A stretch of DNA of 64,000 bases from an uncultured Nitrospirales bacterium (GTDB lineage: Bacteria > Nitrospirota > Nitrospiria > Nitrospirales > NS-4). The stretch's first letter is position 1. The number at the start of each line of letters is the position of its first letter. Location: the NCBI GenBank assembly GCA_964472655.1, contig CAYYLQ010000011.1:11227-75226 (forward strand). Direction: 5' to 3'. Below, in pieces: positions 1 to 64,000 of this stretch. The position numbers and the translations under genes are program-made. Under the pieces are notes generated by a model that was given only the letters and a program-made list of their open reading frames with translations, was not told where the DNA came from and made no database searches.

Positions 1-1634
1 CGGTCACGACGTACGGCGTGGCCGCCCATCATGCCGGCCACCTGCCGTCCTGGAAGATCGCCATCGAGGAGCTCATGCGGCGCGGCTGTCTTGACGCCGT
101 GTTCGCCACCACCACGCTCGCGGCGGGCGTGGACTTTCCCGCCCGCACCGTCGTTCTCACGCAATCCGGTGTACGCCGCGATCAGGATTTTTCTGATCTC
201 ACCGTGGCGGAGGTCTCCCAAATTTCCGGGCGGGCCGGCCGCCGCAGCAAGGACAGCGTGGGGTTCGCCATCGTCACCCCCTCTCCATATATGGATCTGG
301 GCGTCCTGACGCGCGGCCTGACGGGCCGTTCCGAGCCGGTGGACAGCCAGTTCATCATCAGCTACCCCATGGTGCTGAACCTGCTCAAGGCGCACCCCGT
401 GGACCACATCCAGTCGATTCTTGCGAAGAGCTTTGCGCAGTATCAGATGAACGCCCAGGCCGCGACGCTGGAGCATCGCATCGACAAGCTCCACGCCAAA
501 CTGGAGTCGTATCAGCCGCGCGAGTGCTCCGACTGGCTGACGCAGTGGAGCGCCTACGACCATGCCACGCGCCAGGCGACCCAGAAGCTCCAGACCCGGC
601 GCCACCATCCGCCGGAAGTCCGCGCCCGCCTCCCGTTCCTGACGCCCGGGCGCCTGGTGACCTTTCCCCGCTTCCGCGGCGTGGTCCTGCGGCGCTATCG
701 CAGCAAGGGGCAGCACCACGAGATGGTGACGGTCCTCCGCAACGGCGGCACGGTGGCCGAATGCGTCGTTGCGGACATCAGCGGCGTGGCTGACCGCACG
801 TTCGATTTTGCGCCGGCGCCCGCGTTTCCATGGGCGGCGCCCGAGGCGCTGTCCTGGCTGACCCAACAACTCGGCGATCTGCCCAAGCAGGTACCCGCGA
901 TCAATATGCCCGAACCGGCCCTGGACGAGGAGGCGGGGGAGTTGGTGAAGAGCCTCGGCGATCTCTTCCCATGTCCCACCTGCCCATGCCGGCCGACCTG
1001 CACCAAGGAGTTCAAGGCCGCGAATACGGTGAAGCAGGAATGGATGCACCACACGAGGACCGTCCAGTCGCTTCGCACCGGGCTCTGGCACAAGTTCCAG
1101 GAACGCGCCGACACGCTCCAGGATTTGGGCTACCTGGACCACGCGCACAAGCTGACGGACGACGGCGAATGGGCCCGGCTGATCCGGATCGATTTTTCGC
1201 TCCTCATCACCGAGTTGATCCGCGCACACGCCTTTCAGGCGGTCACTCCCGGGGCGTTGGCAGGAATCATGGCGTGCATCTCCTACGAAAACGATCGGCC
1301 CGGGTCGTTTCCCCGTATCAGTGCCGCGCTGGCCGGCCTCGTCGCCACGACGCGCCGCATGGCGGACTCGCTGGCGCCACACGACGATCCGCCGCTGCTG
1401 CGGGCCGATGTGGGCGGTCTTGCCGAACGGTGGGTCGGAGAAACGACCGTGACCTGGGTGCAGCTCTGCCGGTCCACGTCGATGGCCGAGGGCGACATCT
1501 ATCGTCTGCTGTCCCGGACCCTCGAGTATCTCTCGCAGGTTCACCAACTGCAGGCCACGCATCCCGACTTGGCATCCATCGCGGCGGAGGCCCTGAGCCG
1601 CATCCGCCGCGGCGTGCTGGAGGAATTGCCGTGA
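1..1634 (+). CDS. Ski2/HelY-like DExH-box helicase, C-terminal part (5' end outside the window)
   Basis: The frame is open from base 3 (..YGVAAHHAGHLP). Helicase motif V-like TTTLAAGVDFPA and motif VI-like QISGRAGRR are present. The long C-terminal region ends DSHCT-like (DGEWARLIRIDFSLLITELI ... EGDIYRLLSRTLEYLSQV). Stop TGA at 1632-1634. Confidence 0.8.
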   Translation, partial: VTTYGVAAHHAGHLPSWKIAIEELMRRGCLDAVFATTTLAAGVDFPARTVVLTQSGVRRDQDFSDLTVAEVSQISGRAGRRSKDSVGFAIVTPSPYMDLGVLTRGLTGRSEPVDSQFIISYPMVLNLLKAHPVDHIQSILAKSFAQYQMNAQAATLEHRIDKLHAKLESYQPRECSDWLTQWSAYDHATRQATQKLQTRRHHPPEVRARLPFLTPGRLVTFPRFRGVVLRRYRSKGQHHEMVTVLRNGGTVAECVVADISGVADRTFDFAPAPAFPWAAPEALSWLTQQLGDLPKQVPAINMPEPALDEEAGELVKSLGDLFPCPTCPCRPTCTKEFKAANTVKQEWMHHTRTVQSLRTGLWHKFQERADTLQDLGYLDHAHKLTDDGEWARLIRIDFSLLITELIRAHAFQAVTPGALAGIMACISYENDRPGSFPRISAALAGLVATTRRMADSLAPHDDPPLLRADVGGLAERWVGETTVTWVQLCRSTSMAEGDIYRLLSRTLEYLSQVHQLQATHPDLASIAAEALSRIRRGVLEELP

Positions 1635-2653
1635 CCCGTGACGAACTCGAGCGCGCGCTGGCCGAACTCCCCTTCCGGTTGTTGCGCCGTCTGACTCGGT
1701 CGATCGCCGGTCCTCCGGCAATGCGGATGGGCAAGCGTCGCCTCATCCATATAATCATGGCGGAGGCGGAAACCAACCGGGAACGGATCGAGGCGGCGAT
1801 CCGGACGCATCAGGCGGAGCAGCAGGCCGTCGCCGCCGTTTCTCCCGCGCCGGCCGCCGCGGCATCCGATCCCAAAGCCGGGAAACCGGCCGACCTCGGC
1901 TCGTTCCTGGAAGGGATCGGCGTACCGGAGCCGCGCCCCTTCGTGCCGGACGACTGGCAGGTGGAGGCGGTAGACGCGCTGGAGCGGGGCGACGTGATCG
2001 TGAGCGTCCCGACTGGCAGCGGCAAGACCTATGTGGCGGTCGAGGCGACGCGCCGCGCCATGTACGAAGATCGGACCGTCGTCTATACCTCGCCGTTGAA
2101 GGCCCTGTCGAACACGAAATTCACGGAGTTCACCAAGATCTTCGGGCCGGAGTTCGTCGGCATCATCACCGGTGACCGGCGGGACAATCCCACCGCTCCA
2201 ATCCTGATCATGACCACGGAAATCCTTCGGAACCTGCTGTACGACGCGGCAGGCGGTGAAATCGACGTCCGCCTGGACACGCTCGGTCTCGTCATTCTCG
2301 ACGAGAGTCAATTCCTGGCCGATCCGGAGCGCGGCGTCGTCTGGGAAGAAACGATCATCTTCTGCCCGTCCCAGGCGCGGCTCCTCCTCCTATCGGCGTC
2401 CATCGGCAATCCCCAGGAGCTGGCCGCGTGGCTGACCAGCATCCGCCCGAATCCCTGCCACCTCGTCCGCCACCAACGTCGCTCGGTGCCGCTGCGCGCC
2501 GGGTACCTGCACCCGAACGGCAAGCTGACCCCGCTGTTTCGTACGGTCGCCATGCCGCCGTCGCCCTCGCAGGCCGTCCTCCATCCGGAGGCCAAGCGGC
2601 TGTTCACCATGTACGAAGAAGACACCCTTTATACCGGCAGGCGTTCCGGATGA
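1631..2653 (+). CDS. DEAD/DExH helicase N-terminal (RecA1) domain-only protein
   Basis: GTG 1631 overlaps the upstream stop (GTGA). Motifs seen: DDWQVEAVDAL, motif I VPTGSGKTYVA, Ia TSPLKALSN, TGD, MTTEILRN, motif II LDESQ, motif III LSASIGN, then RSVPL and stop. No motifs IV-VI occur in this ORF. The 830-1630 part of the tracked ORF overlaps the upstream helicase out of frame and is not counted. Confidence 0.7.
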   Translation: MTRDELERALAELPFRLLRRLTRSIAGPPAMRMGKRRLIHIIMAEAETNRERIEAAIRTHQAEQQAVAAVSPAPAAAASDPKAGKPADLGSFLEGIGVPEPRPFVPDDWQVEAVDALERGDVIVSVPTGSGKTYVAVEATRRAMYEDRTVVYTSPLKALSNTKFTEFTKIFGPEFVGIITGDRRDNPTAPILIMTTEILRNLLYDAAGGEIDVRLDTLGLVILDESQFLADPERGVVWEETIIFCPSQARLLLLSASIGNPQELAAWLTSIRPNPCHLVRHQRRSVPLRAGYLHPNGKLTPLFRTVAMPPSPSQAVLHPEAKRLFTMYEEDTLYTGRRSG

Positions 2654-3729
2654 CACGCCAGCAATTCTTCTCTGTCTGTTTTTTCGCGATCCTGCTGGTT
2701 CTGCTGTACCAGATCGCCGTCATCTTCAGCCCGTTTCTGCGTCCGGTGCTGTGGGCCGTGATTCTTGCACACGTCGCCTTTCCCCTGCACGACCGTCTGA
2801 CCGCCTTGCTCAAGGGACGCGAGGTCGCCGCCGCAATGCTGTTGACGTTGGGAATCATGGCGCTCGTCGTCGCGCCCATGGTCTTTTTTACGTTTTTGCT
2901 CGTTCAGGAAGCCGGCAATGCGTATGATGACGTCAATACGTGGGTCCAAACCGGCGGGGTGAAGCGATTGCCTGACACGCTCTCCAAGGTCCCGCTTCTC
3001 GGAGGCGTGCGCGCCCAGCAACAGCTCACGAAGCTCATCGGGACCAAGGGAAACCTTGACGCGTTCTTTTTGCAAAGCGCAAAGGCCCTGAGCGGATTTA
3101 TCGTCGACCAGCTCACCGGCCTGGCCAAAAACGCTTTTATGCTGGCGGTCAACTCCCTCGTGATCATTGTCACGACGTTCTTTTTCTTCAAAGACGGAAA
3201 ACGGCTCGTGAAGAGTCTCTATCAAATTACCCCTCTGGAGGAGGCGCACAAGGAAAAGATCTTCTCGCGTCTAGACCAGACGATCAAAGCGGTGGTCAAG
3301 GGAATTGTCATTACGGCGATCGTGCAAGGCCTGCTTGCAGGGCTCGCCTATGCGGTCCTGGACGTGCCGTTTCCGGTCTTCCTGACGGCTCTCACCATTG
3401 TCCTCGCGCCGCTTCCGTTCGGCGGCACGGCCTTGGTCTGGGGGCCTGCGGCCCTCTACCTGTTCTGGGCTGGGCCGACGTGGAAAGGGATCGCCATGCT
3501 GGCGTGGGGGGCGGGCGTGGTGACGACCGTGGACAACGTGCTGCGGCCGCTGCTGATCGGTCAAGGGGCCAAGCTTCCGGTGCTCTTCCTCTTCTTCAGC
3601 ATCCTCGGCGGCCTCGCGGCCTACGGGCTGATCGGGCTTTTCCTCGGCCCGATCCTGCTGGCCATCCTCCTCACCACCATCCAGATCTATCGTGAAGACT
3701 ATCTGAGCGAGCAGCGGCCCCCCGGTTAG
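2650..3729 (+). CDS. AI-2E family (PerM/UPF0118-type) membrane transporter
   Basis: ATG 2650 overlaps the upstream stop (ATGA). The protein has multiple hydrophobic TM segments. Family-typical blocks: FFFFKDGKRL, GLLAGLAYAVLDVPFPVFLTAL, LPFGGTALVWGPAALY, VDNVLRPLLIG. Confidence 0.8.
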   Translation: MTRQQFFSVCFFAILLVLLYQIAVIFSPFLRPVLWAVILAHVAFPLHDRLTALLKGREVAAAMLLTLGIMALVVAPMVFFTFLLVQEAGNAYDDVNTWVQTGGVKRLPDTLSKVPLLGGVRAQQQLTKLIGTKGNLDAFFLQSAKALSGFIVDQLTGLAKNAFMLAVNSLVIIVTTFFFFKDGKRLVKSLYQITPLEEAHKEKIFSRLDQTIKAVVKGIVITAIVQGLLAGLAYAVLDVPFPVFLTALTIVLAPLPFGGTALVWGPAALYLFWAGPTWKGIAMLAWGAGVVTTVDNVLRPLLIGQGAKLPVLFLFFSILGGLAAYGLIGLFLGPILLAILLTTIQIYREDYLSEQRPPG

Positions 3730-4802
3730 GATTTCGGGCAGGCGGCCTGGGGGGGCGCGGCGTCCGACGGCGGGTCGCCGTAAATGTGCTCGGCGAGGCT
3801 CTTGGCCAGCGCGGAAGAGACTTCCTGTTGGAGCGACTTGAGGGCGCGGCCGGAGGCTTCCGGAATGGTCAGATGCCCCTCGCGGCCGGAACGGGCTACG
3901 CTGCCGAGCATCCGCTGATCTCCCTGATTCACGATGACGAAATCGGCGCACCACCGGATATACCGGAACCGCGGATCCGGAAGATCTGCCGGCCAGAGCC
4001 GCGCCTCCCCCTTCACCAGCAAATCCGCACTCGCCACATTTCCCGACGCGTCGCGCGCCGTCACCGGCAGGCCTTCGCGCGCCAAGCCTTCCATCACGGC
4101 TTGCCGGACAGCCTCGGCCTGGTCTCCTTTCACCTCAACGGCGACGACGACGCTCTCATGCAGGAGTTTCTCCCATTCGCCGGTCAGCCCCGCGACGGAA
4201 TAGTCGGCGGCGATCCCCCGACCGCCGGCGACCACGCGTAAATCGCTGTTGTACGTGTCCCGCGCAATCAACGTCCGGATCGCGCGCCGCAGTCCACGGA
4301 CCTTGAGGTATTTATCCGTTGCCGCCCGCGCCTCTTTCACGTCCCGGCCGATCGCCTCGTCCAACTCCGCGATCTTACTCCTCAACGAGGACTGCGCCGC
4401 CGCGCGGTTCATCACCGCCAACGCCGAATTGAGTCCGGTCTTGGCGTCGCGCCACGTCTCGGCGATCTTCACGTTCTCCAGCAGCTTGTCGGTGGAGACT
4501 TTCGTCACCGAGTCCAGCGTCAGCCGGCGCTCAGTCTGGACGTTTCCCCTGGTTTCAAGCGTCAGGTAGGACTCCCAGTCTTTCGCCTGGCTCGTGACCT
4601 CTGCCTTGAAAATCCGGGACACCGCGGCGTACGCGCGCTCCTCCGCCGCGGGCTTGGAGTCCGCCTGCCCGACGCCGATCAGGAATTGCTCGTCGGGATA
4701 GGCCGTCGCTTTCGTCCCCTCGACCCAGTCCGGAACCTTGGGCGCGCTGGCGCAGGCGACGACCAGAAGGGCGATGGCGGCAGGAAACAATCTTCGCATC
4801 AT
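3726..4802 (-). CDS. LPP20-domain lipoprotein (long form)
   Basis: ATG 4802 overlaps the upstream stop (ATGA). Signal peptide plus lipobox MMRRLFPAAIALLVVAC. LPP20-like block FLIGVGQADS..AEERAYAAVSRIFKAEV. The stop overlaps the stop of the convergent AI-2E gene. Confidence 0.65.
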   Translation of the reverse strand: MMRRLFPAAIALLVVACASAPKVPDWVEGTKATAYPDEQFLIGVGQADSKPAAEERAYAAVSRIFKAEVTSQAKDWESYLTLETRGNVQTERRLTLDSVTKVSTDKLLENVKIAETWRDAKTGLNSALAVMNRAAAQSSLRSKIAELDEAIGRDVKEARAATDKYLKVRGLRRAIRTLIARDTYNSDLRVVAGGRGIAADYSVAGLTGEWEKLLHESVVVAVEVKGDQAEAVRQAVMEGLAREGLPVTARDASGNVASADLLVKGEARLWPADLPDPRFRYIRWCADFVIVNQGDQRMLGSVARSGREGHLTIPEASGRALKSLQQEVSSALAKSLAEHIYGDPPSDAAPPQAACPKS

Positions 4803-6256
4803 TGCAGCACCCGCGTGCTGACGAACCGTTTGCCTTGTTCGGGGACGACAACGTCCCGCATCGTCTGTGACGCGACCACCCCTCCGGATAGCCCGATATG
4901 CCGAAGCTCCACGTCGTACGTCCCAGGCGGAACCTTCAGCCTGCCGACGTAGATGCGGTCCGGAAGCGTTGCCCAGCTGCGTTTGTCCGCCTCCTCCGAC
5001 GCAATGGCAAAGATGTGCACCAGCGCGCCCGCCACGGCCCCGGCAAGCGCTCCCGTCTCCTTGTCCCCGACGGCACCGCGCACCCCCGCCCGGACGGCTT
5101 CCGCCAGCGCATATTTCCATGCCGCGCGGGCCACCGCTTTCACCGCCGTTCTGAAGAGCCGCTCTTCCAGGTCCTTCGCGGCGATCGCCGTGACGTTTTC
5201 CATCAGCGCGGAGCGGCTCGTAAAGCGGGCGCCCCCGCCGGTGATGACCGCTTCGGTGTAGGCGACGCCCGATGGGCGCGGTACGAACCGGGGGACCGCC
5301 ACCCTGACGACGCGCCCGGTCAGCCCATACAGAATGCTTTCCGCCGCGCGGTGGTCGCCGGAATAATTCCGGTCGTATCGTTTCGTCGCCAGCACCATGC
5401 CGAGCGCTTCGGGACTGAACGGGATGTCCACAAAGACGTCGCGCTTGAGGGGCGCATGGCCCGCATAGGTGATGAAGACGACTTCGCCCAGGCTCCGGGC
5501 GGCCCTCTCCGACAGCCATGTGATCCCCTCGAACGCGTGCTTGTATTCTTCGTGCTCCGGCGTCAGGCCCACGGCTTCGGACACGCGCAAAAGGTCCTGG
5601 CGGAGCATGTCGGGTACGGGAGTGCCGTAGGCCTGCCGGTATTGATCGAAGGCGTCGAAGGCCAGCCGGTACGCGACGAAGGCGTTGCTGAAGTCCCCCG
5701 TGGTCTCGTACAGCACTCCGCTCAGGTATCGGGCCAGGGCGTCCTTGCTGTAGGTCATGCGCTTCTGGTTTCTATCGGCCAGGACCGTGAGCTTGTGGTC
5801 CACCTTGCGCGCCTCGACCAGCGCATCGTCCCAGAGCCCCAGATGAACATAATTGATGGCCATGAGAACGTTGAGCAGGACTTTCTCGAACTCCTCGCCC
5901 TCGTACGGCAGGGCCTTGTCCGACGTGAAAAAGGATTCGAGTTCCGACCGGATTCGCAGCGTGTAGAAGTCTTCGGACAGCGCTTCGGCCCGCGACAGCG
6001 AATCATTGCTGTCCGTGTATTGGCCGGCCAGGTGCTGGACCATGCCTTTATCCATGAGGTAGAGCACCGTGCTTTGCGTCCCGTAGACGTTCCGCGCCGC
6101 CTCAACGGCGGCAACGGCCTCGGCGGGATTGCCGTCCCGAAGGGCTCCATCGATGCGCGCATAGGGCAGCACCGAAGTCCCGCAGGCGGATGTCGAAGCG
6201 AGAACGATAAGGAGAAACAGGATTGGATGTCTGGACAAGCCGAACAGCCGCGTCAA
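4799..6256 (-). CDS. Large conserved lipoprotein of unknown function (COG3014-like, helical/TPR-like N-half)
   Basis: TTG 6256 overlaps the upstream stop (TTGA). Signal plus lipobox LLIVLASTSAC. It is the partner gene usually found beside LpoB-like lipoproteins. Family assignment is from memory only. Confidence 0.6.
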   Translation of the reverse strand: MTRLFGLSRHPILFLLIVLASTSACGTSVLPYARIDGALRDGNPAEAVAAVEAARNVYGTQSTVLYLMDKGMVQHLAGQYTDSNDSLSRAEALSEDFYTLRIRSELESFFTSDKALPYEGEEFEKVLLNVLMAINYVHLGLWDDALVEARKVDHKLTVLADRNQKRMTYSKDALARYLSGVLYETTGDFSNAFVAYRLAFDAFDQYRQAYGTPVPDMLRQDLLRVSEAVGLTPEHEEYKHAFEGITWLSERAARSLGEVVFITYAGHAPLKRDVFVDIPFSPEALGMVLATKRYDRNYSGDHRAAESILYGLTGRVVRVAVPRFVPRPSGVAYTEAVITGGGARFTSRSALMENVTAIAAKDLEERLFRTAVKAVARAAWKYALAEAVRAGVRGAVGDKETGALAGAVAGALVHIFAIASEEADKRSWATLPDRIYVGRLKVPPGTYDVELRHIGLSGGVVASQTMRDVVVPEQGKRFVSTRVLQ

Positions 6257-6867
6257 AAGATGACGCGTTTCCGTTCCACGACTTTCTTGATCTTCTTCTG
6301 ACCGTACCAGGACTTGACGTTGTTGGAGATGTCCACCATCTCGAGGTCCACCTGGTAGAAGATCGCTTTGGTGCCCTCGGCTTCGTCCTCGATCGTGCTG
6401 ATGGAGCCCCGCAGGAGGTAGTCCGCGCCGATTTCCTTGCCGGGCGGCTTCTGGGTGGACTCGAGGGCGTTGGCCGCCTGCTCGCGACGCTCCTCGCGGA
6501 TCTCCTCCCGCTGGCCCTTGGCCGCCACGAACGTGACCCGGCCCGAGTTGGTCAGCTCCCGTTCTAGATCGCTGATGAAGGTCTGCACGTTGATGTGCTC
6601 GTGGCTACGGTTCGTCACCGTGCCCACGACCACAACGGGCGGTTTTTTATTTACGCTGGTGTAGTTCTGCAGCCAGGGACGGTCCAGGGCCTCCTTGATC
6701 ATCGCCTCGGCGACCTGCTGTGAGTCGGTATCGTTCCACCGCCCGCTCAGATCGGTGACGGTCGCCGCGTCCACGCGCGACACCGAGGTGGAGGCGCAGC
6801 CGCCGGAGAACGCGAGGGCTGCGGCCAACGCAGCTCCGATGAACGCCCGGCGGTTACCGATTGCCAC
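6253..6867 (-). CDS. LpoB-like lipoprotein (penicillin-binding-protein activator LpoB family)
   Basis: GTG 6867 gives a lipoprotein signal, VAIGNRRAFIGAALAAALAFSGGC. Conserved blocks: DLSGRWNDTDS, VVVVGTVTNRSHEHI, GADYLLRGSIS. The longer tracked start (6942) would add an Arg-rich non-signal leader. Confidence 0.65.
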   Translation of the reverse strand: MAIGNRRAFIGAALAAALAFSGGCASTSVSRVDAATVTDLSGRWNDTDSQQVAEAMIKEALDRPWLQNYTSVNKKPPVVVVGTVTNRSHEHINVQTFISDLERELTNSGRVTFVAAKGQREEIREERREQAANALESTQKPPGKEIGADYLLRGSISTIEDEAEGTKAIFYQVDLEMVDISNNVKSWYGQKKIKKVVERKRVIF

Positions 6868-7423
6868 GTGTCTCTTCTTCCTGTTGCAACCGTTCGAACG
6901 CCTGCTCGGCGTTCTTCCGCACATAGTCCCGCGTCTGCGCATTGAGCTCTTTCATCTGGCCGACTTGTTCCTTGAAGGTTTCGAGGTCCATTTTGGCGAG
7001 CGAATAGATGGTCTTGCCGGTCTTTTCCTCTTTTTCCCAGCGGTCTACGACCACAACGCCGGAAAGGTTGGTGCTCACGAAGGTCTTGAGGGCGCGCTCG
7101 ATATTCTGCTCCTCGCTGGATTTCGTAAAATCGCCGGCCGTCGTGGACACGGCATAGTCCCGCATCAGATACGCCGTGTAGGTGTCCATGTACTTGGCGA
7201 GATCGGCCCGTGCCCGGTTGTCGGCCGCCTCCCGCGCCAGGGGCTCGTTCTTGACGCCGACGACGCCTCCTACGCCGTAGAAAGCCTTGCTGTTCTTCTC
7301 GTTCATGTACCCGCCGCCCTTTTCCACCCACTTGGGCGTACTCGCGCAGGCGGCCAGCAGCATCGCCGCGCCGGCGGTTATGACGACCATCAAGGCCCAT
7401 TTCATCGCGCCTTGGAACCTCAT
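6854..7423 (-). CDS. LPP20 family lipoprotein
   Basis: ATG 7423 is preceded by GAAGGAGGG. Signal plus lipobox AAMLLAAC. LPP20-like block FYGVGGVVGVKNEPLAREAADNRARADLAKY. Confidence 0.65.
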   Translation of the reverse strand: MRFQGAMKWALMVVITAGAAMLLAACASTPKWVEKGGGYMNEKNSKAFYGVGGVVGVKNEPLAREAADNRARADLAKYMDTYTAYLMRDYAVSTTAGDFTKSSEEQNIERALKTFVSTNLSGVVVVDRWEKEEKTGKTIYSLAKMDLETFKEQVGQMKELNAQTRDYVRKNAEQAFERLQQEEETRGNR

Positions 7424-7449
7424 GGCAGGCCCTCCTTCATCACTCAAAA

Positions 7450-7478
7450 AGGCTAACATGCAGTCCACCCCCTGTCAA
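7450..7478 (-). promoter_or_regulatory. Candidate sigma-70 promoter of the lipoprotein operon
   Basis: Minus strand reads TTGACA (7478-7473), 17 nt, TAGCCT (7455-7450), about 27 nt upstream of ATG 7423. Sequence match only. Confidence 0.3.
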
Positions 7479-7581
7479 GAAAACCAGGCGGTCTGGACCT
7501 CTACTTGTATCAGTTAGACACGGCAGGAAGTAAAAGGTAAAATGGGTGCGTAAGCTACGGAAAGTTTTGGAAAGGAACGTC

Positions 7582-7758
7582 ATGGAGCAGGCCAAGGAAA
7601 TCAGGATCGAAGACGGCATTGTCTACATCACCAGCCTCTACCTGCAGGATCCCCAGGCGGCCGCGATCCTGGCGGAATACCCGGAGAGTCGGTGGCCGGA
7701 AATGACCAGGCGCGCGCTTAAGATCGGCCTTAACTACATGAAGGGCGGCGCAGACTGA
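7582..7758 (+). CDS. Small hypothetical protein (58 aa) immediately upstream of acs
   Basis: ATG 7582 is preceded by GGAAAGGAA. Stop TGA 7756-7758 lies 1 nt before the acs ATG. I recognised no family. GTG 7546 is an alternative start. Confidence 0.35.
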   Translation: MEQAKEIRIEDGIVYITSLYLQDPQAAAILAEYPESRWPEMTRRALKIGLNYMKGGAD

Positions 7759-7759
7759 T

Positions 7760-9649
7760 ATGGAAGAAAAAGTCGACAGCTTCCAAAAGGTCACCGCGGT
7801 CTTTCATCCATCGGCTGAAACGCTCGACAAGGCCTGGATCAAGGACTACGACAAGGCCTATGCGGCGTCCATCAAGGACGTCCCTGGGTTCTGGGAGAAG
7901 GCGGCGCAGGAACTGGAATGGTTTTCGCCGTGGACGCAGGTCCTTCAGTGGGACTATCCCTGGGCCAAGTGGTTCCTCGGCGCCAAGTGCAACATCACAC
8001 ACAACTGCCTGGACCGGCACTGCAAGACCTGGCGCAGGAACAAGGCGGCCCTGATCTGGGTCGGCGAGAACGACCGCGAGCGCATCTTCACCTACGGCGA
8101 GTTGTACCGACAAGTCTGCCGCTGCGCCAATGCCCTGAAGGCTCTGGGCATCCGCAAAGGCGACCGGGTGGCCATCTACCTCCCCAAGATTCCCGAGCAG
8201 ACCGTAGCCATGCTGGCTTGCGCCCGCATCGGCGCCATCCATACCGTCGTCTATTCCGGATTCAGCGCGCCCGCGCTGGCCAGCCGGATTGATGACAGCC
8301 GGCCCCGGGTGATCATCACGGCCGACGTCGGCTATGATCGCGGGAAAGTCGTGCCCCTCAAGCCGGTCGTGGATGAGGCCGTCGCAAACTCCTCCTCCAT
8401 TGAGACGGTCGTCGTCGTGCGGCGTCAGAAACCCGGTGTCGCGCTGGCCGGCCCCAAAGAGATCGATTGGAACGACTGGCTGAAGGGTCAAAAGGCGGTC
8501 TGCCCTTCCGAGGTGATGGACGCCGAGGACCCGCTCTATTTCCTCTATACGTCCGGCACGACAGGTAAACCCAAGGGCGTCCAACACGTGCACGGCGGCT
8601 ACATGGTCGGCACGTACCTGACGACGAAACTCGTCTTCGACCTCAAGGACGACGACGTCTACTTCTGCGTGGCCGATCCAGGCTGGGTCACAGGGCACAG
8701 TTATATCGTCTATGGGCCGCTGCTGAACGGCGCGACGGTCTTAATGGCGGAAGGCAAGCCCGATTATCCCAATCCAGGCCGCTGGTGGGATCTGATCGAG
8801 CGCTATGGTGTCAATGTCTTCTACACCACTCCGACGGCGATCCGCCTCCTGATGAAATACGGGGAAGAGTGGCCCAAGAAGTATGACCTGGGCAGCCTGC
8901 GCATCCTGGGATCGGTCGGCGAGCCGATCAATCCGGAAGCCTGGCTGTGGTTCCATCGCGTCACCGGCGGCAAGCTCCCGATCATGGACACCTGGTGGCA
9001 GACCGAAACCGGCGCGATTCTCGTCACGCCTCTCCCCTGCACCAAGCTCAAGCCAGGGTCGGCGGCCAGGCCCTTTCTCGGCATCGAAGCCGACGTGGTG
9101 GACCGGGAAGGCAAACCGCTCCCCCCTAATGCCGGAGGCTTCGCAGTGATCAAGAAGCCCTGGCCCTCCATGATGCGGACGATCTACAAGGACCCGGATC
9201 GGTACAAGGTCTACTGGAACACCATCCCCGGATGCTACACGGCGGGGGACGTGTGCCGGAAGGACGAGGACGGCTACTTCTTTTTCATGGGCCGGGCCGA
9301 CGACGTGATCAAGGTCGCCGGCAACCGGATCGGGACGGCCGAAGTCGAAAGTGCCCTGGTCAGCCACCAGGCGGTGGCCGAAGCGGCCGTCATCGGCAAG
9401 CCCCACAAAACGGCCGGAGAATCCATCAAGGCTTTCATAATTTTAAAGCAAAACTTTAAAGAATCGCATGAACTCATCCAACAATTAAAGGATCATGTCA
9501 AGCACGAGCTTGGTAAGATCGCCGTCCCACAGGAGATTGAGATCGTTTCCAGCCTCCCCAAGACCCGCTCGGGCAAGATCATGCGCCGGGTGCTTAAGGC
9601 CAAGGAACTCGGCCAGAACCCCGGCGACATCTCGACACTGGAAGATTAA
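7760..9649 (+). CDS. acs: Acetyl-CoA synthetase (AMP-forming)
   Basis: 629 aa. AMP-binding signature YTSGTTGKPKG. N-terminal FWEKAAQELEWF..CNITHNCLDRH. C-terminal PKTRSGKIMRR. Confidence 0.9.
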   Translation: MEEKVDSFQKVTAVFHPSAETLDKAWIKDYDKAYAASIKDVPGFWEKAAQELEWFSPWTQVLQWDYPWAKWFLGAKCNITHNCLDRHCKTWRRNKAALIWVGENDRERIFTYGELYRQVCRCANALKALGIRKGDRVAIYLPKIPEQTVAMLACARIGAIHTVVYSGFSAPALASRIDDSRPRVIITADVGYDRGKVVPLKPVVDEAVANSSSIETVVVVRRQKPGVALAGPKEIDWNDWLKGQKAVCPSEVMDAEDPLYFLYTSGTTGKPKGVQHVHGGYMVGTYLTTKLVFDLKDDDVYFCVADPGWVTGHSYIVYGPLLNGATVLMAEGKPDYPNPGRWWDLIERYGVNVFYTTPTAIRLLMKYGEEWPKKYDLGSLRILGSVGEPINPEAWLWFHRVTGGKLPIMDTWWQTETGAILVTPLPCTKLKPGSAARPFLGIEADVVDREGKPLPPNAGGFAVIKKPWPSMMRTIYKDPDRYKVYWNTIPGCYTAGDVCRKDEDGYFFFMGRADDVIKVAGNRIGTAEVESALVSHQAVAEAAVIGKPHKTAGESIKAFIILKQNFKESHELIQQLKDHVKHELGKIAVPQEIEIVSSLPKTRSGKIMRRVLKAKELGQNPGDISTLED

Positions 9650-9652
9650 ACG

Positions 9653-10501
9653 TTACTGCTTTACGCGTTTGAGCGTAATGAGGGCGATTTCCGGCCGACA
9701 GAGGAACCGGATGGGCAGGATGCTCGTCCCCACCCCCCGTGTCACGTACATCTGCGCGTTAATCCCGTAAAACCAGCCGGAATCGTAGCCCTCGCTGCCG
9801 GCCGGCAGCCAGAGTGCGCCGAAGCCCGGCAGGCGAACCTGTCCCCCATGGGTATGCCCGGCCAGCACCAGATCGAACCTGGTGAGGTCGGCCTTCATGA
9901 ACATTTGCGGAGCATGCGTCAGCAGGATCGCAAACGGCGTCCGCTGCGTGCCGCGTAACGCGTCGCCTAGATTGTCAGAGCCGGTGAAGGGATCGTCCAC
10001 CCCGACCATCGTCAGAGTATCCAGCTTTGTCCCGATCCGGCCCCATTCGTTGACGAGCAGAGCGACACCAGCGTCGGAAAAGAATTTCCGGACCGCCTTG
10101 TCGCTTGCAGCGGGAGGATACCAATGATCGTGATTGCCGAGCACCGCCCAGATACCAAAGGCGGGCTTCTGCTGGCGAAGGTCCTCGAGAAAACGGCGGA
10201 TCGCGGACGGATCGCTCCCCTCCAGCGTGAAGTCGCCCGTGACGGCGATCACGCCGGGCTTGGCCTCGGCCAGCTTTTCCAGCGCGCGCCGCTCGCGGGC
10301 ACCATACCCACGCATGTGCAGGTCCGACAGATGCGCCACGACCAGACCGTCGAATTCCTCTGGTAGGTTCTTGAACCAGGCCTCGTGCCTGGTAACCTCG
10401 ATCCAGTTCGGCTCGATGACCCAGACGTAAAGCAGGAGCAGTTGGAAGACGGCCAGGGAGATGACGAATCTATAGCTGATCCGCGAGGAGAACGCTGTCA
10501 C
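9653..10501 (-). CDS. Membrane-anchored metallophosphoesterase (calcineurin-like, YkuE-type)
   Basis: N-terminal TM segment, then motifs HLSDLH, GDFT, GNHD, GHTHGG. Convergent with acs, with only 3 nt between the stops. Confidence 0.8.
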
Positions 10502-11922
10502 GGATGGTCAAAGAGACCCAACTGCATCTCCTCGGCTTTGGTGAAGGGAATCGGATAGTTTTCCGTGAAACAGGCGTTGCAGTACCGCTCCCCGTCGCCG
10601 GGCGCAGCGGCCAGAAGCCCTTCCAGGCTCAGGTAGGCGAGCGAATCGGCGGTGATGTACTTGCGGATCTCCTCGATCGTATGCGTCGCGCCGATCAGTT
10701 CCTTTTTGGTCGGGGTATCGATCCCGTAGAAGCAGGGCGACAGGACCGGCGGCGAGGAAATCCGCATGTGCACTTCCTTCGCCCCCGCGTGGCGGAGCAT
10801 TTTCACGATCTTACGGCTCGTCGTGCCGCGTACGATGGAATCGTCCACCACGACCACCCGCTTGCCGTCTAGGACCTCCGGCACGGCATTCAGCTTGACC
10901 TTGACTCCAAAGTGGCGGATGCGTTGCTCGGGCTCGATAAAGGTCCGGCCCACGTAATGGTTGCGGATCAGGCCCTGTTCGAAGGGGATATGCGCCGCTT
11001 CGGCGTAGCCGAGCGCGGCCGGTACACCGGAGTCCGGGACTGCGATGACCATGTCGGCCGGCACCTGGGACTCCTTTGCCAATTGGCGGCCCAGCGCCCG
11101 CCGGGCTGAATAGACGTTGCTCCCGTAGATCTTACTGTCAGGGCGGGCGAAGTAAATATGCTCGAAGATGCACATCGCCGGTTTGACCTTGGGGAAGGGA
11201 TGAAAGGACTGAAGACCCTTCTCGTCCACGTAGATCAACTCGCCCGGCTCGATATCGCGGACTGTCTCGGCGCCGATGAGATCAAAAGCGCAGGTTTCGG
11301 ACGCCACGACCCAGGCGTCCTTGACTCTGCCCAGGCACAACGGCCGGAAGCCCCACGGGTCGCGCGCCGCCACCATGCCGTTATCCGTCAGCAGCGTGAT
11401 CGAGAACGCCCCGCGCACCTGGTGCAGCGCGTCGAAAATCCGGTCCAGCAAAAGGCTCTGGCGGGATTGCGCAATGAGATGGACGATCACTTCGCTGTCG
11501 GTCGTGGACTGGAAGATCGCGCCGTAGGCTTCGAGCTCATTGCGGAGCATCTGCGCGTTGATCAGGTTGCCGTTGTGGGCCAGGGCCAGGTTGCCGAAGG
11601 CGAAGTTGACGACGAGCGGCTGGGCGTTCTTGAGATCGCTGGAGCCGGCCGTGGAGTACCGGTTATGCCCGATCGCCGAACGGCCGGGCAGACGCTTCAG
11701 TCGGTCCTTGGTAAAGACGTCGGCCACCAGCCCCATGGCTTTTTCCACGTGGAACTGGGCGCCGTCGTTGGAGACGATGCCAGAGCTTTCCTGGCCGCGA
11801 TGCTGGAGGGCGTAAAGACCAAGATAGGTGAGGTTGGCCGCCTCCTTGTGCCCGTGCACGCCGAAGACAGCGCACTCATCGTGGAACTTGTCGGGAGTGA
11901 TCAGGGTGCTGATCCCGCTCAT
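10498..11922 (-). CDS. purF: Amidophosphoribosyltransferase
   Basis: 474 aa with the N-terminal catalytic Cys context ECAVFGV. GATase-II plus PRTase domains ([13 protein letters not shown]). Confidence 0.95.
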
Positions 11923-14177
11923 GCTGGTCCTTGTTCAGCCTCCCGAGGAGATTCTATGGCCGACCGGAGGGCTCCTCGCCAGATTATATCAAGATCACGG
12001 CACGGACGCTCAATCCACACGTTCGCCCGGCCTCGATCGTCGCGGATGGATACCGTCAGCTTTCGCCCCCCGACGAATCCCAGCACCGACAGCGGGACTG
12101 TGAACTGGGCGGCCAGCGCTTTCACGGCATCGAGATCCCCGGATTTCACGGACAGGATAATGCGGGACTGGGACTCGCCGAACAGGAGGCTGTCCCTGCG
12201 GAGGCCCTTGGCGTCGAGCGTGACTTCCGCCCCCAGCGGGCCGGTCGGCGCGGACATGCAACATTCGGCGAGCGCGACAGCCAAGCCTCCTTCCGAACAG
12301 TCATGCGCAGATTGGACGAGCCCCTGCTCGATCGCCTTCAATGCGAGAGCTTGCAGCGCAACCTCCCGATCGAGATTGAGCACGGGGGGCGTTCCCTGCT
12401 CCCGGTGGTGGACGGTTCGCAGATACTCCGTCCCCCCGAGGTCCTCACCGGTCTCCCCCAGCAGCACAACCGCGTCGCCCTCGGCCTTGAACCCCTGCGA
12501 AACGGCATGGGCGACATTCTCGATCAGTCCGACCATCCCGATGATCGGGGTCGGATAGATGGACAACCCGCGGGTTTCATTATAGAAGCTTACATTCCCG
12601 CTCACCACCGGAATCTTTAAGGCGTTGCAGGCGTCGGCAATTCCCTCGACGGCGAGGATGAACTGCCACATGATGTCCGGGCGCTCCGGGTTGCCGAAAT
12701 TGAGGCAATCGGTCAGGGCCAGAGGGCGGGCGCCGGAGCAGACGAGATTGCGCGCGGCTTCGGCGACGGCGATGCCCGCGCCGATGTATGGATTGAGCAG
12801 GCAGTACAGACTGTTGCAGTCCGCCGTCACGGCCAAGGCCCTGTCCGTTCCCTTGATCCGCAGGACTGCCGCGTCCGATCCCGGTCTGAGCAGGGTGTTG
12901 GTCTGGACCATGTGGTCATACTGCTCAAAGACCCAGCCTTTGTGGGCGATCGTGGGAGAAGCCAGGAGCGTGTCGAGCACGGCATGGCAATCTTTCGGCT
13001 CGGGGACCAGCTCGAACGGCAGGGACTGCAAGTGATCCTGATACGGAGGCGCCGCTGCCGGCCGCTCGTACTTGGGCGCATCGTCCGCCAGCGCGCGCGC
13101 GGGGACTTCGGCCACAACGCCGCCCTTGTCTTTGACCCGGAGAAACCCGTCTCCCGTGACACGGCCGACGACGGCGGCATCCACGTCCCACTTCTTGCAA
13201 ATGTCCAGCACCTCCCCTTCCCGTCCGGGCTTCGCCACGAGCAGCATCCGTTCCTGCGATTCCGAGAGCAGCACCTCGTACGGCGTCATACTCGGCTCGC
13301 GTCGCGGCACGTTGGTCAGTTCCAGCTCGATGCCGGTGCCGGCGCGCGACGCCATCTCGCAAGAGGAACTGGTCAACCCGGCGGCGCCCATGTCCTGGAT
13401 GCCGACCAGGACATCTTTCTCCATGAGCTCGAGGCACGCTTCCAACAGAAGCTTTTCGGTGAACGGATCGCCCACCTGTACGGTCGGCCGTTTGGATTCC
13501 GATCCTTCATCGAAGGCATCTGAAGCCATCGTCGCGCCATGGATGCCGTCGCGGCCCGTTTTGGACCCGATGTAGAGCACCGGGTTGCCGACGCCGGAGG
13601 CGCGTCCGCGGAAGATCCGGTCCTTTCGGGCAATGCCGAGGCACAAAGCGTTCACGAGCGGGTTGTGGTTGTAAATCTCGTTGAAATAGACTTCGCCGCC
13701 GACCGTCGGCACACCCATGCAGTTGCCGTAGCCGGCGATGCCGGCGACCACCCCACTGAAGAGGTAGCGGTTTTTCGGATTACTCAGTGGGCCGAACCGC
13801 AGAGAATCCAGCAGAGCAATCGGCCGCGCGCCCATCGTAAAGATGTCGCGAAGAATGCCCCCGACGCCGGTCGCCGCGCCTTGGTAGGGCTCAATGAACG
13901 AGGGATGGTTGTGGCTCTCCATCTTGAAGACCGCGACGAGGCCGTCCCCGATGTCTACCACGCCGGCGTTCTCGCCGGGTCCCTGGACGACCTGCGGGCC
14001 TTCCGTGGGGAGCTTCTTGAGGAAAGTCCGGGAACTTTTGTAGGAGCAATGCTCGCTCCACATCACCGAAAACATCCCGAGCTCGGTCAAGTTCGGCTCC
14101 CGTCCCAGGATGGAGGCGATCTTCCCGTACTCCTCCTCCGTCAACCCATGCTGGGCAATGAGGTCTTTTGCGATCAT
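11919..14177 (-). CDS. purL: Phosphoribosylformylglycinamidine synthase subunit PurL
   Basis: 752 aa. N-terminus [29 protein letters not shown]. The stop overlaps the purF start. Confidence 0.95.
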
Positions 14178-14918
14178 CTACGACGCCATGACCGGCTTTG
14201 GGGAGAACCGCCCGCTCTTGATGGAGTCGAGCACCGACAGTAGGATCAGGCGGCCGTCTTCGTTGCCGAGGAGCATTTCGGCGGAGCGCTCCGGATGCGG
14301 CATCAGGCCGAGCACGTTGCCGGCGGCGTTCGTGATGCCGGCAACGTTGTCGAGTGCGCCGTTGGGATTGGCTTCTGGGGTAACTGTACCGCCGGATGTG
14401 CAATAGCGAAGGAGGACCTGTTTGTTTGCGTTGAGTTTGGAGAGCGTACCCTGGTCTGTGTAATAGTTCCCTTCGGCGTGGGCGATGGGCAGGGTCAAGA
14501 CCTGGCTTGGCCGGCAGCGGCTGGTGAACGGTGTTGCGGAATTTTCGACCCGCACATGGACGTCTCGGCAGATAAAAGAAAGCGATCGGTTGCGCAGCAT
14601 GGCGCCCGGCAAAAGCCCCGCCTCCAGCAAAATCTGGAACCCGTTGCAGATGCCGAGCACCAATCCCCCGGCCTCGGCGAACGTGGTCACGGCCGCCATG
14701 ACAGGTGAGAACCGGGCGATCGCGCCGGTGCGGAGATAGTCGCCGTAGGAAAACCCGCCGGGAATGATGACGGCGTCCACTTGCGGGAGGGTCGTTTCCT
14801 TGTGCCAGACGAACTCAGCCTTGGCGCCCATGACCTGCGTGACCGCGTGATGACAATCGCGGTCACAGTTGGAGCCCGGAAAGACGAGTACCCCAATGCG
14901 ATAGGGCGAGTCAGCCAA
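14178..14918 (-). CDS. purQ: Phosphoribosylformylglycinamidine synthase glutaminase subunit PurQ
   Basis: 246 aa with a class-I glutamine amidotransferase pattern (GICNGFQ, MPHPER). Confidence 0.95.
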
Positions 14919-14919
14919 G

Positions 14920-15162
14920 TCAGTCCACCAGCTCGATCCGGTAGTCCTCGATAATCGTGTTGGCCAGAAGCCGCTCGCACATGGCCTTCACCTCGGCCTC
15001 GGCGCCCGCCCGATCGTTCGTGGCCATATCAAGCTCGATCAGCTTGCCCATCCGTACGTCCTTCACTCCGGTATAGCCGAGCGAACCCAATGCGTGGAGG
15101 ACGGCCTGTCCCTGGGGATCCAGAATGCCGCGCTTCAGGGTGACAGAGACTTTCGCCTTCAC
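14920..15162 (-). CDS. purS: Phosphoribosylformylglycinamidine synthase subunit PurS
   Basis: 80 aa, typical PurS size and position between purB and pur[13 protein letters not shown] motif. Confidence 0.9.
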
Positions 15163-16493
15163 GAATGCGTTCGCCCTCTTTTCACCCGGGGCGCGCCGCT
15201 TGCGCCGAAGACCCGCTTGAAGATCGCCGGCACGTGCCGGGTGTAGGCTTTGGGATCGAAACAGGCGCCGATGGCGCCGGTCGTCAGGTGCCGGGTGACA
15301 AACGGGTCCTTTTCGACCAAGTCCCGGAACGGCGTCCTCCCCTGCCAGGCTGCCATTGCCAGGCGCTGCACGGCTTCGTACGCCTGGACACGCGGAGCCC
15401 CTTCCCTGACCAGTTCCAGCATCAGGCGCTGGGAGTAAATGAGTCCGCCGGTCAGTTCGATGTTCCGCCGCATCCGGTCCGGATAGACGACCAACTTCGC
15501 CATGAGATCGGTAAACCGGGCCAGCATGAAATCGATCAGGATCGTGCTGTCCGGAATGATCACACGCTCGACCGAGGAATGGCTGATGTCGCGCTCATGC
15601 CAGAGGGCGATGTTCTCCATCGCCGCCAGGCTGTTCGCGCGGACCAGACGGGCGAGGCCGCAGAGATTCTCAGACACGATCGGGTTCCGCTTGTGCGGCA
15701 TCGCGGAGGAACCCTTCTGTCCCGGCGTGAACGGCTCCTCGGCTTCCAGCACTTCCGTCCGCTGGAGATGGCGGATCTCCGTGGCGAACTTCTCGATGCT
15801 GCTCGCCAGGAGGGCCAGCGCCGTCAGGTACGCGGCGTGGCGGTCGCGCTGGACGATCTGATTGGAGGCCGGCGCCACGCCAAGCCCCAGCTTCTTACAG
15901 ACATAGGCTTCGACATCCGGTGCAAGGTGCGCGAACGTTCCCATGGCCCCGGAGATCTTGCCGCAGGCGATCGTCGCGCGCGCGGCACGGAACCGGTCGC
16001 GGTGGCGCTTCGTCTCGTCATACCAGATCGCCAGCTTGGCTCCGAACGTAATGGGCTCACCGTGGATGCCGTGGGAGCGGCCGATCATGAGCGTGTCGCG
16101 GTGCTCCCAGGCGCGTACGTGCAGCACGGTGAGCAGGCGCTCAATGTCTTCCAGGATCGCGTCCGCCGCCTCGACCATCAGGACCGCCAGCGAGGTGTCG
16201 AGAATGTCGGAGGAGGTCAGCCCCATGTGTAGGTACCGGGCCGACGGCCCAACCTGTTCCGAAATCGACTCGATGAAGGCAATAACGTCGTGTTTGGTCA
16301 CCCGCTCCAGTTCGTCGATGCGGGCCGGATTGACGCGCGCCTTGGCCCGGATCTGCCGGACGGCGGAAGCAGGCACCAGCCCCTTTTTCGCCAGGGCGTT
16401 GCAGGCAAGGAGTTCCACCTGGAGCCAGGTCTCGTATTTTCGCGTGGGTTCCCAGATGGCCCTGAGATGGGGCCTGGAGTAGCGGTCAATCAT
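15159..16493 (-). CDS. purB: Adenylosuccinate lyase
   Basis: The start was re-assigned to ATG 16493 (MIDRYSRP..), which overlaps the nusB end by 8 nt. Fumarate-lyase signature GSSAMPHKRNP. Confidence 0.9.
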   Translation of the reverse strand: MIDRYSRPHLRAIWEPTRKYETWLQVELLACNALAKKGLVPASAVRQIRAKARVNPARIDELERVTKHDVIAFIESISEQVGPSARYLHMGLTSSDILDTSLAVLMVEAADAILEDIERLLTVLHVRAWEHRDTLMIGRSHGIHGEPITFGAKLAIWYDETKRHRDRFRAARATIACGKISGAMGTFAHLAPDVEAYVCKKLGLGVAPASNQIVQRDRHAAYLTALALLASSIEKFATEIRHLQRTEVLEAEEPFTPGQKGSSAMPHKRNPIVSENLCGLARLVRANSLAAMENIALWHERDISHSSVERVIIPDSTILIDFMLARFTDLMAKLVVYPDRMRRNIELTGGLIYSQRLMLELVREGAPRVQAYEAVQRLAMAAWQGRTPFRDLVEKDPFVTRHLTTGAIGACFDPKAYTRHVPAIFKRVFGASGAPRVKRGRTHS

Positions 16494-16938
16494 GGGCCAC
16501 CGACGGCATCGCCTCCTTGGCCTTGGCTTGCAGGCGGGGATCGTCGCGGAGGATGTGGTCCAGGATGCCGTTGACGAACGCCCCGGATTGCTCGTCGCCG
16601 AACAGCTTGACGATGTCAATGGCTTCGTTCAGCGTGACGCGACCGGGGATGTCCGGCATGTACAGCAGCTCGTGCACCGCAACGCGCAAAACAGTGCGAT
16701 CGGTGATGGCCATACGGGACACGGTCCAGTGTTCCGCGCTATGGGCGATCAAACGATCCAACTCGTCGGCATGTTCAATCACACCGTCAATGAGTTGGTC
16801 GGCAAATGCCTTGACCTCAGGATGAACCTTGTTCTGTTCCCAGAAGTCATTCATCCATTCCGACGTGTCGTGGTGAACGTCCCACTGATAGAGGACTTGG
16901 ACGGCCAGTTCGCGTCCCTTGCGGCGGAAGCTCATCAC
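16486..16938 (-). CDS. nusB: Transcription antitermination factor NusB
   Basis: 150 aa with RELAVQVLYQ near the N-terminus. Sits in the classic ribH-nusB linkage. Confidence 0.9.
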   Translation of the reverse strand: MMSFRRKGRELAVQVLYQWDVHHDTSEWMNDFWEQNKVHPEVKAFADQLIDGVIEHADELDRLIAHSAEHWTVSRMAITDRTVLRVAVHELLYMPDIPGRVTLNEAIDIVKLFGDEQSGAFVNGILDHILRDDPRLQAKAKEAMPSVAHD

Positions 16939-17435
16939 ATCCTCTTGCGGGCGGCATGCCGCGCCGCCCCCGGAAGTTTTGCCAGCCGCTTCATGAGATT
17001 GGCCATTTCGATCGCCGTCACGGCCGCTTCGTAACCCCTGTTGGTTTTCCCCATTCCCGATCGGGCGTTCGCTTGCGCGTCGGTGTTCGTGGTCAGCACG
17101 CCGAAGATGACCGGCAGTCCAAAGTCGTAGGCCACTTGGGCGATCCCGTGGCTGACCTGGGCGCTGATGTAGTCGAAATGCGGCGTCTCTCCGCGGATGA
17201 CCGCACCGAGACAGATCAAAGCATCATAGCGGCGCGAGCGTGCCAGCTTGGACGCGACCAGCGGAATCTCGAACGCGCCCGGCACGGTGACCACATCGAT
17301 CGTCTCATCGCGGGCCCCGCTCATCCGCAAGGCGTCGAGCGCGCCTTCCAGGAGCCGCTTCGTGACGTCCTCGTTGAACCGGCTGCGGATGATCCCGAAT
17401 CGCAGTCCCGATGCCGCGCCCGCGCCTTCGATCAT
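16935..17435 (-). CDS. ribH: 6,7-dimethyl-8-ribityllumazine synthase
   Basis: Start re-assigned to ATG 17435 (MIEGAGAASGLRFGIIRSRFN). Also VPGAFEIP and LICLGAVIRGETPHFDY. GTG 17444 is an alternative start. Confidence 0.9.
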   Translation of the reverse strand: MIEGAGAASGLRFGIIRSRFNEDVTKRLLEGALDALRMSGARDETIDVVTVPGAFEIPLVASKLARSRRYDALICLGAVIRGETPHFDYISAQVSHGIAQVAYDFGLPVIFGVLTTNTDAQANARSGMGKTNRGYEAAVTAIEMANLMKRLAKLPGAARHAARKRM

Positions 17436-17445
17436 CGTGGGCACG

Positions 17446-18654
17446 TTAAACCTTGTCCAGGAGGTGACCCAGCTTGGCCTTCTTCGTCTGCAGGTAGCGA
17501 ATGTTCGTGGCCTGGGGCGGAACCTCAATCGGCACGCGCTCGACCACCTTGAGTCCGTACCCTTCCACGCCGACGATCTTTCTCGGGTTGTTGGTGATGA
17601 GCCGGATTTTGTGCAGCCCCAGCCCCACCAGAATCTGCGCGCCCACCCCGTAGTCGCGAAGGTCCGCCTTGAAGCCGAGCGCAAGGTTGGCTTCGACGGT
17701 ATCCTTCCCCTCGTCCTGGAGCTTGTAGGCGCGCAGCTTGTTTACGAGCCCGATGCCCCGTCCCTCCTGGTTCAGGTACAGCAGTACGCCCTGCCCAGCC
17801 TTTTCGATCATCTGCATCGCCCGATGGAGCTGCTCGCGGCAGTCGCAGCGGAGGGACCCGAGGACGTCCGACGTGAGGCACCCGGAGTGGACACGGACGA
17901 GCACCTCGTCGTTCAGCCTGATGGCGCCTTTGACCAGCGCCACATGGGCGCCGTGGTCGAGCTCGTTTTCGAAGACGTGCGCCGTGAACTCGCCGAAGAT
18001 CGTGGGTAGCTTGGCCTGCGCAATTTCGCGCACGAAAGTCTCCCGCTGCATGCGATACTCGATCAGGTCCTTGATCGTCACGAGCTTGAGACGGTGGCGT
18101 TGGGCGATCTCCTGCAGCTGCGGCACACGGGCCATGGTCCCGTCTTCGTTCATGATCTCGCAAAGCATCCCCGCCGGCAAAAGGCCCGCGAGCCTGGCCA
18201 GGTCCACCGAGCCTTCGGTCTGGCCAGCGCGTTTGAGGACGCCCCCTTTGTCGGCCCTGAGCGGAAAGATATGGCCGGGCTTGGCCAGGTCGGTCGGCTT
18301 GGTCTTGGGATCGATGGCGGTCTGGATCGTCACGGCCCGGTCCTTGGCCGAGATGCCGGTGGTGATTCCGCGACGCGCATCAATTGAGACCGTAAAGGCG
18401 GTGCCGAAGGCGGCCGTGTTTTCGGTAACCATCGGCGGCAATTGGAGTTCCTCCACGCGCTCGGGAGTCAGCGCGACACAAATGAGACCGCGCCCGTGGG
18501 TGGCCATGAAGTTGACGGCCTCGGGCGTGACCTTCTCGGCCGCCATGACGAAGTCGCCTTCGTTTTCGCGGTCTTCATCATCCACCAGGATGACCATGCG
18601 GCCCTTTTTAATGTCCGCGATCGCGCTTTGGATGGAATCGAACTTCATGGGCAA
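17446..18654 (-). CDS. ribBA: Bifunctional 3,4-dihydroxy-2-butanone-4-phosphate synthase / GTP cyclohydrolase II
   Basis: 402 aa. DHBP synthase half ([10 protein letters not shown]) and GCH-II half ([16 protein letters not shown]). Confidence 0.95.
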
Positions 18655-18702
18655 TAGTGTACTCTTTTTACGGCTGAAATTAAAGGGAGAAGCGTCCTCC
18701 CA

Positions 18703-19884
18703 TTACGCGCGGCTGAGGCGCGGACGCCAGAACAATGTCATGGCCGGCACGATCAGGACGCAGACTGCCGCAAAAACGGCGAAGCCGGTCGCATAGGTGC
18801 CAGTGAGGTCTTTGAACAATCCCAACGCCGAAGGTAAAAAGAAGCCCCCGATTCCGCCCGCCGCCCCGACCAGACCCGACACCGCTCCGATCTCCCGCCG
18901 AAACCGCTGGGGCACGACCTGGAAAATCACGCCGTTTCCCATGCCGAGGCCGGCCATTGCCAGAAAGACTGCGATCAGCGCAATCGGAAAAGGCAGCAAC
19001 AGCGACGTCACCCCAACCAATAGGGCGATCAGAGGATAGAGAAATGAAAGCACGCGCGGGCCGCCCAGATGGTCGGCGACAAACCCGCCCACTGGACGGG
19101 AGAAGCTCCCTGCCAAGGCACACGCCGCCGCCATCATTCCGGCCTCGATGCGCGACAGCCCGTACTGGTCGAAGAAAAAGATACTGAGATAACTGCTGAG
19201 GCCCACGAAACCGCCGAACGTGATGGAGTACAGAAGACAAAACCAATACGTGTCGGGCTCACGCAGGAGCCGGCTGTAATCCATGCGGTGATCAGCGGTG
19301 CTATCCTGGGGCCCATGATCCCTCGCCAGCATCCAATACGCCGCGGCTGTTGCAAGCACGAAAGGAATCATGGCGCCGAACACCGCATGCCAACCCAGAT
19401 TCACGGCCAGGAGCGGCGCCAGCGCAATGCTGAAGATCGCCCCGCTGTTGCCCGAGCCGGCCACCCCCATCGCCAGTCCCTGATGCGCCAAAGGGTAAGC
19501 CCGGCTGGCCAATGGAAGCGACACGGCGAAGCTGGCGCCCGCAACTCCCAAAAGCAGGCCGACCGCGATCATCTGGGAGAAAGTCCCTGCGGCCAGCCAG
19601 GCCCATGCGAGCGGGATCGACGCCACGAGCATGCTGATGAAACCGATCCGACGAGGCCCCAACCGATCCGAGAGGAGTCCGACCCCGACCCGGAAGAACG
19701 ACCCGCCCAACAGAGGAATCGCCACCATGAACCCCTTTTGCGTGGCGGTCAGGCCGAAGTCTTCGGCAATGAAGACGCCCAGCGCGCCGACGAGCACCCA
19801 TGCCATGAAGCTGACTTCGAAGTGGAGCCAGGCCGCCAGAAGCGAAGGCCAGTGGCCGCTGCGCAACGCGTTCAGGATTGGCAC
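18703..19884 (-). CDS. narK: MFS nitrate/nitrite porter (NNP family, NarK-type)
   Basis: 12-TM-like MFS protein. It carries NNP signature-like motifs GVAGSGNSGA and GLVGAAGGIGGFFLP. GTG start at 19884 with no obvious SD. Confidence 0.8.
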   Translation of the reverse strand: MPILNALRSGHWPSLLAAWLHFEVSFMAWVLVGALGVFIAEDFGLTATQKGFMVAIPLLGGSFFRVGVGLLSDRLGPRRIGFISMLVASIPLAWAWLAAGTFSQMIAVGLLLGVAGASFAVSLPLASRAYPLAHQGLAMGVAGSGNSGAIFSIALAPLLAVNLGWHAVFGAMIPFVLATAAAYWMLARDHGPQDSTADHRMDYSRLLREPDTYWFCLLYSITFGGFVGLSSYLSIFFFDQYGLSRIEAGMMAAACALAGSFSRPVGGFVADHLGGPRVLSFLYPLIALLVGVTSLLLPFPIALIAVFLAMAGLGMGNGVIFQVVPQRFRREIGAVSGLVGAAGGIGGFFLPSALGLFKDLTGTYATGFAVFAAVCVLIVPAMTLFWRPRLSRA

Positions 19885-19931
19885 GGAGGGGTTATACCGT
19901 ACACTGCACGTATCCGCAAGGCACGAGTTCT

Positions 19932-19961
19932 TTGGTACCAGTCCGGGTATTCCTATATAAT
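19932..19961 (+). promoter_or_regulatory. Candidate sigma-70 promoter of rpoH
   Basis: TTGGTA (19932-19937), 18 nt, TATAAT (19956-19961). The ATG at 19977 is only 15 nt after the -10 box. Sequence match only. Confidence 0.3.
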
Positions 19962-19976
19962 AGGTAGCTAACCTGG

Positions 19977-20981
19977 ATGGCGCGAGCGATGAGTGACCGG
20001 TCGAAAGAGACGCCCGGGGTTTCAGAACCCGAGGTCCTTGAGGACGTGGACGCCGATGAGGCGGTCGTGGAGGAGGTGGATGAGTCCGCCTTCGCGATCC
20101 CGGAGCCCGCGGTTGAGCACTCAGACACCGCGCTGGTTCCGTACGACCCGCTGCAGCGGTATCTGGCCGAGGTCCGCCGATATCCGTTCCTCACCAAGGA
20201 AGAAGAGCTGCGCCTGTTTCACGACTTTCAGACCACCGGCAATCGCGAATCGGCGGTCAAGCTGATCTTGTCCAATTTGCGCGTTGCCGTCGCCATCGCG
20301 GCCGAATACCTGCATTCGGGCGCCGACTACCTGGATTTGATCCAGGAAGGCAATGTCGGTCTCATGCAGGCCATCCGGAAATTCGATCCCGCAAAAGGCT
20401 CCCGTTTTTACTCGTACGCCGCCTGGTGGGTACGTGCCTACATCCTTCGGTACTTGCTCAACACGTACAGGATGGTCAAGATCGGAACGACCCAGGATCA
20501 GCGCAAGCTCTTTTATAACCTCAACAAGGAAAAACGCAAACTGGAGCGCGAAGGGTTCGCCCCGGATACAAAACTGCTCGCAGACCGGCTGAACGTTCGC
20601 GAGCGCGACGTGATCGAGATGGGTCAACGTCTCGGCAGCTGGGATCTCTCCCTCGACGCGCCGCTGGGGCCCGACCAGGATGGGACCCTGATGGACGTCC
20701 TGCCCTCGCAGGCGACGCCGGCTGACGAAAGCCTGGCACATGCCGAATTGCGCGAGCTGTTTCGGAGGAAGCTGGCGGAATTTGCGGCCACCCTTGATGA
20801 CCGGTACGCCGACATCCTCCGCAACCGTATCCTGTCGGAAACGCCCCTCACGCTGGATGACATCGGCAAGAAGTACGACATCTCTCGCGAGCGCGCCCGC
20901 CAACTGGAGGAGAAAATCATCAAGCGGTTGCGGGACTTCATGAAGAAAGAGGTCAAGGATTTCGAATTGTTGAAACCGTAG
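19977..20981 (+). CDS. rpoH: RNA polymerase sigma-32 (heat-shock sigma factor)
   Basis: Sigma-70 regions 2-4 are present (DLIQEGNVGLMQAIRKFD). RpoH-box-like TTQDQRKLFYNLNKEKRKL. Acidic N-terminal extension. ATG 19989 is an alternative start. Confidence 0.85.
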   Translation: MARAMSDRSKETPGVSEPEVLEDVDADEAVVEEVDESAFAIPEPAVEHSDTALVPYDPLQRYLAEVRRYPFLTKEEELRLFHDFQTTGNRESAVKLILSNLRVAVAIAAEYLHSGADYLDLIQEGNVGLMQAIRKFDPAKGSRFYSYAAWWVRAYILRYLLNTYRMVKIGTTQDQRKLFYNLNKEKRKLEREGFAPDTKLLADRLNVRERDVIEMGQRLGSWDLSLDAPLGPDQDGTLMDVLPSQATPADESLAHAELRELFRRKLAEFAATLDDRYADILRNRILSETPLTLDDIGKKYDISRERARQLEEKIIKRLRDFMKKEVKDFELLKP

Positions 20982-21034
20982 CGAACGACGGGAAACTCGT
21001 CAGGCAGATGCACGCCGACCAAGGAGGGCCAAAC

Positions 21035-21220
21035 ATGAAACAGTTCGCCTTAGGACTCACCGTCGGGTTTTTGCTGGGCCTCGCGGGAGCCGGACTCGCC
21101 GCCGTAAAAGTTTCCGGAGACGATGACTATCTGAAGGGCTGGGAAGTCGTCGTCAAGGGGAAAAAGGCCTGCACCGATCCTTTCGTCCGGGTGACCTCCA
21201 AAGAGATTGAATGCATTTAG
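21035..21220 (+). CDS. Small exported hypothetical protein (61 aa)
   Basis: ATG 21035 is preceded by AAGGAGGG. Signal-like MKQFALGLTVGFLLGLAGAGLAA. The mature part has two Cys. No family recognised. Confidence 0.4.
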   Translation: MKQFALGLTVGFLLGLAGAGLAAVKVSGDDDYLKGWEVVVKGKKACTDPFVRVTSKEIECI

Positions 21221-21316
21221 CCGGCAGCCCAACCGACAAGTTCTTCGCATCGTAGTTTACGGGGAAGGGTAATCAGCGCCGCTTTTGGCGTTTGCGGCTT
21301 CACAACGACCTTGCCG

Positions 21317-21667
<351 letters not shown>

Positions 21668-21710
21668 CTAGAACTCCTTGTACGGCAGCCACTTGCCGTT
21701 CATGGTGATT

Positions 21711-21751
21711 CAGAAGCAAAAGGGCGCCAGTCTGAAAAGACTGGCGCCCTT
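21711..21751 (-). terminator. Intrinsic terminator between glnK and the downstream P-II gene
   Basis: Minus-strand RNA: a perfect 14-bp stem aagggcgccagucu / agacuggcgcccuu with a UUUC loop, followed by UUGCUUCUG. Confidence 0.8.
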
Positions 21752-21791
21752 GCCAGAAATTCTGACCGTCAGCAGGATCGGCGATGATCCT
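21741..21791 (-). promoter_or_regulatory. ANTAR-substrate-like dual hexaloop element (antiterminator) upstream of the P-II gene
   Basis: Minus-strand RNA: P1 aggauc[AUCGCC]gauccu (21791-21774), a 17-nt linker, then P2 cuggc[AAGGGC]gccag (21756-21741). Both loops have A1 and G4. P2 shares residues with the terminator stem. Confidence 0.5.
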
Positions 21792-21844
21792 CCCTCCCGA
21801 AAACGCCACGATGCGCGCTGCGGAAAGGTTCCTGTGCTTTTTCC

Positions 21845-22201
<357 letters not shown>

Positions 22202-22245
22202 TCATCAGTGGGGCCGTTGTCCAAGTGTCACGTATGCCGGCGGAC

Positions 22246-23661
22246 TTAGCCTTTTGAGTAAGCCCGCTCTTCGTGTTGGCTCAGGTCCAACCCCATCTGT
22301 TCCTCTTCGTCGCTCACGCGCAGTCCCATCGTCCAATCGACGATCTTGAGGATGACGAGCGTTCCGAAGAATGCCAAGGCCCACGAAGCCAATACTGCTA
22401 CGAGCTGAATCCAGACTTGGCCGGGGTTCCCGAAGAAAAACCCATCCGCACCGCCCGAATTGATCAGCTTTGACGCAAACAGGCCGGTCGCCAGTGCGCC
22501 CCATGTGCCGCCGATCCCATGCACACCGAAGGCATCCAAGGAATCATCGTAGCCTAAGCGGGTCTTCACCACGCATGCCGTGTAGCAGAATATGCCAGCC
22601 CCCGCTCCGATGATGATGGAGGAGAGCGGTCCCACAAACCCGGACGCGGGCGTAATCGCCACCAAACCGGCCACGGCTCCACTGGCTGCTCCTAGGACGG
22701 TGGGCTTCCCACGATAGATCCACTCAGCCACCATCCAGGCCAGCGCAGCGGCTGCCGTGGCCGTGTTGGTCACCACAAACGCGCTGGTCGCAAGGGCCCC
22801 CGCCGCCACCGCACTGCCGGCGTTGAATCCGAACCAGCCGAACCAGAGCATGGAGGCGCCTAGCACTGTCATCGGAAGATTGTGCGGGGCCATGTTCTCT
22901 TTTCCGTATCCTCGCCTCTTCCCGAGGACAAAGGCGCAGGCCAAGGCCGAGACACCCGAGCTGATATGCACCACGGTCCCGCCGGCGAAGTCCAGCGCCC
23001 CCTTCCCACCATTCGTACCGAGCCAGCCCCCTTTGGCCCACACCCAGTGCGCGAGGGGATCGTAAATGAAGGTGGCCCAGAGGAGCGCAAAGACCAGGAA
23101 ACTGCTGAATTTCATCCGTTCGGCGAAGGCGCCGGTGATAAGCGCCACCGTGATCACCGCAAACATGGCCTGGAAGATCATATAGGCCTGGTGCGGAATT
23201 GTCGCCGCATAGTCTGGATTGGGCTTATCCATGGCGACGTCGTTCAAACCAAACCATTCCAGACCTCCGATGAGGCCCCCTCCATGGTCCGGCCCAAAGG
23301 CGAGGCTGTAGCCCCACAGCACCCATTGGACGCTGATGAGACAGAGGATAATGAAGCTCTGCATGATGGTCCCCAATGCATTCTTTTCCCGAACCATTCC
23401 TCCGTAAAACAAGGCCAAGCCGGGAGCGGTCATTGCCAGGACCAGTGCGGTGGAAGTCAGCACCCACGCCGTATCCCCCGTATCGATCTTAGGCGGCGGA
23501 GCCGGAGTTGCAGCCGGCGGAGCGGCCGCGGACGCAGGCGGCGATTCAGCCCCAGTCTGGGCCAGTGCGAGGCTGCCCATGGCGGCAGGCATCGCGAGCA
23601 TGATCATGCTCAGCGTCACGAGCACATACGGAATCAGCTTGAAACGTTGGAAGACCTTCAT
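22246..23661 (-). CDS. amt: Ammonium transporter (Amt family)
   Basis: Start re-assigned to ATG 23661 (MKVFQRF..), preceded by GAGGAGGAG. Signal peptide present. Amt blocks DFAGGTVVHISSG and FGVHGIGGTWGA. Confidence 0.95.
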   Translation of the reverse strand: MKVFQRFKLIPYVLVTLSMIMLAMPAAMGSLALAQTGAESPPASAAAPPAATPAPPPKIDTGDTAWVLTSTALVLAMTAPGLALFYGGMVREKNALGTIMQSFIILCLISVQWVLWGYSLAFGPDHGGGLIGGLEWFGLNDVAMDKPNPDYAATIPHQAYMIFQAMFAVITVALITGAFAERMKFSSFLVFALLWATFIYDPLAHWVWAKGGWLGTNGGKGALDFAGGTVVHISSGVSALACAFVLGKRRGYGKENMAPHNLPMTVLGASMLWFGWFGFNAGSAVAAGALATSAFVVTNTATAAAALAWMVAEWIYRGKPTVLGAASGAVAGLVAITPASGFVGPLSSIIIGAGAGIFCYTACVVKTRLGYDDSLDAFGVHGIGGTWGALATGLFASKLINSGGADGFFFGNPGQVWIQLVAVLASWALAFFGTLVILKIVDWTMGLRVSDEEEQMGLDLSQHEERAYSKG

Positions 23662-23684
23662 CTTCTCCTCCTCGCGTTCGGTCG

Positions 23685-23724
23685 AATAAAAAAAGGGCAC
23701 CAATCCCTACAGACTGGCGCCCTT
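23685..23724 (-). terminator. Intrinsic terminator in the glnA-amt spacer
   Basis: Minus-strand RNA: a 10-bp stem aagggcgcca / uggugcccuu (one G-U) with a 12-nt loop, followed by UUUUUUUAUU. It ends about 20 nt before the amt SD and start. Confidence 0.75.
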
Positions 23725-23799
23725 GCCAGGAATCCTTCGAACCAGGGTCTGCTTCGACCCCGTCAGCCTCCGGAAACACCGCATTGTGTTTCCGGAAGG
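23714..23799 (-). promoter_or_regulatory. ANTAR-substrate-like hexaloop hairpins (antiterminator) upstream of amt
   Basis: Minus-strand RNA: a 13-bp hairpin ccuuccggaaacac[AAUGCG]guguuuccggagg (23799-23767), then gggguc[GAAGCA]gacccu (23761-23744), then cuggc[AAGGGC]gccag (23729-23714). The last overlaps the 5' arm of the terminator. Confidence 0.5.
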
Positions 23800-23843
23800 C
23801 TCCGTGACTATGTCGTTACCGCTCGCTTCTATCCATTCCCCGC

Positions 23844-25271
23844 TTACACATCGTAATAGAGGAAGAACTCGTAGGGATGCGGCCGAATCCGCACAGTATC
23901 AACTTCTTTGTCCCGCTTGTAGTTCAACCAAGTCTCGATCACGTCTTTCGTGAAGACGTTCCCTTTCAAGAGGAAGGCATGATCTTTTTCCAGATTGCGG
24001 AGCGATTCATCCAAACTGCCCGGCATCTTCTTGATCTTCGCCGCTTCATCCGGTTCAAGATCATACATGTCTTTGTCTTCCGGGCGACCGGGATCGATCT
24101 TGTTCTCGATTCCATCGAGGCCGGCCATCAACATGGCGGCGAAGGCATAGTAGGGATTGGTGGCAGGGTCCGGGAAGCGGACCTCGATGCGTTTGGCCTT
24201 CGGATTCGGGGTATACATCGGAATGCGAATACCCGCGCTGCGATTGCGGCTGGAATACGCGAGGTTCACCGGCGCCTCAAAGCCCGGCGTGAGCCGCTTG
24301 TAGGAATTCGTCGTCGGATTGGTGATCGCAGCCAGGGCGGGCGCATGCTTCAGGATGCCGCCGATATACCAGAGACACAGCTGCGAGGTCCCGGCGTATT
24401 CTTTGCCGGCGAACAACGGCTTCCCCTCCTTCCAGATGCTCTGATGGGTATGCATGCCGGAGCCGTTATCGCCGAAAAGCGGCTTCGGCATGAAGGTTAC
24501 GGTCTTCCCATGGCGCCGGGCAACATTCTTGACGATGTATTTGTACATCATCATCTTATCGGCCATGTTCACGAGCGAGTCATATCGCAGATCGATTTCA
24601 GCCTGGCCGGCCGTCGCGACCTCGTGGTGCTGCTTTTCGACCATGATGCCGATCTTTTGCATCTCGAGGCACATCTCGCTTCGGATGTCCATCTGCGTGT
24701 CCACAGGCGCGACCGGGTAATATCCTTCCTTGTGCCGGGGTTTGTTGCCCAGATTAGGCCCCGTCTGATCCAAGTTGATTTCCCGGCCGGAGTTCCAGAT
24801 CCCTTCCTCCGAATCGATAAAGTAGTAACCGCTATTGCTCGTCTGATCGAAGCGCGCGGAATCGAAAATGAAGAATTCGGCTTCCGGCCCCCAGTAAGAA
24901 ACATCGCCGACTTTGGTGGACTTCAGATATTGTTCGGCTTTCTGGGCCACATATCGAGGATCACGGCTGTATGTTTCGCGGGTAATGGGGTCGACGACAT
25001 TGCAGATCATACTCAGCGTGGGGACCGTGGTGAAGGGATCAAGGACTGCCGTCGAGGGATCCGGTACGGCCATCATGTCACTGTTGTTGATCGCCTGCCA
25101 ACCGCGGATCGAAGAACCGTCCAGACCGGACCCTTCGGTAAAGACCGTGTCCGTCAATTCTTCAATCGGAAATGTGAAGTGCTGCCAGGTACCGGGCAAA
25201 TCGACGAATTTGAAGTCCACCATTACGACTTTGTTTTTCTTTGCAAATTCAAGCACTTCTTTCGCCGTCAT
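23844..25271 (-). CDS. glnA: Glutamine synthetase type I
   Basis: 475 aa. [27 protein letters not shown].., GSGMHTHQS, and an adenylylation-loop-like [19 protein letters not shown]. Confidence 0.95.
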
Positions 25272-25300
25272 AATCCCCTCCTTTAGGATTTAAGCCTGTA

Positions 25301-28002
25301 TCATTTCTGCTGGGCACTGGCCCGGCGCACTATCTGGCGCGTCGACTGCGCCTCCCCGAGAAATCCCTCAATCCTGGTCGTTATTTCTTCGCAGATCAGC
25401 TTGCACCGGCCGAGATCGGCGATCTTGACGCCGGTCCGGTCCGTGACATAGAAGACGTCGACGACCTGGTCTAGCTTGGTCGAAATCCTGGCCGCATGGA
25501 CAGACAGGCCAAGGTCGAAAATCGCATGCGTGATGACGTAGAGCAGGCCTTGCCGGTCATCGGCGAACACGTCGATAATCGTGTACCGGTCAGAGGTGTC
25601 GTTGTCCACCTGGACCACCGTCGGTTCGCGAAGGGGGACTCCCTGGCGCGCCCGGCCGAAACGGGTGGCCTCCTGCAAAAGATCTTCCACCGAGTAGCGC
25701 CTTTCCAGCACGCCAACGATGGCGCCGCTGATCTCTCTGAAGCGGCGGTCGCGGATGTCTTCGAGGCAATCCGGATCCGCCACGCGGAAGACGTCCACGA
25801 CCACCCCGTCAGTCAGGGTCACGATCTGGGCGTCCAGAATCTGCACCCCCTTGGCCGCCAGGACACCGGCGATTTTTGAAAAAATACCAGGCGTCAGACT
25901 ATCGTTGGTGTATACCGTGTACTCGGTCGCACCCAGCGTTTGATCGTATTGCGCGTCCACCAGTGCGGGCGCATTGGCAAGCTTGGCAAGCCACTCCAGA
26001 TGCGTAACGAGCCGTTCGACCGGCATGGCCGAGAGATAATGGTCCGGCCACGCGTTCAATTGCCGGGTGAGCCAGGCTGCGGGATAGCGCGGTTCCAGCC
26101 GGGCCAGCGCGGCCTGGCGGATCGTTTGGGCGCGCGCGCTGCCCTCGTATGCCGTTTCGGTTTCATCCCCTCCCGCGAGTTCCGCATGCGTCTTTAAAAA
26201 GAGATCGCCCAGCAGCGTGTCCTTCCAGGGCGTCATAACTCCCGGCCCGACTGCCGAGATATCGGCCGCAGTCAGGACGAACAGCATCTTCAGCGCTTCC
26301 GGTGTACCGACCTGACGGGCAAACCTCAGCACGACTTTCTCGTCTGAGGAATCACGGCGGAATGCGGTGTTGGCCATCAGCAGATGCTGACGGACGAGAA
26401 ACACCAGAAGTTGGGTTTCGTGTTCACTCAGGCCCAGGAGGTTGGCCACGTCCAGGGCGATCCGCTCTCCGATCAGACTGTGATCCTCCTCCTGCCCCTT
26501 GCCGACATCGTGAAGCAGCACGGCCAGGTGCAGGAGGTCTTTACGTCTGATTTCACGATAGACCTTGCCCACCAGACCCTTTCCAGAGCCAAGTTCCTCC
26601 GCCTGGCTGACGGCCAAAAGGCTGTGCTGGTCGACTGTGTACTTGTGGTAGGCATTGAACTGCATGAGGCCTCGGACCGTCCCGAACGCTGGGACGATCC
26701 TTTCCAACAGGCAGGCGCGATGCATTGCAGCCAGGGTCTCCGCGACGCGTCCAGGCCCGGACAGAATGGCAAGGAACCATCGCCTTGCTGTGTCGTTTCG
26801 AAATGCCCCATCCGGCACGGCAGCGATGCGGTCGGGAAGTTCCTGGACAACGTCGTCGGCCACGTTCAAGCCGTGCATTTGGGCCAGGTGAAAGAGCCGC
26901 AGGATTCGTCCGCTATCAGACAGCGCGTCGGCCCGAAGCTCAGGCGGCACCGTGATGTCATTCCGCGTCAGTGCGAAGTAGCGCTCGATTCGCCGTGCCG
27001 GGAGCCATGCGGCAAGACGTTGCCAGGCCGTACGCTGCATCGCCTGCGACACGAACCGCGCGGTGAGATCGCAAATCCGAGTCGAATGACGGTAGTACTG
27101 CTGCATGAACTGCTCGACCGCCAGGAGATGCGGCAGGTCCTTGAACCCACGCAGGCCGGCGATACGGATCTGTTCATCAAACGTCAGAATATCCTGAGCG
27201 CGAAGCGCATAGAAGTGGAGGTCGTTCCGTACCCGCCAGAGAAACTCCTGAGCTTCCCAGAGAGCTGTGGCGTCCCCGGCACTCAGCAAACCGCCCGCCG
27301 TGAGCTCCTCGAACGACCACGTGCCGTACCGGGCCATGGCAGTCCATTTGAGCAGGTGCAGGTCTCTCAGCCCTCCTCTTCCCTTTTTAAGGTTCGGCTC
27401 AAGAAGAAAATTAGTCGAGCCGTACCGGCTATATTCCTGCTGCCGTTCCTCAAGCTTTCTGCCAACATACTCCCGCACGCCCTTCCCGGAGACCGCGACA
27501 CGATAGTCCCGCGTGAATTCAGTGCAGAGATCCCGGTCCCCCGCCAGCCAACGGGCCTCCATTAAAGCCGTGCGCACGGTGAGATCCGACCGTCCCATCT
27601 CCAGGCAATCCGCGATCGTTCGCAGGCTGTGCCCGACCTGAAACCCGAGATCCCAGAGTGTGTGCAGGATCGCCGTGGACAACGCGCCGGCTTTCTGCTT
27701 CTGGCGAGGGGCATAGAGAAACATGAGGTCAATATCCGAGTACGGCGACAGCTCACGCCGTCCGTAGCCACCGAGGGCCACGAGGGCGACGCCGGACTGA
27801 TCGGGCGTCCCGTTTGTTCCAAGGCTTGATCGGTAGAGATCCAGCAGGATCCCATCCGCCAGGTCGGTCAGCGCGGTCACGATCTCCACGCCGGTCGCAC
27901 CGCGCATGTGCGCCGCCGCAATCGCCTGCCGGCGGGCATCAAGGGTTTCCCTGGTCCATTGACGGCCGGTCGCCCGGCTGAGCACCGATTCCATCATAAG
28001 CA

Positions 28003-28003
<1 letters not shown>
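25301..28003 (-). CDS. glnD: [Protein-PII] uridylyltransferase / uridylyl-removing enzyme
   Basis: 900 aa. Nucleotidyltransferase N-domain (GGYGRRELSPYSDIDL), HD domain (LLHDVGKG) and two C-terminal ACT-like repeats. The start overlaps the glnB stop (TAATG). Confidence 0.9.
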
Positions 28004-28437
<434 letters not shown>

Positions 28438-28474
28438 TCATAGCCCAACCCTCTCTTCCACACAACCATGCTTC

Positions 28475-28492
28475 GGCAGGCCCCGTGCCAGA
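28475..28492 (-). promoter_or_regulatory. Candidate sigma-54 (-24/-12) promoter for glnB-glnD-glnA
   Basis: Minus strand reads CTGGCACGGGGCCTGCC, to compare with the consensus YTGGCACGrNNNTTGCW. GG and GC have the correct spacing. It lies about 135 nt upstream of ATG 28341. rpoN is present in the window. Confidence 0.45.
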
Positions 28493-28521
28493 GAAAACCA
28501 GGACACGCTCTCTGGCACGGG
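28482..28521. repeat. 13-bp inverted repeat embedding the -24 element
   Basis: cccgtgccagaga (28482-28494), a 14-nt spacer, then tctctggcacggg (28509-28521). Confidence 0.7.
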
Positions 28522-28562
28522 TTGCGCCTGTCTATCTTGGATATCGCGCTGTCATACCGTTC

Positions 28563-29441
28563 TCAGAGGTTGATGTCCAATTGAACAGTCCATTTCCACT
28601 GGCCGTTGATGACGTGGTCGTTGAACCAAACCGGACCTGTCAGGAGGCTGATGTCCTTCGTAAAGAAGTGGTACATGCCGAATCCGCCCCCCCCGATGTA
28701 GTTCTTCCCGCTGGCGTAGTCAGCTGCGAACATCCACTTGTTGTACTCGTTGCCCGCCTTGTCCTTGACCGGCCAGAAGCCGTAGTCGTAGCCGACCATT
28801 ACGCCGGCATTCTGATGGGCGTCACTTGAAGAAGTTCCGCCTTGACCGGGAGCGCATGCGAACCCGCTCATGGGCGAGGCCCCCGGCTTACAACCATTTT
28901 TATTCATCAAGACCGATCCGGGATTCCCGTAATAGCCGCCGCCATGGATCCTCCCGAACGGTCCGAGCGTCTTCCCTACCAGGAAGTCCACGATATCCAT
29001 GTTTGACACTTGGGATTTCGTTCCCACATTGAAAATGCCCAGGTTGAAGGCCGGGAACCAGCTCCCGAAAAACGCGCCCTCAGGGGTTCCTATTTTTGCA
29101 TTGAACAACCCGCTGTGTGCCATGGACCGGAGTGCCGGGTGGGCAAAAACGCCCGGCGCGAGATAGTCAATGCCCATTTCCATGTTGATCTTTTCAAAGG
29201 GTAAGACACCCACAGTCAAGCCAATATCGGTAGGTAAAGCCATCGCCTGTCCATGGTCTATATCCCCTTGTGTCTGCGACAACCGAAAATAGTTGTCCAC
29301 TCCGATGTGCCAGACGTTAAAGCCCTGGATGTCAGACGTGGCCGGCGTCCAATAAGTTGTGGAAGGCGTGGCAAAAACAGTCCCTGTCAGGACGAGGGAC
29401 AAAAGCAATACGGGAATTGCGATGCGTCCAAGTTGTTTCAT
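28563..29441 (-). CDS. Putative outer-membrane beta-barrel protein / porin candidate, function unknown
   Basis: Signal peptide MKQLGRIAIPVLLLSLVLTGTVFA. Gly/aromatic-rich with alternating-hydrophobicity segments. C-terminal strand WKWTVQLDINL. SD AAGGAGG. No family recognised with confidence. Confidence 0.55.
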   Translation of the reverse strand: MKQLGRIAIPVLLLSLVLTGTVFATPSTTYWTPATSDIQGFNVWHIGVDNYFRLSQTQGDIDHGQAMALPTDIGLTVGVLPFEKINMEMGIDYLAPGVFAHPALRSMAHSGLFNAKIGTPEGAFFGSWFPAFNLGIFNVGTKSQVSNMDIVDFLVGKTLGPFGRIHGGGYYGNPGSVLMNKNGCKPGASPMSGFACAPGQGGTSSSDAHQNAGVMVGYDYGFWPVKDKAGNEYNKWMFAADYASGKNYIGGGGFGMYHFFTKDISLLTGPVWFNDHVINGQWKWTVQLDINL

Positions 29442-29540
29442 GGCAGTGTCGCCTCCTTTTTGAATTCAGCAGCCGTGACCGACTTCTTGTTACCGGCGAC
29501 ACCATCGTCCTCCCCGCACTCCATTGTGCGAGCAACACGC

Positions 29541-31283
29541 TCAATAACTGCGATAGCGATTCGTGATCGGCATGCGCCGATCCTTCCCCAGCGCCCGGTG
29601 CGTGATCTTGACGCCCGGCGGCGACTGGCGGCGCTTGTATTCGCTGCCGTCCACCAATGCCATGACTTTTTCGATCGTCTGCCGGCCAAATCCGGCGGCG
29701 AGTAGATCGGTCTTCCCTTGATCCTCTTCGACATACCCGCGAATAATCGGATCCAGCACCTCATACGGCGGCAGGGAATCTTGATCCTTCTGGTTAGGAC
29801 GCAACTCGGCCGTCGGCGGACGGGTAAAGACCCGCTTGGGAATCACGGGGCCGGCCTCACGCCCGTTCCGCCACCGGGCGAGTTCGTAGACCAATGTCTT
29901 GGGTACGTCCTTGATAGCCGCGAATCCGCCGGCCATATCGCCGTACAGCGTGGCGTACCCGACGCTCATTTCGCTCTTGTTCCCTGTCGTCAGGACGAGC
30001 CACCCGTATTTGTTGGACAATGCCATCAAGAGATTCCCGCGAATTCTCGCTTGCAGGTTTTCCTCGGTCACGTCCGGATTCCGCCCTTTGAAAACGGACG
30101 CCAACAGCGTGGTGTAGGCATGAAAAACCGGTGTAATGGGCAAACTATGGAACCGGATCCCAAGATGGCGGGCCAAGGCGAGAGCATCCTCACGGCTCTC
30201 TATGGAAGAGTAAGGAGACGGCATGAACACGCCGACGACATTGCGCGCGCCCAATGCATCCACGGCAAGGACGGCGGTCAACGCCGAGTCTATACCTCCG
30301 CTCAGCCCCAACACCGCCTTCTGGAACCCATTTTTTCTGGCATAATCGCTGATACCCAGCACGAGCGCCTTATAGACTTCCTCTAAAGGAGACGGCACGG
30401 CAGGAATGCCTCCATGCACCAGACTGCGGCGCACAGGACGGTACCGCGAGGAGACGACGACCCTGTCGACGACAACCCCCTTGCGTTCGAGAAGCCGCCG
30501 ATCGCGCCTCCGGCGCGTGTCATGCAAGCGGGCGCGCGATACGGCGTCGACATCCACATCGGCGACCACCAGGTCCTCCTCAAACGCCCGGCCACGCGCA
30601 ACGATGCCGCCGCTTTGATCCACCACCAGGCTGTTTCCGTCGAACACCAGCTCGTCTTGTCCTCCAACCAGGTTGGCGTACACCACCACCACCAGATTGT
30701 CCATGGCGCGGGTGGCCAGCATCTCCTCTCGAACGCGCAGTTTGCCCCTATGGTAGGGCGACGCGCTGATGTTGATGATCACCTCCGCGTCCCCGACCAG
30801 CGATTGTACGCGTGTCGGGCCTTCCGGGAACCAGATGTCTTCACAAATGTTAAAGCCGATGGTGACGCCGTTCAGAACGACCGTAGTCGATCGGGTGCCG
30901 GCCTGGAAGTAGCGATTCTCATCGAAAACCCCGTAGTTCGGAAGATAGGTCTTGCGCTGCGTGGCCACGACCCGTCCGCCGTAAATGAATGCCGCGGCGT
31001 TATACACGTCGTCGTGGCGGTCGACGAAGCCCACTACGGCGGCAATCCCCTTCTTCACCTTTCGGGCGGTCCGTTCCAAAACGGCGAGGTTGTCGGCAAT
31101 GAATTGGGAGCGTAACAGGAGGTCTTCCGGAGGATATCCCGTCAATGTCAACTCGGGAAACACGACCAGGTCGGCGCCTGCCTCGCGGGCCACGGAAACC
31201 CCCCGAAGCACGCGCGCCGCATTTCCGTCAAGATCACCGACGGTCGTGTTGATCTGGGCCAGAGCGATCCGCAATAACCTCAT
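29541..31283 (-). CDS. nadE: Glutamine-dependent NAD+ synthetase (CN-hydrolase + NAD synthetase domains)
   Basis: 580 aa. N-terminal nitrilase-like domain (FPELTLTGYPPEDL, ICEDIW) and a C-terminal ATP-PPase domain (GLSGGIDSA). Confidence 0.95.
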   Translation of the reverse strand: MRLLRIALAQINTTVGDLDGNAARVLRGVSVAREAGADLVVFPELTLTGYPPEDLLLRSQFIADNLAVLERTARKVKKGIAAVVGFVDRHDDVYNAAAFIYGGRVVATQRKTYLPNYGVFDENRYFQAGTRSTTVVLNGVTIGFNICEDIWFPEGPTRVQSLVGDAEVIINISASPYHRGKLRVREEMLATRAMDNLVVVVYANLVGGQDELVFDGNSLVVDQSGGIVARGRAFEEDLVVADVDVDAVSRARLHDTRRRRDRRLLERKGVVVDRVVVSSRYRPVRRSLVHGGIPAVPSPLEEVYKALVLGISDYARKNGFQKAVLGLSGGIDSALTAVLAVDALGARNVVGVFMPSPYSSIESREDALALARHLGIRFHSLPITPVFHAYTTLLASVFKGRNPDVTEENLQARIRGNLLMALSNKYGWLVLTTGNKSEMSVGYATLYGDMAGGFAAIKDVPKTLVYELARWRNGREAGPVIPKRVFTRPPTAELRPNQKDQDSLPPYEVLDPIIRGYVEEDQGKTDLLAAGFGRQTIEKVMALVDGSEYKRRQSPPGVKITHRALGKDRRMPITNRYRSY

Positions 31284-31298
31284 CGCGTCATATCACCC

Positions 31299-31352
31299 TC
31301 AACAAAACGTCCTCTCGCCGCCTATCCCAAAGAGGAAACAGCAAGAGGACGT
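31299..31352 (-). terminator. Terminator/attenuator-like hairpin just upstream of nadE
   Basis: Minus-strand RNA: a 9-bp stem acguccucu / agaggacgu around a 28-nt loop, followed by UUUGUUG, about 20 nt before the nadE ATG. Confidence 0.35.
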
Positions 31353-31372
31353 CATCGTCCACAAACAGAAGC

Positions 31373-31434
31373 GGCGTCTTTCCCCTTAAAGGCTAGGAGC
31401 CACCTTTTCTTGTGCTCCTAAAGGGAAAGACGCC
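31373..31434 (-). repeat. Long imperfect inverted repeat (about 21 bp in two helices) in the cusA-nadE spacer
   Basis: ggcgtctttcccctt pairs with aagggaaagacgcc (15 bp, one G-U). An inner helix taggagc/gctccta surrounds a 13-nt loop. One arm carries a 7-nt bulge. Confidence 0.6.
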
Positions 31435-31473
31435 GTCGTCAGCTAGCACAACAACGTGCTATGGTGTGCGTTA

Positions 31474-31496
31474 TAGCAAAAGCCCCTTGGGGCTGT
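31474..31496 (-). terminator. Small intrinsic terminator candidate downstream of the RND pump gene
   Basis: Minus-strand RNA: AGCCC-CAAG-GGGCU followed by UUUGCUAUAA, about 140 nt after the stop at 31633. Confidence 0.4.
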
Positions 31497-31632
31497 CAAT
31501 AGATTTCTGGTCCCTGGGCATCAGCCAATTCTGCACCCTGGTATCAATCTGGATTCTAATATCGGATCAAGAGCTTGCAGCATTTTTGATCGCACGCCGA
31601 GAAACCTGCCCTGGCGCCTTTGCCTACGACTA

Positions 31633-34600
31633 TTACCTCTGGAACCGCTTGATTGCTCTCCAACGCCACATTGCGTAGAGCACAGGGATCACTAGCAGCG
31701 TGAGGATGGTCGCGCTGACCATGCCGCCGATCATCGGCGCCGCGATGCGCTTCATCACGTCCGCGCCGGTGCCTGTGGTCCACATGATCGGCAGCAGTCC
31801 GCCCATGATCGCCGCCACGGTCATGATCACGGGCCGCACTCGTTGCACGGCGCCTTCCAGGATGGCCTCGCGCAGGTCTTGCGGCGTGGTCATCCGGCCT
31901 TCGCGCACGCGCCGTTCATACGCCTCGTCCAGGTACACCAACATGACGACGCCGGTTTCCGCCGCCACGCCGGCGAGCGCAATGATGCCTACCCAGACCG
32001 CCACGCTCAGGTTGTAGCCCAGTAGGTATAGCAGCCAAACGGCCCCGATCACGGCAAACGGAACCGACAGGAGCACGATCAGCGACTTCGCGAGGGACCG
32101 AAAATTCAGATACAGGAGCAACACGATCAGACCCAGCGTCACAGGCACCACGAGCTTCATCCGTTCTTCAGCCCGGACGAGATGCTCGTACTGTCCCGTC
32201 CATTTGAGCGTGTACCCTGCCGGAAGCGTGACTCGTTCCCCGACGGCCCGCCGGGCGTCTTCCACATAGCTCCGCAGGTCCCGCCCGATAACCGAAACCG
32301 ACACCAAGCCGGCCAGCGCTCCGCTTTCGTCGGAGATGGAGGACGGCCCTTTCGTCCGCACCACGTCGGCCACCTGTTTGAGCGGGACTTGCGCCCCCGA
32401 AGGGGTTGGGATCAGCACACGCTGGAACCGCGTCGGGTCGTCTCGCAGCTCGCGCTTGTAGCGGACACTCACGGTGTACCGCTCGCGTCCTTCGACGGTC
32501 GTCGTCACCGGTTCGCCGCCGATGGCCGAGGTGATGACGGCCTGTACGTCGCCGACCGTCAGGCCATAGCGGGCCGCTTCACGCCGGTTTACGATCACGT
32601 CCAGGTAGTACCCCTCGTTCAACCGCTCCGCAAACGCGCTGCGCGTGCCGGACACGGAGGCCAGCACCTGCTCGATCTGTTTCCCGATGTCTTCGATGGT
32701 CTTCAGGTCGGGTCCCAGCACCTTGACGCCGACCGGACTTCGCACGCCGGTCGTGATCATCTCGGTGCGGGTCTGGATCGGCATCCACCAGATATTGGGA
32801 AAGCCTGGAATCCTCAGCTTCGCGTCCATCTCGTCGAGCAGCCGGTCCCAGGTCATGCCGAGTCGCCACTGCGTCTCCGGCTTGAGCGTCACCGTGATTT
32901 CCGCCATGCCGGTGAAGGCGGGATCCGTGGCGGTCTGCGCCTTGCCCATCTTGCCGAACACCCGCTCGACTTCCGGGAACTCTTTGAGCAAGCGGTCCTG
33001 CACCTGCAGGACCTTGACGGACTCCGGGATCGAAAGGCCCGGGACCGTGGTCGGCATGTACAGGATCGTGCCTTCATCCAGCGGCGGCATGAACTCCGCC
33101 CCTAATCGGGTGAACACCGGCACGGTCGCCGCGAGGGCGCCCAGCGCCGCGAGCACCGTGAGCCACCGGACGCGCAGCACACCGGACAAGATGGGTCGGT
33201 AGAGCGTGATCAACAGCCAATTCAACGGATTCCGCGTTTCCGCCCTGATGCGGCCGCGGATCAGGCCGATCATCAGCACCGGGGCCAGCGTGACCGAGAG
33301 CGCCGTGGCAAACACCATGGAAAAGGTCTTGGTGTAGGCCAAGGGCGCGAACAAGCGCCCCTCCTGAGCTTCCAAAGCAAAGATCGGCAGGAACGACACG
33401 GCAATTATCAATAACGAGAAGAATAAGGGGCGGCCGACCCCCTTCGCGGCGGCGATGATGGTTTCAATCCGGTCGGCTCCGGGGTTTTGCTCCAGCCGCT
33501 TGTGGGCGTTTTCAACCATGACGATGGCGGCGTCCACCATGGCCCCGATGGCGATGGCGATCCCGCCGAGGGACATGATGTTCGAGGTCACCTTCAGATA
33601 GGCCATTGGGATGAACGAGAGCAGGACCGCAACCGGCAACACCAAAATCGCCACGAGGGCGCTCCGGAAGTGAAAAAGGAACACCACCGTCACGAGGCTG
33701 ACGATGAGACTCTCCTCCACCAGTTTCTCGCGCAGCACCGCGATGGCCCGCAGAATGAGATCCGAACGGTCGTAGGTGGGGACGATGCGAACACCGGGCG
33801 GCAATGAGGTCTTGACCTCCTCCAGTTTGGCCTTCACCCGGTTGATCACATTGAGGGCGTTCTCCCCGAATCGCATGACCACGATGCCCCCGACGGTCTG
33901 CCCCTTCCCATCCAACTCGGCGATGCCCCTCCGCTGGTCCGGCCCCAGTTGCACGCGCCCGATGTCACGAATCAGGATCGGCGTGCCCCGTCGATCCACC
34001 CCGACTGGGATCGTCTCGATGTCCTCCACGGAGCGCAGGTAGCCACGGCCCCTGACGACATACTCCGTGCCGGCCATCTCCAACACGCGGGCCCCAACTT
34101 CCGCATTGCTGTTGCGGACAGCCTCAATCACGGTCTTGATCGGCATGCGATACGCGGCCAGCGTATTCGGGTCCACCTCGATCTGATACTGCTTGACGAA
34201 GCCGCCCACAGACGCGACCTCGGCCACGCCGGGCACGCTCTCCAGTTCGTAGCGCAGATACCAGTCCTGGAGGCTCCGGAGCTGCGCCAGATCATGCCGG
34301 CCGGACTCGTCCACCAGGGCATACTGATAGACCCATCCCACGCCCGTGGCATCCGGGCCCAACGTCGGCGTCACGCCCTCCGGGAGCTTCCCGGCCAGCT
34401 TCTGCATGTATTCCAGGACGCGGCTGCGCGCCCAGTAGAGGTCGGTCTGGTCCTGGAAGATCACATACACGTAGGAGAACCCGTATTCCGACGCACCCCG
34501 GACCAATTTGACCTGCGGCGCGGCCAGCATTGAGGTCACGATTGGATAGGTGATCTGATCTTCGACCAAGGTCGGGCTGCGGCCTGGCCACTCGGTGTAG

Positions 34601-34746
34601 ATGATCACCTGGACATCCGAGAGGTCCGGGATCGCATCCAGCGGGACTGCAAACACCGCCCACACTCCGCTGGCAGCCAGCAACAACACAAAGAGGATCA
34701 CTAGAAATGGGTTGCGGGCGCTCGTTTCGATGAGTCGTGTGATCAT
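31633..34746 (-). CDS. Heavy-metal efflux RND pump (HME-RND, CusA/CzcA family)
   Basis: 1037 aa with a 12-TM RND architecture. N-terminus MITRLIETSARNPFLVILFVLLLAASG typical of CusA/CzcA. Operon with an adaptor and a TolC-like gene. Confidence 0.9.
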   Translation of the reverse strand: MITRLIETSARNPFLVILFVLLLAASGVWAVFAVPLDAIPDLSDVQVIIYTEWPGRSPTLVEDQITYPIVTSMLAAPQVKLVRGASEYGFSYVYVIFQDQTDLYWARSRVLEYMQKLAGKLPEGVTPTLGPDATGVGWVYQYALVDESGRHDLAQLRSLQDWYLRYELESVPGVAEVASVGGFVKQYQIEVDPNTLAAYRMPIKTVIEAVRNSNAEVGARVLEMAGTEYVVRGRGYLRSVEDIETIPVGVDRRGTPILIRDIGRVQLGPDQRRGIAELDGKGQTVGGIVVMRFGENALNVINRVKAKLEEVKTSLPPGVRIVPTYDRSDLILRAIAVLREKLVEESLIVSLVTVVFLFHFRSALVAILVLPVAVLLSFIPMAYLKVTSNIMSLGGIAIAIGAMVDAAIVMVENAHKRLEQNPGADRIETIIAAAKGVGRPLFFSLLIIAVSFLPIFALEAQEGRLFAPLAYTKTFSMVFATALSVTLAPVLMIGLIRGRIRAETRNPLNWLLITLYRPILSGVLRVRWLTVLAALGALAATVPVFTRLGAEFMPPLDEGTILYMPTTVPGLSIPESVKVLQVQDRLLKEFPEVERVFGKMGKAQTATDPAFTGMAEITVTLKPETQWRLGMTWDRLLDEMDAKLRIPGFPNIWWMPIQTRTEMITTGVRSPVGVKVLGPDLKTIEDIGKQIEQVLASVSGTRSAFAERLNEGYYLDVIVNRREAARYGLTVGDVQAVITSAIGGEPVTTTVEGRERYTVSVRYKRELRDDPTRFQRVLIPTPSGAQVPLKQVADVVRTKGPSSISDESGALAGLVSVSVIGRDLRSYVEDARRAVGERVTLPAGYTLKWTGQYEHLVRAEERMKLVVPVTLGLIVLLLYLNFRSLAKSLIVLLSVPFAVIGAVWLLYLLGYNLSVAVWVGIIALAGVAAETGVVMLVYLDEAYERRVREGRMTTPQDLREAILEGAVQRVRPVIMTVAAIMGGLLPIMWTTGTGADVMKRIAAPMIGGMVSATILTLLVIPVLYAMWRWRAIKRFQR

Positions 34747-34749
34747 GAC

Positions 34750-36420
34750 TTACATGCCCATGCCGCCGACCTGCAGCCGAAACTTCTCGCTGATGGACGG
34801 CTTTCCAGGAATCGTCACGTTCGCGGTCACGTCCCATGTGCCGCCCATCCCGAGCATCGCCTTGCCTTCATAGACGCCGTCCTTGGTATGCGCCGCCTGC
34901 GCTTTGGAGTCGATCATTCCAGGCATCGGCATGGTGTAAACGAACAGCACCTGCGCATTCGTCACTGGCTTGCCAGCCTGGTCCGTCACCTTCAGGCGCA
35001 GCACATTCTCGCCCGCTTTCGGCACCTCCGACGCCGTACTCAGGGTTAACACATAACCGGACACCTTCAGCGTCTCAGAGACCAACTTGGCCGGAGTGGA
35101 CATGCCGGGCATATCTTTCATGCCTTCCATACCCTGCATTCCCTCCATGCCTTCCATCTTTTTCTCGTAGGCGCCGCGCATCTGCCAGTCAGCCATCCCC
35201 AGTTGGCCCATCATGGCCTGCATGCTTCCGGCGGAGGCGAGCTTGCTCTCGGCATCCAGCAGGAAATTGGCCGAGGTCACGACCCGGTCTCCCTCCTTGA
35301 CGCCTTCCAGGACTTCGATTCGGTCCTGGCCTTGACGACCCAACTTGACTGGCGTTGGCATGTAGATCCCTTGCCCGAGATCACGGAACACCAGTTGCCG
35401 AAGACCAGTATCCAGCACGGCCTCCTTCGGCACGGCGAGCCGCTTCTGCGTATCGATCTGCAACGTGACCGTGCCGTACATGCCCGGCTTCAGTTTCAGC
35501 CCTGGATTGGGGAATTCCACCCGCACGCGGACTGTCCGTGCCTGTTCGTTCAAGTAGGGATAGATGTAGATCACCTTTCCCCGGAAGGTTTCCCCCGGGT
35601 AGGCTTCGAAAGTGACCGCGGCTGGTTGGTTGAGCTTCACCGAGGGCATCTCATATTCGTAGACGTCGGCAGCGATCCAGACGGTCGAGAGATCAGCCAA
35701 CTCATAGAGCGTCGTATTGGGTTCAACATATTTGCCTGGGAGTGCTTCACGCTTGAGCACAATCCCTCTGGACGGCGCATACACAGTGAGGACCGGCTCC
35801 GCTTTCACACGACGCTCGAGGGCCGCGATCTGTTCATCGGTCAAATTCCAGAGTTTGAGCCGTTCCCGGGCGCTGGCCACCAGCACAGCCGCACCTTCTT
35901 TGGCTTCGGGTACCGGACTGCCGCTGACCTGAGCCTGCACTTTCAACGCCAACAAGTATTCATCCTGTGTCGCCAATAGATCAGGAGAATAGAGGGTAAA
36001 GAGCGGTTCGCCCTTGCGGACCGGCCTCCCGACTGAATCGACAAACACCTCTTGGATCCAGCCAAGGACTCGCAAGTTCACATGCGTGAGTTTCCGCTCG
36101 TCGTAGTCCACAATCCCGACCGCCCGGATCTCTTGCTGCAAAGAGGCGTACCCGACCGGCGCGCTGCGGACTCCGATCAACTGGCGGGTGCCTGCCGGAA
36201 TGGCGATCGCCCCCGGCGGCGCCGCTGGCATGCCTTTCATTCCCTGCATGCCTTTCATGTCCATTTCTTTCCTGGGCATGTCCTTCATAGGCGTCTGCTT
36301 TATGCCGGACATGTCGCCCATCATCATTTGGGCCGCCCAGAAGCCACTGACAACTCCGACAAGCACACCGGCCATAGCGACACTGATCAGCGCGATTCTC
36401 CATCTGATTACTGTATTCAT
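34750..36420 (-). CDS. RND periplasmic adaptor (CusB/CzcB-like) with Met-rich segments and an extra C-terminal beta-sandwich-like domain
   Basis: ATG 36420 is preceded by AAGGAGGAA. HlyD/MFP core present. Met-rich stretches MMMGDMSGIKQTPMKDMPRKEMDMKGMQGMKGMP and MEGMEGMQGMEGMKDMPGM. C-terminal about 100 aa look YtkA/FixH-like and end GGMGM. Confidence 0.85.
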   Translation of the reverse strand: MNTVIRWRIALISVAMAGVLVGVVSGFWAAQMMMGDMSGIKQTPMKDMPRKEMDMKGMQGMKGMPAAPPGAIAIPAGTRQLIGVRSAPVGYASLQQEIRAVGIVDYDERKLTHVNLRVLGWIQEVFVDSVGRPVRKGEPLFTLYSPDLLATQDEYLLALKVQAQVSGSPVPEAKEGAAVLVASARERLKLWNLTDEQIAALERRVKAEPVLTVYAPSRGIVLKREALPGKYVEPNTTLYELADLSTVWIAADVYEYEMPSVKLNQPAAVTFEAYPGETFRGKVIYIYPYLNEQARTVRVRVEFPNPGLKLKPGMYGTVTLQIDTQKRLAVPKEAVLDTGLRQLVFRDLGQGIYMPTPVKLGRQGQDRIEVLEGVKEGDRVVTSANFLLDAESKLASAGSMQAMMGQLGMADWQMRGAYEKKMEGMEGMQGMEGMKDMPGMSTPAKLVSETLKVSGYVLTLSTASEVPKAGENVLRLKVTDQAGKPVTNAQVLFVYTMPMPGMIDSKAQAAHTKDGVYEGKAMLGMGGTWDVTANVTIPGKPSISEKFRLQVGGMGM

Positions 36421-36434
36421 CGGTTGTTCCTCCT

Positions 36435-37715
36435 TCACGGACGTCCACTCAGATCCACACCGACCGCTCGCTCGAGCTCGGCCATCCGCTGTTCGGATTC
36501 GGTCAACGCCCGGTAATAGGCGAGTTGAAAGTCTTTGATCACCCGCTCGGCGTCCAGCAAGGTCAGAAACTCCGCCTTGCTCGTCTGGTAGCCGATCCGA
36601 GCGGACTCGAGTGTCTGCTGCGCCTGCGGCAGTACGGTGGTTTTGTAGAGCATGACCATCTTCTCTGCCGCCTCGATCTTGGCCAGAAGATCCTTCACTT
36701 CGAAGAGGATCTGGTTCTGCAAGGCCTGAAAGGCCGCTCTGGCCGAATCCGCATTGGACGCCGCTTCCCGGATGCCCGCCTCATATTTGGGCTTGGTCCA
36801 GAAGGAAAACGGGAGGCTCATGGTGACCATCCCCCCAAAACCGTCCCGTGCGCCAAAATTTTGATACCGGTCGAAGCTCACGCTGAAATCCGGGTACAAC
36901 TGTTTGTGCGCCAGCGCCGTGGCCGTCTGGCTCTTGGCAATGTCGAGGTCCAAGACTCGCAACTCGGGACGGTTCAGCATCGCCCGTTGGTACAGCTCGT
37001 CGAGCGTCAGCCGCGTCTTGTTCGCGTCGGGTCCGGCCGGCTCGACGGGCTCGCCGAGCGGAGTCTCGGGGGCGTGCCCCAAGAAAAGGTTGAGCTTGGC
37101 CTTGGCGGTCTCGCGCTGCTGCTCCAACACCGGCAGCTCGTTGGACAGCTTCGACAGCTCCACCGTGGATTTAAGCACGTCTACCTGCGTCCCCTTCCCG
37201 GCCCGAAACCGCGCATTGGTGATTTCAAAGAATTCTTTCAAGAGATCGATCTGACGGTGGTGCACCTCGATCGCCTTGTGCGCGAGAAAAACCTCGTAGT
37301 AGGCGTTCTTGGCCTGCGCGGCCACTTCACGCTCCTTGGCGTTGAGCAGCGCAGCCGCCATCTCGGCCTCTTTGACCGCCAGGCTTTCCTTGAGGCCGCG
37401 CTTGCCAGGATAGGGGAAGCGCTGCGACAGGCCGAAGATCGTGTTGGCCGACGCGTCGGGGTAGAGCCGGTTGGGATAGTTGAACAGCTCGACCTTGAAC
37501 TCGGGATCGTCCAAAGACGCCACCTGTGGCGCACGCTCCTGGGCGGCTTTCCACCGATGCCGGGCCGCCTGGATCTCGGGATTCCGTTCGAGGGCCTCGG
37601 CAACTACAGCCTCAAGTTGGAGTGGTGGTTCGCCGACCGCCCCAGCAGAGGGAATGGGCCCGAATCCAATCGCTGAAAACACAAGTGCAATGAGCACACA
37701 ATGACGCACACACAT
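36435..37715 (-). CDS. TolC-family outer-membrane efflux protein (CusC/CzcC-like)
   Basis: ATG 37715 has GGAGG 6 nt upstream (the tracked TTG 37733 is less likely). Signal peptide present. Two OEP repeats. Confidence 0.85.
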   Translation of the reverse strand: MCVRHCVLIALVFSAIGFGPIPSAGAVGEPPLQLEAVVAEALERNPEIQAARHRWKAAQERAPQVASLDDPEFKVELFNYPNRLYPDASANTIFGLSQRFPYPGKRGLKESLAVKEAEMAAALLNAKEREVAAQAKNAYYEVFLAHKAIEVHHRQIDLLKEFFEITNARFRAGKGTQVDVLKSTVELSKLSNELPVLEQQRETAKAKLNLFLGHAPETPLGEPVEPAGPDANKTRLTLDELYQRAMLNRPELRVLDLDIAKSQTATALAHKQLYPDFSVSFDRYQNFGARDGFGGMVTMSLPFSFWTKPKYEAGIREAASNADSARAAFQALQNQILFEVKDLLAKIEAAEKMVMLYKTTVLPQAQQTLESARIGYQTSKAEFLTLLDAERVIKDFQLAYYRALTESEQRMAELERAVGVDLSGRP

Positions 37716-37787
37716 GGCCGACCTCCGAAGCAAAGAAGTCCACGAGGGCCCCTGCGGGACCCGGATAGAGTCAGCTTGTGCGGCGGA

Positions 37788-38141
37788 TCAGATGCGGAGG
37801 ATCGAAATCAGAGAGAGAGGGTCGCGGTCAAGAAAGGGAGGATTCCATGAGAAAGAATGCAGACGAGACAGAACCGACTCGGAAATCGGGATCGAAACCT
37901 GCTCGTCCACAACCACCTGCACGTGGCCATCAGGGAGCGGTTGGGCTGCAGAAAACGCCTGGACGACAAGAGCCTTAAAGGCATCGCAGGCGTCTCGGAC
38001 GGGCTGCTCCTTCGGCATCGTGCAGTCGCTTTTCTTCGCCACGTCCACGCCACCATACAACGGAAGCAAACAAGCATAGGCATTGAACGAGAGAGATAGA
38101 TAGAAGAGGGCTAAGGAGAGTGCGAGAAGCGAACGTCTCAT
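37788..38141 (-). CDS. Small exported Cys-containing protein heading the metal-efflux operon (hypothetical)
   Basis: ATG 38141 gives the signal MRRSLLALSLALFYLSLSFNAYA followed by C. Three Cys lie in the first 30 mature residues. No SD. Alternative starts 38171 and 38177. No family recognised. Confidence 0.45.
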   Translation of the reverse strand: MRRSLLALSLALFYLSLSFNAYACLLPLYGGVDVAKKSDCTMPKEQPVRDACDAFKALVVQAFSAAQPLPDGHVQVVVDEQVSIPISESVLSRLHSFSWNPPFLDRDPLSLISILRI

Positions 38142-38236
38142 ATTCGAAATCGTATCATGAACGAGCGTCATGCGCAAGTTATGAAGAAGAGTACGGTGGA
38201 CCTGCCACGTAAATCGCTGTTACGCCTTCATCGGCG

Positions 38237-39526
38237 TCATTTTCCGGCCACCCGTTTGTCGAGTTCCCCGGCGAGCAAGATAGCCTCGGCGATCTCTCGC
38301 ATTGAGCGCCGCGTGTCCATGCTCTGGCGCTGCATGATCCGAAACGCTTCCTCCTCCACAATGTGCTTGCTTCGCATGAGCTGGCCCTTGGCGCGCTCGA
38401 CCAGCTTGCGCACTTCAAGCGCTTCCTGCATTTCGAATGACTTCTCCATCAGGCTTGTATTTTCGATCGTGATCGCCGCTTGGTTCGCCACCGCCTGCAA
38501 CACTTTGATTTCCTCGGCGGTAAACAGATGCTCGTGCGCCGTGTAGCTGTTGATGACCCCAATCGGCTTGTCTTTGACCAGCATGGGAACCGACAACAGC
38601 GAGCAGAGCCCTTCCTTACGCGCCAAATCCGGGTACATATAGCCGGGGTCTTTGGTGACATCCAGAACCGCGATGGGTCGTCGATCCTTGAGCACGCGGC
38701 CGCTGATGCTCTGCCCGACTTTCAGGTTAGGTTTTCGACGATAGCTCTCGCTAAGGCTTTGGGTGGCCACAATGCGAAGCTCATCGCGCTCTGAGTCCAA
38801 CAGCATGATCGAGCAGATCGCCGACCCCATCATCTCCGCCGTCATGGTCACCAGGAGATGTAAAACTTCTTCCAGCAGACGCCCAGACGTGATTGTCGCG
38901 CTGACCCGGGAAAGCGTTTCGACCTGACGGGCTTTTTGAGTGATTTCCGCATGAAGCCTCGCGGTTTCGATCGCGCCCCCGACCTGACGCCCCATCGTGG
39001 TCATAAGCGCCACTTCATCGGGAAGGTGCCGGTGGAGTTTTTTATGCTGGACGTTGATAACTCCGATCACCTCCCGTTTGGCGATGATGGGAACGGAGAG
39101 AAAGGCCTGATGGCGATCTTCCGGGAGGTTGTGGAACACCTTGAACCGGGGATCGTCGCTGGCATTGCTGGCGATTGCAACGTGTCTCCCCTGTTGTGCA
39201 ACCCATCCGGTGATCCCTTCACCCAGGCCCAAGCGGATGCGGCCGATCAATTTGGGATGGGGATTTTTGGACGCCCTGAGGACGAGCTCGTCGCGGCGGG
39301 GACTGAGGAGATAGATGAGGCACGAGTCCGCCTTGGTAACTTCCGTTGCGACCTCGACGATATCATGCAGAACGGCATCAAGATCGAGGTTTCCGCTGAC
39401 CGTCTCGCTGACTCGATGCAGAATCTCGGCTTCCCGTGTTTTGTCGCGGAGGGTCCGCTGCAAAGCGGCGACTGACACCCGATTGTTCTGCTTCATCCCG
39501 GCAACGCTCCCCTCGCGCAGGGGCAC
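38237..39526 (-). CDS. GAF-GAF-ANTAR RNA-binding antitermination regulator
   Basis: Two GAF-like modules are followed by a C-terminal ANTAR helix bundle, LEVRKLVERAKGQLMRSKHIVEEEAFRIMQRQSMDTRRSMREIAEAIL. GTG 39526 or ATG 39496 may be the start. Only 18 nt downstream of aroB. Confidence 0.85.
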   Translation of the reverse strand: MPLREGSVAGMKQNNRVSVAALQRTLRDKTREAEILHRVSETVSGNLDLDAVLHDIVEVATEVTKADSCLIYLLSPRRDELVLRASKNPHPKLIGRIRLGLGEGITGWVAQQGRHVAIASNASDDPRFKVFHNLPEDRHQAFLSVPIIAKREVIGVINVQHKKLHRHLPDEVALMTTMGRQVGGAIETARLHAEITQKARQVETLSRVSATITSGRLLEEVLHLLVTMTAEMMGSAICSIMLLDSERDELRIVATQSLSESYRRKPNLKVGQSISGRVLKDRRPIAVLDVTKDPGYMYPDLARKEGLCSLLSVPMLVKDKPIGVINSYTAHEHLFTAEEIKVLQAVANQAAITIENTSLMEKSFEMQEALEVRKLVERAKGQLMRSKHIVEEEAFRIMQRQSMDTRRSMREIAEAILLAGELDKRVAGK

Positions 39527-39544
39527 TATAACACGGGGAGAGGA

Positions 39545-40675
39545 TCAGGTTCCAGACTGCCGCGTTCCGAGGATTCGCCGGATGTGGGATTCTTCAACGG
39601 GCTGGACGGACACGTGGCCAATGCGCTCAGGCAAAACAAAGTGGATGCGTTGATCCTGGACTTTTTTATCCTGCCTCATCGCACGAAGAAGCGCAGGTGT
39701 CGAAATCACGGGCAGCCGGTCAGGGAGGCCGGCCTTGTGCACAAGACCGCGGATGCGCCCAGTGATATGCATTTCCGCCAGGCCAAGATGCGCGGCCAAT
39801 CGTGCGGCAATGACCATGCCTATGGCAACGGCCTCCCCATGCTTGTAACGCCGATACTTCGTGACCGTTTCCAAGGCATGGCCCAACGTATGTCCGAAAT
39901 TCAGGATGCGCCGCCGGTCACCTTCTCGTTCATCTTCGGACACAATCGCCGCCTTAATGGCTGAGGACGTCAGGATGAGCCGGTGGACAACCGCCGGATC
40001 AAGGTCGAGAATCCGGTTCATATTGTCCTCCAGAAAGGCAAAAAACCCGGCGTCCGCGATCACCCCGTATTTGATGACTTCCGCCAACCCGGCACGGTAC
40101 TCGCGGGCAGAGAGCGTCCGAAGAACCCCAGGATCGCTCAATACCAATTGGGGCTGATAGAACGAGCCGATAAGGTTCTTGCCCAGCGGATGGTTGACGC
40201 CTGTCTTTCCGCCGATACTGGAATCGACCTGCGCGACGAGGGTCGTCGGCACCTGCACGAAAGGAATGCCGCGCAAATAAACGGAAGCCGCAAAACCGGC
40301 GAGGTCGCCGATGACCCCGCCCCCCAATGCAAGGAGCACGCTTTTTCGTTCACACCGGCGGCGGACAAGCTCATCGAGGATGGCGGACACCCACTTTAGC
40401 GACTTGGTGCGTTCGCCGTCCGGCAGACACAAAATGTTCGTCCGGAATCCTGCGCCTTTGAGGCCGCGCAATAATCGGGCGCCGTAGAGCCGCTTAACCA
40501 CAGCATTCGTGACGACTACGGCATCAGCGCCTGTTGTGAGGGGGCGCAGCAGTTCTCCGGCCCCGTCAATCAGTCCTTCCTGGATGAGGACATCATAGCC
40601 CCGATCGGCGAGGTCCACGCGTACGCGATCAGGTTGCGGCAAGGAACGGCGGTTCTCTAGAGAATCGGATTTCAT
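39545..40675 (-). CDS. aroB: 3-dehydroquinate synthase
   Basis: Start re-assigned to ATG 40675 (MKSDSLENRR..). Motifs GGGVIGDLAGFAA, GGKTGVNHPLGKN, NFGHTLGHA. Confidence 0.9.
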   Translation of the reverse strand: MKSDSLENRRSLPQPDRVRVDLADRGYDVLIQEGLIDGAGELLRPLTTGADAVVVTNAVVKRLYGARLLRGLKGAGFRTNILCLPDGERTKSLKWVSAILDELVRRRCERKSVLLALGGGVIGDLAGFAASVYLRGIPFVQVPTTLVAQVDSSIGGKTGVNHPLGKNLIGSFYQPQLVLSDPGVLRTLSAREYRAGLAEVIKYGVIADAGFFAFLEDNMNRILDLDPAVVHRLILTSSAIKAAIVSEDEREGDRRRILNFGHTLGHALETVTKYRRYKHGEAVAIGMVIAARLAAHLGLAEMHITGRIRGLVHKAGLPDRLPVISTPALLRAMRQDKKVQDQRIHFVLPERIGHVSVQPVEESHIRRILGTRQSGT

Positions 40676-40724
40676 CGGATACAGCAAGACGGATACGGCA
40701 TGAACGAAGTTCGTGAATGCTGCG

Positions 40725-41885
40725 TCAGAACTGTTTGACGTACGCCTGGTAGGAGTCGTAATTGCGTCGCATCTCGTCCAGCGTATCGCCACCGAATTTT
40801 TCGATTAGCGCGGCGGCGATTTCGTACGCCACCACGGCCTCTCCCACCACGCCTGCCGCCGGCACCGTACAAATATCGGATCGTTCGATGGTGGCTTCAA
40901 GCGGCTTTTTCGTCTGTATATCCACGCTTTTCTTGGGGGAATAGAGCGTGGCAATGGGCTTCATCGCGGTTCTCAATACAATCGGCTGGCCGTTGGTGAT
41001 GCCTCCCTCCAAACCACCAGCGTTGTTGCTGCCTCGTATGAATCCTGTCTTCTGCTCATAAAAAATTTCGTCATGCACTTCAGAGCCGAACTTTCGGGCC
41101 GCATCAAACCCCATGCCCACTTCGACCCCCTTCATCGCCTGGATGCTCATCAGCGCCATGGCCAACCTGCCGGTCAGACGGCGGTCCCATTGCGCATAAC
41201 TGCCGAGCCCAAGCGGAGGATTGCTTACGATCACTTCAAAGATGCCTCCCAGCGTATCGCCCTTATGCTTGGCCTCACGGATTCGCTCCACCATCAGTGC
41301 CGAACTCTTTGCTTCGGGACAGCGTACTTCAGATTCTTCCGCCTGTTGGAAGGCCTGTTCCGTCGTCAACCCTTCCAAGGAAGCCTGTACTCCACCGATC
41401 TCAACGGTATAGCTGTAGACGCGCATCCCGAATTCAGCCAGGAGCCTCTTCGCAACGCCTCCCACCGCCACACGGATGGCCGTCTCGCGAGCGCTGGCCT
41501 TCTCCAGGACGTTGCGGATGTCGCGGTGGTTATATTTGATCGCGCCGACCAGATCGGCATGGCCCGGGCGCGGGCAGGTGACGACTTTTTCCGTGACCGG
41601 GGGACCCGGTTCGGGCGCCATGACCGCTTTCCAGTTTTCCCAGTCCCTATTCGCAACGTGCAACGTGATCGGCGTGCCGAGAGTCTTCCCCTTGCGGACG
41701 CCGGACAAAAATTCAACGTGATCCTGCTCGATCCGCATGCGGCCACCACGGCCATAGCCTTTTTGCCGTCTGGAGAGGTCTCGATTGATGTCGTCAGCGG
41801 TCAGAGGCAGGCCGGAGGGGACCCCTTCCAGGACGGCGATGAGACCTTTCCCGTGGGATTCCCCCCCGTTCAGATACCGCAACAT
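40725..41885 (-). CDS. aroC: Chorismate synthase
   Basis: 386 aa. [15 protein letters not shown].., GRSSARETA-like [22 protein letters not shown]. Confidence 0.95.
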
Positions 41886-41909
41886 AGGGGGACAGTACCC
41901 TACTTGCGG

Positions 41910-43937
41910 CTAATCTTTCAAGATCGTCGGCGTAACGAAGACCAGCAATTCGGTTTGCTGCACGGAGATCGCTTCGGTTTTGAAGAGCCATCCCAGGAAC
42001 GGGATTCGATTGAACCACGGGACGCCGGACGTATTATCATTTCTCGTTTCTTCGAAAATCCCGCCGAGCACGGTGGTTTCTCCGTCACGGAGAAGAATTT
42101 CCGTCGTCGCCTCCTTCTTGTCGATCGTGGGGCCCGCCGCAGTCGATCCCGAACCGAGAGAATTCTTTGTTGCTTTAATCTCAAGCCTTACCGTATTCGC
42201 ATGCAAAATGACATGCGGCGTCACGTTCAACGTCAGTGTGGCGTCGACGAACGTTGTTTGCGTGCCCTGGAGCGATGTCGTCTGGTACGGAATTTGGCTC
42301 CCTTGCTCGATTTTGGCCGGCTTGTTGTCAAGGGTAATGATCTTGGGCGAAGAGACGACTTTGCTCAACCCCAACGACTCGCCGGCCGACAGACGCATGT
42401 CGAGTGTGCTGCTCGTACCCAGGAACCTGCCGACGAGCAACCCGAACGTACTCGTGCCGGCTCCAGCCGCAGGAAGATTGACCAGGAAGTCGCTCGTCTG
42501 GGAAAAAGCGGCTCCCCCCGATACGCCCAGGTTAGTCGTAATCGGCCCTCCACCCGACCCGCCCTTTAGTGAACTGATTCCCCATTGGACGCCGAGCCCG
42601 CGCGCGAAGGTTTTGCCCGCTTGAACGATCCGGGCTTCGATCTGCACCTGCGGCGTCCGTTGGTCAAGATCACGCACGATCTTCTCAACCTTGGCGATAT
42701 TGTCCGCAATGTCGCGCACGACCAATGAATTCGTCCGGCTGTCAATTTTGATCTCGCCCCGCGTGCTCAGATTACTCTTCGCTACGTCGACCGACTTTGC
42801 GGCGTCCGCGTAGTTCAAGTACATGATGCGTGTGACGAGATCTTCAGCTTTGAGATTCGCATCCTTGGCCTTCACCGCCTCGTCTCGCAGCCTGGTGATA
42901 TTTGTAAGGGTGTCGATCCACAGGATATTGCCTTCCCGGATCTGGCCGAGATTGTTCAATTTCAGAATCAAATCCAGCGCCTGATCCCACGGGACATTGA
43001 GCAGTTTGAGGGTGACTTTGGCCCTCACGCTTTCGCCAACGACCATATTGAGGCCGCTCACATCTGCGATCAATCTTAAGACGCTGCTGATCTCGGCGTC
43101 CTGGAAGTCCAGCGAAATGCGTTTTCCTGGAAAGCGTTCACCGCCTGCCGCCGCTCCGCTATCCACCGAATCGCCAGCCTTTGGTTGGGCCAGCGGCGGC
43201 AACGGATCCAACGACTTCAATCTTTCCGGGACAGGAACAGGCACACTCTTGCGGCGGTTCTCCATTGCCGGCTTTTCCGCCGTTGCAGGGGCGCTCTGCG
43301 TAGATGCCATTGCTTCCTGAGTGCCCGGCAAGGACACTCGATCGGACAGCGTCACGCGGAGCTGTGAACCATTTTTTTCGATCGTATACGGAACGGCTCG
43401 TTCAAGATCCAGCACCAGCCTCAACTTAGGCTGTGGCAGCTGGTGCATTCCGATTCTGATTTGGCGCACCATGTGGTGACCGATAGGAATCGCATGCCGC
43501 TTCGTTCCGTTGACAACCCCCGGCAGATCAAGAATGAGACGATTGCCGTCAAGGCGCATAACTTGGTAGCTCAGATCTCCGTCGCCCGTGATTACAATCA
43601 CCAGGCCCTCGTCCTGGCGTTGAATATCAATAGCCGTTAATGTCTTCGCGGGGCCCAAAGGTTGTGAAGGCGTCACCTCCATTGGCACAGACGCTGGAGT
43701 GGTGATTTCCGCCGCCTTTGCCGCCGGAGTCGGCTCGCTCGCCGGTTTAGGCGTTTCCGCCTGGATAGCCTGCACATCCACCGCGCGCTCAACAGGCGAG
43801 GCTTCGGCTTGAGCGGCTGGCGGCGGCTCGGAACCTGTCGGACTCACCAAGGCTTCAGTCTGGGCACAGCCTTGTCCCAACCCCAAAGCCAATGTTCCCG
43901 CCAGGAGCACCCACAGGCGAGGAGATTGCGTTTTCAT
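41910..43937 (-). CDS. pilQ: Type IV pilus secretin PilQ
   Basis: 675 aa. Signal/lipobox-like N-terminus, AMIN-like repeats, and a C-terminal secretin domain (VPWFNRIPFLGWLFK..LLVFVTP). Confidence 0.9.
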   Translation of the reverse strand: MKTQSPRLWVLLAGTLALGLGQGCAQTEALVSPTGSEPPPAAQAEASPVERAVDVQAIQAETPKPASEPTPAAKAAEITTPASVPMEVTPSQPLGPAKTLTAIDIQRQDEGLVIVITGDGDLSYQVMRLDGNRLILDLPGVVNGTKRHAIPIGHHMVRQIRIGMHQLPQPKLRLVLDLERAVPYTIEKNGSQLRVTLSDRVSLPGTQEAMASTQSAPATAEKPAMENRRKSVPVPVPERLKSLDPLPPLAQPKAGDSVDSGAAAGGERFPGKRISLDFQDAEISSVLRLIADVSGLNMVVGESVRAKVTLKLLNVPWDQALDLILKLNNLGQIREGNILWIDTLTNITRLRDEAVKAKDANLKAEDLVTRIMYLNYADAAKSVDVAKSNLSTRGEIKIDSRTNSLVVRDIADNIAKVEKIVRDLDQRTPQVQIEARIVQAGKTFARGLGVQWGISSLKGGSGGGPITTNLGVSGGAAFSQTSDFLVNLPAAGAGTSTFGLLVGRFLGTSSTLDMRLSAGESLGLSKVVSSPKIITLDNKPAKIEQGSQIPYQTTSLQGTQTTFVDATLTLNVTPHVILHANTVRLEIKATKNSLGSGSTAAGPTIDKKEATTEILLRDGETTVLGGIFEETRNDNTSGVPWFNRIPFLGWLFKTEAISVQQTELLVFVTPTILKD

Positions 43938-44785
43938 TAGCTCACCTCTTTTGGACGCAGAAGGAGTTCGACTTCCTTCGTGCTTTTGTTGCCCATGACG
44001 TCAATGCTCGGCTCAGATACGATGATGGCTTTATCAGTGATTGTCGTGATGACGCCATTATTCGTCCCCATGAGCATGCCTTCCTTCACCGTATAACCTT
44101 TCCCGTCCGGTGTTTGAACCAAGCCGTAATAGCCGTATCCTCCCCACATAATACCCAGCAGTTTTAAATCGCTGATCTGGACCCGTTGCAGCGGAGGCAT
44201 TTCGGCTCTCGTTTTGTCGACCTTGACCAGGCGGGTAAGGGAAAGGAACGGATCCCGCCGGCTCTTCGGATCGTACGTGTATCCCTCCGTTGATTCCACC
44301 AACGCAGGCGCGTTGACGGTTGCTGGCGAAGCTGTCGTCGGCGCTTTCAGCGGCGCTGGCGCCCCTGTACCGGCGGCCGGTTTCGGCGATTCCTTTGCCC
44401 TTTCACCTGCTTGAACAGGCGGTACAGGCATTGCGGGCGCGATTGGCGCCGTTGCGGGTTGCCCCCCCACCGACTTAGACGCGCCGGCAGCCGGAGCAGC
44501 CGGCGTCGCAGGGCTTGCACCTGTTTGTGCTGGCGCGCCAAGTGCGGGACCGGTCGTTGCGGCTGGCCCTGCGGGTTTCGCGCCAGGCTGTCCTGGAGCC
44601 GGTTTCGGCGGCGGCGCGGCGGGTTTCGGCTCCTCCCCCATGAAAAGGGACATCGCGACCAAAATCTGTTCACTACTCGAGCCCGATTGCGCTGCCGCGG
44701 TCGAAACAGAGACGCCTCCAATCAATTCGAGACCTCCCGCAAGTAACACAATGCCCAATACGACTCGCATTTGCAGCACCTTCAT
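43937..44785 (-). CDS. pilP: Type IV pilus assembly protein PilP with a long Pro/Ala-rich linker
   Basis: C-terminal PilP-like domain (YDPKSRRDPF..LKLLGIM..VQTPDGKGYTVKEGMLMG). The stop overlaps the pilQ start (TAATG). Confidence 0.7.
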   Translation of the reverse strand: MKVLQMRVVLGIVLLAGGLELIGGVSVSTAAAQSGSSSEQILVAMSLFMGEEPKPAAPPPKPAPGQPGAKPAGPAATTGPALGAPAQTGASPATPAAPAAGASKSVGGQPATAPIAPAMPVPPVQAGERAKESPKPAAGTGAPAPLKAPTTASPATVNAPALVESTEGYTYDPKSRRDPFLSLTRLVKVDKTRAEMPPLQRVQISDLKLLGIMWGGYGYYGLVQTPDGKGYTVKEGMLMGTNNGVITTITDKAIIVSEPSIDVMGNKSTKEVELLLRPKEVS

Positions 44786-44803
44786 GACTTCTGCTCTTCG
44801 CTC

Positions 44804-45433
44804 CTATTTCACAGGCGGTTTGGCCGCGGCGGCAGCGGGGGGTGCAATCGGAGCCGACGGGGACGCAAAAGCCGTAATCTGGAATGTGGCTTGAACCGAC
44901 ACGCGATCTCTTTCCACTTTTCCGGATCCCATTTGGATTTTACTGACATTAATGATCCGAGGAAGCTTGCTAATGCGATCAAAAAACAGCGCCAGGGTAT
45001 GGTAGCCCCCGGTCATTACGACATCCGCAGGCAGCCTCACAAAGAGCTTGGAAGCGTCTTCTTGGCGGCTGCCTGGTTTCCAACTCTTCAGGCTGAGTCC
45101 GATTCGCGTTCCCAGATCAGAAAGCTGTTTGAGAAGCGTCGCCGCTTCCGATTCCGGGGGAAGATGGTCTTGGTTCTTGGCAAGCTGTATTTCCAGTTCG
45201 GCATTCAACTGCTTGAGTGCCGCAAGATTCTTCACCTTCTCTTTATTGATTGTGATTTCCTTGTCGAGCTTCTCGACTTCTGTTCTTAAAGTCTGAATGA
45301 CCTGTTGCTGTGGGTCTTCGACAAGGTAATAAAATCCCGCCCCGATGCCGGCCAACAGGAGAACCAGAAGGGCAATCTTCTGGTTCATGGGGATAGCTTT
45401 GAATGCGGCTATGTTGGGCATTTGAAGTGCCAT
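44804..45433 (-). CDS. pilO: Type IV pilus assembly protein PilO
   Basis: 209 aa with an N-terminal TM segment, a coiled coil, and a PilO-like C-domain. Positioned between pilN and pilP. Confidence 0.8.
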   Translation of the reverse strand: MALQMPNIAAFKAIPMNQKIALLVLLLAGIGAGFYYLVEDPQQQVIQTLRTEVEKLDKEITINKEKVKNLAALKQLNAELEIQLAKNQDHLPPESEAATLLKQLSDLGTRIGLSLKSWKPGSRQEDASKLFVRLPADVVMTGGYHTLALFFDRISKLPRIINVSKIQMGSGKVERDRVSVQATFQITAFASPSAPIAPPAAAAAKPPVK

Positions 45434-45436
45434 ATG

Positions 45437-45991
45437 CTAACCCTTTACCGTCATACTGATTCTAAACGAGTAGACGGTTACGCCGTCTTCCTGCCCTTGC
45501 ACGCTCTCCTGCAGAGTCACGGATAAAAAATAATTCGACTGCTGAAGGTTCTTGATGAACTCGACAATGTCGTCATTGGTCAAGGCCTTTCCCACTACCA
45601 TGACCTGCGTGTCGCCTTCCATGCTCGTCAACCAGACCTTCACAGGATCAAGACCCTGGCTCAGATAATCGAGAAGCCGGACCGGACCGCCTTGATTCTT
45701 TCTGAGTTGCTCGATGACCCGGATTTTATCTTCCAGTAAGCGTTTCTTCTTCTCGTAGCCTTCGACTTCCTCGACCTGCTTCTTTAAGGCATCAAGTTCT
45801 TTCGTCTTCGTCGCTTTCGCTTGAGTCTGAAAAGTGACTTCATCCACAAGCATCTGCCACCGATATCCGCACGCCCCCAAAAAGATCAGGATGACTCCCA
45901 GCCCGACTCCGAGCTGCATCATCGCCTCGTCAGCCGGGGTTTTGGCTTTCTTGGCCGCGCGCTTGACCGGCAGAAGATTGATTTTAATCAA
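45437..45991 (-). CDS. pilN: Type IV pilus assembly protein PilN
   Basis: 184 aa with the N-terminal MIKINLLP motif and a single TM segment. Confidence 0.8.
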   Translation of the reverse strand: MIKINLLPVKRAAKKAKTPADEAMMQLGVGLGVILIFLGACGYRWQMLVDEVTFQTQAKATKTKELDALKKQVEEVEGYEKKKRLLEDKIRVIEQLRKNQGGPVRLLDYLSQGLDPVKVWLTSMEGDTQVMVVGKALTNDDIVEFIKNLQQSNYFLSVTLQESVQGQEDGVTVYSFRISMTVKG

Positions 45992-47055
45992 CGGTCGCCC
46001 TCCCGGCGAAGAGCCAGACCGACCACTACTGCCGCATCCGGCGCCACCTCTGCCAGCTCTTCTGGACTCATTTTGAGACCCGTGGCATCCAACTTCACAA
46101 AAGGATTCGCCACTGACGTCTCAATACCCACCTGCTCCGAAATCCGTGCTGGCAAGCTCTTGATCTTCGAGCATCCGCCGCACACGACAATACGCGCGAT
46201 CTCATCGTCCGGCGATGTCGTGCGAAAGTAATCGAAGGAACGGCCTATTTCAGTTGCCACTTCCATATCAACAGCAGCAATTGCCTCATTGAGAGCAGCC
46301 TCATTCACACCCGGATAGCGTCCCTTTTTGGCCGCTTCCGAATCATCAAGACTTAAGCCAAGATCTTGCTGAATGCGCTCCGAGTAACGGTTTCCCCCGA
46401 TCGTGATATCGCGCGTGAACACCGAAATACCGCCTTTTAGAACGTTGATATTCATCACGCTCGCTCCGATGTTGACAAGAGCGGTCAGTTCAGCAGGAAC
46501 GATGTCGTAATTGGCACAGTACATATTCTCAATTGCGAAAGCATCAACGTCCACAACCTTTGGGGTCAAGCCCGCTTCGCGGACGGCATTAGCGTAATCG
46601 TTCAGTTTGTCTTTTTTGGTGGCGACCAACAAGACTTCCATTTCTGCCTGGCCTTCGCCGCGTTGTTCTTCCTGTGTCAGGATATGGAAATCAAGGTAGA
46701 CATCGTTAATATCAAATGGAATGTACTGCTCGGCCTCAAATTTGATCTGTTTCTCTAATTCTTCTTCCGGCATATGCGGAAGGGCGATTTTTTTAACAAT
46801 CACGGAAGTGCCTGATATGGACAAAGCGACGTCCTTAATTTTCAGCTTCTGCTCACCGGCCAACTCTTTGATTGCCGTCACAACACCGAGCCCATCCATG
46901 ATCGCCCCATCAACGATCATCTCAGCCGGCAGCGATTTCATGCCGAATCGTTCGATCTTCAGCTTCCCTTTGGCCTCCTTGAGTTGCAAGGCCTTGACGG
47001 AGCCGGACCCTATATCCAATCCGAGCAAGTATTCTTTCGAACCAAATCCAAACAC
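45988..47055 (-). CDS. pilM: Type IV pilus assembly ATPase-fold protein PilM
   Basis: 355 aa with an actin/FtsA-like fold (LGLDIGSGSVKAL). Overlaps the pilN start. Confidence 0.9.
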   Translation of the reverse strand: MFGFGSKEYLLGLDIGSGSVKALQLKEAKGKLKIERFGMKSLPAEMIVDGAIMDGLGVVTAIKELAGEQKLKIKDVALSISGTSVIVKKIALPHMPEEELEKQIKFEAEQYIPFDINDVYLDFHILTQEEQRGEGQAEMEVLLVATKKDKLNDYANAVREAGLTPKVVDVDAFAIENMYCANYDIVPAELTALVNIGASVMNINVLKGGISVFTRDITIGGNRYSERIQQDLGLSLDDSEAAKKGRYPGVNEAALNEAIAAVDMEVATEIGRSFDYFRTTSPDDEIARIVVCGGCSKIKSLPARISEQVGIETSVANPFVKLDATGLKMSPEELAEVAPDAAVVVGLALRREGDR

Positions 47056-47079
47056 TGCGTGACCCTGTCCTTCCTACGT

Positions 47080-47340
47080 CTAGTTAGACGCACGTCTCCG
47101 AATGATTCGCTTGATCTCTTCAAGGTTCGTAGTGGTATACAGGCGCCAATTTCTCCAATCCCGCGGCGGCGTTGAAATCAGCCCCTCACGTTCCCATCGA
47201 AATAAGGTCGCCTTAGAAATATCAAACAAGTGACACACTTCGAGCGTCGAAAATCGACGGGGACGAGGAGAGGATTTCCGGCTCGCATGGCGGGCGCCGG
47301 AAAGTTTCTTTTTCACCTCGACGGCTTTCATATGGGCCAT
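47080..47340 (-). CDS. Small MerR-type HTH DNA-binding protein (HTH domain only)
   Basis: 86 aa. FSTLEVCHLFDISKATLFRWEREGLISTPPRDWRNWRLY matches the MerR/excisionase HTH pattern. Basic N- and C-tails. First gene after the promoter island. Confidence 0.6.
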   Translation of the reverse strand: MAHMKAVEVKKKLSGARHASRKSSPRPRRFSTLEVCHLFDISKATLFRWEREGLISTPPRDWRNWRLYTTTNLEEIKRIIRRRASN

Positions 47341-47380
47341 ACTCCGTTTGCCGCACGCATCCTGACTCTAAAGTGTCTTA

Positions 47381-47408
47381 AGTATAGTTAATATAATTTT
47401 AATGTCAA
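47381..47408 (-). promoter_or_regulatory. Near-consensus sigma-70 promoter for the HTH-pilMNOPQ transcription unit
   Basis: Minus strand reads TTGACA (47408-47403), 16 nt, TATACT (47386-47381), inside a locally AT-rich island. About 40 nt upstream of ATG 47340. Confidence 0.5.
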
Positions 47409-47548
47409 GAATTTTTTCTCCTAATGTTTTCAATGATTTCCCCCATCCATGCCGCCGCCGTTCAGCACATAAAACAGTGCACGAGACATCTTGACTGTTG
47501 CCAGATACAACCCAGAAGAAATGAATCGCGCGGGAGGGAGAGTATCGA

Positions 47549-49021
47549 TCAGTATGCGCGCTTGCGTCGGCTTGCTGGAGGAATGTTCAGCTCCATCCGA
47601 TACTTGGCAACTGTCCGCCTGGCGAGAATGACGTTTTGAGCCGTGAGGCGAGCAACGATCTCCTGGTCCTTCAGAGGCCGCTGGTCGTCCTCTTCATCGA
47701 CCATCTTCCGAATTATTTCGCGAACCGCCACCGAAGACAAGTCGGTCAGACCTTCCTGGGAACGGGGAATGCTCGTATTAAAGAAAAATTTCAGTTCGAA
47801 AATGCCCTGTGAGCAATGGAGATATTTATTGGATGTCACGCGACTGATCGTGGATTCATGCATCGCAACGTCTTCCGCGACATCCCGCAAAACCATCGGC
47901 CGCAAGTATTGGATGCCGTGCTCGAAGAATGGTTCTTGGACCTTCACGATGCTTTCGACAACCCGCACAATCGTTTTGTTGCGCTGTTCAATACTCCGTA
48001 TAAGCCACTGGGCAGATCGAAGTTTTTCATCCAGGAACGCTCTCGTGGCGTCCGATGGGTCCCGCCGACCGGCCAAAAATCTTCGATAGGATGAGCTGAT
48101 CCGGAACCGCGGCATGCCATCATCATTCAGCATCACCACCCAATTCCCATCCGATTTCACAACGTATACATCAGGAATTATTGGATGATTGTCGGCGGTA
48201 AAAAACGGGCGCCCCGGCTTGGGCTCGAGCCCTTCAATAACCTTCGTGGCATGGACCACTGCATCAACAGAGACGCCGAGAGTTTTAGCAATCGCCGGAT
48301 ACCGCTTGCGCTCCAAATCCGCAAGATGGTTCCGGATGATCGCGTCAGCTAGAGATCCACCCAACCCCAATTGTTCGATCTGAGTCAGCAAGCACTCCCG
48401 GAGGTCGCGCGCAGCAACCCCGACGGGGTCAAAAGCCTGAATGACTTTGAGAACGTGCACTGCCTGCGAGAGTGGCACTCCTGATTCGGCCGCCAGTTCT
48501 TCCAGTGGGATGCGTAGATAACCGTCCTCGTCAAGATTGCCGATGATGGCCTTGCTGATTTCCTGCTCACTCTTCTCGAGCGGAGAGAGCGCCAACTGCC
48601 ATAGCAGATGATCCTCAAGCGACGCGGTTTTCGCCGTCGTCTGTTCGAACGAAGGCAGTTCGTCGCGCCCGTTTCGTGGGGTCTCAATATCTCCCCATTT
48701 CCGATCATCGTCAAAATACTCGTCCCAGGAACCTGATAAGTCGTTTCCACCGACCTCTTCCCCTCCCGCCCCCGCCGGAGTGGCGTCCTCCTCTCGGCCT
48801 TCACTTTTTATTGTCTCGGGCGTTTCCTCTGCCGCTTCCGACTCGGCATCTCCGTCTTCGAGTTCAGACCCTGCTTCTTCGAGCATGGGATTTTCTTCCA
48901 TCTGCTGAGTGAGCGCCTCCTGCAATTCCAGGCGCGACAGTTGCAACAGCTTGATCGCCTGCTGTAACTGCGGCGTCATGATGAGCCGTTGCGACAGTCG
49001 TAAGTCGAGTCTTGGCTGCAT
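47549..49021 (-). CDS. rpoN: RNA polymerase sigma-54 factor
   Basis: 490 aa. N-terminal Gln/Leu-rich region I (LRLSQRLIMTPQLQQAIKLLQLS), an acidic region II, and the RpoN box ARRTVAKYR. Confidence 0.95.
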   Translation of the reverse strand: MQPRLDLRLSQRLIMTPQLQQAIKLLQLSRLELQEALTQQMEENPMLEEAGSELEDGDAESEAAEETPETIKSEGREEDATPAGAGGEEVGGNDLSGSWDEYFDDDRKWGDIETPRNGRDELPSFEQTTAKTASLEDHLLWQLALSPLEKSEQEISKAIIGNLDEDGYLRIPLEELAAESGVPLSQAVHVLKVIQAFDPVGVAARDLRECLLTQIEQLGLGGSLADAIIRNHLADLERKRYPAIAKTLGVSVDAVVHATKVIEGLEPKPGRPFFTADNHPIIPDVYVVKSDGNWVVMLNDDGMPRFRISSSYRRFLAGRRDPSDATRAFLDEKLRSAQWLIRSIEQRNKTIVRVVESIVKVQEPFFEHGIQYLRPMVLRDVAEDVAMHESTISRVTSNKYLHCSQGIFELKFFFNTSIPRSQEGLTDLSSVAVREIIRKMVDEEDDQRPLKDQEIVARLTAQNVILARRTVAKYRMELNIPPASRRKRAY

Positions 49022-49035
49022 GGTCTACGTCTCAG

Positions 49036-49797
49036 CTACAGGCGGAATCCCTCTCCCAGATACACCTCGCGTGCTCGACGGCTGTTCACAAGATGCGCGG
49101 GAGGCCCTTCCTCAAGGATCTCACCGTTATTGATGATATACGCGCGGTCCGTAATGGAAAGGGTCTGCTGGACATTATGATCGGTAATCAGAATCCCAAT
49201 GCCTCGCCCTTTCAGTCCTCGGATAATCGCTTGAATGTCACCGACCGCGATGGGATCTATTCCGGCGAACGGCTCGTCTAACATCAGGAAATGAGGCCGC
49301 GTCACCAGAGCCCTGGCGATCTCCACGCGACGACGTTCCCCGCCTGAAAGAGTGAACGCTTTACTTTTTCTCACGTGGTCAAGCCCAAGGTCCCGGATGG
49401 CTGTTTCCATCCGTTCCTCGCGCTGGTCCTTGCGCAAATCCACCAATTCCAAAATCGCAACCAGGTTTTGCTCAACGGTCATGCGACGGAAGACCGACGA
49501 TTCCTGAGGCAAATATCCGATGCCGCGCCGTGCACGTTGATACATCGGCAGGTGCGTGATCCTTTCCATGCCTAGGAATACGTCTCCCCCATCCGGCATC
49601 GTGAGGCCCACCATCACATCGAATGCCGTCGTTTTCCCTGCCCCATTCGGTCCAAGAAGCCCGACAATCTCACCGGACTGTACAGCCAAACTCACATCCT
49701 TGACGACACATCGACCGCGGTAGCTTTTTTGTAGTCCCTTCGACTCAAACGTCAGGGCTTCCTGCCCACCACTCAAGATTCCAGGAAAATCGCTCAC
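49036..49797 (-). CDS. lptB: LPS export ABC transporter ATP-binding protein LptB
   Basis: Walker [10 protein letters not shown], signature LSGGERRR, Walker B LMLDEP. Sits in the lptCAB-rpoN synteny. Confidence 0.95.
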
Positions 49798-50351
49798 CGC
49801 GGTTTGGATTCCGCATCATTGATGACCACACGACTTCCCTCAACAACGCTCCGGTCTTCTTTTAAAAACATGGTCATCTTCGTGCCCGTCACGTGATAGC
49901 CCTCTTCCCAAGCTTCCGGGTTTTCCGTCAGGACAAGCATATCGTCGCGCTGGTGATAGACTGCCTTTCTCGATTTGGCTTTCTTGGCTCCCTTTTGCAG
50001 CACGACATTGCCGGTCGCATCGATCTGAGAAACCGCCCGATTCCCGAATGTGGGTAGCTCCGTTGTGGTCGCTTGCGTTTGCGCCGCGGCCTTTCCAGAC
50101 TTGGGCGAGGGAGTGGAAGGGGATTCGCCTACGAAATGGACGACCATCTGGTCTGCATACATGACAAAATCGCCTTTTGTCATCACCACTTTACCTTCAA
50201 AGAGTGCCGTATTTTCCTGATTTTTGAACACGAGCGACTGTGCGGTAATGATGATTTCGGGAGGAGCCGGCGATTGCGCAGGCGGGGGCGCCGCCAAGGC
50301 CAACGCGCTACCGACGAGGAGAAAACCGCTAGTGAATCCCCACGCGGACAT
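49794..50351 (-). CDS. lptA: LPS transport periplasmic protein LptA (OstA-like)
   Basis: 185 aa with a signal peptide and an OstA-like beta-jellyroll pattern. Position between lptC and lptB. Confidence 0.75.
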
Positions 50352-50913
50352 TGCGGCGGACCCTCATTTCTTGTGTGGTGAGAAACGCATCCAGGCCTTG
50401 CCCTGTGATTTCCAACCTGGGGCCCTTGATCGTGACTGGTTCATCTGTCCAAACTCGATGTTTCTGATTATCCCAGGTGAACCGAGTTGTATAAATCGTA
50501 TACCCGCTATTGAGGACCAAGGCAAGATCCCCGATTTTCTTGCTGATGACAAAATCTTTGGACAAAGTGCTGATCGTCCCATCGTCTCCCGTGACTGTCA
50601 TGACAACACCATCAGGACCCATCAGCGTGACCTGCACAGCATCGCTGAGCACGGCTTTGGCATCGGCGTCAAAAACCTGGGCCTGTTTGGCTTGAATTTT
50701 CCAATCAACGAGGCCGTCTCTGCTCTGCACAAATGAAAACCCTTGCACGCCGGCATCCGCCGTTTGCGGGAGCGCTGGTGCAGCAACTTGCGGAATCCGA
50801 TGAGAGGGTCCGCCCACGATAAAAATCAGAAGGGTTGCCAGCACAGCAAAAATGATGCCTAGTAGCCCGACTTTGGCAACATGCTGAAAGGACAACGTGG
50901 ATTTAGCCGTCAT
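50329..50913 (-). CDS. lptC: LPS export system protein LptC
   Basis: Start re-assigned to ATG 50913 (MTAKSTLSFQHVAKVGLLGIIFAVLATLL, a single TM anchor). The call rests on position and size. Confidence 0.6.
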   Translation of the reverse strand: MTAKSTLSFQHVAKVGLLGIIFAVLATLLIFIVGGPSHRIPQVAAPALPQTADAGVQGFSFVQSRDGLVDWKIQAKQAQVFDADAKAVLSDAVQVTLMGPDGVVMTVTGDDGTISTLSKDFVISKKIGDLALVLNSGYTIYTTRFTWDNQKHRVWTDEPVTIKGPRLEITGQGLDAFLTTQEMRVRRNVRVGIH

Positions 50914-50920
50914 ACGGCCG

Positions 50921-50950
50921 ACTATAGCACACCATTTTAATATGAGTAAA
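50921..50950 (-). promoter_or_regulatory. Candidate sigma-70 promoter directly abutting the lptC start
   Basis: Minus strand reads TTTACT (50950-50945), 18 nt, TATAGT (50926-50921), with only 7 nt to ATG 50913. Sequence match only. Confidence 0.3.
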
Positions 50951-51031
50951 GACGGGGCCGCCTGCCTCTTCGGGCCTGTCACCGTCAGAACCGAAGGCGT
51001 GTGGGAGTGAACGAACTCCGCGCTGGCTAGT

Positions 51032-51502
51032 TTACGCGTGAGCAGCCATAGGGGTCTTGGACTGGGGCGATTCGGCCTTGGTCGAGCTGCCGCCCGTGTC
51101 TTTCTGATCGGCGGGCTGCCCCTTCCCAAGGTCTTTCTTATCTGCCGGACGGCCGACCAACTCTATGACGACCATCGGTGCCGCATCCCCCACTCGCCGG
51201 CGAGTCTTGATAAGCCGCGTATACCCGCCTTTCCGTTCCGAGAAGCGTCCTGCAATCTCCTTGAAGAGCTTGGCGACGATGGACTTTGTTCGAATGTACG
51301 CGGCGGCGCGGCGCCTGGCATACAGACTTCCGTTTTTGCCGAGCGTGATCATGCGGTCGGCCAAAACGCGGATCTCTTTGGCTTTGGCGCCGGTGGTCTC
51401 AATCCTTTCATGCTCCAATAGAGACGTCACCAGACTCCGAAATAGTGCCATCCTATGATGTGTATTCCGGCCGAGTTGACGGCCGCTTTTCCGATGTCGC
51501 AT
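51032..51502 (-). CDS. rplQ: 50S ribosomal protein L17 (with a C-terminal tail)
   Basis: Start re-assigned to ATG 51502 ([17 protein letters not shown]). Confidence 0.95.
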
Positions 51503-51510
51503 ATTCCGAT

Positions 51511-52515
51511 CTACTCCTCTCGCTTCTCCGCCGCCACGGCTTGCGGGAGGTGGTCCATCTTCATGCCCAGGCTCAGTCCCATTTCCGCAAGAATTTCCTT
51601 GATCTCGTTGAGGGATTTCTTGCCGAAGTTCTTGGTCCGCAGCATATCGGATTCGGTCTTCTGAACGAGATCCGCGATCGTTTTGATGTTGGCGTTTTTC
51701 AAGCAATTGGCCGCTCGGACCGACAGCTCCAGCTCATTCACGCTGCGGAGAAGATTCTTGTTTATCTCAGTGATTGTCTCCTGGGCGGCAGGCTGCGTAA
51801 TCGTCTCTTCCATGTCCTTGACGTTGATGAAGATATCCAAGTGCCCGCGGACGATCAATGCTGCGGCCGACAGCGCATCTTCAGGGGAAATGCTCCCATC
51901 GGTCCAGATTTCGAGAATCACCTTGTCATAATCGGTCATACGTCCGACACGGGCGTTCTCCACAAGATAGTTCACGCGAGTGACCGGCGAATAAATAGCG
52001 TCCACGGGAATCACGCCGATCGGCATGCCTTCTTCCTTGTTCCGATCCGCAGGGACATATCCCCGTCCGCGCTTGACAACGATCTCCATATCCAACGTCG
52101 TGCCTTTATCAAGCGTCGCGATATGAAGTTCCGGCGTCAATATCTCGATATCGGCATCGTGCTCGATATCCCCAGCCTTCGCCACTCCGGCACCTTTCTT
52201 TCGAAAATGGACCGTTTTGGGCTTATCGGAATGGAGCTTGAATCGGACCTTCTTGATGTTGAGAATAATATCGGTGACGTCCTCGGTGATGCCTGGAATC
52301 GTGGAAAATTCATGCAGGACGCCTTCGATTTTGACGGAAACGACGGCGGCGCCGGAAAGAGACGACAAGAGTACCCGGCGCAAGGAATTACCAACGGTCA
52401 TGCCGAACCCACGCTCAAAAGGTTCGGCGGTAAACCGCCCGTAGGTCGCCGTCAAGCTTTCCTTGTCGACTTCAACTTTCGTCGGGATCTGAAAATCTCG
52501 CATACCCTTCAACAT
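51511..52515 (-). CDS. rpoA: DNA-directed RNA polymerase subunit alpha
   Basis: 334 aa with N-terminal and C-terminal domains ([15 protein letters not shown]). Confidence 0.95.
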
Positions 52516-52591
52516 ACTGGCTCCCTTTTCACCGGTTTATAAAAGGAACTGCGCTCCCACGGTACGGTTCCACGCCGGTGTCACGCGCACG

Positions 52592-53218
52592 TTACCTCGA
52601 ATAGAGATCCACCACCAACTGCTCATTGACGGGTAAGGGAATTTCATCCTTGGTCGGAAGCCCCCGCACCGTCGCTTTGAAATTAGCCTTATCCAAATCC
52701 AGCCATGCTGGAATGCCACGTCCCTCCGCAGCATCAAGCGCAGCAATAATCGGCACGACGGTCCGGCTCCGTTCCTTCACCTCAATTACATCGCCTTCCC
52801 GAACCAGGAACGAAGGTCGGTTGACCTTGCGTCCGTTCACACGATAATGGCCATGATTCACAAACAGTCTGGCTTCCTTGCGGGATGCCGCAAATCCGAT
52901 CCGGTACACCACGTTATCCAGACGCCGCTCGAGCATACGGAGCAGATTCTCGCCCGTAATACCCTCTTGCCGCTCGGCCTTGGTGAACGTTCCACGAAAC
53001 TGACGCTCTAGGATGCCGTAAATGCGCTTTAGCTTCTGCTTTTCGCGAAGCTGCGCACTATACTCAGATACGCGCTGACGACCCTGCCCATGCTGCCCGG
53101 GCGGGTACGCGCGACGCTCTACGGCGCATTTTTCGGTCATGCAGCGGGAGCCCTTCAAAAAGAGCTTAACGCCTTCTCGACGGCACAACCGACACACGGG
53201 TCCACGATATTTAGCCAC
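52592..53218 (-). CDS. rpsD: 30S ribosomal protein S4
   Basis: GTG 53218 ([16 protein letters not shown]). Confidence 0.95.
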
Positions 53219-53295
53219 AGTAGTTTCTCCCAACCTCGCTTGCACATGCCGCCGCTTCGCTCGAAAACCGGCGGATCTTCAATGCCATTTTCCCC

Positions 53296-53679
53296 TTACA
53301 CTCTCCGCCGTTTCGGTGGCCGGCATCCGTTATGGGGGATCGGCGTGACATCCCGAATCATGTTGATCCGAAGACCGGCCGACTGAAGCGCACGAATAGC
53401 GGATTCGCGACCTGCGCCGGGCCCCTTGACGTACACATCGATCTGGCGCATCCCGCACTCGATCGCCTTCTTTGCCGCCACTTCCCCCGCTCGAGTAGCC
53501 GCAAACGGCGTGCTTTTCCGGGACCCTTTGAAGCCCTGATTCCCGGCGCTGGCCCACACGACCGTGTTGCCCCCCATATCCGTGATGGTCACGATGGTGT
53601 TATTGAACGAGGCTTGAATGTGCGCGACCCCGCTTTGAACGATTTTCTTTTCTCGCTTCTTTCCTTTTTTCACACCCAT
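53296..53679 (-). CDS. rpsK: 30S ribosomal protein S11
   Basis: 127 aa. [18 protein letters not shown]. Confidence 0.95.
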
Positions 53680-53692
53680 GCGCTCGACTCCT

Positions 53693-54073
53693 TCACCCGA
53701 CCTTCAATGTCTTCCGCGCTTTGCCCTGGCCCTTGGGCCCTTTCCGGGTTCTTGCATTTGTCTTCGTTCGCTGCCCCCTGACCGGCAGCCCCTTGCGATG
53801 CCTGAGTCCGCGGTACGATCCGATGTCGATGAGCCGTTTGATATTCATCGACACTTCTTTACGAAGGTCCCCTTCTACTTTGTTCTCCCGTTCAATGATT
53901 TCGCGCAGCTTCACGATCTCATCCTCGCGCAGATCTTTCACACGTGTAGCCGGCGCCACGCCGCTTTTAGCAAGAATCTGTCGGGCTAGAGACCTCCCAA
54001 TCCCAAAAATATAGGTCAGGCCGACATGGACCTGCTTATCCCTGGGAAGATCGACGCCGGCGATGCGAGCCAT
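53693..54073 (-). CDS. rpsM: 30S ribosomal protein S13
   Basis: 126 aa. [13 protein letters not shown]. Confidence 0.95.
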
Positions 54074-54082
54074 GAGCTTCTC

Positions 54083-54196
54083 CTATCCTTGGCGCTGCTT
54101 ATGTCGAGGGTTCGGACACAGCACCCGCAACACGCCGCGCCGTCGTATAACTTTACACTTCGAGCAGATAAGCTTGACCGATGATTTGACTTTCAT
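54083..54196 (-). CDS. rpmJ: 50S ribosomal protein L36 (Zn-binding C+ form)
   Basis: Not in the ORF track because it is under 60 aa. Hand translation of the minus strand from ATG 54196 gives [37 protein letters not shown], with stop TAG at 54085-54083. Confidence 0.9.
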
Positions 54197-54217
54197 GACT
54201 TTCCCAACGCCCCCCGT

Positions 54218-54436
54218 CTACTTAAAGCGGTACGTGATCCTGCCGCGAGTGAGATCGTAGGGCGACAGCTCCACGGTCACCTTGTCGCCTGGCAGGATTC
54301 TGATAAAATGCATCCGCATCTTTCCTGAAATATGGGCAAGCACTTTATGCCCGTTATCCAATTCGACCCGGAACATGGCGTTGGGAAGCGTTTCGGCGAC
54401 GGTTCCCTGAACCTCGATGACATCTTCTTTCGCCAT
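54218..54436 (-). CDS. infA: Translation initiation factor IF-1
   Basis: Start re-assigned to ATG 54436 ([13 protein letters not shown]). 72 aa. Confidence 0.95.
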
Positions 54437-54456
54437 AGCTCCGACTATTCCGTTTC

Positions 54457-55224
54457 TCACAGCTTGGTCAAAATTCTCGGCCCTGCCTCAGTGACCACAA
54501 TGGTATGTTCAAAGTGAGCCGACAGGCTGCCGTCCCGGGTCACCGCCGTCCACCCATCTGCAAGGTGTGCAGTTTCCGGACGACCCAGATTGACCATGGG
54601 CTCGATAGCCAACGTCATCCCCGGCTTCAAACGGGGCCCTTTCCCCGGCTCGCCGTAGTTTGGCACTTGCGGCTCTTCGTGAAGTTTCCGTCCGATTCCA
54701 TGCCCGACAAATTCCGTCACGACGGAAAAACTGGCTGCTTCTGCATGCGTCTGTACGGCATGAGAAATATCAGAAATGCGATTGCCGACGACAGCTTGAG
54801 CGATCCCCTTGTGCAGGGCTTCCTCCGTCACCTGTAAGAGACGGCGCGCTTGCTCCGTGATGGCGCCAACCGGAACCGTGATCGCCGCATCTCCATAATA
54901 TCCGTCCATGACGACGCCGACATCCAAACCGACGATGTCCCCCTCTTTCAATACGCGACCAGATGGAATCCCGTGAACAACCGCCTCGTTCACCGACACG
55001 CACAGCGTATGACGGTAGACCTGGTCGCGGACCTGATACCCTTTAAACGCCGGCCGTCCACCCCGATCCAAAATGAATTTTTCTGCAAACCCATCGAGCT
55101 CGCCCGTCGTGACTCCCGGCTTGATCTGGTGCCGGAGGGCTTCCAAGACTTCGGCCACAATACGCGAGGCCCGACTCATCTTGTCGATTTCGTCGGGCGA
55201 CTTCAATTCAATGCCGGTCATCAC
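54457..55224 (-). CDS. map: Type I methionine aminopeptidase
   Basis: 255 aa with the metal ligand pattern (DIVGLDVG.., GHGIG, EPM). Confidence 0.95.
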
Positions 55225-55877
55225 GCCCCTGCCAACCCCAGCACCTTGCGTAACCGACGGTAGACTTCGTTAATGTCACCCGTCGAATCCACGCGTCGCA
55301 GCAAGCCCTGTTGCTGATAGTACGCAACCAGAGGACTGGTCTGCTGGTCAAATACCTTGAGCCGGGCCTCTACCGTTTCCGACTTGTCGTCCGCTCGCTG
55401 CACCAGCGCCCCGCCACACTTGTCGCAACGCCCTTCCTTCTTGGGCCGATCGTGTTCGATATGATAGACCGTCTGGCATGACGGGCAACTGCGTCGTCCC
55501 GACAGGCGTTTGATAATTTCGGCATTCGGAACGTCGAAACTGACCACATGATCGAGACCCGGGGTTCCCGTCTCCCGAAACATCCGATCGAGCGCCTCAG
55601 CCTGCGCGACGGTTCTGGGGAAACCATCCAAAATGTACCCGCGGGAACATCCTGGACTCGTCAGTTTTTCCCGCGCAAGCCCGATCACAACATCATCCGG
55701 AACTAGCTTCCCCGACTCCATGAACCCTTTGGCCTGCAGGCCGAGGGGCGTGCCTTGCTTGACGGATTCCCGGAGAATCTCCCCGGTCGAGACTTGGGGA
55801 ATCCGCTCCTGCGCGGCCAAGCGCTGGGCTTGTGTCCCCTTTCCGACTCCGGGCGCACCGAAAAATACCAGCCGCAT
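55221..55877 (-). CDS. adk: Adenylate kinase (Zn-lid form)
   Basis: P-loop GAPGVGKGT. The lid has CPSC..CDKC. Confidence 0.95.
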   Translation of the reverse strand: MRLVFFGAPGVGKGTQAQRLAAQERIPQVSTGEILRESVKQGTPLGLQAKGFMESGKLVPDDVVIGLAREKLTSPGCSRGYILDGFPRTVAQAEALDRMFRETGTPGLDHVVSFDVPNAEIIKRLSGRRSCPSCQTVYHIEHDRPKKEGRCDKCGGALVQRADDKSETVEARLKVFDQQTSPLVAYYQQQGLLRRVDSTGDINEVYRRLRKVLGLAGA

Positions 55878-55881
55878 GGCT

Positions 55882-57195
55882 CTACCCGCTTCGTCCTTTC
55901 AGGCGTCCTTTGGCCAGAAACCCCTCATAATTGCGCATGAGCATATGCGATTCGATTTGCTGCGCGGTATCCAGCCCAACGCCGACGGTGATCAACAGCG
56001 AGGTCCCCCCAAAATAGAACGGAACGCCGAGTTTGTAGATCAAGATCTCGGGAATGATGCAGACGCCCGCGAGATAGAGCGATCCGGCGAACGTGACGCG
56101 ATTGAGTACCCGATAAATATAATCGGATGTGCGTTGGCCCGGCCGAATACCCGGAATAAATCCTCCATATTTTTTCATATTGTCAGAAATGTCCACGGGA
56201 TTCAGTACGACCGCCGTATAGAAATAGCAAAAAAAGACGATCAGGCTGACGTACAGGATCGTATAGGTGACGGACCCGGGGGCCAGCATGGAGCCCACAT
56301 TCTGCACCCAGGGAATCTGGACGAACCCCGCAATCGTAGCCGGAAACGCGATAATGGACGAAGCGAAAATCGGCGGAATCACACCAGCGGTGTTGATCTT
56401 GAGCGGGATATGCGTGCTCTGTCCGCCGAACACACGCCGCCCTACCACACGCTTCGCGTATTGGACCGGAATCTTTCGTCGGCCGGTTTCCAAGAATACG
56501 ATGGCCGCGATCACGCTGACCATTCCCGCAATGAGCGCAATCAGCCAAAATCCCGTCAGTTGCCCGACTTCGAACAATTGGTACGTTTCCACCACCGCAT
56601 GCGGCAGGCGCGCCACGATCCCCGCAAAAATGATCAGGGAGATGCCGTTGCCGATACCGCGTTCGGTGATCTGCTCGCCCAGCCACATGAGGAACGCAGT
56701 GCCGGCCGTCAGAGTCAGCATCGTCATAAGGCGAAATCCCCACCCGGGAGACTGCACGAAGGCCCCACGATTCATATTTTCCAACCCGACGGCAATGCCG
56801 AACGATTGGATCAATCCGATCCCGATCGTTCCGAATCGCGTGTATTGGACAATCTTTTTTCGTCCGCGTTCTCCTTCTTTGGCCAGCTTTGTCAGGTGGG
56901 GAATCACCACCGTCAGCAGCTGGAGAATGATCGACGCGCTGATGTACGGCATGATGCCGAGCGCGAAAATCGTCAGGCGCGAAAGAGCTCCCCCGGAAAA
57001 GATATCGAGAAAGCCGAGCAGCGCGCCGCCTTCCTTCAGCAGAAACTTCCCGAGTTCATCGTTATTGATACCTGGGGTCGGGATGTGCGCCCCGATGCGG
57101 TAGACGGCCAACATCCCCAGCGTAAACAGAATCCGATTACGCAGTTCCGGAATATTAAAAACATTCTTGATGTTGGTGATCAGCCGCTCAAGCAC
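55882..57195 (-). CDS. secY: Preprotein translocase subunit SecY
   Basis: 437 aa, 10-TM SecY pattern, in the spc operon position. Confidence 0.95.
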
Positions 57196-57637
57196 TGCCT
57201 AATACCTCTGCCCTCCCCCCAGCGGCTTGAATCTTTGCAATCGCTGACGCGCTGAATCGGTGCGCCTTGATATAGAGCGGACGGGAAGGCGTCCCTTCAC
57301 CCAACACTTTGATTTGGGACGCGCGGCTCCGCACGAGACCAGCCTGGATCAACGTTTCCGGCGTCACGTCCTGAACGTCTTTGAGCCGGTTCAGGTCCCG
57401 GATATTGACCACCGCCCATTCCTGCTTGAAAATATTCGTAAAGCCGCGCTTCGGCACGCGCCGCTTGAGCGGCATCTGCCCTCCCTCGAACCCAGGCCGT
57501 TTCCCGCCTCCAGACCTGGCCTTGAGGCCTTTATGCCCTCGCGTCGCCGTTTTGCCATGCCCGGAACCGATCCCCCGCCCGATCCGTTTCCGGCGTGTCC
57601 TCGCTCCCCGCGCAGGCTTCAGTTCGTGAAGTTTCAT
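57188..57637 (-). CDS. rplO: 50S ribosomal protein L15
   Basis: [22 protein letters not shown]. Confidence 0.95.
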
Positions 57638-57852
57638 CTGGCCGCTTTCCCGGCTTCCCGAACATCCAGAAGGTACGACAGTTTGTGCACCAATCCCTTC
57701 ACCTGAGGCGTGGCGGGACGAATGACCGTATGCCGGATTCGACGAAGGCCGAGTCCGAGTAAAACGATCCGATGCGCCCTAGGCGTCCCGATCGGGCTCC
57801 GAACCAAAGTGATCGCAAGCTTGCCTGTAGATTTGGCCTGCGCCGCCATCAT
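57634..57852 (-). CDS. rpmD: 50S ribosomal protein L30
   Basis: [12 protein letters not shown]. Position between rpsE and rplO. Confidence 0.9.
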
Positions 57853-58347
57853 TTACCCCGCCTGCTCAACAAAGGACTTGCGAACACGCAGCACTTCCTC
57901 CGGATCGCGCAACTGATTCAGTCCATCAAGAGTCGCCTGCACGACGTTGAATGGGTTGCCCCGCCCTAACGTTTTCGCCACGATGTTGTGGATGCCCGAC
58001 AGCTCAATGACGGCCCGAACCGCCCCCCCGGCGACGATCCCCGTTCCCGCAGACGCCGGCTTGAGCATCACATGCTCGGCGCCGAAGTGCCCGCGAACCT
58101 CGTGTGGAATGGTGCCATTTTTAATCGATACGCGGACGAGTTTTTTCTTGGCATGCTGGACGGCCTTGGAGATGGCCTCGGGCACCTCCGCCGCTTTCCC
58201 CTTGCCGATCCCGACCCAGCCCTGCTCATCCCCCACGACCACCAATGCGGTGAAGTTAAACCGTTTCCCGCCTTTCACCACTTTGGCCACGCGGTTGATA
58301 TAGACGACCTTGTCTTTCAGATTCAGTTCATCTGGATTGACTTTCAC
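57853..58347 (-). CDS. rpsE: 30S ribosomal protein S5
   Basis: 164 aa. VVYINRVAKVVKGGKRF. Confidence 0.95.
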   Translation of the reverse strand: MKVNPDELNLKDKVVYINRVAKVVKGGKRFNFTALVVVGDEQGWVGIGKGKAAEVPEAISKAVQHAKKKLVRVSIKNGTIPHEVRGHFGAEHVMLKPASAGTGIVAGGAVRAVIELSGIHNIVAKTLGRGNPFNVVQATLDGLNQLRDPEEVLRVRKSFVEQAG

Positions 58348-58365
58348 GGTCAGCCTCGCTCCCTT

Positions 58366-58734
58366 CTAAAACTTCAGTCCCTTTTCACGAGAGGCTTCGG
58401 CCAACGCCTTGATGCGCCCATGGAACCGATACCCGCCCCGGTCGAACACCATCGCCTTCAGGTTGGCCTTCAACGCCCGTTCGGCGACCAACCGGCCGAC
58501 GGCCGTGGCGGCGGCCAGGTTTGCTCCCGCCTTCAGCTTGCCTCGGATCTCTTTATCCAAAGTCGACGCGCTTACCAACGTCCTTCCAGTGGTATCATCA
58601 ATTACCTGCGCATAGAGATGCGCGTTGCTCCTGAAGACATTCAGTCGCGGACGATCCGGCGTCCCATAGACGCGGAGCCTGACCCGCTGATGCCGACGTC
58701 CCCGGCTGCGTTCCCGTTTGCTCACATCCAACAT
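58366..58734 (-). CDS. rplR: 50S ribosomal protein L18
   Basis: 122 aa. [18 protein letters not shown]. Confidence 0.95.
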
Positions 58735-58741
58735 GGTCAGC

Positions 58742-59278
58742 CTATTTCCCGGTCTTGCCTTCCTTACGGATTAGAATTTCGCCGGCGTACTTGATGCCTT
58801 TGGCTTTGTACACATCTGGTTTCTTCAACGCGCGAATGTTCGCGGCCGTCTGGCCGACCAGCGCTTTATCCCTCCCTTTGATCATCACAATCGTTTGCTT
58901 GTCCACCTTCGCGTCAATGCCCTCCGGAAGAGGAAATTCGATGGCATGGGTATAGCCCAGGCTGAAACTGATGGTCCGTCCCGACAGATTTGCCTTGTAG
59001 CCCACGCCGCTAATCTCCAGGGTCCGTTCGAACCCTTCGGTCACGCCTTGAACCATGTTGCGGATCTCGTTGCGAATGAGGCCGTGGAGCGCGCGTTGAT
59101 GCCGCCCTTCGGAAACCCGACGGACCTCCACTTGTTTATTCGTCACCGCAACGGCGATTTCGGGAGGAACCACCCGCAGCAAGCTGCCCAACGGTCCCTT
59201 CACCGAGATTCGCTGGCCGTCAGCTTTGACCTCAACCTTGTCCGGAATCGGTACGGGTTTTCTGCCAATACGTGACAT
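58742..59278 (-). CDS. rplF: 50S ribosomal protein L6
   Basis: [15 protein letters not shown]. Confidence 0.95.
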
Positions 59279-59293
59279 CGTGACCCTGTCGGT

Positions 59294-59692
59294 TTACCAG
59301 ACGTAGCATACGACTTCGCCGCCGGTCATCTGCGCGCGCGAGTCGGTTCCCGTCATTACCCCTTTGGGTGTCGAGAGGATGGTGATTCCCATCCCCCCTC
59401 TCACATTCGGAATGCGCGAACGCCGGACGTACACCCGTTTGCCCGGCCTGCTGATCCGGCGAATTCCGGTAATCATGGGAACTTCGTCCTCTTGATACCG
59501 GAGATGCAAACGGAGCACCGGATGCCCGTCTGCAGTCATGCGATCGACAGACTGGATAAACCCTTCCTTCTGCAGAACGCGGGCGATCTCAACTTTCAGC
59601 TTCGACGCCGGCATCTGCACCACGGCGTGCCGGCGCCGGGTAGCATTGGAAATGCGGTTGAACATATCGGCCAACGGATCGGTCATTGCCAT
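59294..59692 (-). CDS. rpsH: 30S ribosomal protein S8
   Basis: MAMTDPLADMFNRISNA. Confidence 0.95.
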   Translation of the reverse strand: MAMTDPLADMFNRISNATRRRHAVVQMPASKLKVEIARVLQKEGFIQSVDRMTADGHPVLRLHLRYQEDEVPMITGIRRISRPGKRVYVRRSRIPNVRGGMGITILSTPKGVMTGTDSRAQMTGGEVVCYVW

Positions 59693-59696
59693 AGCA

Positions 59697-59882
59697 TCAC
59701 CAGCTTGATTTCATAATGCCGGGAATTTCTCCCCGGAGGCTGAGGAATCGAAAGCAAATGCGGCAGAGCTTGAACTTGCGGAGGAACCCTCTAACCCGGC
59801 CGCAATTGGGACATCGGTTATACGCCCGAGTTGTGAACTTCGGGGTCTTTTTAACTTTTAATCGCAGCGCCAAGCGGGACAC
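59697..59882 (-). CDS. rpsN: 30S ribosomal protein S14, short Zn-ribbon (type Z) form
   Basis: 61 aa with CPNCGR..CRIC. Confidence 0.95.
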
Positions 59883-59904
59883 AGTTCTGAAACCTCCTGT
59901 CAGA

Positions 59905-60543
59905 TCAGGTTCGATAGGGAATGCCCATGTGTTTCAAGAGCGCCTTCCCTTCATCATTGGTGGCGGCGGTCGTGACAATCGTGATGTCCATCCCGTGGAT
60001 GGACTCCACCGCATCATATTTGATTTCCGGAAAGATCAACTGCTCCTTCAGCCCCAGCGTGTAATTGCCGCGTCCGTCGAACGATTTCGGCGACACCCCC
60101 TTGAAGTCGCGAATGCGAGGGAGGGCAACGGTGATCAGGCGGTCTAAAAACTCATGCATGCGACGGCCACGCAGCGTGACCTTGGCTCCGATCGGGAGCC
60201 CTTTCCTGAGTTTGAAATTGGCGATGGCCTTGCGCGCTCTCGTCACCACCGGACGCTGCCCTGTGATAATCCCCAGTTCCTTCACCGCAGCATCCAGCAA
60301 CTTGACGTTCTGGGTCGCCTCCCCCATACCGACGTTGAGCACAATGCACTCGAGCCGCGGCACCTGCATGCGATTGCCGTATGAGAACTCTTTCATCAGT
60401 GCTGGAACGACTTTTTTCTGATAATGCTCCTGGAGCCTGACCGGACCTTTCGGTTCAGGCGCGGCCTTGACCGGCTTGCCTTCGGGCTTCGGCGTCGGTT
60501 TGGGATCGGGCTTCGCGACCGGCTTTTTCTCGGGTTTCGCCAC
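59905..60543 (-). CDS. rplE: 50S ribosomal protein L5 with a Lys/Pro-rich N-terminal extension
   Basis: The L5 core starts at [21 protein letters not shown] 60543 lies 2 nt after the L24 stop. Alternative starts are ATG 60582 and GTG 60591 (the tracked ORF). Confidence 0.9.
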
Positions 60544-60545
60544 CG

Positions 60546-60926
60546 TTACGTCCGTTCCGGAGACTCGATCAGCTGCTGGCATTTCTTGCACACGCGGACG
60601 CGGGACCCGTCAGCCATCGTCTTCGATCCCACCCGCACCGGTTTGAGGCACGTCGCGCAATAAATCATCACGTTGGAAAGGTGAATCGGCGCTTCCCGCT
60701 CGAGAATGCCGCCCTGCCGGTTTTGCTGGTTTGGTTTTGTGTGCCGTTTGATGATATTGATCTTCTCTATCGTCACTTTCTGTGCACATCGCGACACCGA
60801 AAGGACTTTCCCTGATTTTCCGCGATCCTTCCCGGCAATCACAACGACCATATCCCCTTTACGCACCACACACTTGGGAGGCTCTGCAAGGGCACTGTTG
60901 GCGCTCAGCCACCCGCTTCTCCGCAT
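60546..60926 (-). CDS. rplX: 50S ribosomal protein L24 (with CxxC..CxxC and an N-terminal extension)
   Basis: KOW core [25 protein letters not shown] 60926 has GGAGG 7 nt upstream. GTG 60929 is the tracked alternative. Confidence 0.9.
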
Positions 60927-61294
60927 CACAGCACCTCCGGCGCGAGCGAGATGATCTTCATGTATTTTTTCCAGCGCAGCTCGCGGGCCACGGGCCCGAA
61001 GATCCGGGTCCCCACCGGTTCTCCCTGGGCATTGATCAGCACGCAGGCATTGCGGTCAAACTTGATGTATGAACCGTCATCCCGCCGGAATCCCTTGGTC
61101 GTTCGGACGACGACCGCCTTGCTGATATCTCCTTTTTTGACGGTCGCTTGTGGAATCGCCTCTTTGACCGTCACCATGATGACATCACCGAGACCCCCGT
61201 ACCGACGCTTGGTGCCGCCGAATACATGAAAGCACATGACTTTTTTCGCGCCTGAGTTATCGGCCACATCCAACCTAGAATAGATTTGAATCAT
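60926..61294 (-). CDS. rplN: 50S ribosomal protein L14
   Basis: [17 protein letters not shown]. Confidence 0.95.
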
Positions 61295-61569
61295 CGCGCC
61301 CTGGCTTTTTCCACGACTTCCAAAACCCGGAAGTGTTTATCCTTGCTCAGCGGGCGAGTCTCCGCCAGCTTCACGCGGTCACCGATTTGGCATTCATTTT
61401 TTTCATCATGCGCCTTCAGCCGTGTGACACGGCGAAGCACCTTGCCATAGCGGCCATGGCGGACCAGCCGCTTCACAACCACGACAACAGTTTTTTGCAT
61501 TTTGTTGCTCACCACTTCCCCAACAAACTCGCGGCGGTGAGCGCGCTCAGCCTGTCCTGCGTGATTCAT
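61291..61569 (-). CDS. rpsQ: 30S ribosomal protein S17
   Basis: [18 protein letters not shown]. Confidence 0.9.
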
Positions 61570-61801
61570 GTTTTCCCTGCCGCACTTTGCACGGCCCCGC
61601 CTTTCTGTTTTTCGCGGAGGATCGTCTTGACACGGGCGATTTCTCGGCGCGTGTGTTTGATTTTCGCCGGACTTTCAACACGGCCGGCTACAAATTGGAA
61701 GCGCAAGTTGAACAGTTCCTTTTTCAGGTCCCGCGCCTTTTCCTCCAATTCCACGTCCGTCAGATTGCGGAGATTCTTCACATGGAGCGCACGTGTCTCC
61801 A

Positions 61802-61802
<1 letters not shown>
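61566..61802 (-). CDS. rpmC: 50S ribosomal protein L29
   Basis: [26 protein letters not shown]. Confidence 0.9.
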
Positions 61803-62215
<413 letters not shown>

Positions 62216-62224
62216 GTCAGCCTC

Positions 62225-62893
62225 CTACCGCCGTCCCATCTCGCCTTCGCCCTTGCCGTGCTGCACGGCGGGAAGGATTTCGCCTTTGTAGATCCACGCC
62301 TTGATACCGATCTGCCCCATGGTCGTATGCGCCTCAGCAAACCCATAGTCCACATCGGCGCGAAGCGTATGCAAGGGAACACGGCCCTGCAGATACCACT
62401 CAGTCCGCGCGATTTCGGCCCCCGCCAGCCTGCCAGAGCACCGGATTTTGATGCCTTGGGCGCCCAGCCGAAGGGCCGAGGCCACACTGCGCTTCATGGC
62501 CCGGCGAAACGCCACACGTTTTTCGAGTTGCACGGCAATATTTTCAGTGACTAATTGCGCATCCAGTTCGGGCTTCTTGATTTCTTTGATCGTGATGTAC
62601 ACTTGACGGCTCAAGGTCTTTTCGAGGTCAGCCTTGAGCTTATCCACCTCGGCTCCTTTGCGCCCAATAATGATGCCGGGCCTGGCCGTATGGATGATGA
62701 CCGTGACCTGATCGCCGGAACGCTCAATCTCGACTTTCGAAACGCCCGCATGATAGAGCCGGCTCTTGACCATCTTGCGGACACGGATATCTTCGTGAAG
62801 CAGTTTGGCGTAATCACGATCGGCGTACCAACGGGAACTCCATGGCTTGACATAGCCAAGCCGCAATCCGACCGGATGTGATTTCTGGCCCAT
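62225..62893 (-). CDS. rpsC: 30S ribosomal protein S3
   Basis: [13 protein letters not shown]. Confidence 0.95.
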
Positions 62894-62898
62894 ACGGA

Positions 62899-63270
62899 TT
62901 AGTCCTTTGCTTTTTTCCCGGCCCTGGCTTCAACCGGCGCCACGGCGATCGTGATATGGCTCATTCGCTTGTGGATCGAAAACGCACGCCCTTGCGCACG
63001 CGGCTGAAACCGTTTGAGCGTCGGGCCGACATCCACATAAGCCTGACTCACACGTAAGTCTTCCGCGCCGCCGATCTCTTTGCCGGCCTGTTGCCCATTG
63101 GCTACCGCGGACAGCAGCACTTTTTCGACTACCCGCGCGGCCGCGCGAGGAGTGAATTTCAATAACGCCAGCGCGTCATTGACGTCGCACCCCCGGATCA
63201 AATCGACCACCGGGCGGGCTTTTCGGGGCGACACCCGCACATACCGCAACGTCGCACTCGCTTCAGCCAT
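62899..63270 (-). CDS. rplV: 50S ribosomal protein L22
   Basis: [22 protein letters not shown]. Confidence 0.95.
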
Positions 63271-63283
63271 ACCGATCCTGATC

Positions 63284-63571
63284 CTACTTCAGCGCCACGG
63301 CTTTTTCGCTCTTGACGGCGCCATGACCTTTGAAAAAGCGGGTGGGAGCGAACTCACCCAATTTATGCCCGACCATATTCTCAGTGATATAAATCGGGAT
63401 GAACTTTTTGCCGTTATGAATGGCCAGCGTGTGCCCGATCATCTCGGGGACGATCGTGGAACGACGCGACCACGTCTTGAGAATTTTCTTCTCTCCACCG
63501 GTATTCATCTGCTCGATCCGGCTCAACAACCTGGCATCGATAAAAGGGCCTTTAGCAACTGACCGTGGCAT
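63284..63571 (-). CDS. rpsS: 30S ribosomal protein S19
   Basis: [12 protein letters not shown]. Confidence 0.95.
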
Positions 63572-63600
63572 AGGTATCCTTCAGTTAAGCCTGAACTGTC

Positions 63601-64000
63601 CTACTTCTTCCGTCGCGAGATGATAAACTTCCCGGTCCGTTTGGTCCGTCTGGTTTTATACCCTTTGGTTTTTTGGCCCCAGGGCGTCACCGGATGCGGA
63701 TTGCCTGCGCCTGACTTCCCTTCGCCGCCGCCATGCGGATGGTCGACCGGATTCATGGCCACCCCACGAACGTGCGGCCGGCGCCCTTTCCACCGCTGCC
63801 GTCCCGCCTTGCCGACCGTCACGTTTTCATGATCAGCGTTCCCAACCTGGCCCACTGTCGCTTGGCAGGCCGCGAGGATCTTCCGCATCTCGCCTGACTT
63901 CAGGCGTACCTGGACATAGAGTCCGTCTCTCCCCATCACTTGAGCGGAGGCCCCCGCTCCTCGGATCAGCTGCCCTCCCCGGCCGGGTTTCAATTCGATG
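63601..64000 (-). CDS. rplB: 50S ribosomal protein L2, C-terminal part (5' end outside the window)
   Basis: [17 protein letters not shown]-type motif ([19 protein letters not shown]). The frame is open to the window edge. Confidence 0.9.

Follow-up and report, generated by a model that had tools for sequence, protein, structure and literature searches.

In a 64,000-nt stretch of DNA from an uncultured Nitrospirales bacterium (hereafter, the window), one gene was predicted to encode a protein combining two GAF domains with a C-terminal ANTAR RNA-binding domain, which raises the question of which RNAs this protein controls and which signal it reads. Nitrospirales are the principal nitrite-oxidising and comammox bacteria, with a central role in nitrification worldwide and in the treatment of wastewater. 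To our knowledge, every characterised ANTAR regulator of nitrogen genes uses a receiver, a pseudo-receiver or a NIT domain as its sensor. From the evidence presented here, we consider it likely that the product of this gene is an ANTAR-class antiterminator, one-component and ligand-gated, that controls the nitrogen-assimilation operons of Nitrospirales. Neither the RNA switch itself nor the link of ANTAR proteins to nitrogen genes is new; the novelty lies in a one-component regulator with PtsP/NifA-like GAF sensors and an assignable regulon. The features of the locus are listed in Table 1.

Table 1. Coordinates of the regulator gene, its neighbours and the nitrogen-gene leaders in the window.
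Feature	Position	Strand	Remarks
GAF-GAF-ANTAR regulator gene	38237-39526	-	429-aa ORF from GTG 39526 (ORF listing)
GAF domain 1 (GAF1), PtsP/EI-Ntr-like	38969-39385	-	residues 48-186; Pfam, NCBIfam PtsP, PDB sequence and Foldseek matches
GAF domain 2 (GAF2), NifA/PDE-like	38462-38875	-	residues 218-355; Pfam, NCBIfam, PDB sequence and Foldseek matches
ANTAR RNA-binding domain	38276-38431	-	residues 366-417; Pfam and EutV contact alignment
aroB	39545-40792		upstream neighbour of the regulator
Lineage-specific insertion (129-aa ORF, cusC, cusB, cusA)	31633-38177	-	Pfam; between the regulator and the nadE leader
nadE promoter, sigma-70-type	31470-31499	-	TTGACA-N18-TATAAC; conserved
nadE leader hairpin 1	31429-31440	-	GAC-GACGGC-GTC; loop begins with G in the window's clade
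nadE leader terminator-like hairpin 1 and U-rich tail	31362-31434	-	overlaps hairpin 1
nadE leader P2	31347-31360	-	GGAC-GATGAC-GTCC; orthologous to GGAC-AAnGnC-GTCC of other species
nadE leader terminator 2	31300-31353	-	overlaps 3' half of P2
Ancestrally adjacent operon	23844-31283	-	nadE, orf292, P-II, glnD, glnA
nadE	29541-31283	-	
orf292	28563-29441	-	
P-II (nadE operon)	28003-28371	-	
glnD	25301-28003	-	
glnA	23844-25271	-	
amt leader H0	23767-23799	-	13-bp stem, loop AATGCG
amt leader P1	23745-23760	-	GGGTC-GAAGCA-GACCC
amt leader P2	23714-23729	-	CTGGC-AAGGGC-GCCAG; A1/G4 hexaloop
amt leader intrinsic terminator	23686-23724	-	14 bp and U7; overlaps P2
Ammonium transporter gene	22246-23661	-	probable ATG 23661
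P-II leader hairpins H0 and P1	21774-21816	-	GCGC-ATCGTG-GCGT and AGGATC-ATCGCC-GATCCT; A1/G4 loops
P-II leader P2	21741-21756	-	CTGGC-AAGGGC-GCCAG
P-II leader terminator	21712-21751	-	14 bp; overlaps P2
Two P-II genes	21845-22183 and 21317-21655	-	second with its own leader

Domain organization of the regulator

The GAF-GAF-ANTAR architecture proposed in an earlier, sequence-only reading of the window, for which an HMM check had been suggested, was borne out by Pfam, which returned two GAF domains (E-values of 1.6e-40 for GAF_2 and 1.7e-38 for GAF) and one ANTAR domain (PF03861, residues 366-417; 68.2 bits, E 5e-19, cut-off 27.3). The C-terminal ANTAR peptide quoted in that reading was found in the ORF. 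It had also described a protein with neither a receiver domain nor an adjoining kinase, and indeed no receiver-domain (Response_reg) match was detected by Pfam in the 429-aa ORF, nor any kinase among its neighbours in the window, i.e., aroB, the 129-aa ORF, and cusC, cusB and cusA.

Orthologues of the regulator are 419-421 aa long and their called starts lie about 48 nt past aroB. Because of these two features, the true start is probably ATG 39496 (M11), which would give a protein of 419 aa, rather than GTG 39526. The AF2 model (pLDDT 81) exhibited, from the N- to the C-terminus, a GAF domain, a long helix, a second GAF domain, another long helix and a three-helix bundle. The ANTAR helices of the model spanned residues 337-387 (including a coiled-coil lead-in), 391-401 and 406-428, and this part of the protein had sequence matches to the structures 1s8n, 6wsh and 4akk.

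In EutV, RNA is contacted by R142, K143, K147, K149, E160, Y164 and M172 (PMC8934654). These positions aligned to R373, K374, R378, K380, E391, F395 and M403 of the regulator, with five identical residues and two conservative replacements, and the same R/F variants are present in Rv1626. Moreover, the contact residues were invariant in 33 orthologues, with the exception of R378, which lies outside the invariant columns. The intact contact residues suggest that the regulator is competent for RNA binding.

Candidate ligand of the GAF domains

GAF1 matched the NCBIfam PtsP model (E 1e-39) and, by sequence, the PDB entries 3e0y, 3ci6 and 3trc. In the AF2 model, it superposed on the PtsP GAF domain 3ci6 with a TM-score of 0.89 at 1.9 Å (Foldseek). 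The full-length PtsP/EI-Ntr model (NF008283) scored 136 bits versus a cut-off of 583, the match being confined to the GAF region (positions 5-169 of the 748 in the profile), and the NifA model (TIGR01817) scored 102 bits versus a cut-off of 529 (profile positions 3-227 alone). Since these scores are far under the family cut-offs, the regulator falls outside both families; it also lacks the PEP-utilising phosphotransferase domains of full-length PtsP and the sigma-54 AAA+ plus HTH domains of NifA.

The likeness of the GAF domains to those of PtsP (EI-Ntr) and NifA suggests 2-oxoglutarate sensing. EI-Ntr's GAF domain binds glutamine (PMC4848567). No ligand-bound structure of a PtsP-type GAF domain was found for a comparison of the pockets. 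In analogy to the GAF domains of PtsP and NifA, we tentatively propose glutamine and/or 2-oxoglutarate as the ligand, an assignment that we rate somewhat short of probable.

A different signal would be read by the same protein on the same leaders if the GAF domains sensed nitrite/nitrate, as in NreA, a cyclic nucleotide, or a redox or haem signal, with one of the two domains perhaps serving as a dimerisation scaffold. Such a signal, which we regard as possible but on balance unlikely, would be consistent with a weak match to the nitrate sensor NreA (E 1.3e-5), with marginal sequence matches to DevS-type haem GAF domains, and with the tandem GAF fold of the AF2 model, whose best Foldseek matches were the cNMP-binding tandem GAF domains of PDE5, PDE2 and CyaB2. 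In addition, Nitrospirales live on nitrite, and the candidate regulon of the relatives holds an NrtA-like binding protein of the nitrate/nitrite/cyanate type. However, GAF1 was closest in sequence to the glutamine-binding PtsP GAF domains. Moreover, both GAF domains were highly conserved across Nitrospirales, so that neither looks degenerate.

Genomic context of the regulator gene

The regulator gene had been described as an orphan, which does not hold in evolutionary terms. Among the 72 Nitrospirales species loci for which 1.5 kb or more of sequence downstream of the regulator was available, nadE was located no more than 1.2 kb downstream of it in 52, whereas cusCBA intervenes in the window. 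In these relatives, nadE-(amt-P-II)-glnD-glnA follows immediately downstream of the regulator, with just a promoter and an ANTAR-type leader in between. The gene order aroC-aroB-ANTAR-nadE-...-glnD was observed in the complete genome of Nitrospira sp. Kam-Ns4a and in other relatives.

The insertion was absent from all 83 related loci and from the relatives that are 94-96 % identical, in which the cus genes are lacking and the spacer between the regulator and nadE is about 215 nt. By this sequence comparison, the cusCBA cassette is an insertion between the regulator and its neighbouring leader that is unique to the window's lineage. The insertion of these metal-efflux genes is recent, and it makes the regulator gene look orphaned in the window; the orphan appearance is thus an artefact of the insertion. 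The observation that no ANTAR-type leader stands beside the gene in the window was itself correct, since neither the gap to aroB nor the region in front of the cus genes contains a dual A1/G4 hexaloop plus terminator.

Exactly one ANTAR ORF was present per locus in 84 out of 84 sequences.

Nitrogen-gene leaders in the window

The amt and P-II leaders, located 15-17 kb away, had been put forward as the sole convincing substrates of the regulator. Both were present as described, and they share an identical P2 16-mer, CTGGCAAGGGCGCCAG, at 23714-23729(-) and 21741-21756(-), with a 14-bp terminator over each copy; the observed match count was reached in none of 100 shuffles. They are not the sole candidates, however: the nadE leader (31300-31499) is nearer, at 6.7 kb, and is ancestrally adjacent to the regulator gene.

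The P-II leader carries dual A1/G4 hexaloops (ATCGCC and AAGGGC). In the amt leader, A1 and G4 were observed in P2 (AAGGGC) and H0 (AATGCG), and the proximal P1 loop (GAAGCA) has no A1; in the amt leaders of relatives, G4 is kept in all three loops and the stems vary. The loops of the nadE leader in the window, GACGGC and GATGAC, have G4 and lack A1, and the nadE leaders of most other species carry both, in AACGAA and AAnGnC loops. Contacts between ANTAR domains and RNA are essentially confined to the hexaloop, and A1 is considered important for EutV (PMC8934654). Minimum-energy folds of the window leaders comprised the hexaloop hairpins and the terminator, with z-scores of -7.9, -4.65 and -8.5. 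As in ANTAR target RNAs, the 3' half of P2 is common to the intrinsic terminator, which is followed by a U-run. The leaders lie 5' of their genes, on the sense strand, and are conserved in relatives. No convincing ANTAR element was found in the spacer between orf292 and P-II (28372-28562) or in the spacers between orf292 and amt of relatives. Reading the TGGCA... motif as a sigma-54 promoter was rejected because the window contains no -24/-12 match.

Leaders across relatives

A hexaloop hairpin with an overlapping terminator was detected on the same strand within 3 kb downstream of the regulator in 58 of the 72 species loci, and within 600 nt in 48, versus 4/72 and 5/72 in the controls. No such leader was found within 3 kb downstream in the other 14 species, including N. 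moscoviensis. Across 1.45 Mb, the descriptor matches were strongly skewed towards AA.G.[CT] loops (92 out of 189). Of these 92, 54 lie in front of nadE; amt, P-II, an NMT1_2/NrtA-like gene, DUF6733 and porin-like genes are found behind others. Upstream of genes for P-II and Amt, ANTAR motifs have been described in general terms (PMC3369931).

P1 and P2 were paired at 92 %, versus 46-62 % when the partners were slid, and compensatory changes were observed in four pairs of P1. The support from covariation is modest because the P2 stem is invariant; it comes mostly from P1 and the two classes of stem. A covariance model of 24 leaders from other species gave no significant match in the window (best E-values 0.44-0.46); as the invariant GGAC/GTCC stem and variable linkers dominate this model, we do not read the outcome as evidence against the leaders. 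Two weak matches of this model were dismissed, one (7588-7630) lying within a plus-strand coding region and the other (29479-29516) having no terminator. Rfam 15 gave no relevant match to the leaders, either at gathering or at E-value thresholds.

The motif GGACAANGNCGTCCTC had at least 120 matches in metagenome contigs. Among the matches listed, 110 were chance occurrences without a terminator, mostly in coding sequence, and 10 had a terminator, including two in the arrangement ANTAR-leader-nadE, one of the Nitrospira porin type and two of the nas type from other bacteria; as a reciprocal test, this sample has little power. The P2 sequence GGAC-AAAGGC-GTCC is likewise present in nas-type leaders of other bacteria.

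Which factor acts on the leaders

We infer that this protein, and not another ANTAR protein, binds the nitrogen leaders, as we infer the direction of regulation and the ligand. The proposal that it is their trans-acting factor gains support from the synteny of its gene with a nitrogen cluster and an ANTAR-type leader, together with the intact contact residues, and the protein is likely a nitrogen regulator of nitrite-oxidising Nitrospirales.

Alternatively, a different ANTAR regulator encoded elsewhere (REC-ANTAR, GnfR-like or similar to proteobacterial NasT) could serve the leaders wholly or partly, with the GAF-GAF-ANTAR protein acting on the nadE leader alone or on unrelated RNAs. Several ANTAR proteins per genome are common, the P2 element CTGGCAAGGGCGCC of the amt and P-II leaders is nearly equal to the GnfR recognition sequence CAGGCAANGGCGCC of Geobacter, and its stem differs from that of the nadE P2 (GGAC/GTCC), a difference that could point to two regulators, each with its own specificity. 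However, both leader classes have the loop consensus AAnGnC in common, and the loop is where the ANTAR contacts are essentially made; in relatives, the CTGGC-type leaders are located in the same cluster as the regulator; and the 84 neighbourhoods, of roughly 20 kb each, held no second ANTAR gene. We consider this alternative improbable.

That the adjacency is coincidental, and that the leaders work without a protein, as attenuators or riboswitches, or respond to another class of factor, is highly improbable: the lack of an Rfam family, the modest covariation and the weak covariance-model E-values would fit, but the leaders exhibit the ANTAR design of hexaloops, for the most part with A1/G4, and a P2 mutually exclusive with the terminator, match sequences shown to bind an ANTAR protein in Geobacter, contain no large conserved aptamer-like structure, and have kept their adjacency to the sole local ANTAR gene across an order.

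Proposed mechanism and significance

For the one-component antiterminator that we favour, the following mechanism can be proposed. The tandem GAF module would form a probably constitutive dimer via the long interdomain helices and would bind a metabolite reporting nitrogen status. In the active state, the ANTAR three-helix bundles would bind the hexaloop hairpins of the nascent leader (loop consensus AAnGnC, with A1 and G4). P2 would thereby be stabilised and the overlapping intrinsic terminator blocked, allowing RNA polymerase to read through. Without the protein, the leaders would fold into terminators, so that the default state would be OFF. The ancestral, cis-adjacent target would be the leader of nadE-(orf292-amt-P-II)-glnD-glnA. 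Within the window, the leaders of amt and of the second P-II gene would be further targets; in relatives, a transporter component resembling NrtA and outer-membrane proteins may be among the targets as well.

A broader possibility, which we regard as doubtful, is that Nitrospirales control much of their nitrogen assimilation (nadE, glnD, glnA, amt, P-II, a nitrate/nitrite-type transporter and porins) after transcription initiation, via a single GAF-GAF-ANTAR protein that reads glutamine/2-oxoglutarate directly. If so, the system would be the functional counterpart, at the level of RNA, of NtrBC/NifA signalling, and the regulator would be the first protein of the GAF-ANTAR kind to have its ligand and regulon defined. 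GAF-ANTAR is among the commonest ANTAR architectures, with no member of known ligand or target, and no characterised GAF-ANTAR protein was found in the searchable literature. Nor was any published account of an ANTAR regulator or of such leaders in Nitrospira found in the literature, including the supplementary tables of Ramesh 2012. Through the order-wide synteny, the GAF-GAF-ANTAR family can be linked with one particular leader and regulon in Nitrospirales. The system, which comprises a single protein, three short leader RNAs and a few candidate metabolites, is experimentally tractable, and it could show how ANTAR domains are gated by GAF domains and how nitrogen status is sensed in nitrite oxidisers.

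Comparison with known systems

The regulator shares its ANTAR output with GnfK/GnfR of Geobacter sulfurreducens, as well as, in the mechanism proposed here, antitermination in nitrogen-gene leaders, which for GnfR include those of glnK and amtB. GnfR, a REC-ANTAR protein, antiterminates at CAGGCAANGGCGCC before glnK, amtB and nif genes (Ueki & Lovley 2010, PMC2995071). It is activated when a kinase phosphorylates its receiver domain, whereas the protein in the window, with its two GAF domains, has neither a receiver nor a kinase and would thus be a one-component system. The hosts also differ, those of GnfR being diazotrophs and those of the window-type protein nitrite oxidisers, in which the candidate regulon is headed by nadE-glnD.

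With EutV/EutW of Enterococcus faecalis (PDB 6wsh/6ww6), the regulator shares the RNA-contact residues, conserved or conservatively replaced, and a similar RNA logic of dual hexaloops, for the most part with A1/G4, and a P2 overlapped by the terminator. Unlike the regulator, EutV has a receiver domain, dimerises on phosphorylation and governs ethanolamine utilisation. Overall, the regulator is set apart from proteins of the GnfR/EutV type, as it contains no receiver domain with a phospho-acceptor Asp and has no partner histidine kinase nearby.

NasR of Klebsiella oxytoca (NIT-ANTAR, PDB 4akk), which is a one-component, ligand-gated antiterminator of a nitrogen-assimilation operon, as proposed for the regulator, may offer the best mechanistic template. 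It is a constitutive dimer that works by release of autoinhibition (PMC7496416). Its sensor is the helical NIT domain, which responds to nitrate/nitrite, and its target is the nasF leader, whereas the sensor in the window is a pair of tandem GAF domains; no NIT match to the regulator was found by Pfam, and 4akk aligned over the ANTAR part alone.

GAF sensors fused to ANTAR also occur in the uncharacterised GAF-ANTAR and PAS-GAF-ANTAR proteins of Actinobacteria (Pfam architectures), for which our literature search found no assigned ligand or target. The Nitrospirales family differs in having two PtsP/NifA-type GAF domains and, next to the gene in cis, a leader of the terminator type, whereas the ANTAR targets known from mycobacteria act on translation. 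Finally, the N-terminal GAF domains of PtsP (EI-Ntr) and NifA, which are sensors of nitrogen status (glutamine/2-oxoglutarate), are the nearest relatives of GAF1 and GAF2 in sequence and structure. The outputs differ: a PEP-phosphotransferase in PtsP, an AAA+ sigma-54 activator in NifA, and an RNA-binding ANTAR domain in the protein described here.

Domain architecture of the regulator

A Pfam search of the 429-aa protein placed GAF domains at residues 48-186 and 218-355 (E about 1e-40) and a C-terminal ANTAR domain at residues 366-417 (68 bits; cut-off 27), in agreement with the architecture proposed in the sequence-only reading. That reading had also described the regulator as lacking a receiver domain and an adjacent kinase, and indeed neither was found, in the Pfam search or among the neighbouring ORFs of the window, respectively. 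The ATG at 39496 is probably the true start, because orthologues are 419-421 aa long. By alignment, the RNA-contact residues of EutV correspond to R373, K374, R378, K380, E391, F395, and M403; all of these positions except R378 were invariant in 33 orthologues.

The AF2 model (pLDDT 81.2) exhibited two GAF folds joined by long helices at residues 169-213 and 337-387, which lead into the ANTAR bundle, an arrangement like that of the tandem GAF dimers of PDE2/5/6 and CyaB2. GAF1 was closest to the GAF domain of PtsP (EI-Ntr; NCBIfam E 1e-39; 3ci6 and 3trc, E 1e-19 and 1e-16, respectively) and superposed on a PtsP-type GAF with a TM score of 0.89 at 1.9 Å; glutamine binds to the EI-Ntr GAF (PMC4848567). 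The NifA model also matched (E 3e-29). PtsP and NifA scores were far below the family cut-offs and the regulator is a relative of these sensor domains, not a member of either family. A different ligand is conceivable, given a weak match to the nitrate sensor NreA.

Gene neighbourhood and conservation

In the window, pilMNOPQ, aroC, and aroB lie upstream of the regulator, and the 129-aa ORF (orf129) followed by cusC/cusB/cusA directly downstream. Beyond these are the glutamine-dependent nadE, the 292-aa ORF (orf292), P-II, glnD, glnA, amt, P-II, and P-II, all on the minus strand (see table). As listed, the aroB ORF (39545-40792, minus strand; 415 aa from the GTG at 40792) shares 68 nt with aroC; its true start is probably further downstream, since aroB of relatives encodes 376-383 aa. 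A 5-bp hairpin with the hexaloop GATGAA and no U-run overlaps the regulator stop codon (38222-38237, minus strand). A purine-biosynthesis cluster (purB-, purQ-, purL-, and purF-like) with a metallophosphoesterase gene, unrelated to the regulator, was observed upstream of the nitrogen cluster (9653-16619, minus strand).

Features of the regulator locus and its candidate leaders
Feature	Position	Strand	Remark
GAF-GAF-ANTAR regulator ORF	38237..39526	-	429 aa, ORF listing
orf129-cusCBA segment	31633-38177	-	6.5 kb, between regulator and nadE promoter
Tandem attenuator of nadE leader	31434-31362 and 31353-31300	-	z = -8.5, folding
P2 16-mer CTGGCAAGGGCGCCAG, amt leader	23714-23729	-	exact repeat
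P2 16-mer CTGGCAAGGGCGCCAG, last P-II leader	21741-21756	-	exact repeat

The regulator belongs to a well-conserved Nitrospirales family: the best 120 of 7949 matches in a sequence search were all GAF-GAF-ANTAR proteins (68-96% identity), and GTDB genomes held 259 species-level relatives. Nitrospira sp. Kam-Ns4a, whose genome is complete, has the order rpoN-hpf-rapZ-pilMNOPQ-aroC-aroB-[GAF-GAF-ANTAR]-nadE-amt-P-II-glnD-glnA, and tblastn annotation of 83 loci gave aroC-aroB-ANTAR-nadE-(orf292-amt-P-II)-glnD-(glnA) as the usual order. With nadE at most 1.2 kb downstream in 52 of the 72 loci having at least 1.5 kb of sequence there, the regulator is not the orphan it had been taken for.

The orf129-cusCBA segment is a lineage-specific insertion, because cus genes were absent from this site in every related locus examined, including relatives with 94-96% identical proteins, and the regulator-nadE spacer is only about 215 nt long where the regulators are 96% and 94% identical. 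At about 31300-31499 the ancestral spacer is preserved together with its promoter, TTGACA-N18-TATAAC. CusB of the inserted segment carries Met-rich repeats and a C-terminal YtkA domain. Right behind the cusA stop codon lies a P2-like TAGGCAAAGGCGCCAG without terminator (31611-31626, minus strand), which could be the remnant of an amt/P-II-type leader at the boundary of the insertion or a chance match.

The nadE leader

The ANTAR-nadE spacer contains a conserved sigma-70-type promoter, followed by a first hexaloop hairpin (P1, typically GAGAC-AACGAA-GTCTC), a second (P2, GGAC-AA[A/G/T]G[G/A]C-GTCC), a terminator whose 5' arm (ACGTCCTC...) overlaps P2, 7-9 U, and the nadE start codon. In an alignment of 22 nadE leaders, P1 and P2 were 92% paired, versus 46-62% with slid partners; P1 showed compensatory changes at 4 pairs and the P2 stem was invariant. 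In the window's clade, position 1 of both loops (GACGGC and GATGAC) is G instead of A, and each hairpin overlaps its own terminator-like hairpin (31300-31440, minus strand); three members of the clade have A1 in the P2 loop (AATGAC or AATGCC). Window leaders scored below significance (E 0.44-0.46) against a covariance model built from leaders of other species. One Nitrospirales MAG clade has P2 and terminator before nadE without a recognisable P1 (about 11300-11360 in loci L048, L051, L054, L060, L062, L064, L065, L068, L072, and L074), which may be a single-hexaloop variant.

The amt and P-II leaders

One 16-mer occurs unchanged in the leaders of amt and of the last P-II gene, and 0/100 shuffles matched the observed count. 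This 16-mer forms a 5-bp stem with the hexaloop AAGGGC (A1, G4), and a 14-bp terminator with a trailing U-run uses its 3' half as 5' arm. P2 comes after AGGATC-ATCGCC-GATCCT and GCGC-ATCGTG-GCGT in the P-II leader, and after a 13-bp hairpin with loop AATGCG plus GGGTC-GAAGCA-GACCC in the amt leader. In amt leaders of relatives, stems vary, G4 is retained in 3/3 loops, and A1 in most. Folded alone, both leaders adopted hexaloop hairpins and terminator (z = -7.9 and -4.65), which suggests that the default state would be OFF. No Rfam family matched them. The 190-nt orf292-P-II spacer (28372-28562, minus strand) holds a 10-bp hairpin (GTGCCAGAGA...TCTCTGGCAC) and a degenerate GCTGGTAAGGGCGAGCCAC; in relatives, amt lies between orf292 and P-II, where the window lacks it, and no ANTAR-type element was found in their orf292-to-amt spacers.

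The nadE-type and amt/P-II-type leaders have the common loop consensus AAnGnC on differing stems, a pattern that would be expected if the protein recognises the hexaloop, as in the EutV-RNA structure (PMC8934654).

Distribution of leaders

Our descriptor (A..G.. hexaloop hairpin overlapped by terminator and U-run) matched 189 sites across 1.45 Mb, whereas shuffled sequence gave roughly one fifth of this rate. Loops of the form AA.G.[C/T] occurred at 92 of these sites, 54 of them preceding nadE and others amt, P-II, an NMT1_2/NrtA-like binding protein, DUF6733, and porin-like or lipoprotein genes. A same-strand element lay at most 3 kb downstream of the regulator in 58/72 species (at most 600 nt in 48/72), versus control counts of 4/72 and 5/72. 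In lineages without nadE downstream, a dual hairpin still followed the regulator, before a porin-like gene. The main alternative is that another ANTAR regulator, encoded elsewhere in the genome, may act on the leaders; each of the 84 neighbourhoods examined contained exactly one ANTAR ORF.

In five Nitrospira loci where nadE is not beside the regulator (L033, L038, L047, L071, and L129), a dual hexaloop leader is followed by the gene for a secreted protein (about 450 aa, ending in ...STWYNF), which had no Pfam match and is probably an outer-membrane porin. Downstream of glnA, ANTAR-type leaders precede a TAT-signal NMT1_2 (NrtA/CynA-like) ABC substrate-binding protein (L013:20551, L016:20570, and L040:20489-20647, the last with two elements in tandem).

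A motif-first metagenome scan gave mostly chance matches; among the matches listed, the same P2 also occurred in nas-type leaders of other bacteria. Two such metagenome contigs (L156:2090-2260 and L194:2540-2720, motif strand) carry P2 GGAC-AAAGGC-GTCC, P1 CCTTC-AACGTG-GAGGG, and a terminator, and look like nas-type ANTAR leaders; in L194, a NirB-like ORF lies behind and a sigma-54-like promoter (TGGCAC-N5-CTGCA) ahead.

Comparison with known systems

Neither the RNA switch nor the nitrogen theme is new. That ANTAR motifs precede P-II and ammonium-transporter genes was reported in general terms in a paper that also described all PAS- and GAF-ANTAR proteins as uncharacterised (PMC3369931), and PII-nadE gene islands have been described, Nitrospirae included (PMC7196632). 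Our literature search found nothing tying ANTAR to Nitrospira and no characterised GAF-ANTAR protein, and Ramesh's supplementary tables have no Nitrospira entries. The new elements are the sensor architecture and the proposed regulon of a GAF-ANTAR family in Nitrospirales. In Geobacter, GnfR acts by antitermination at CAGGCAANGGCGCC before glnK, amtB, and nif genes (PMC2995071), a site almost identical to the window's P2; however, GnfR is a REC-ANTAR protein, whereas the window's regulator has no receiver. For a one-component ANTAR protein that is always dimeric and released by its ligand, NasR (NIT-ANTAR) is the mechanistic template (PMC7496416).
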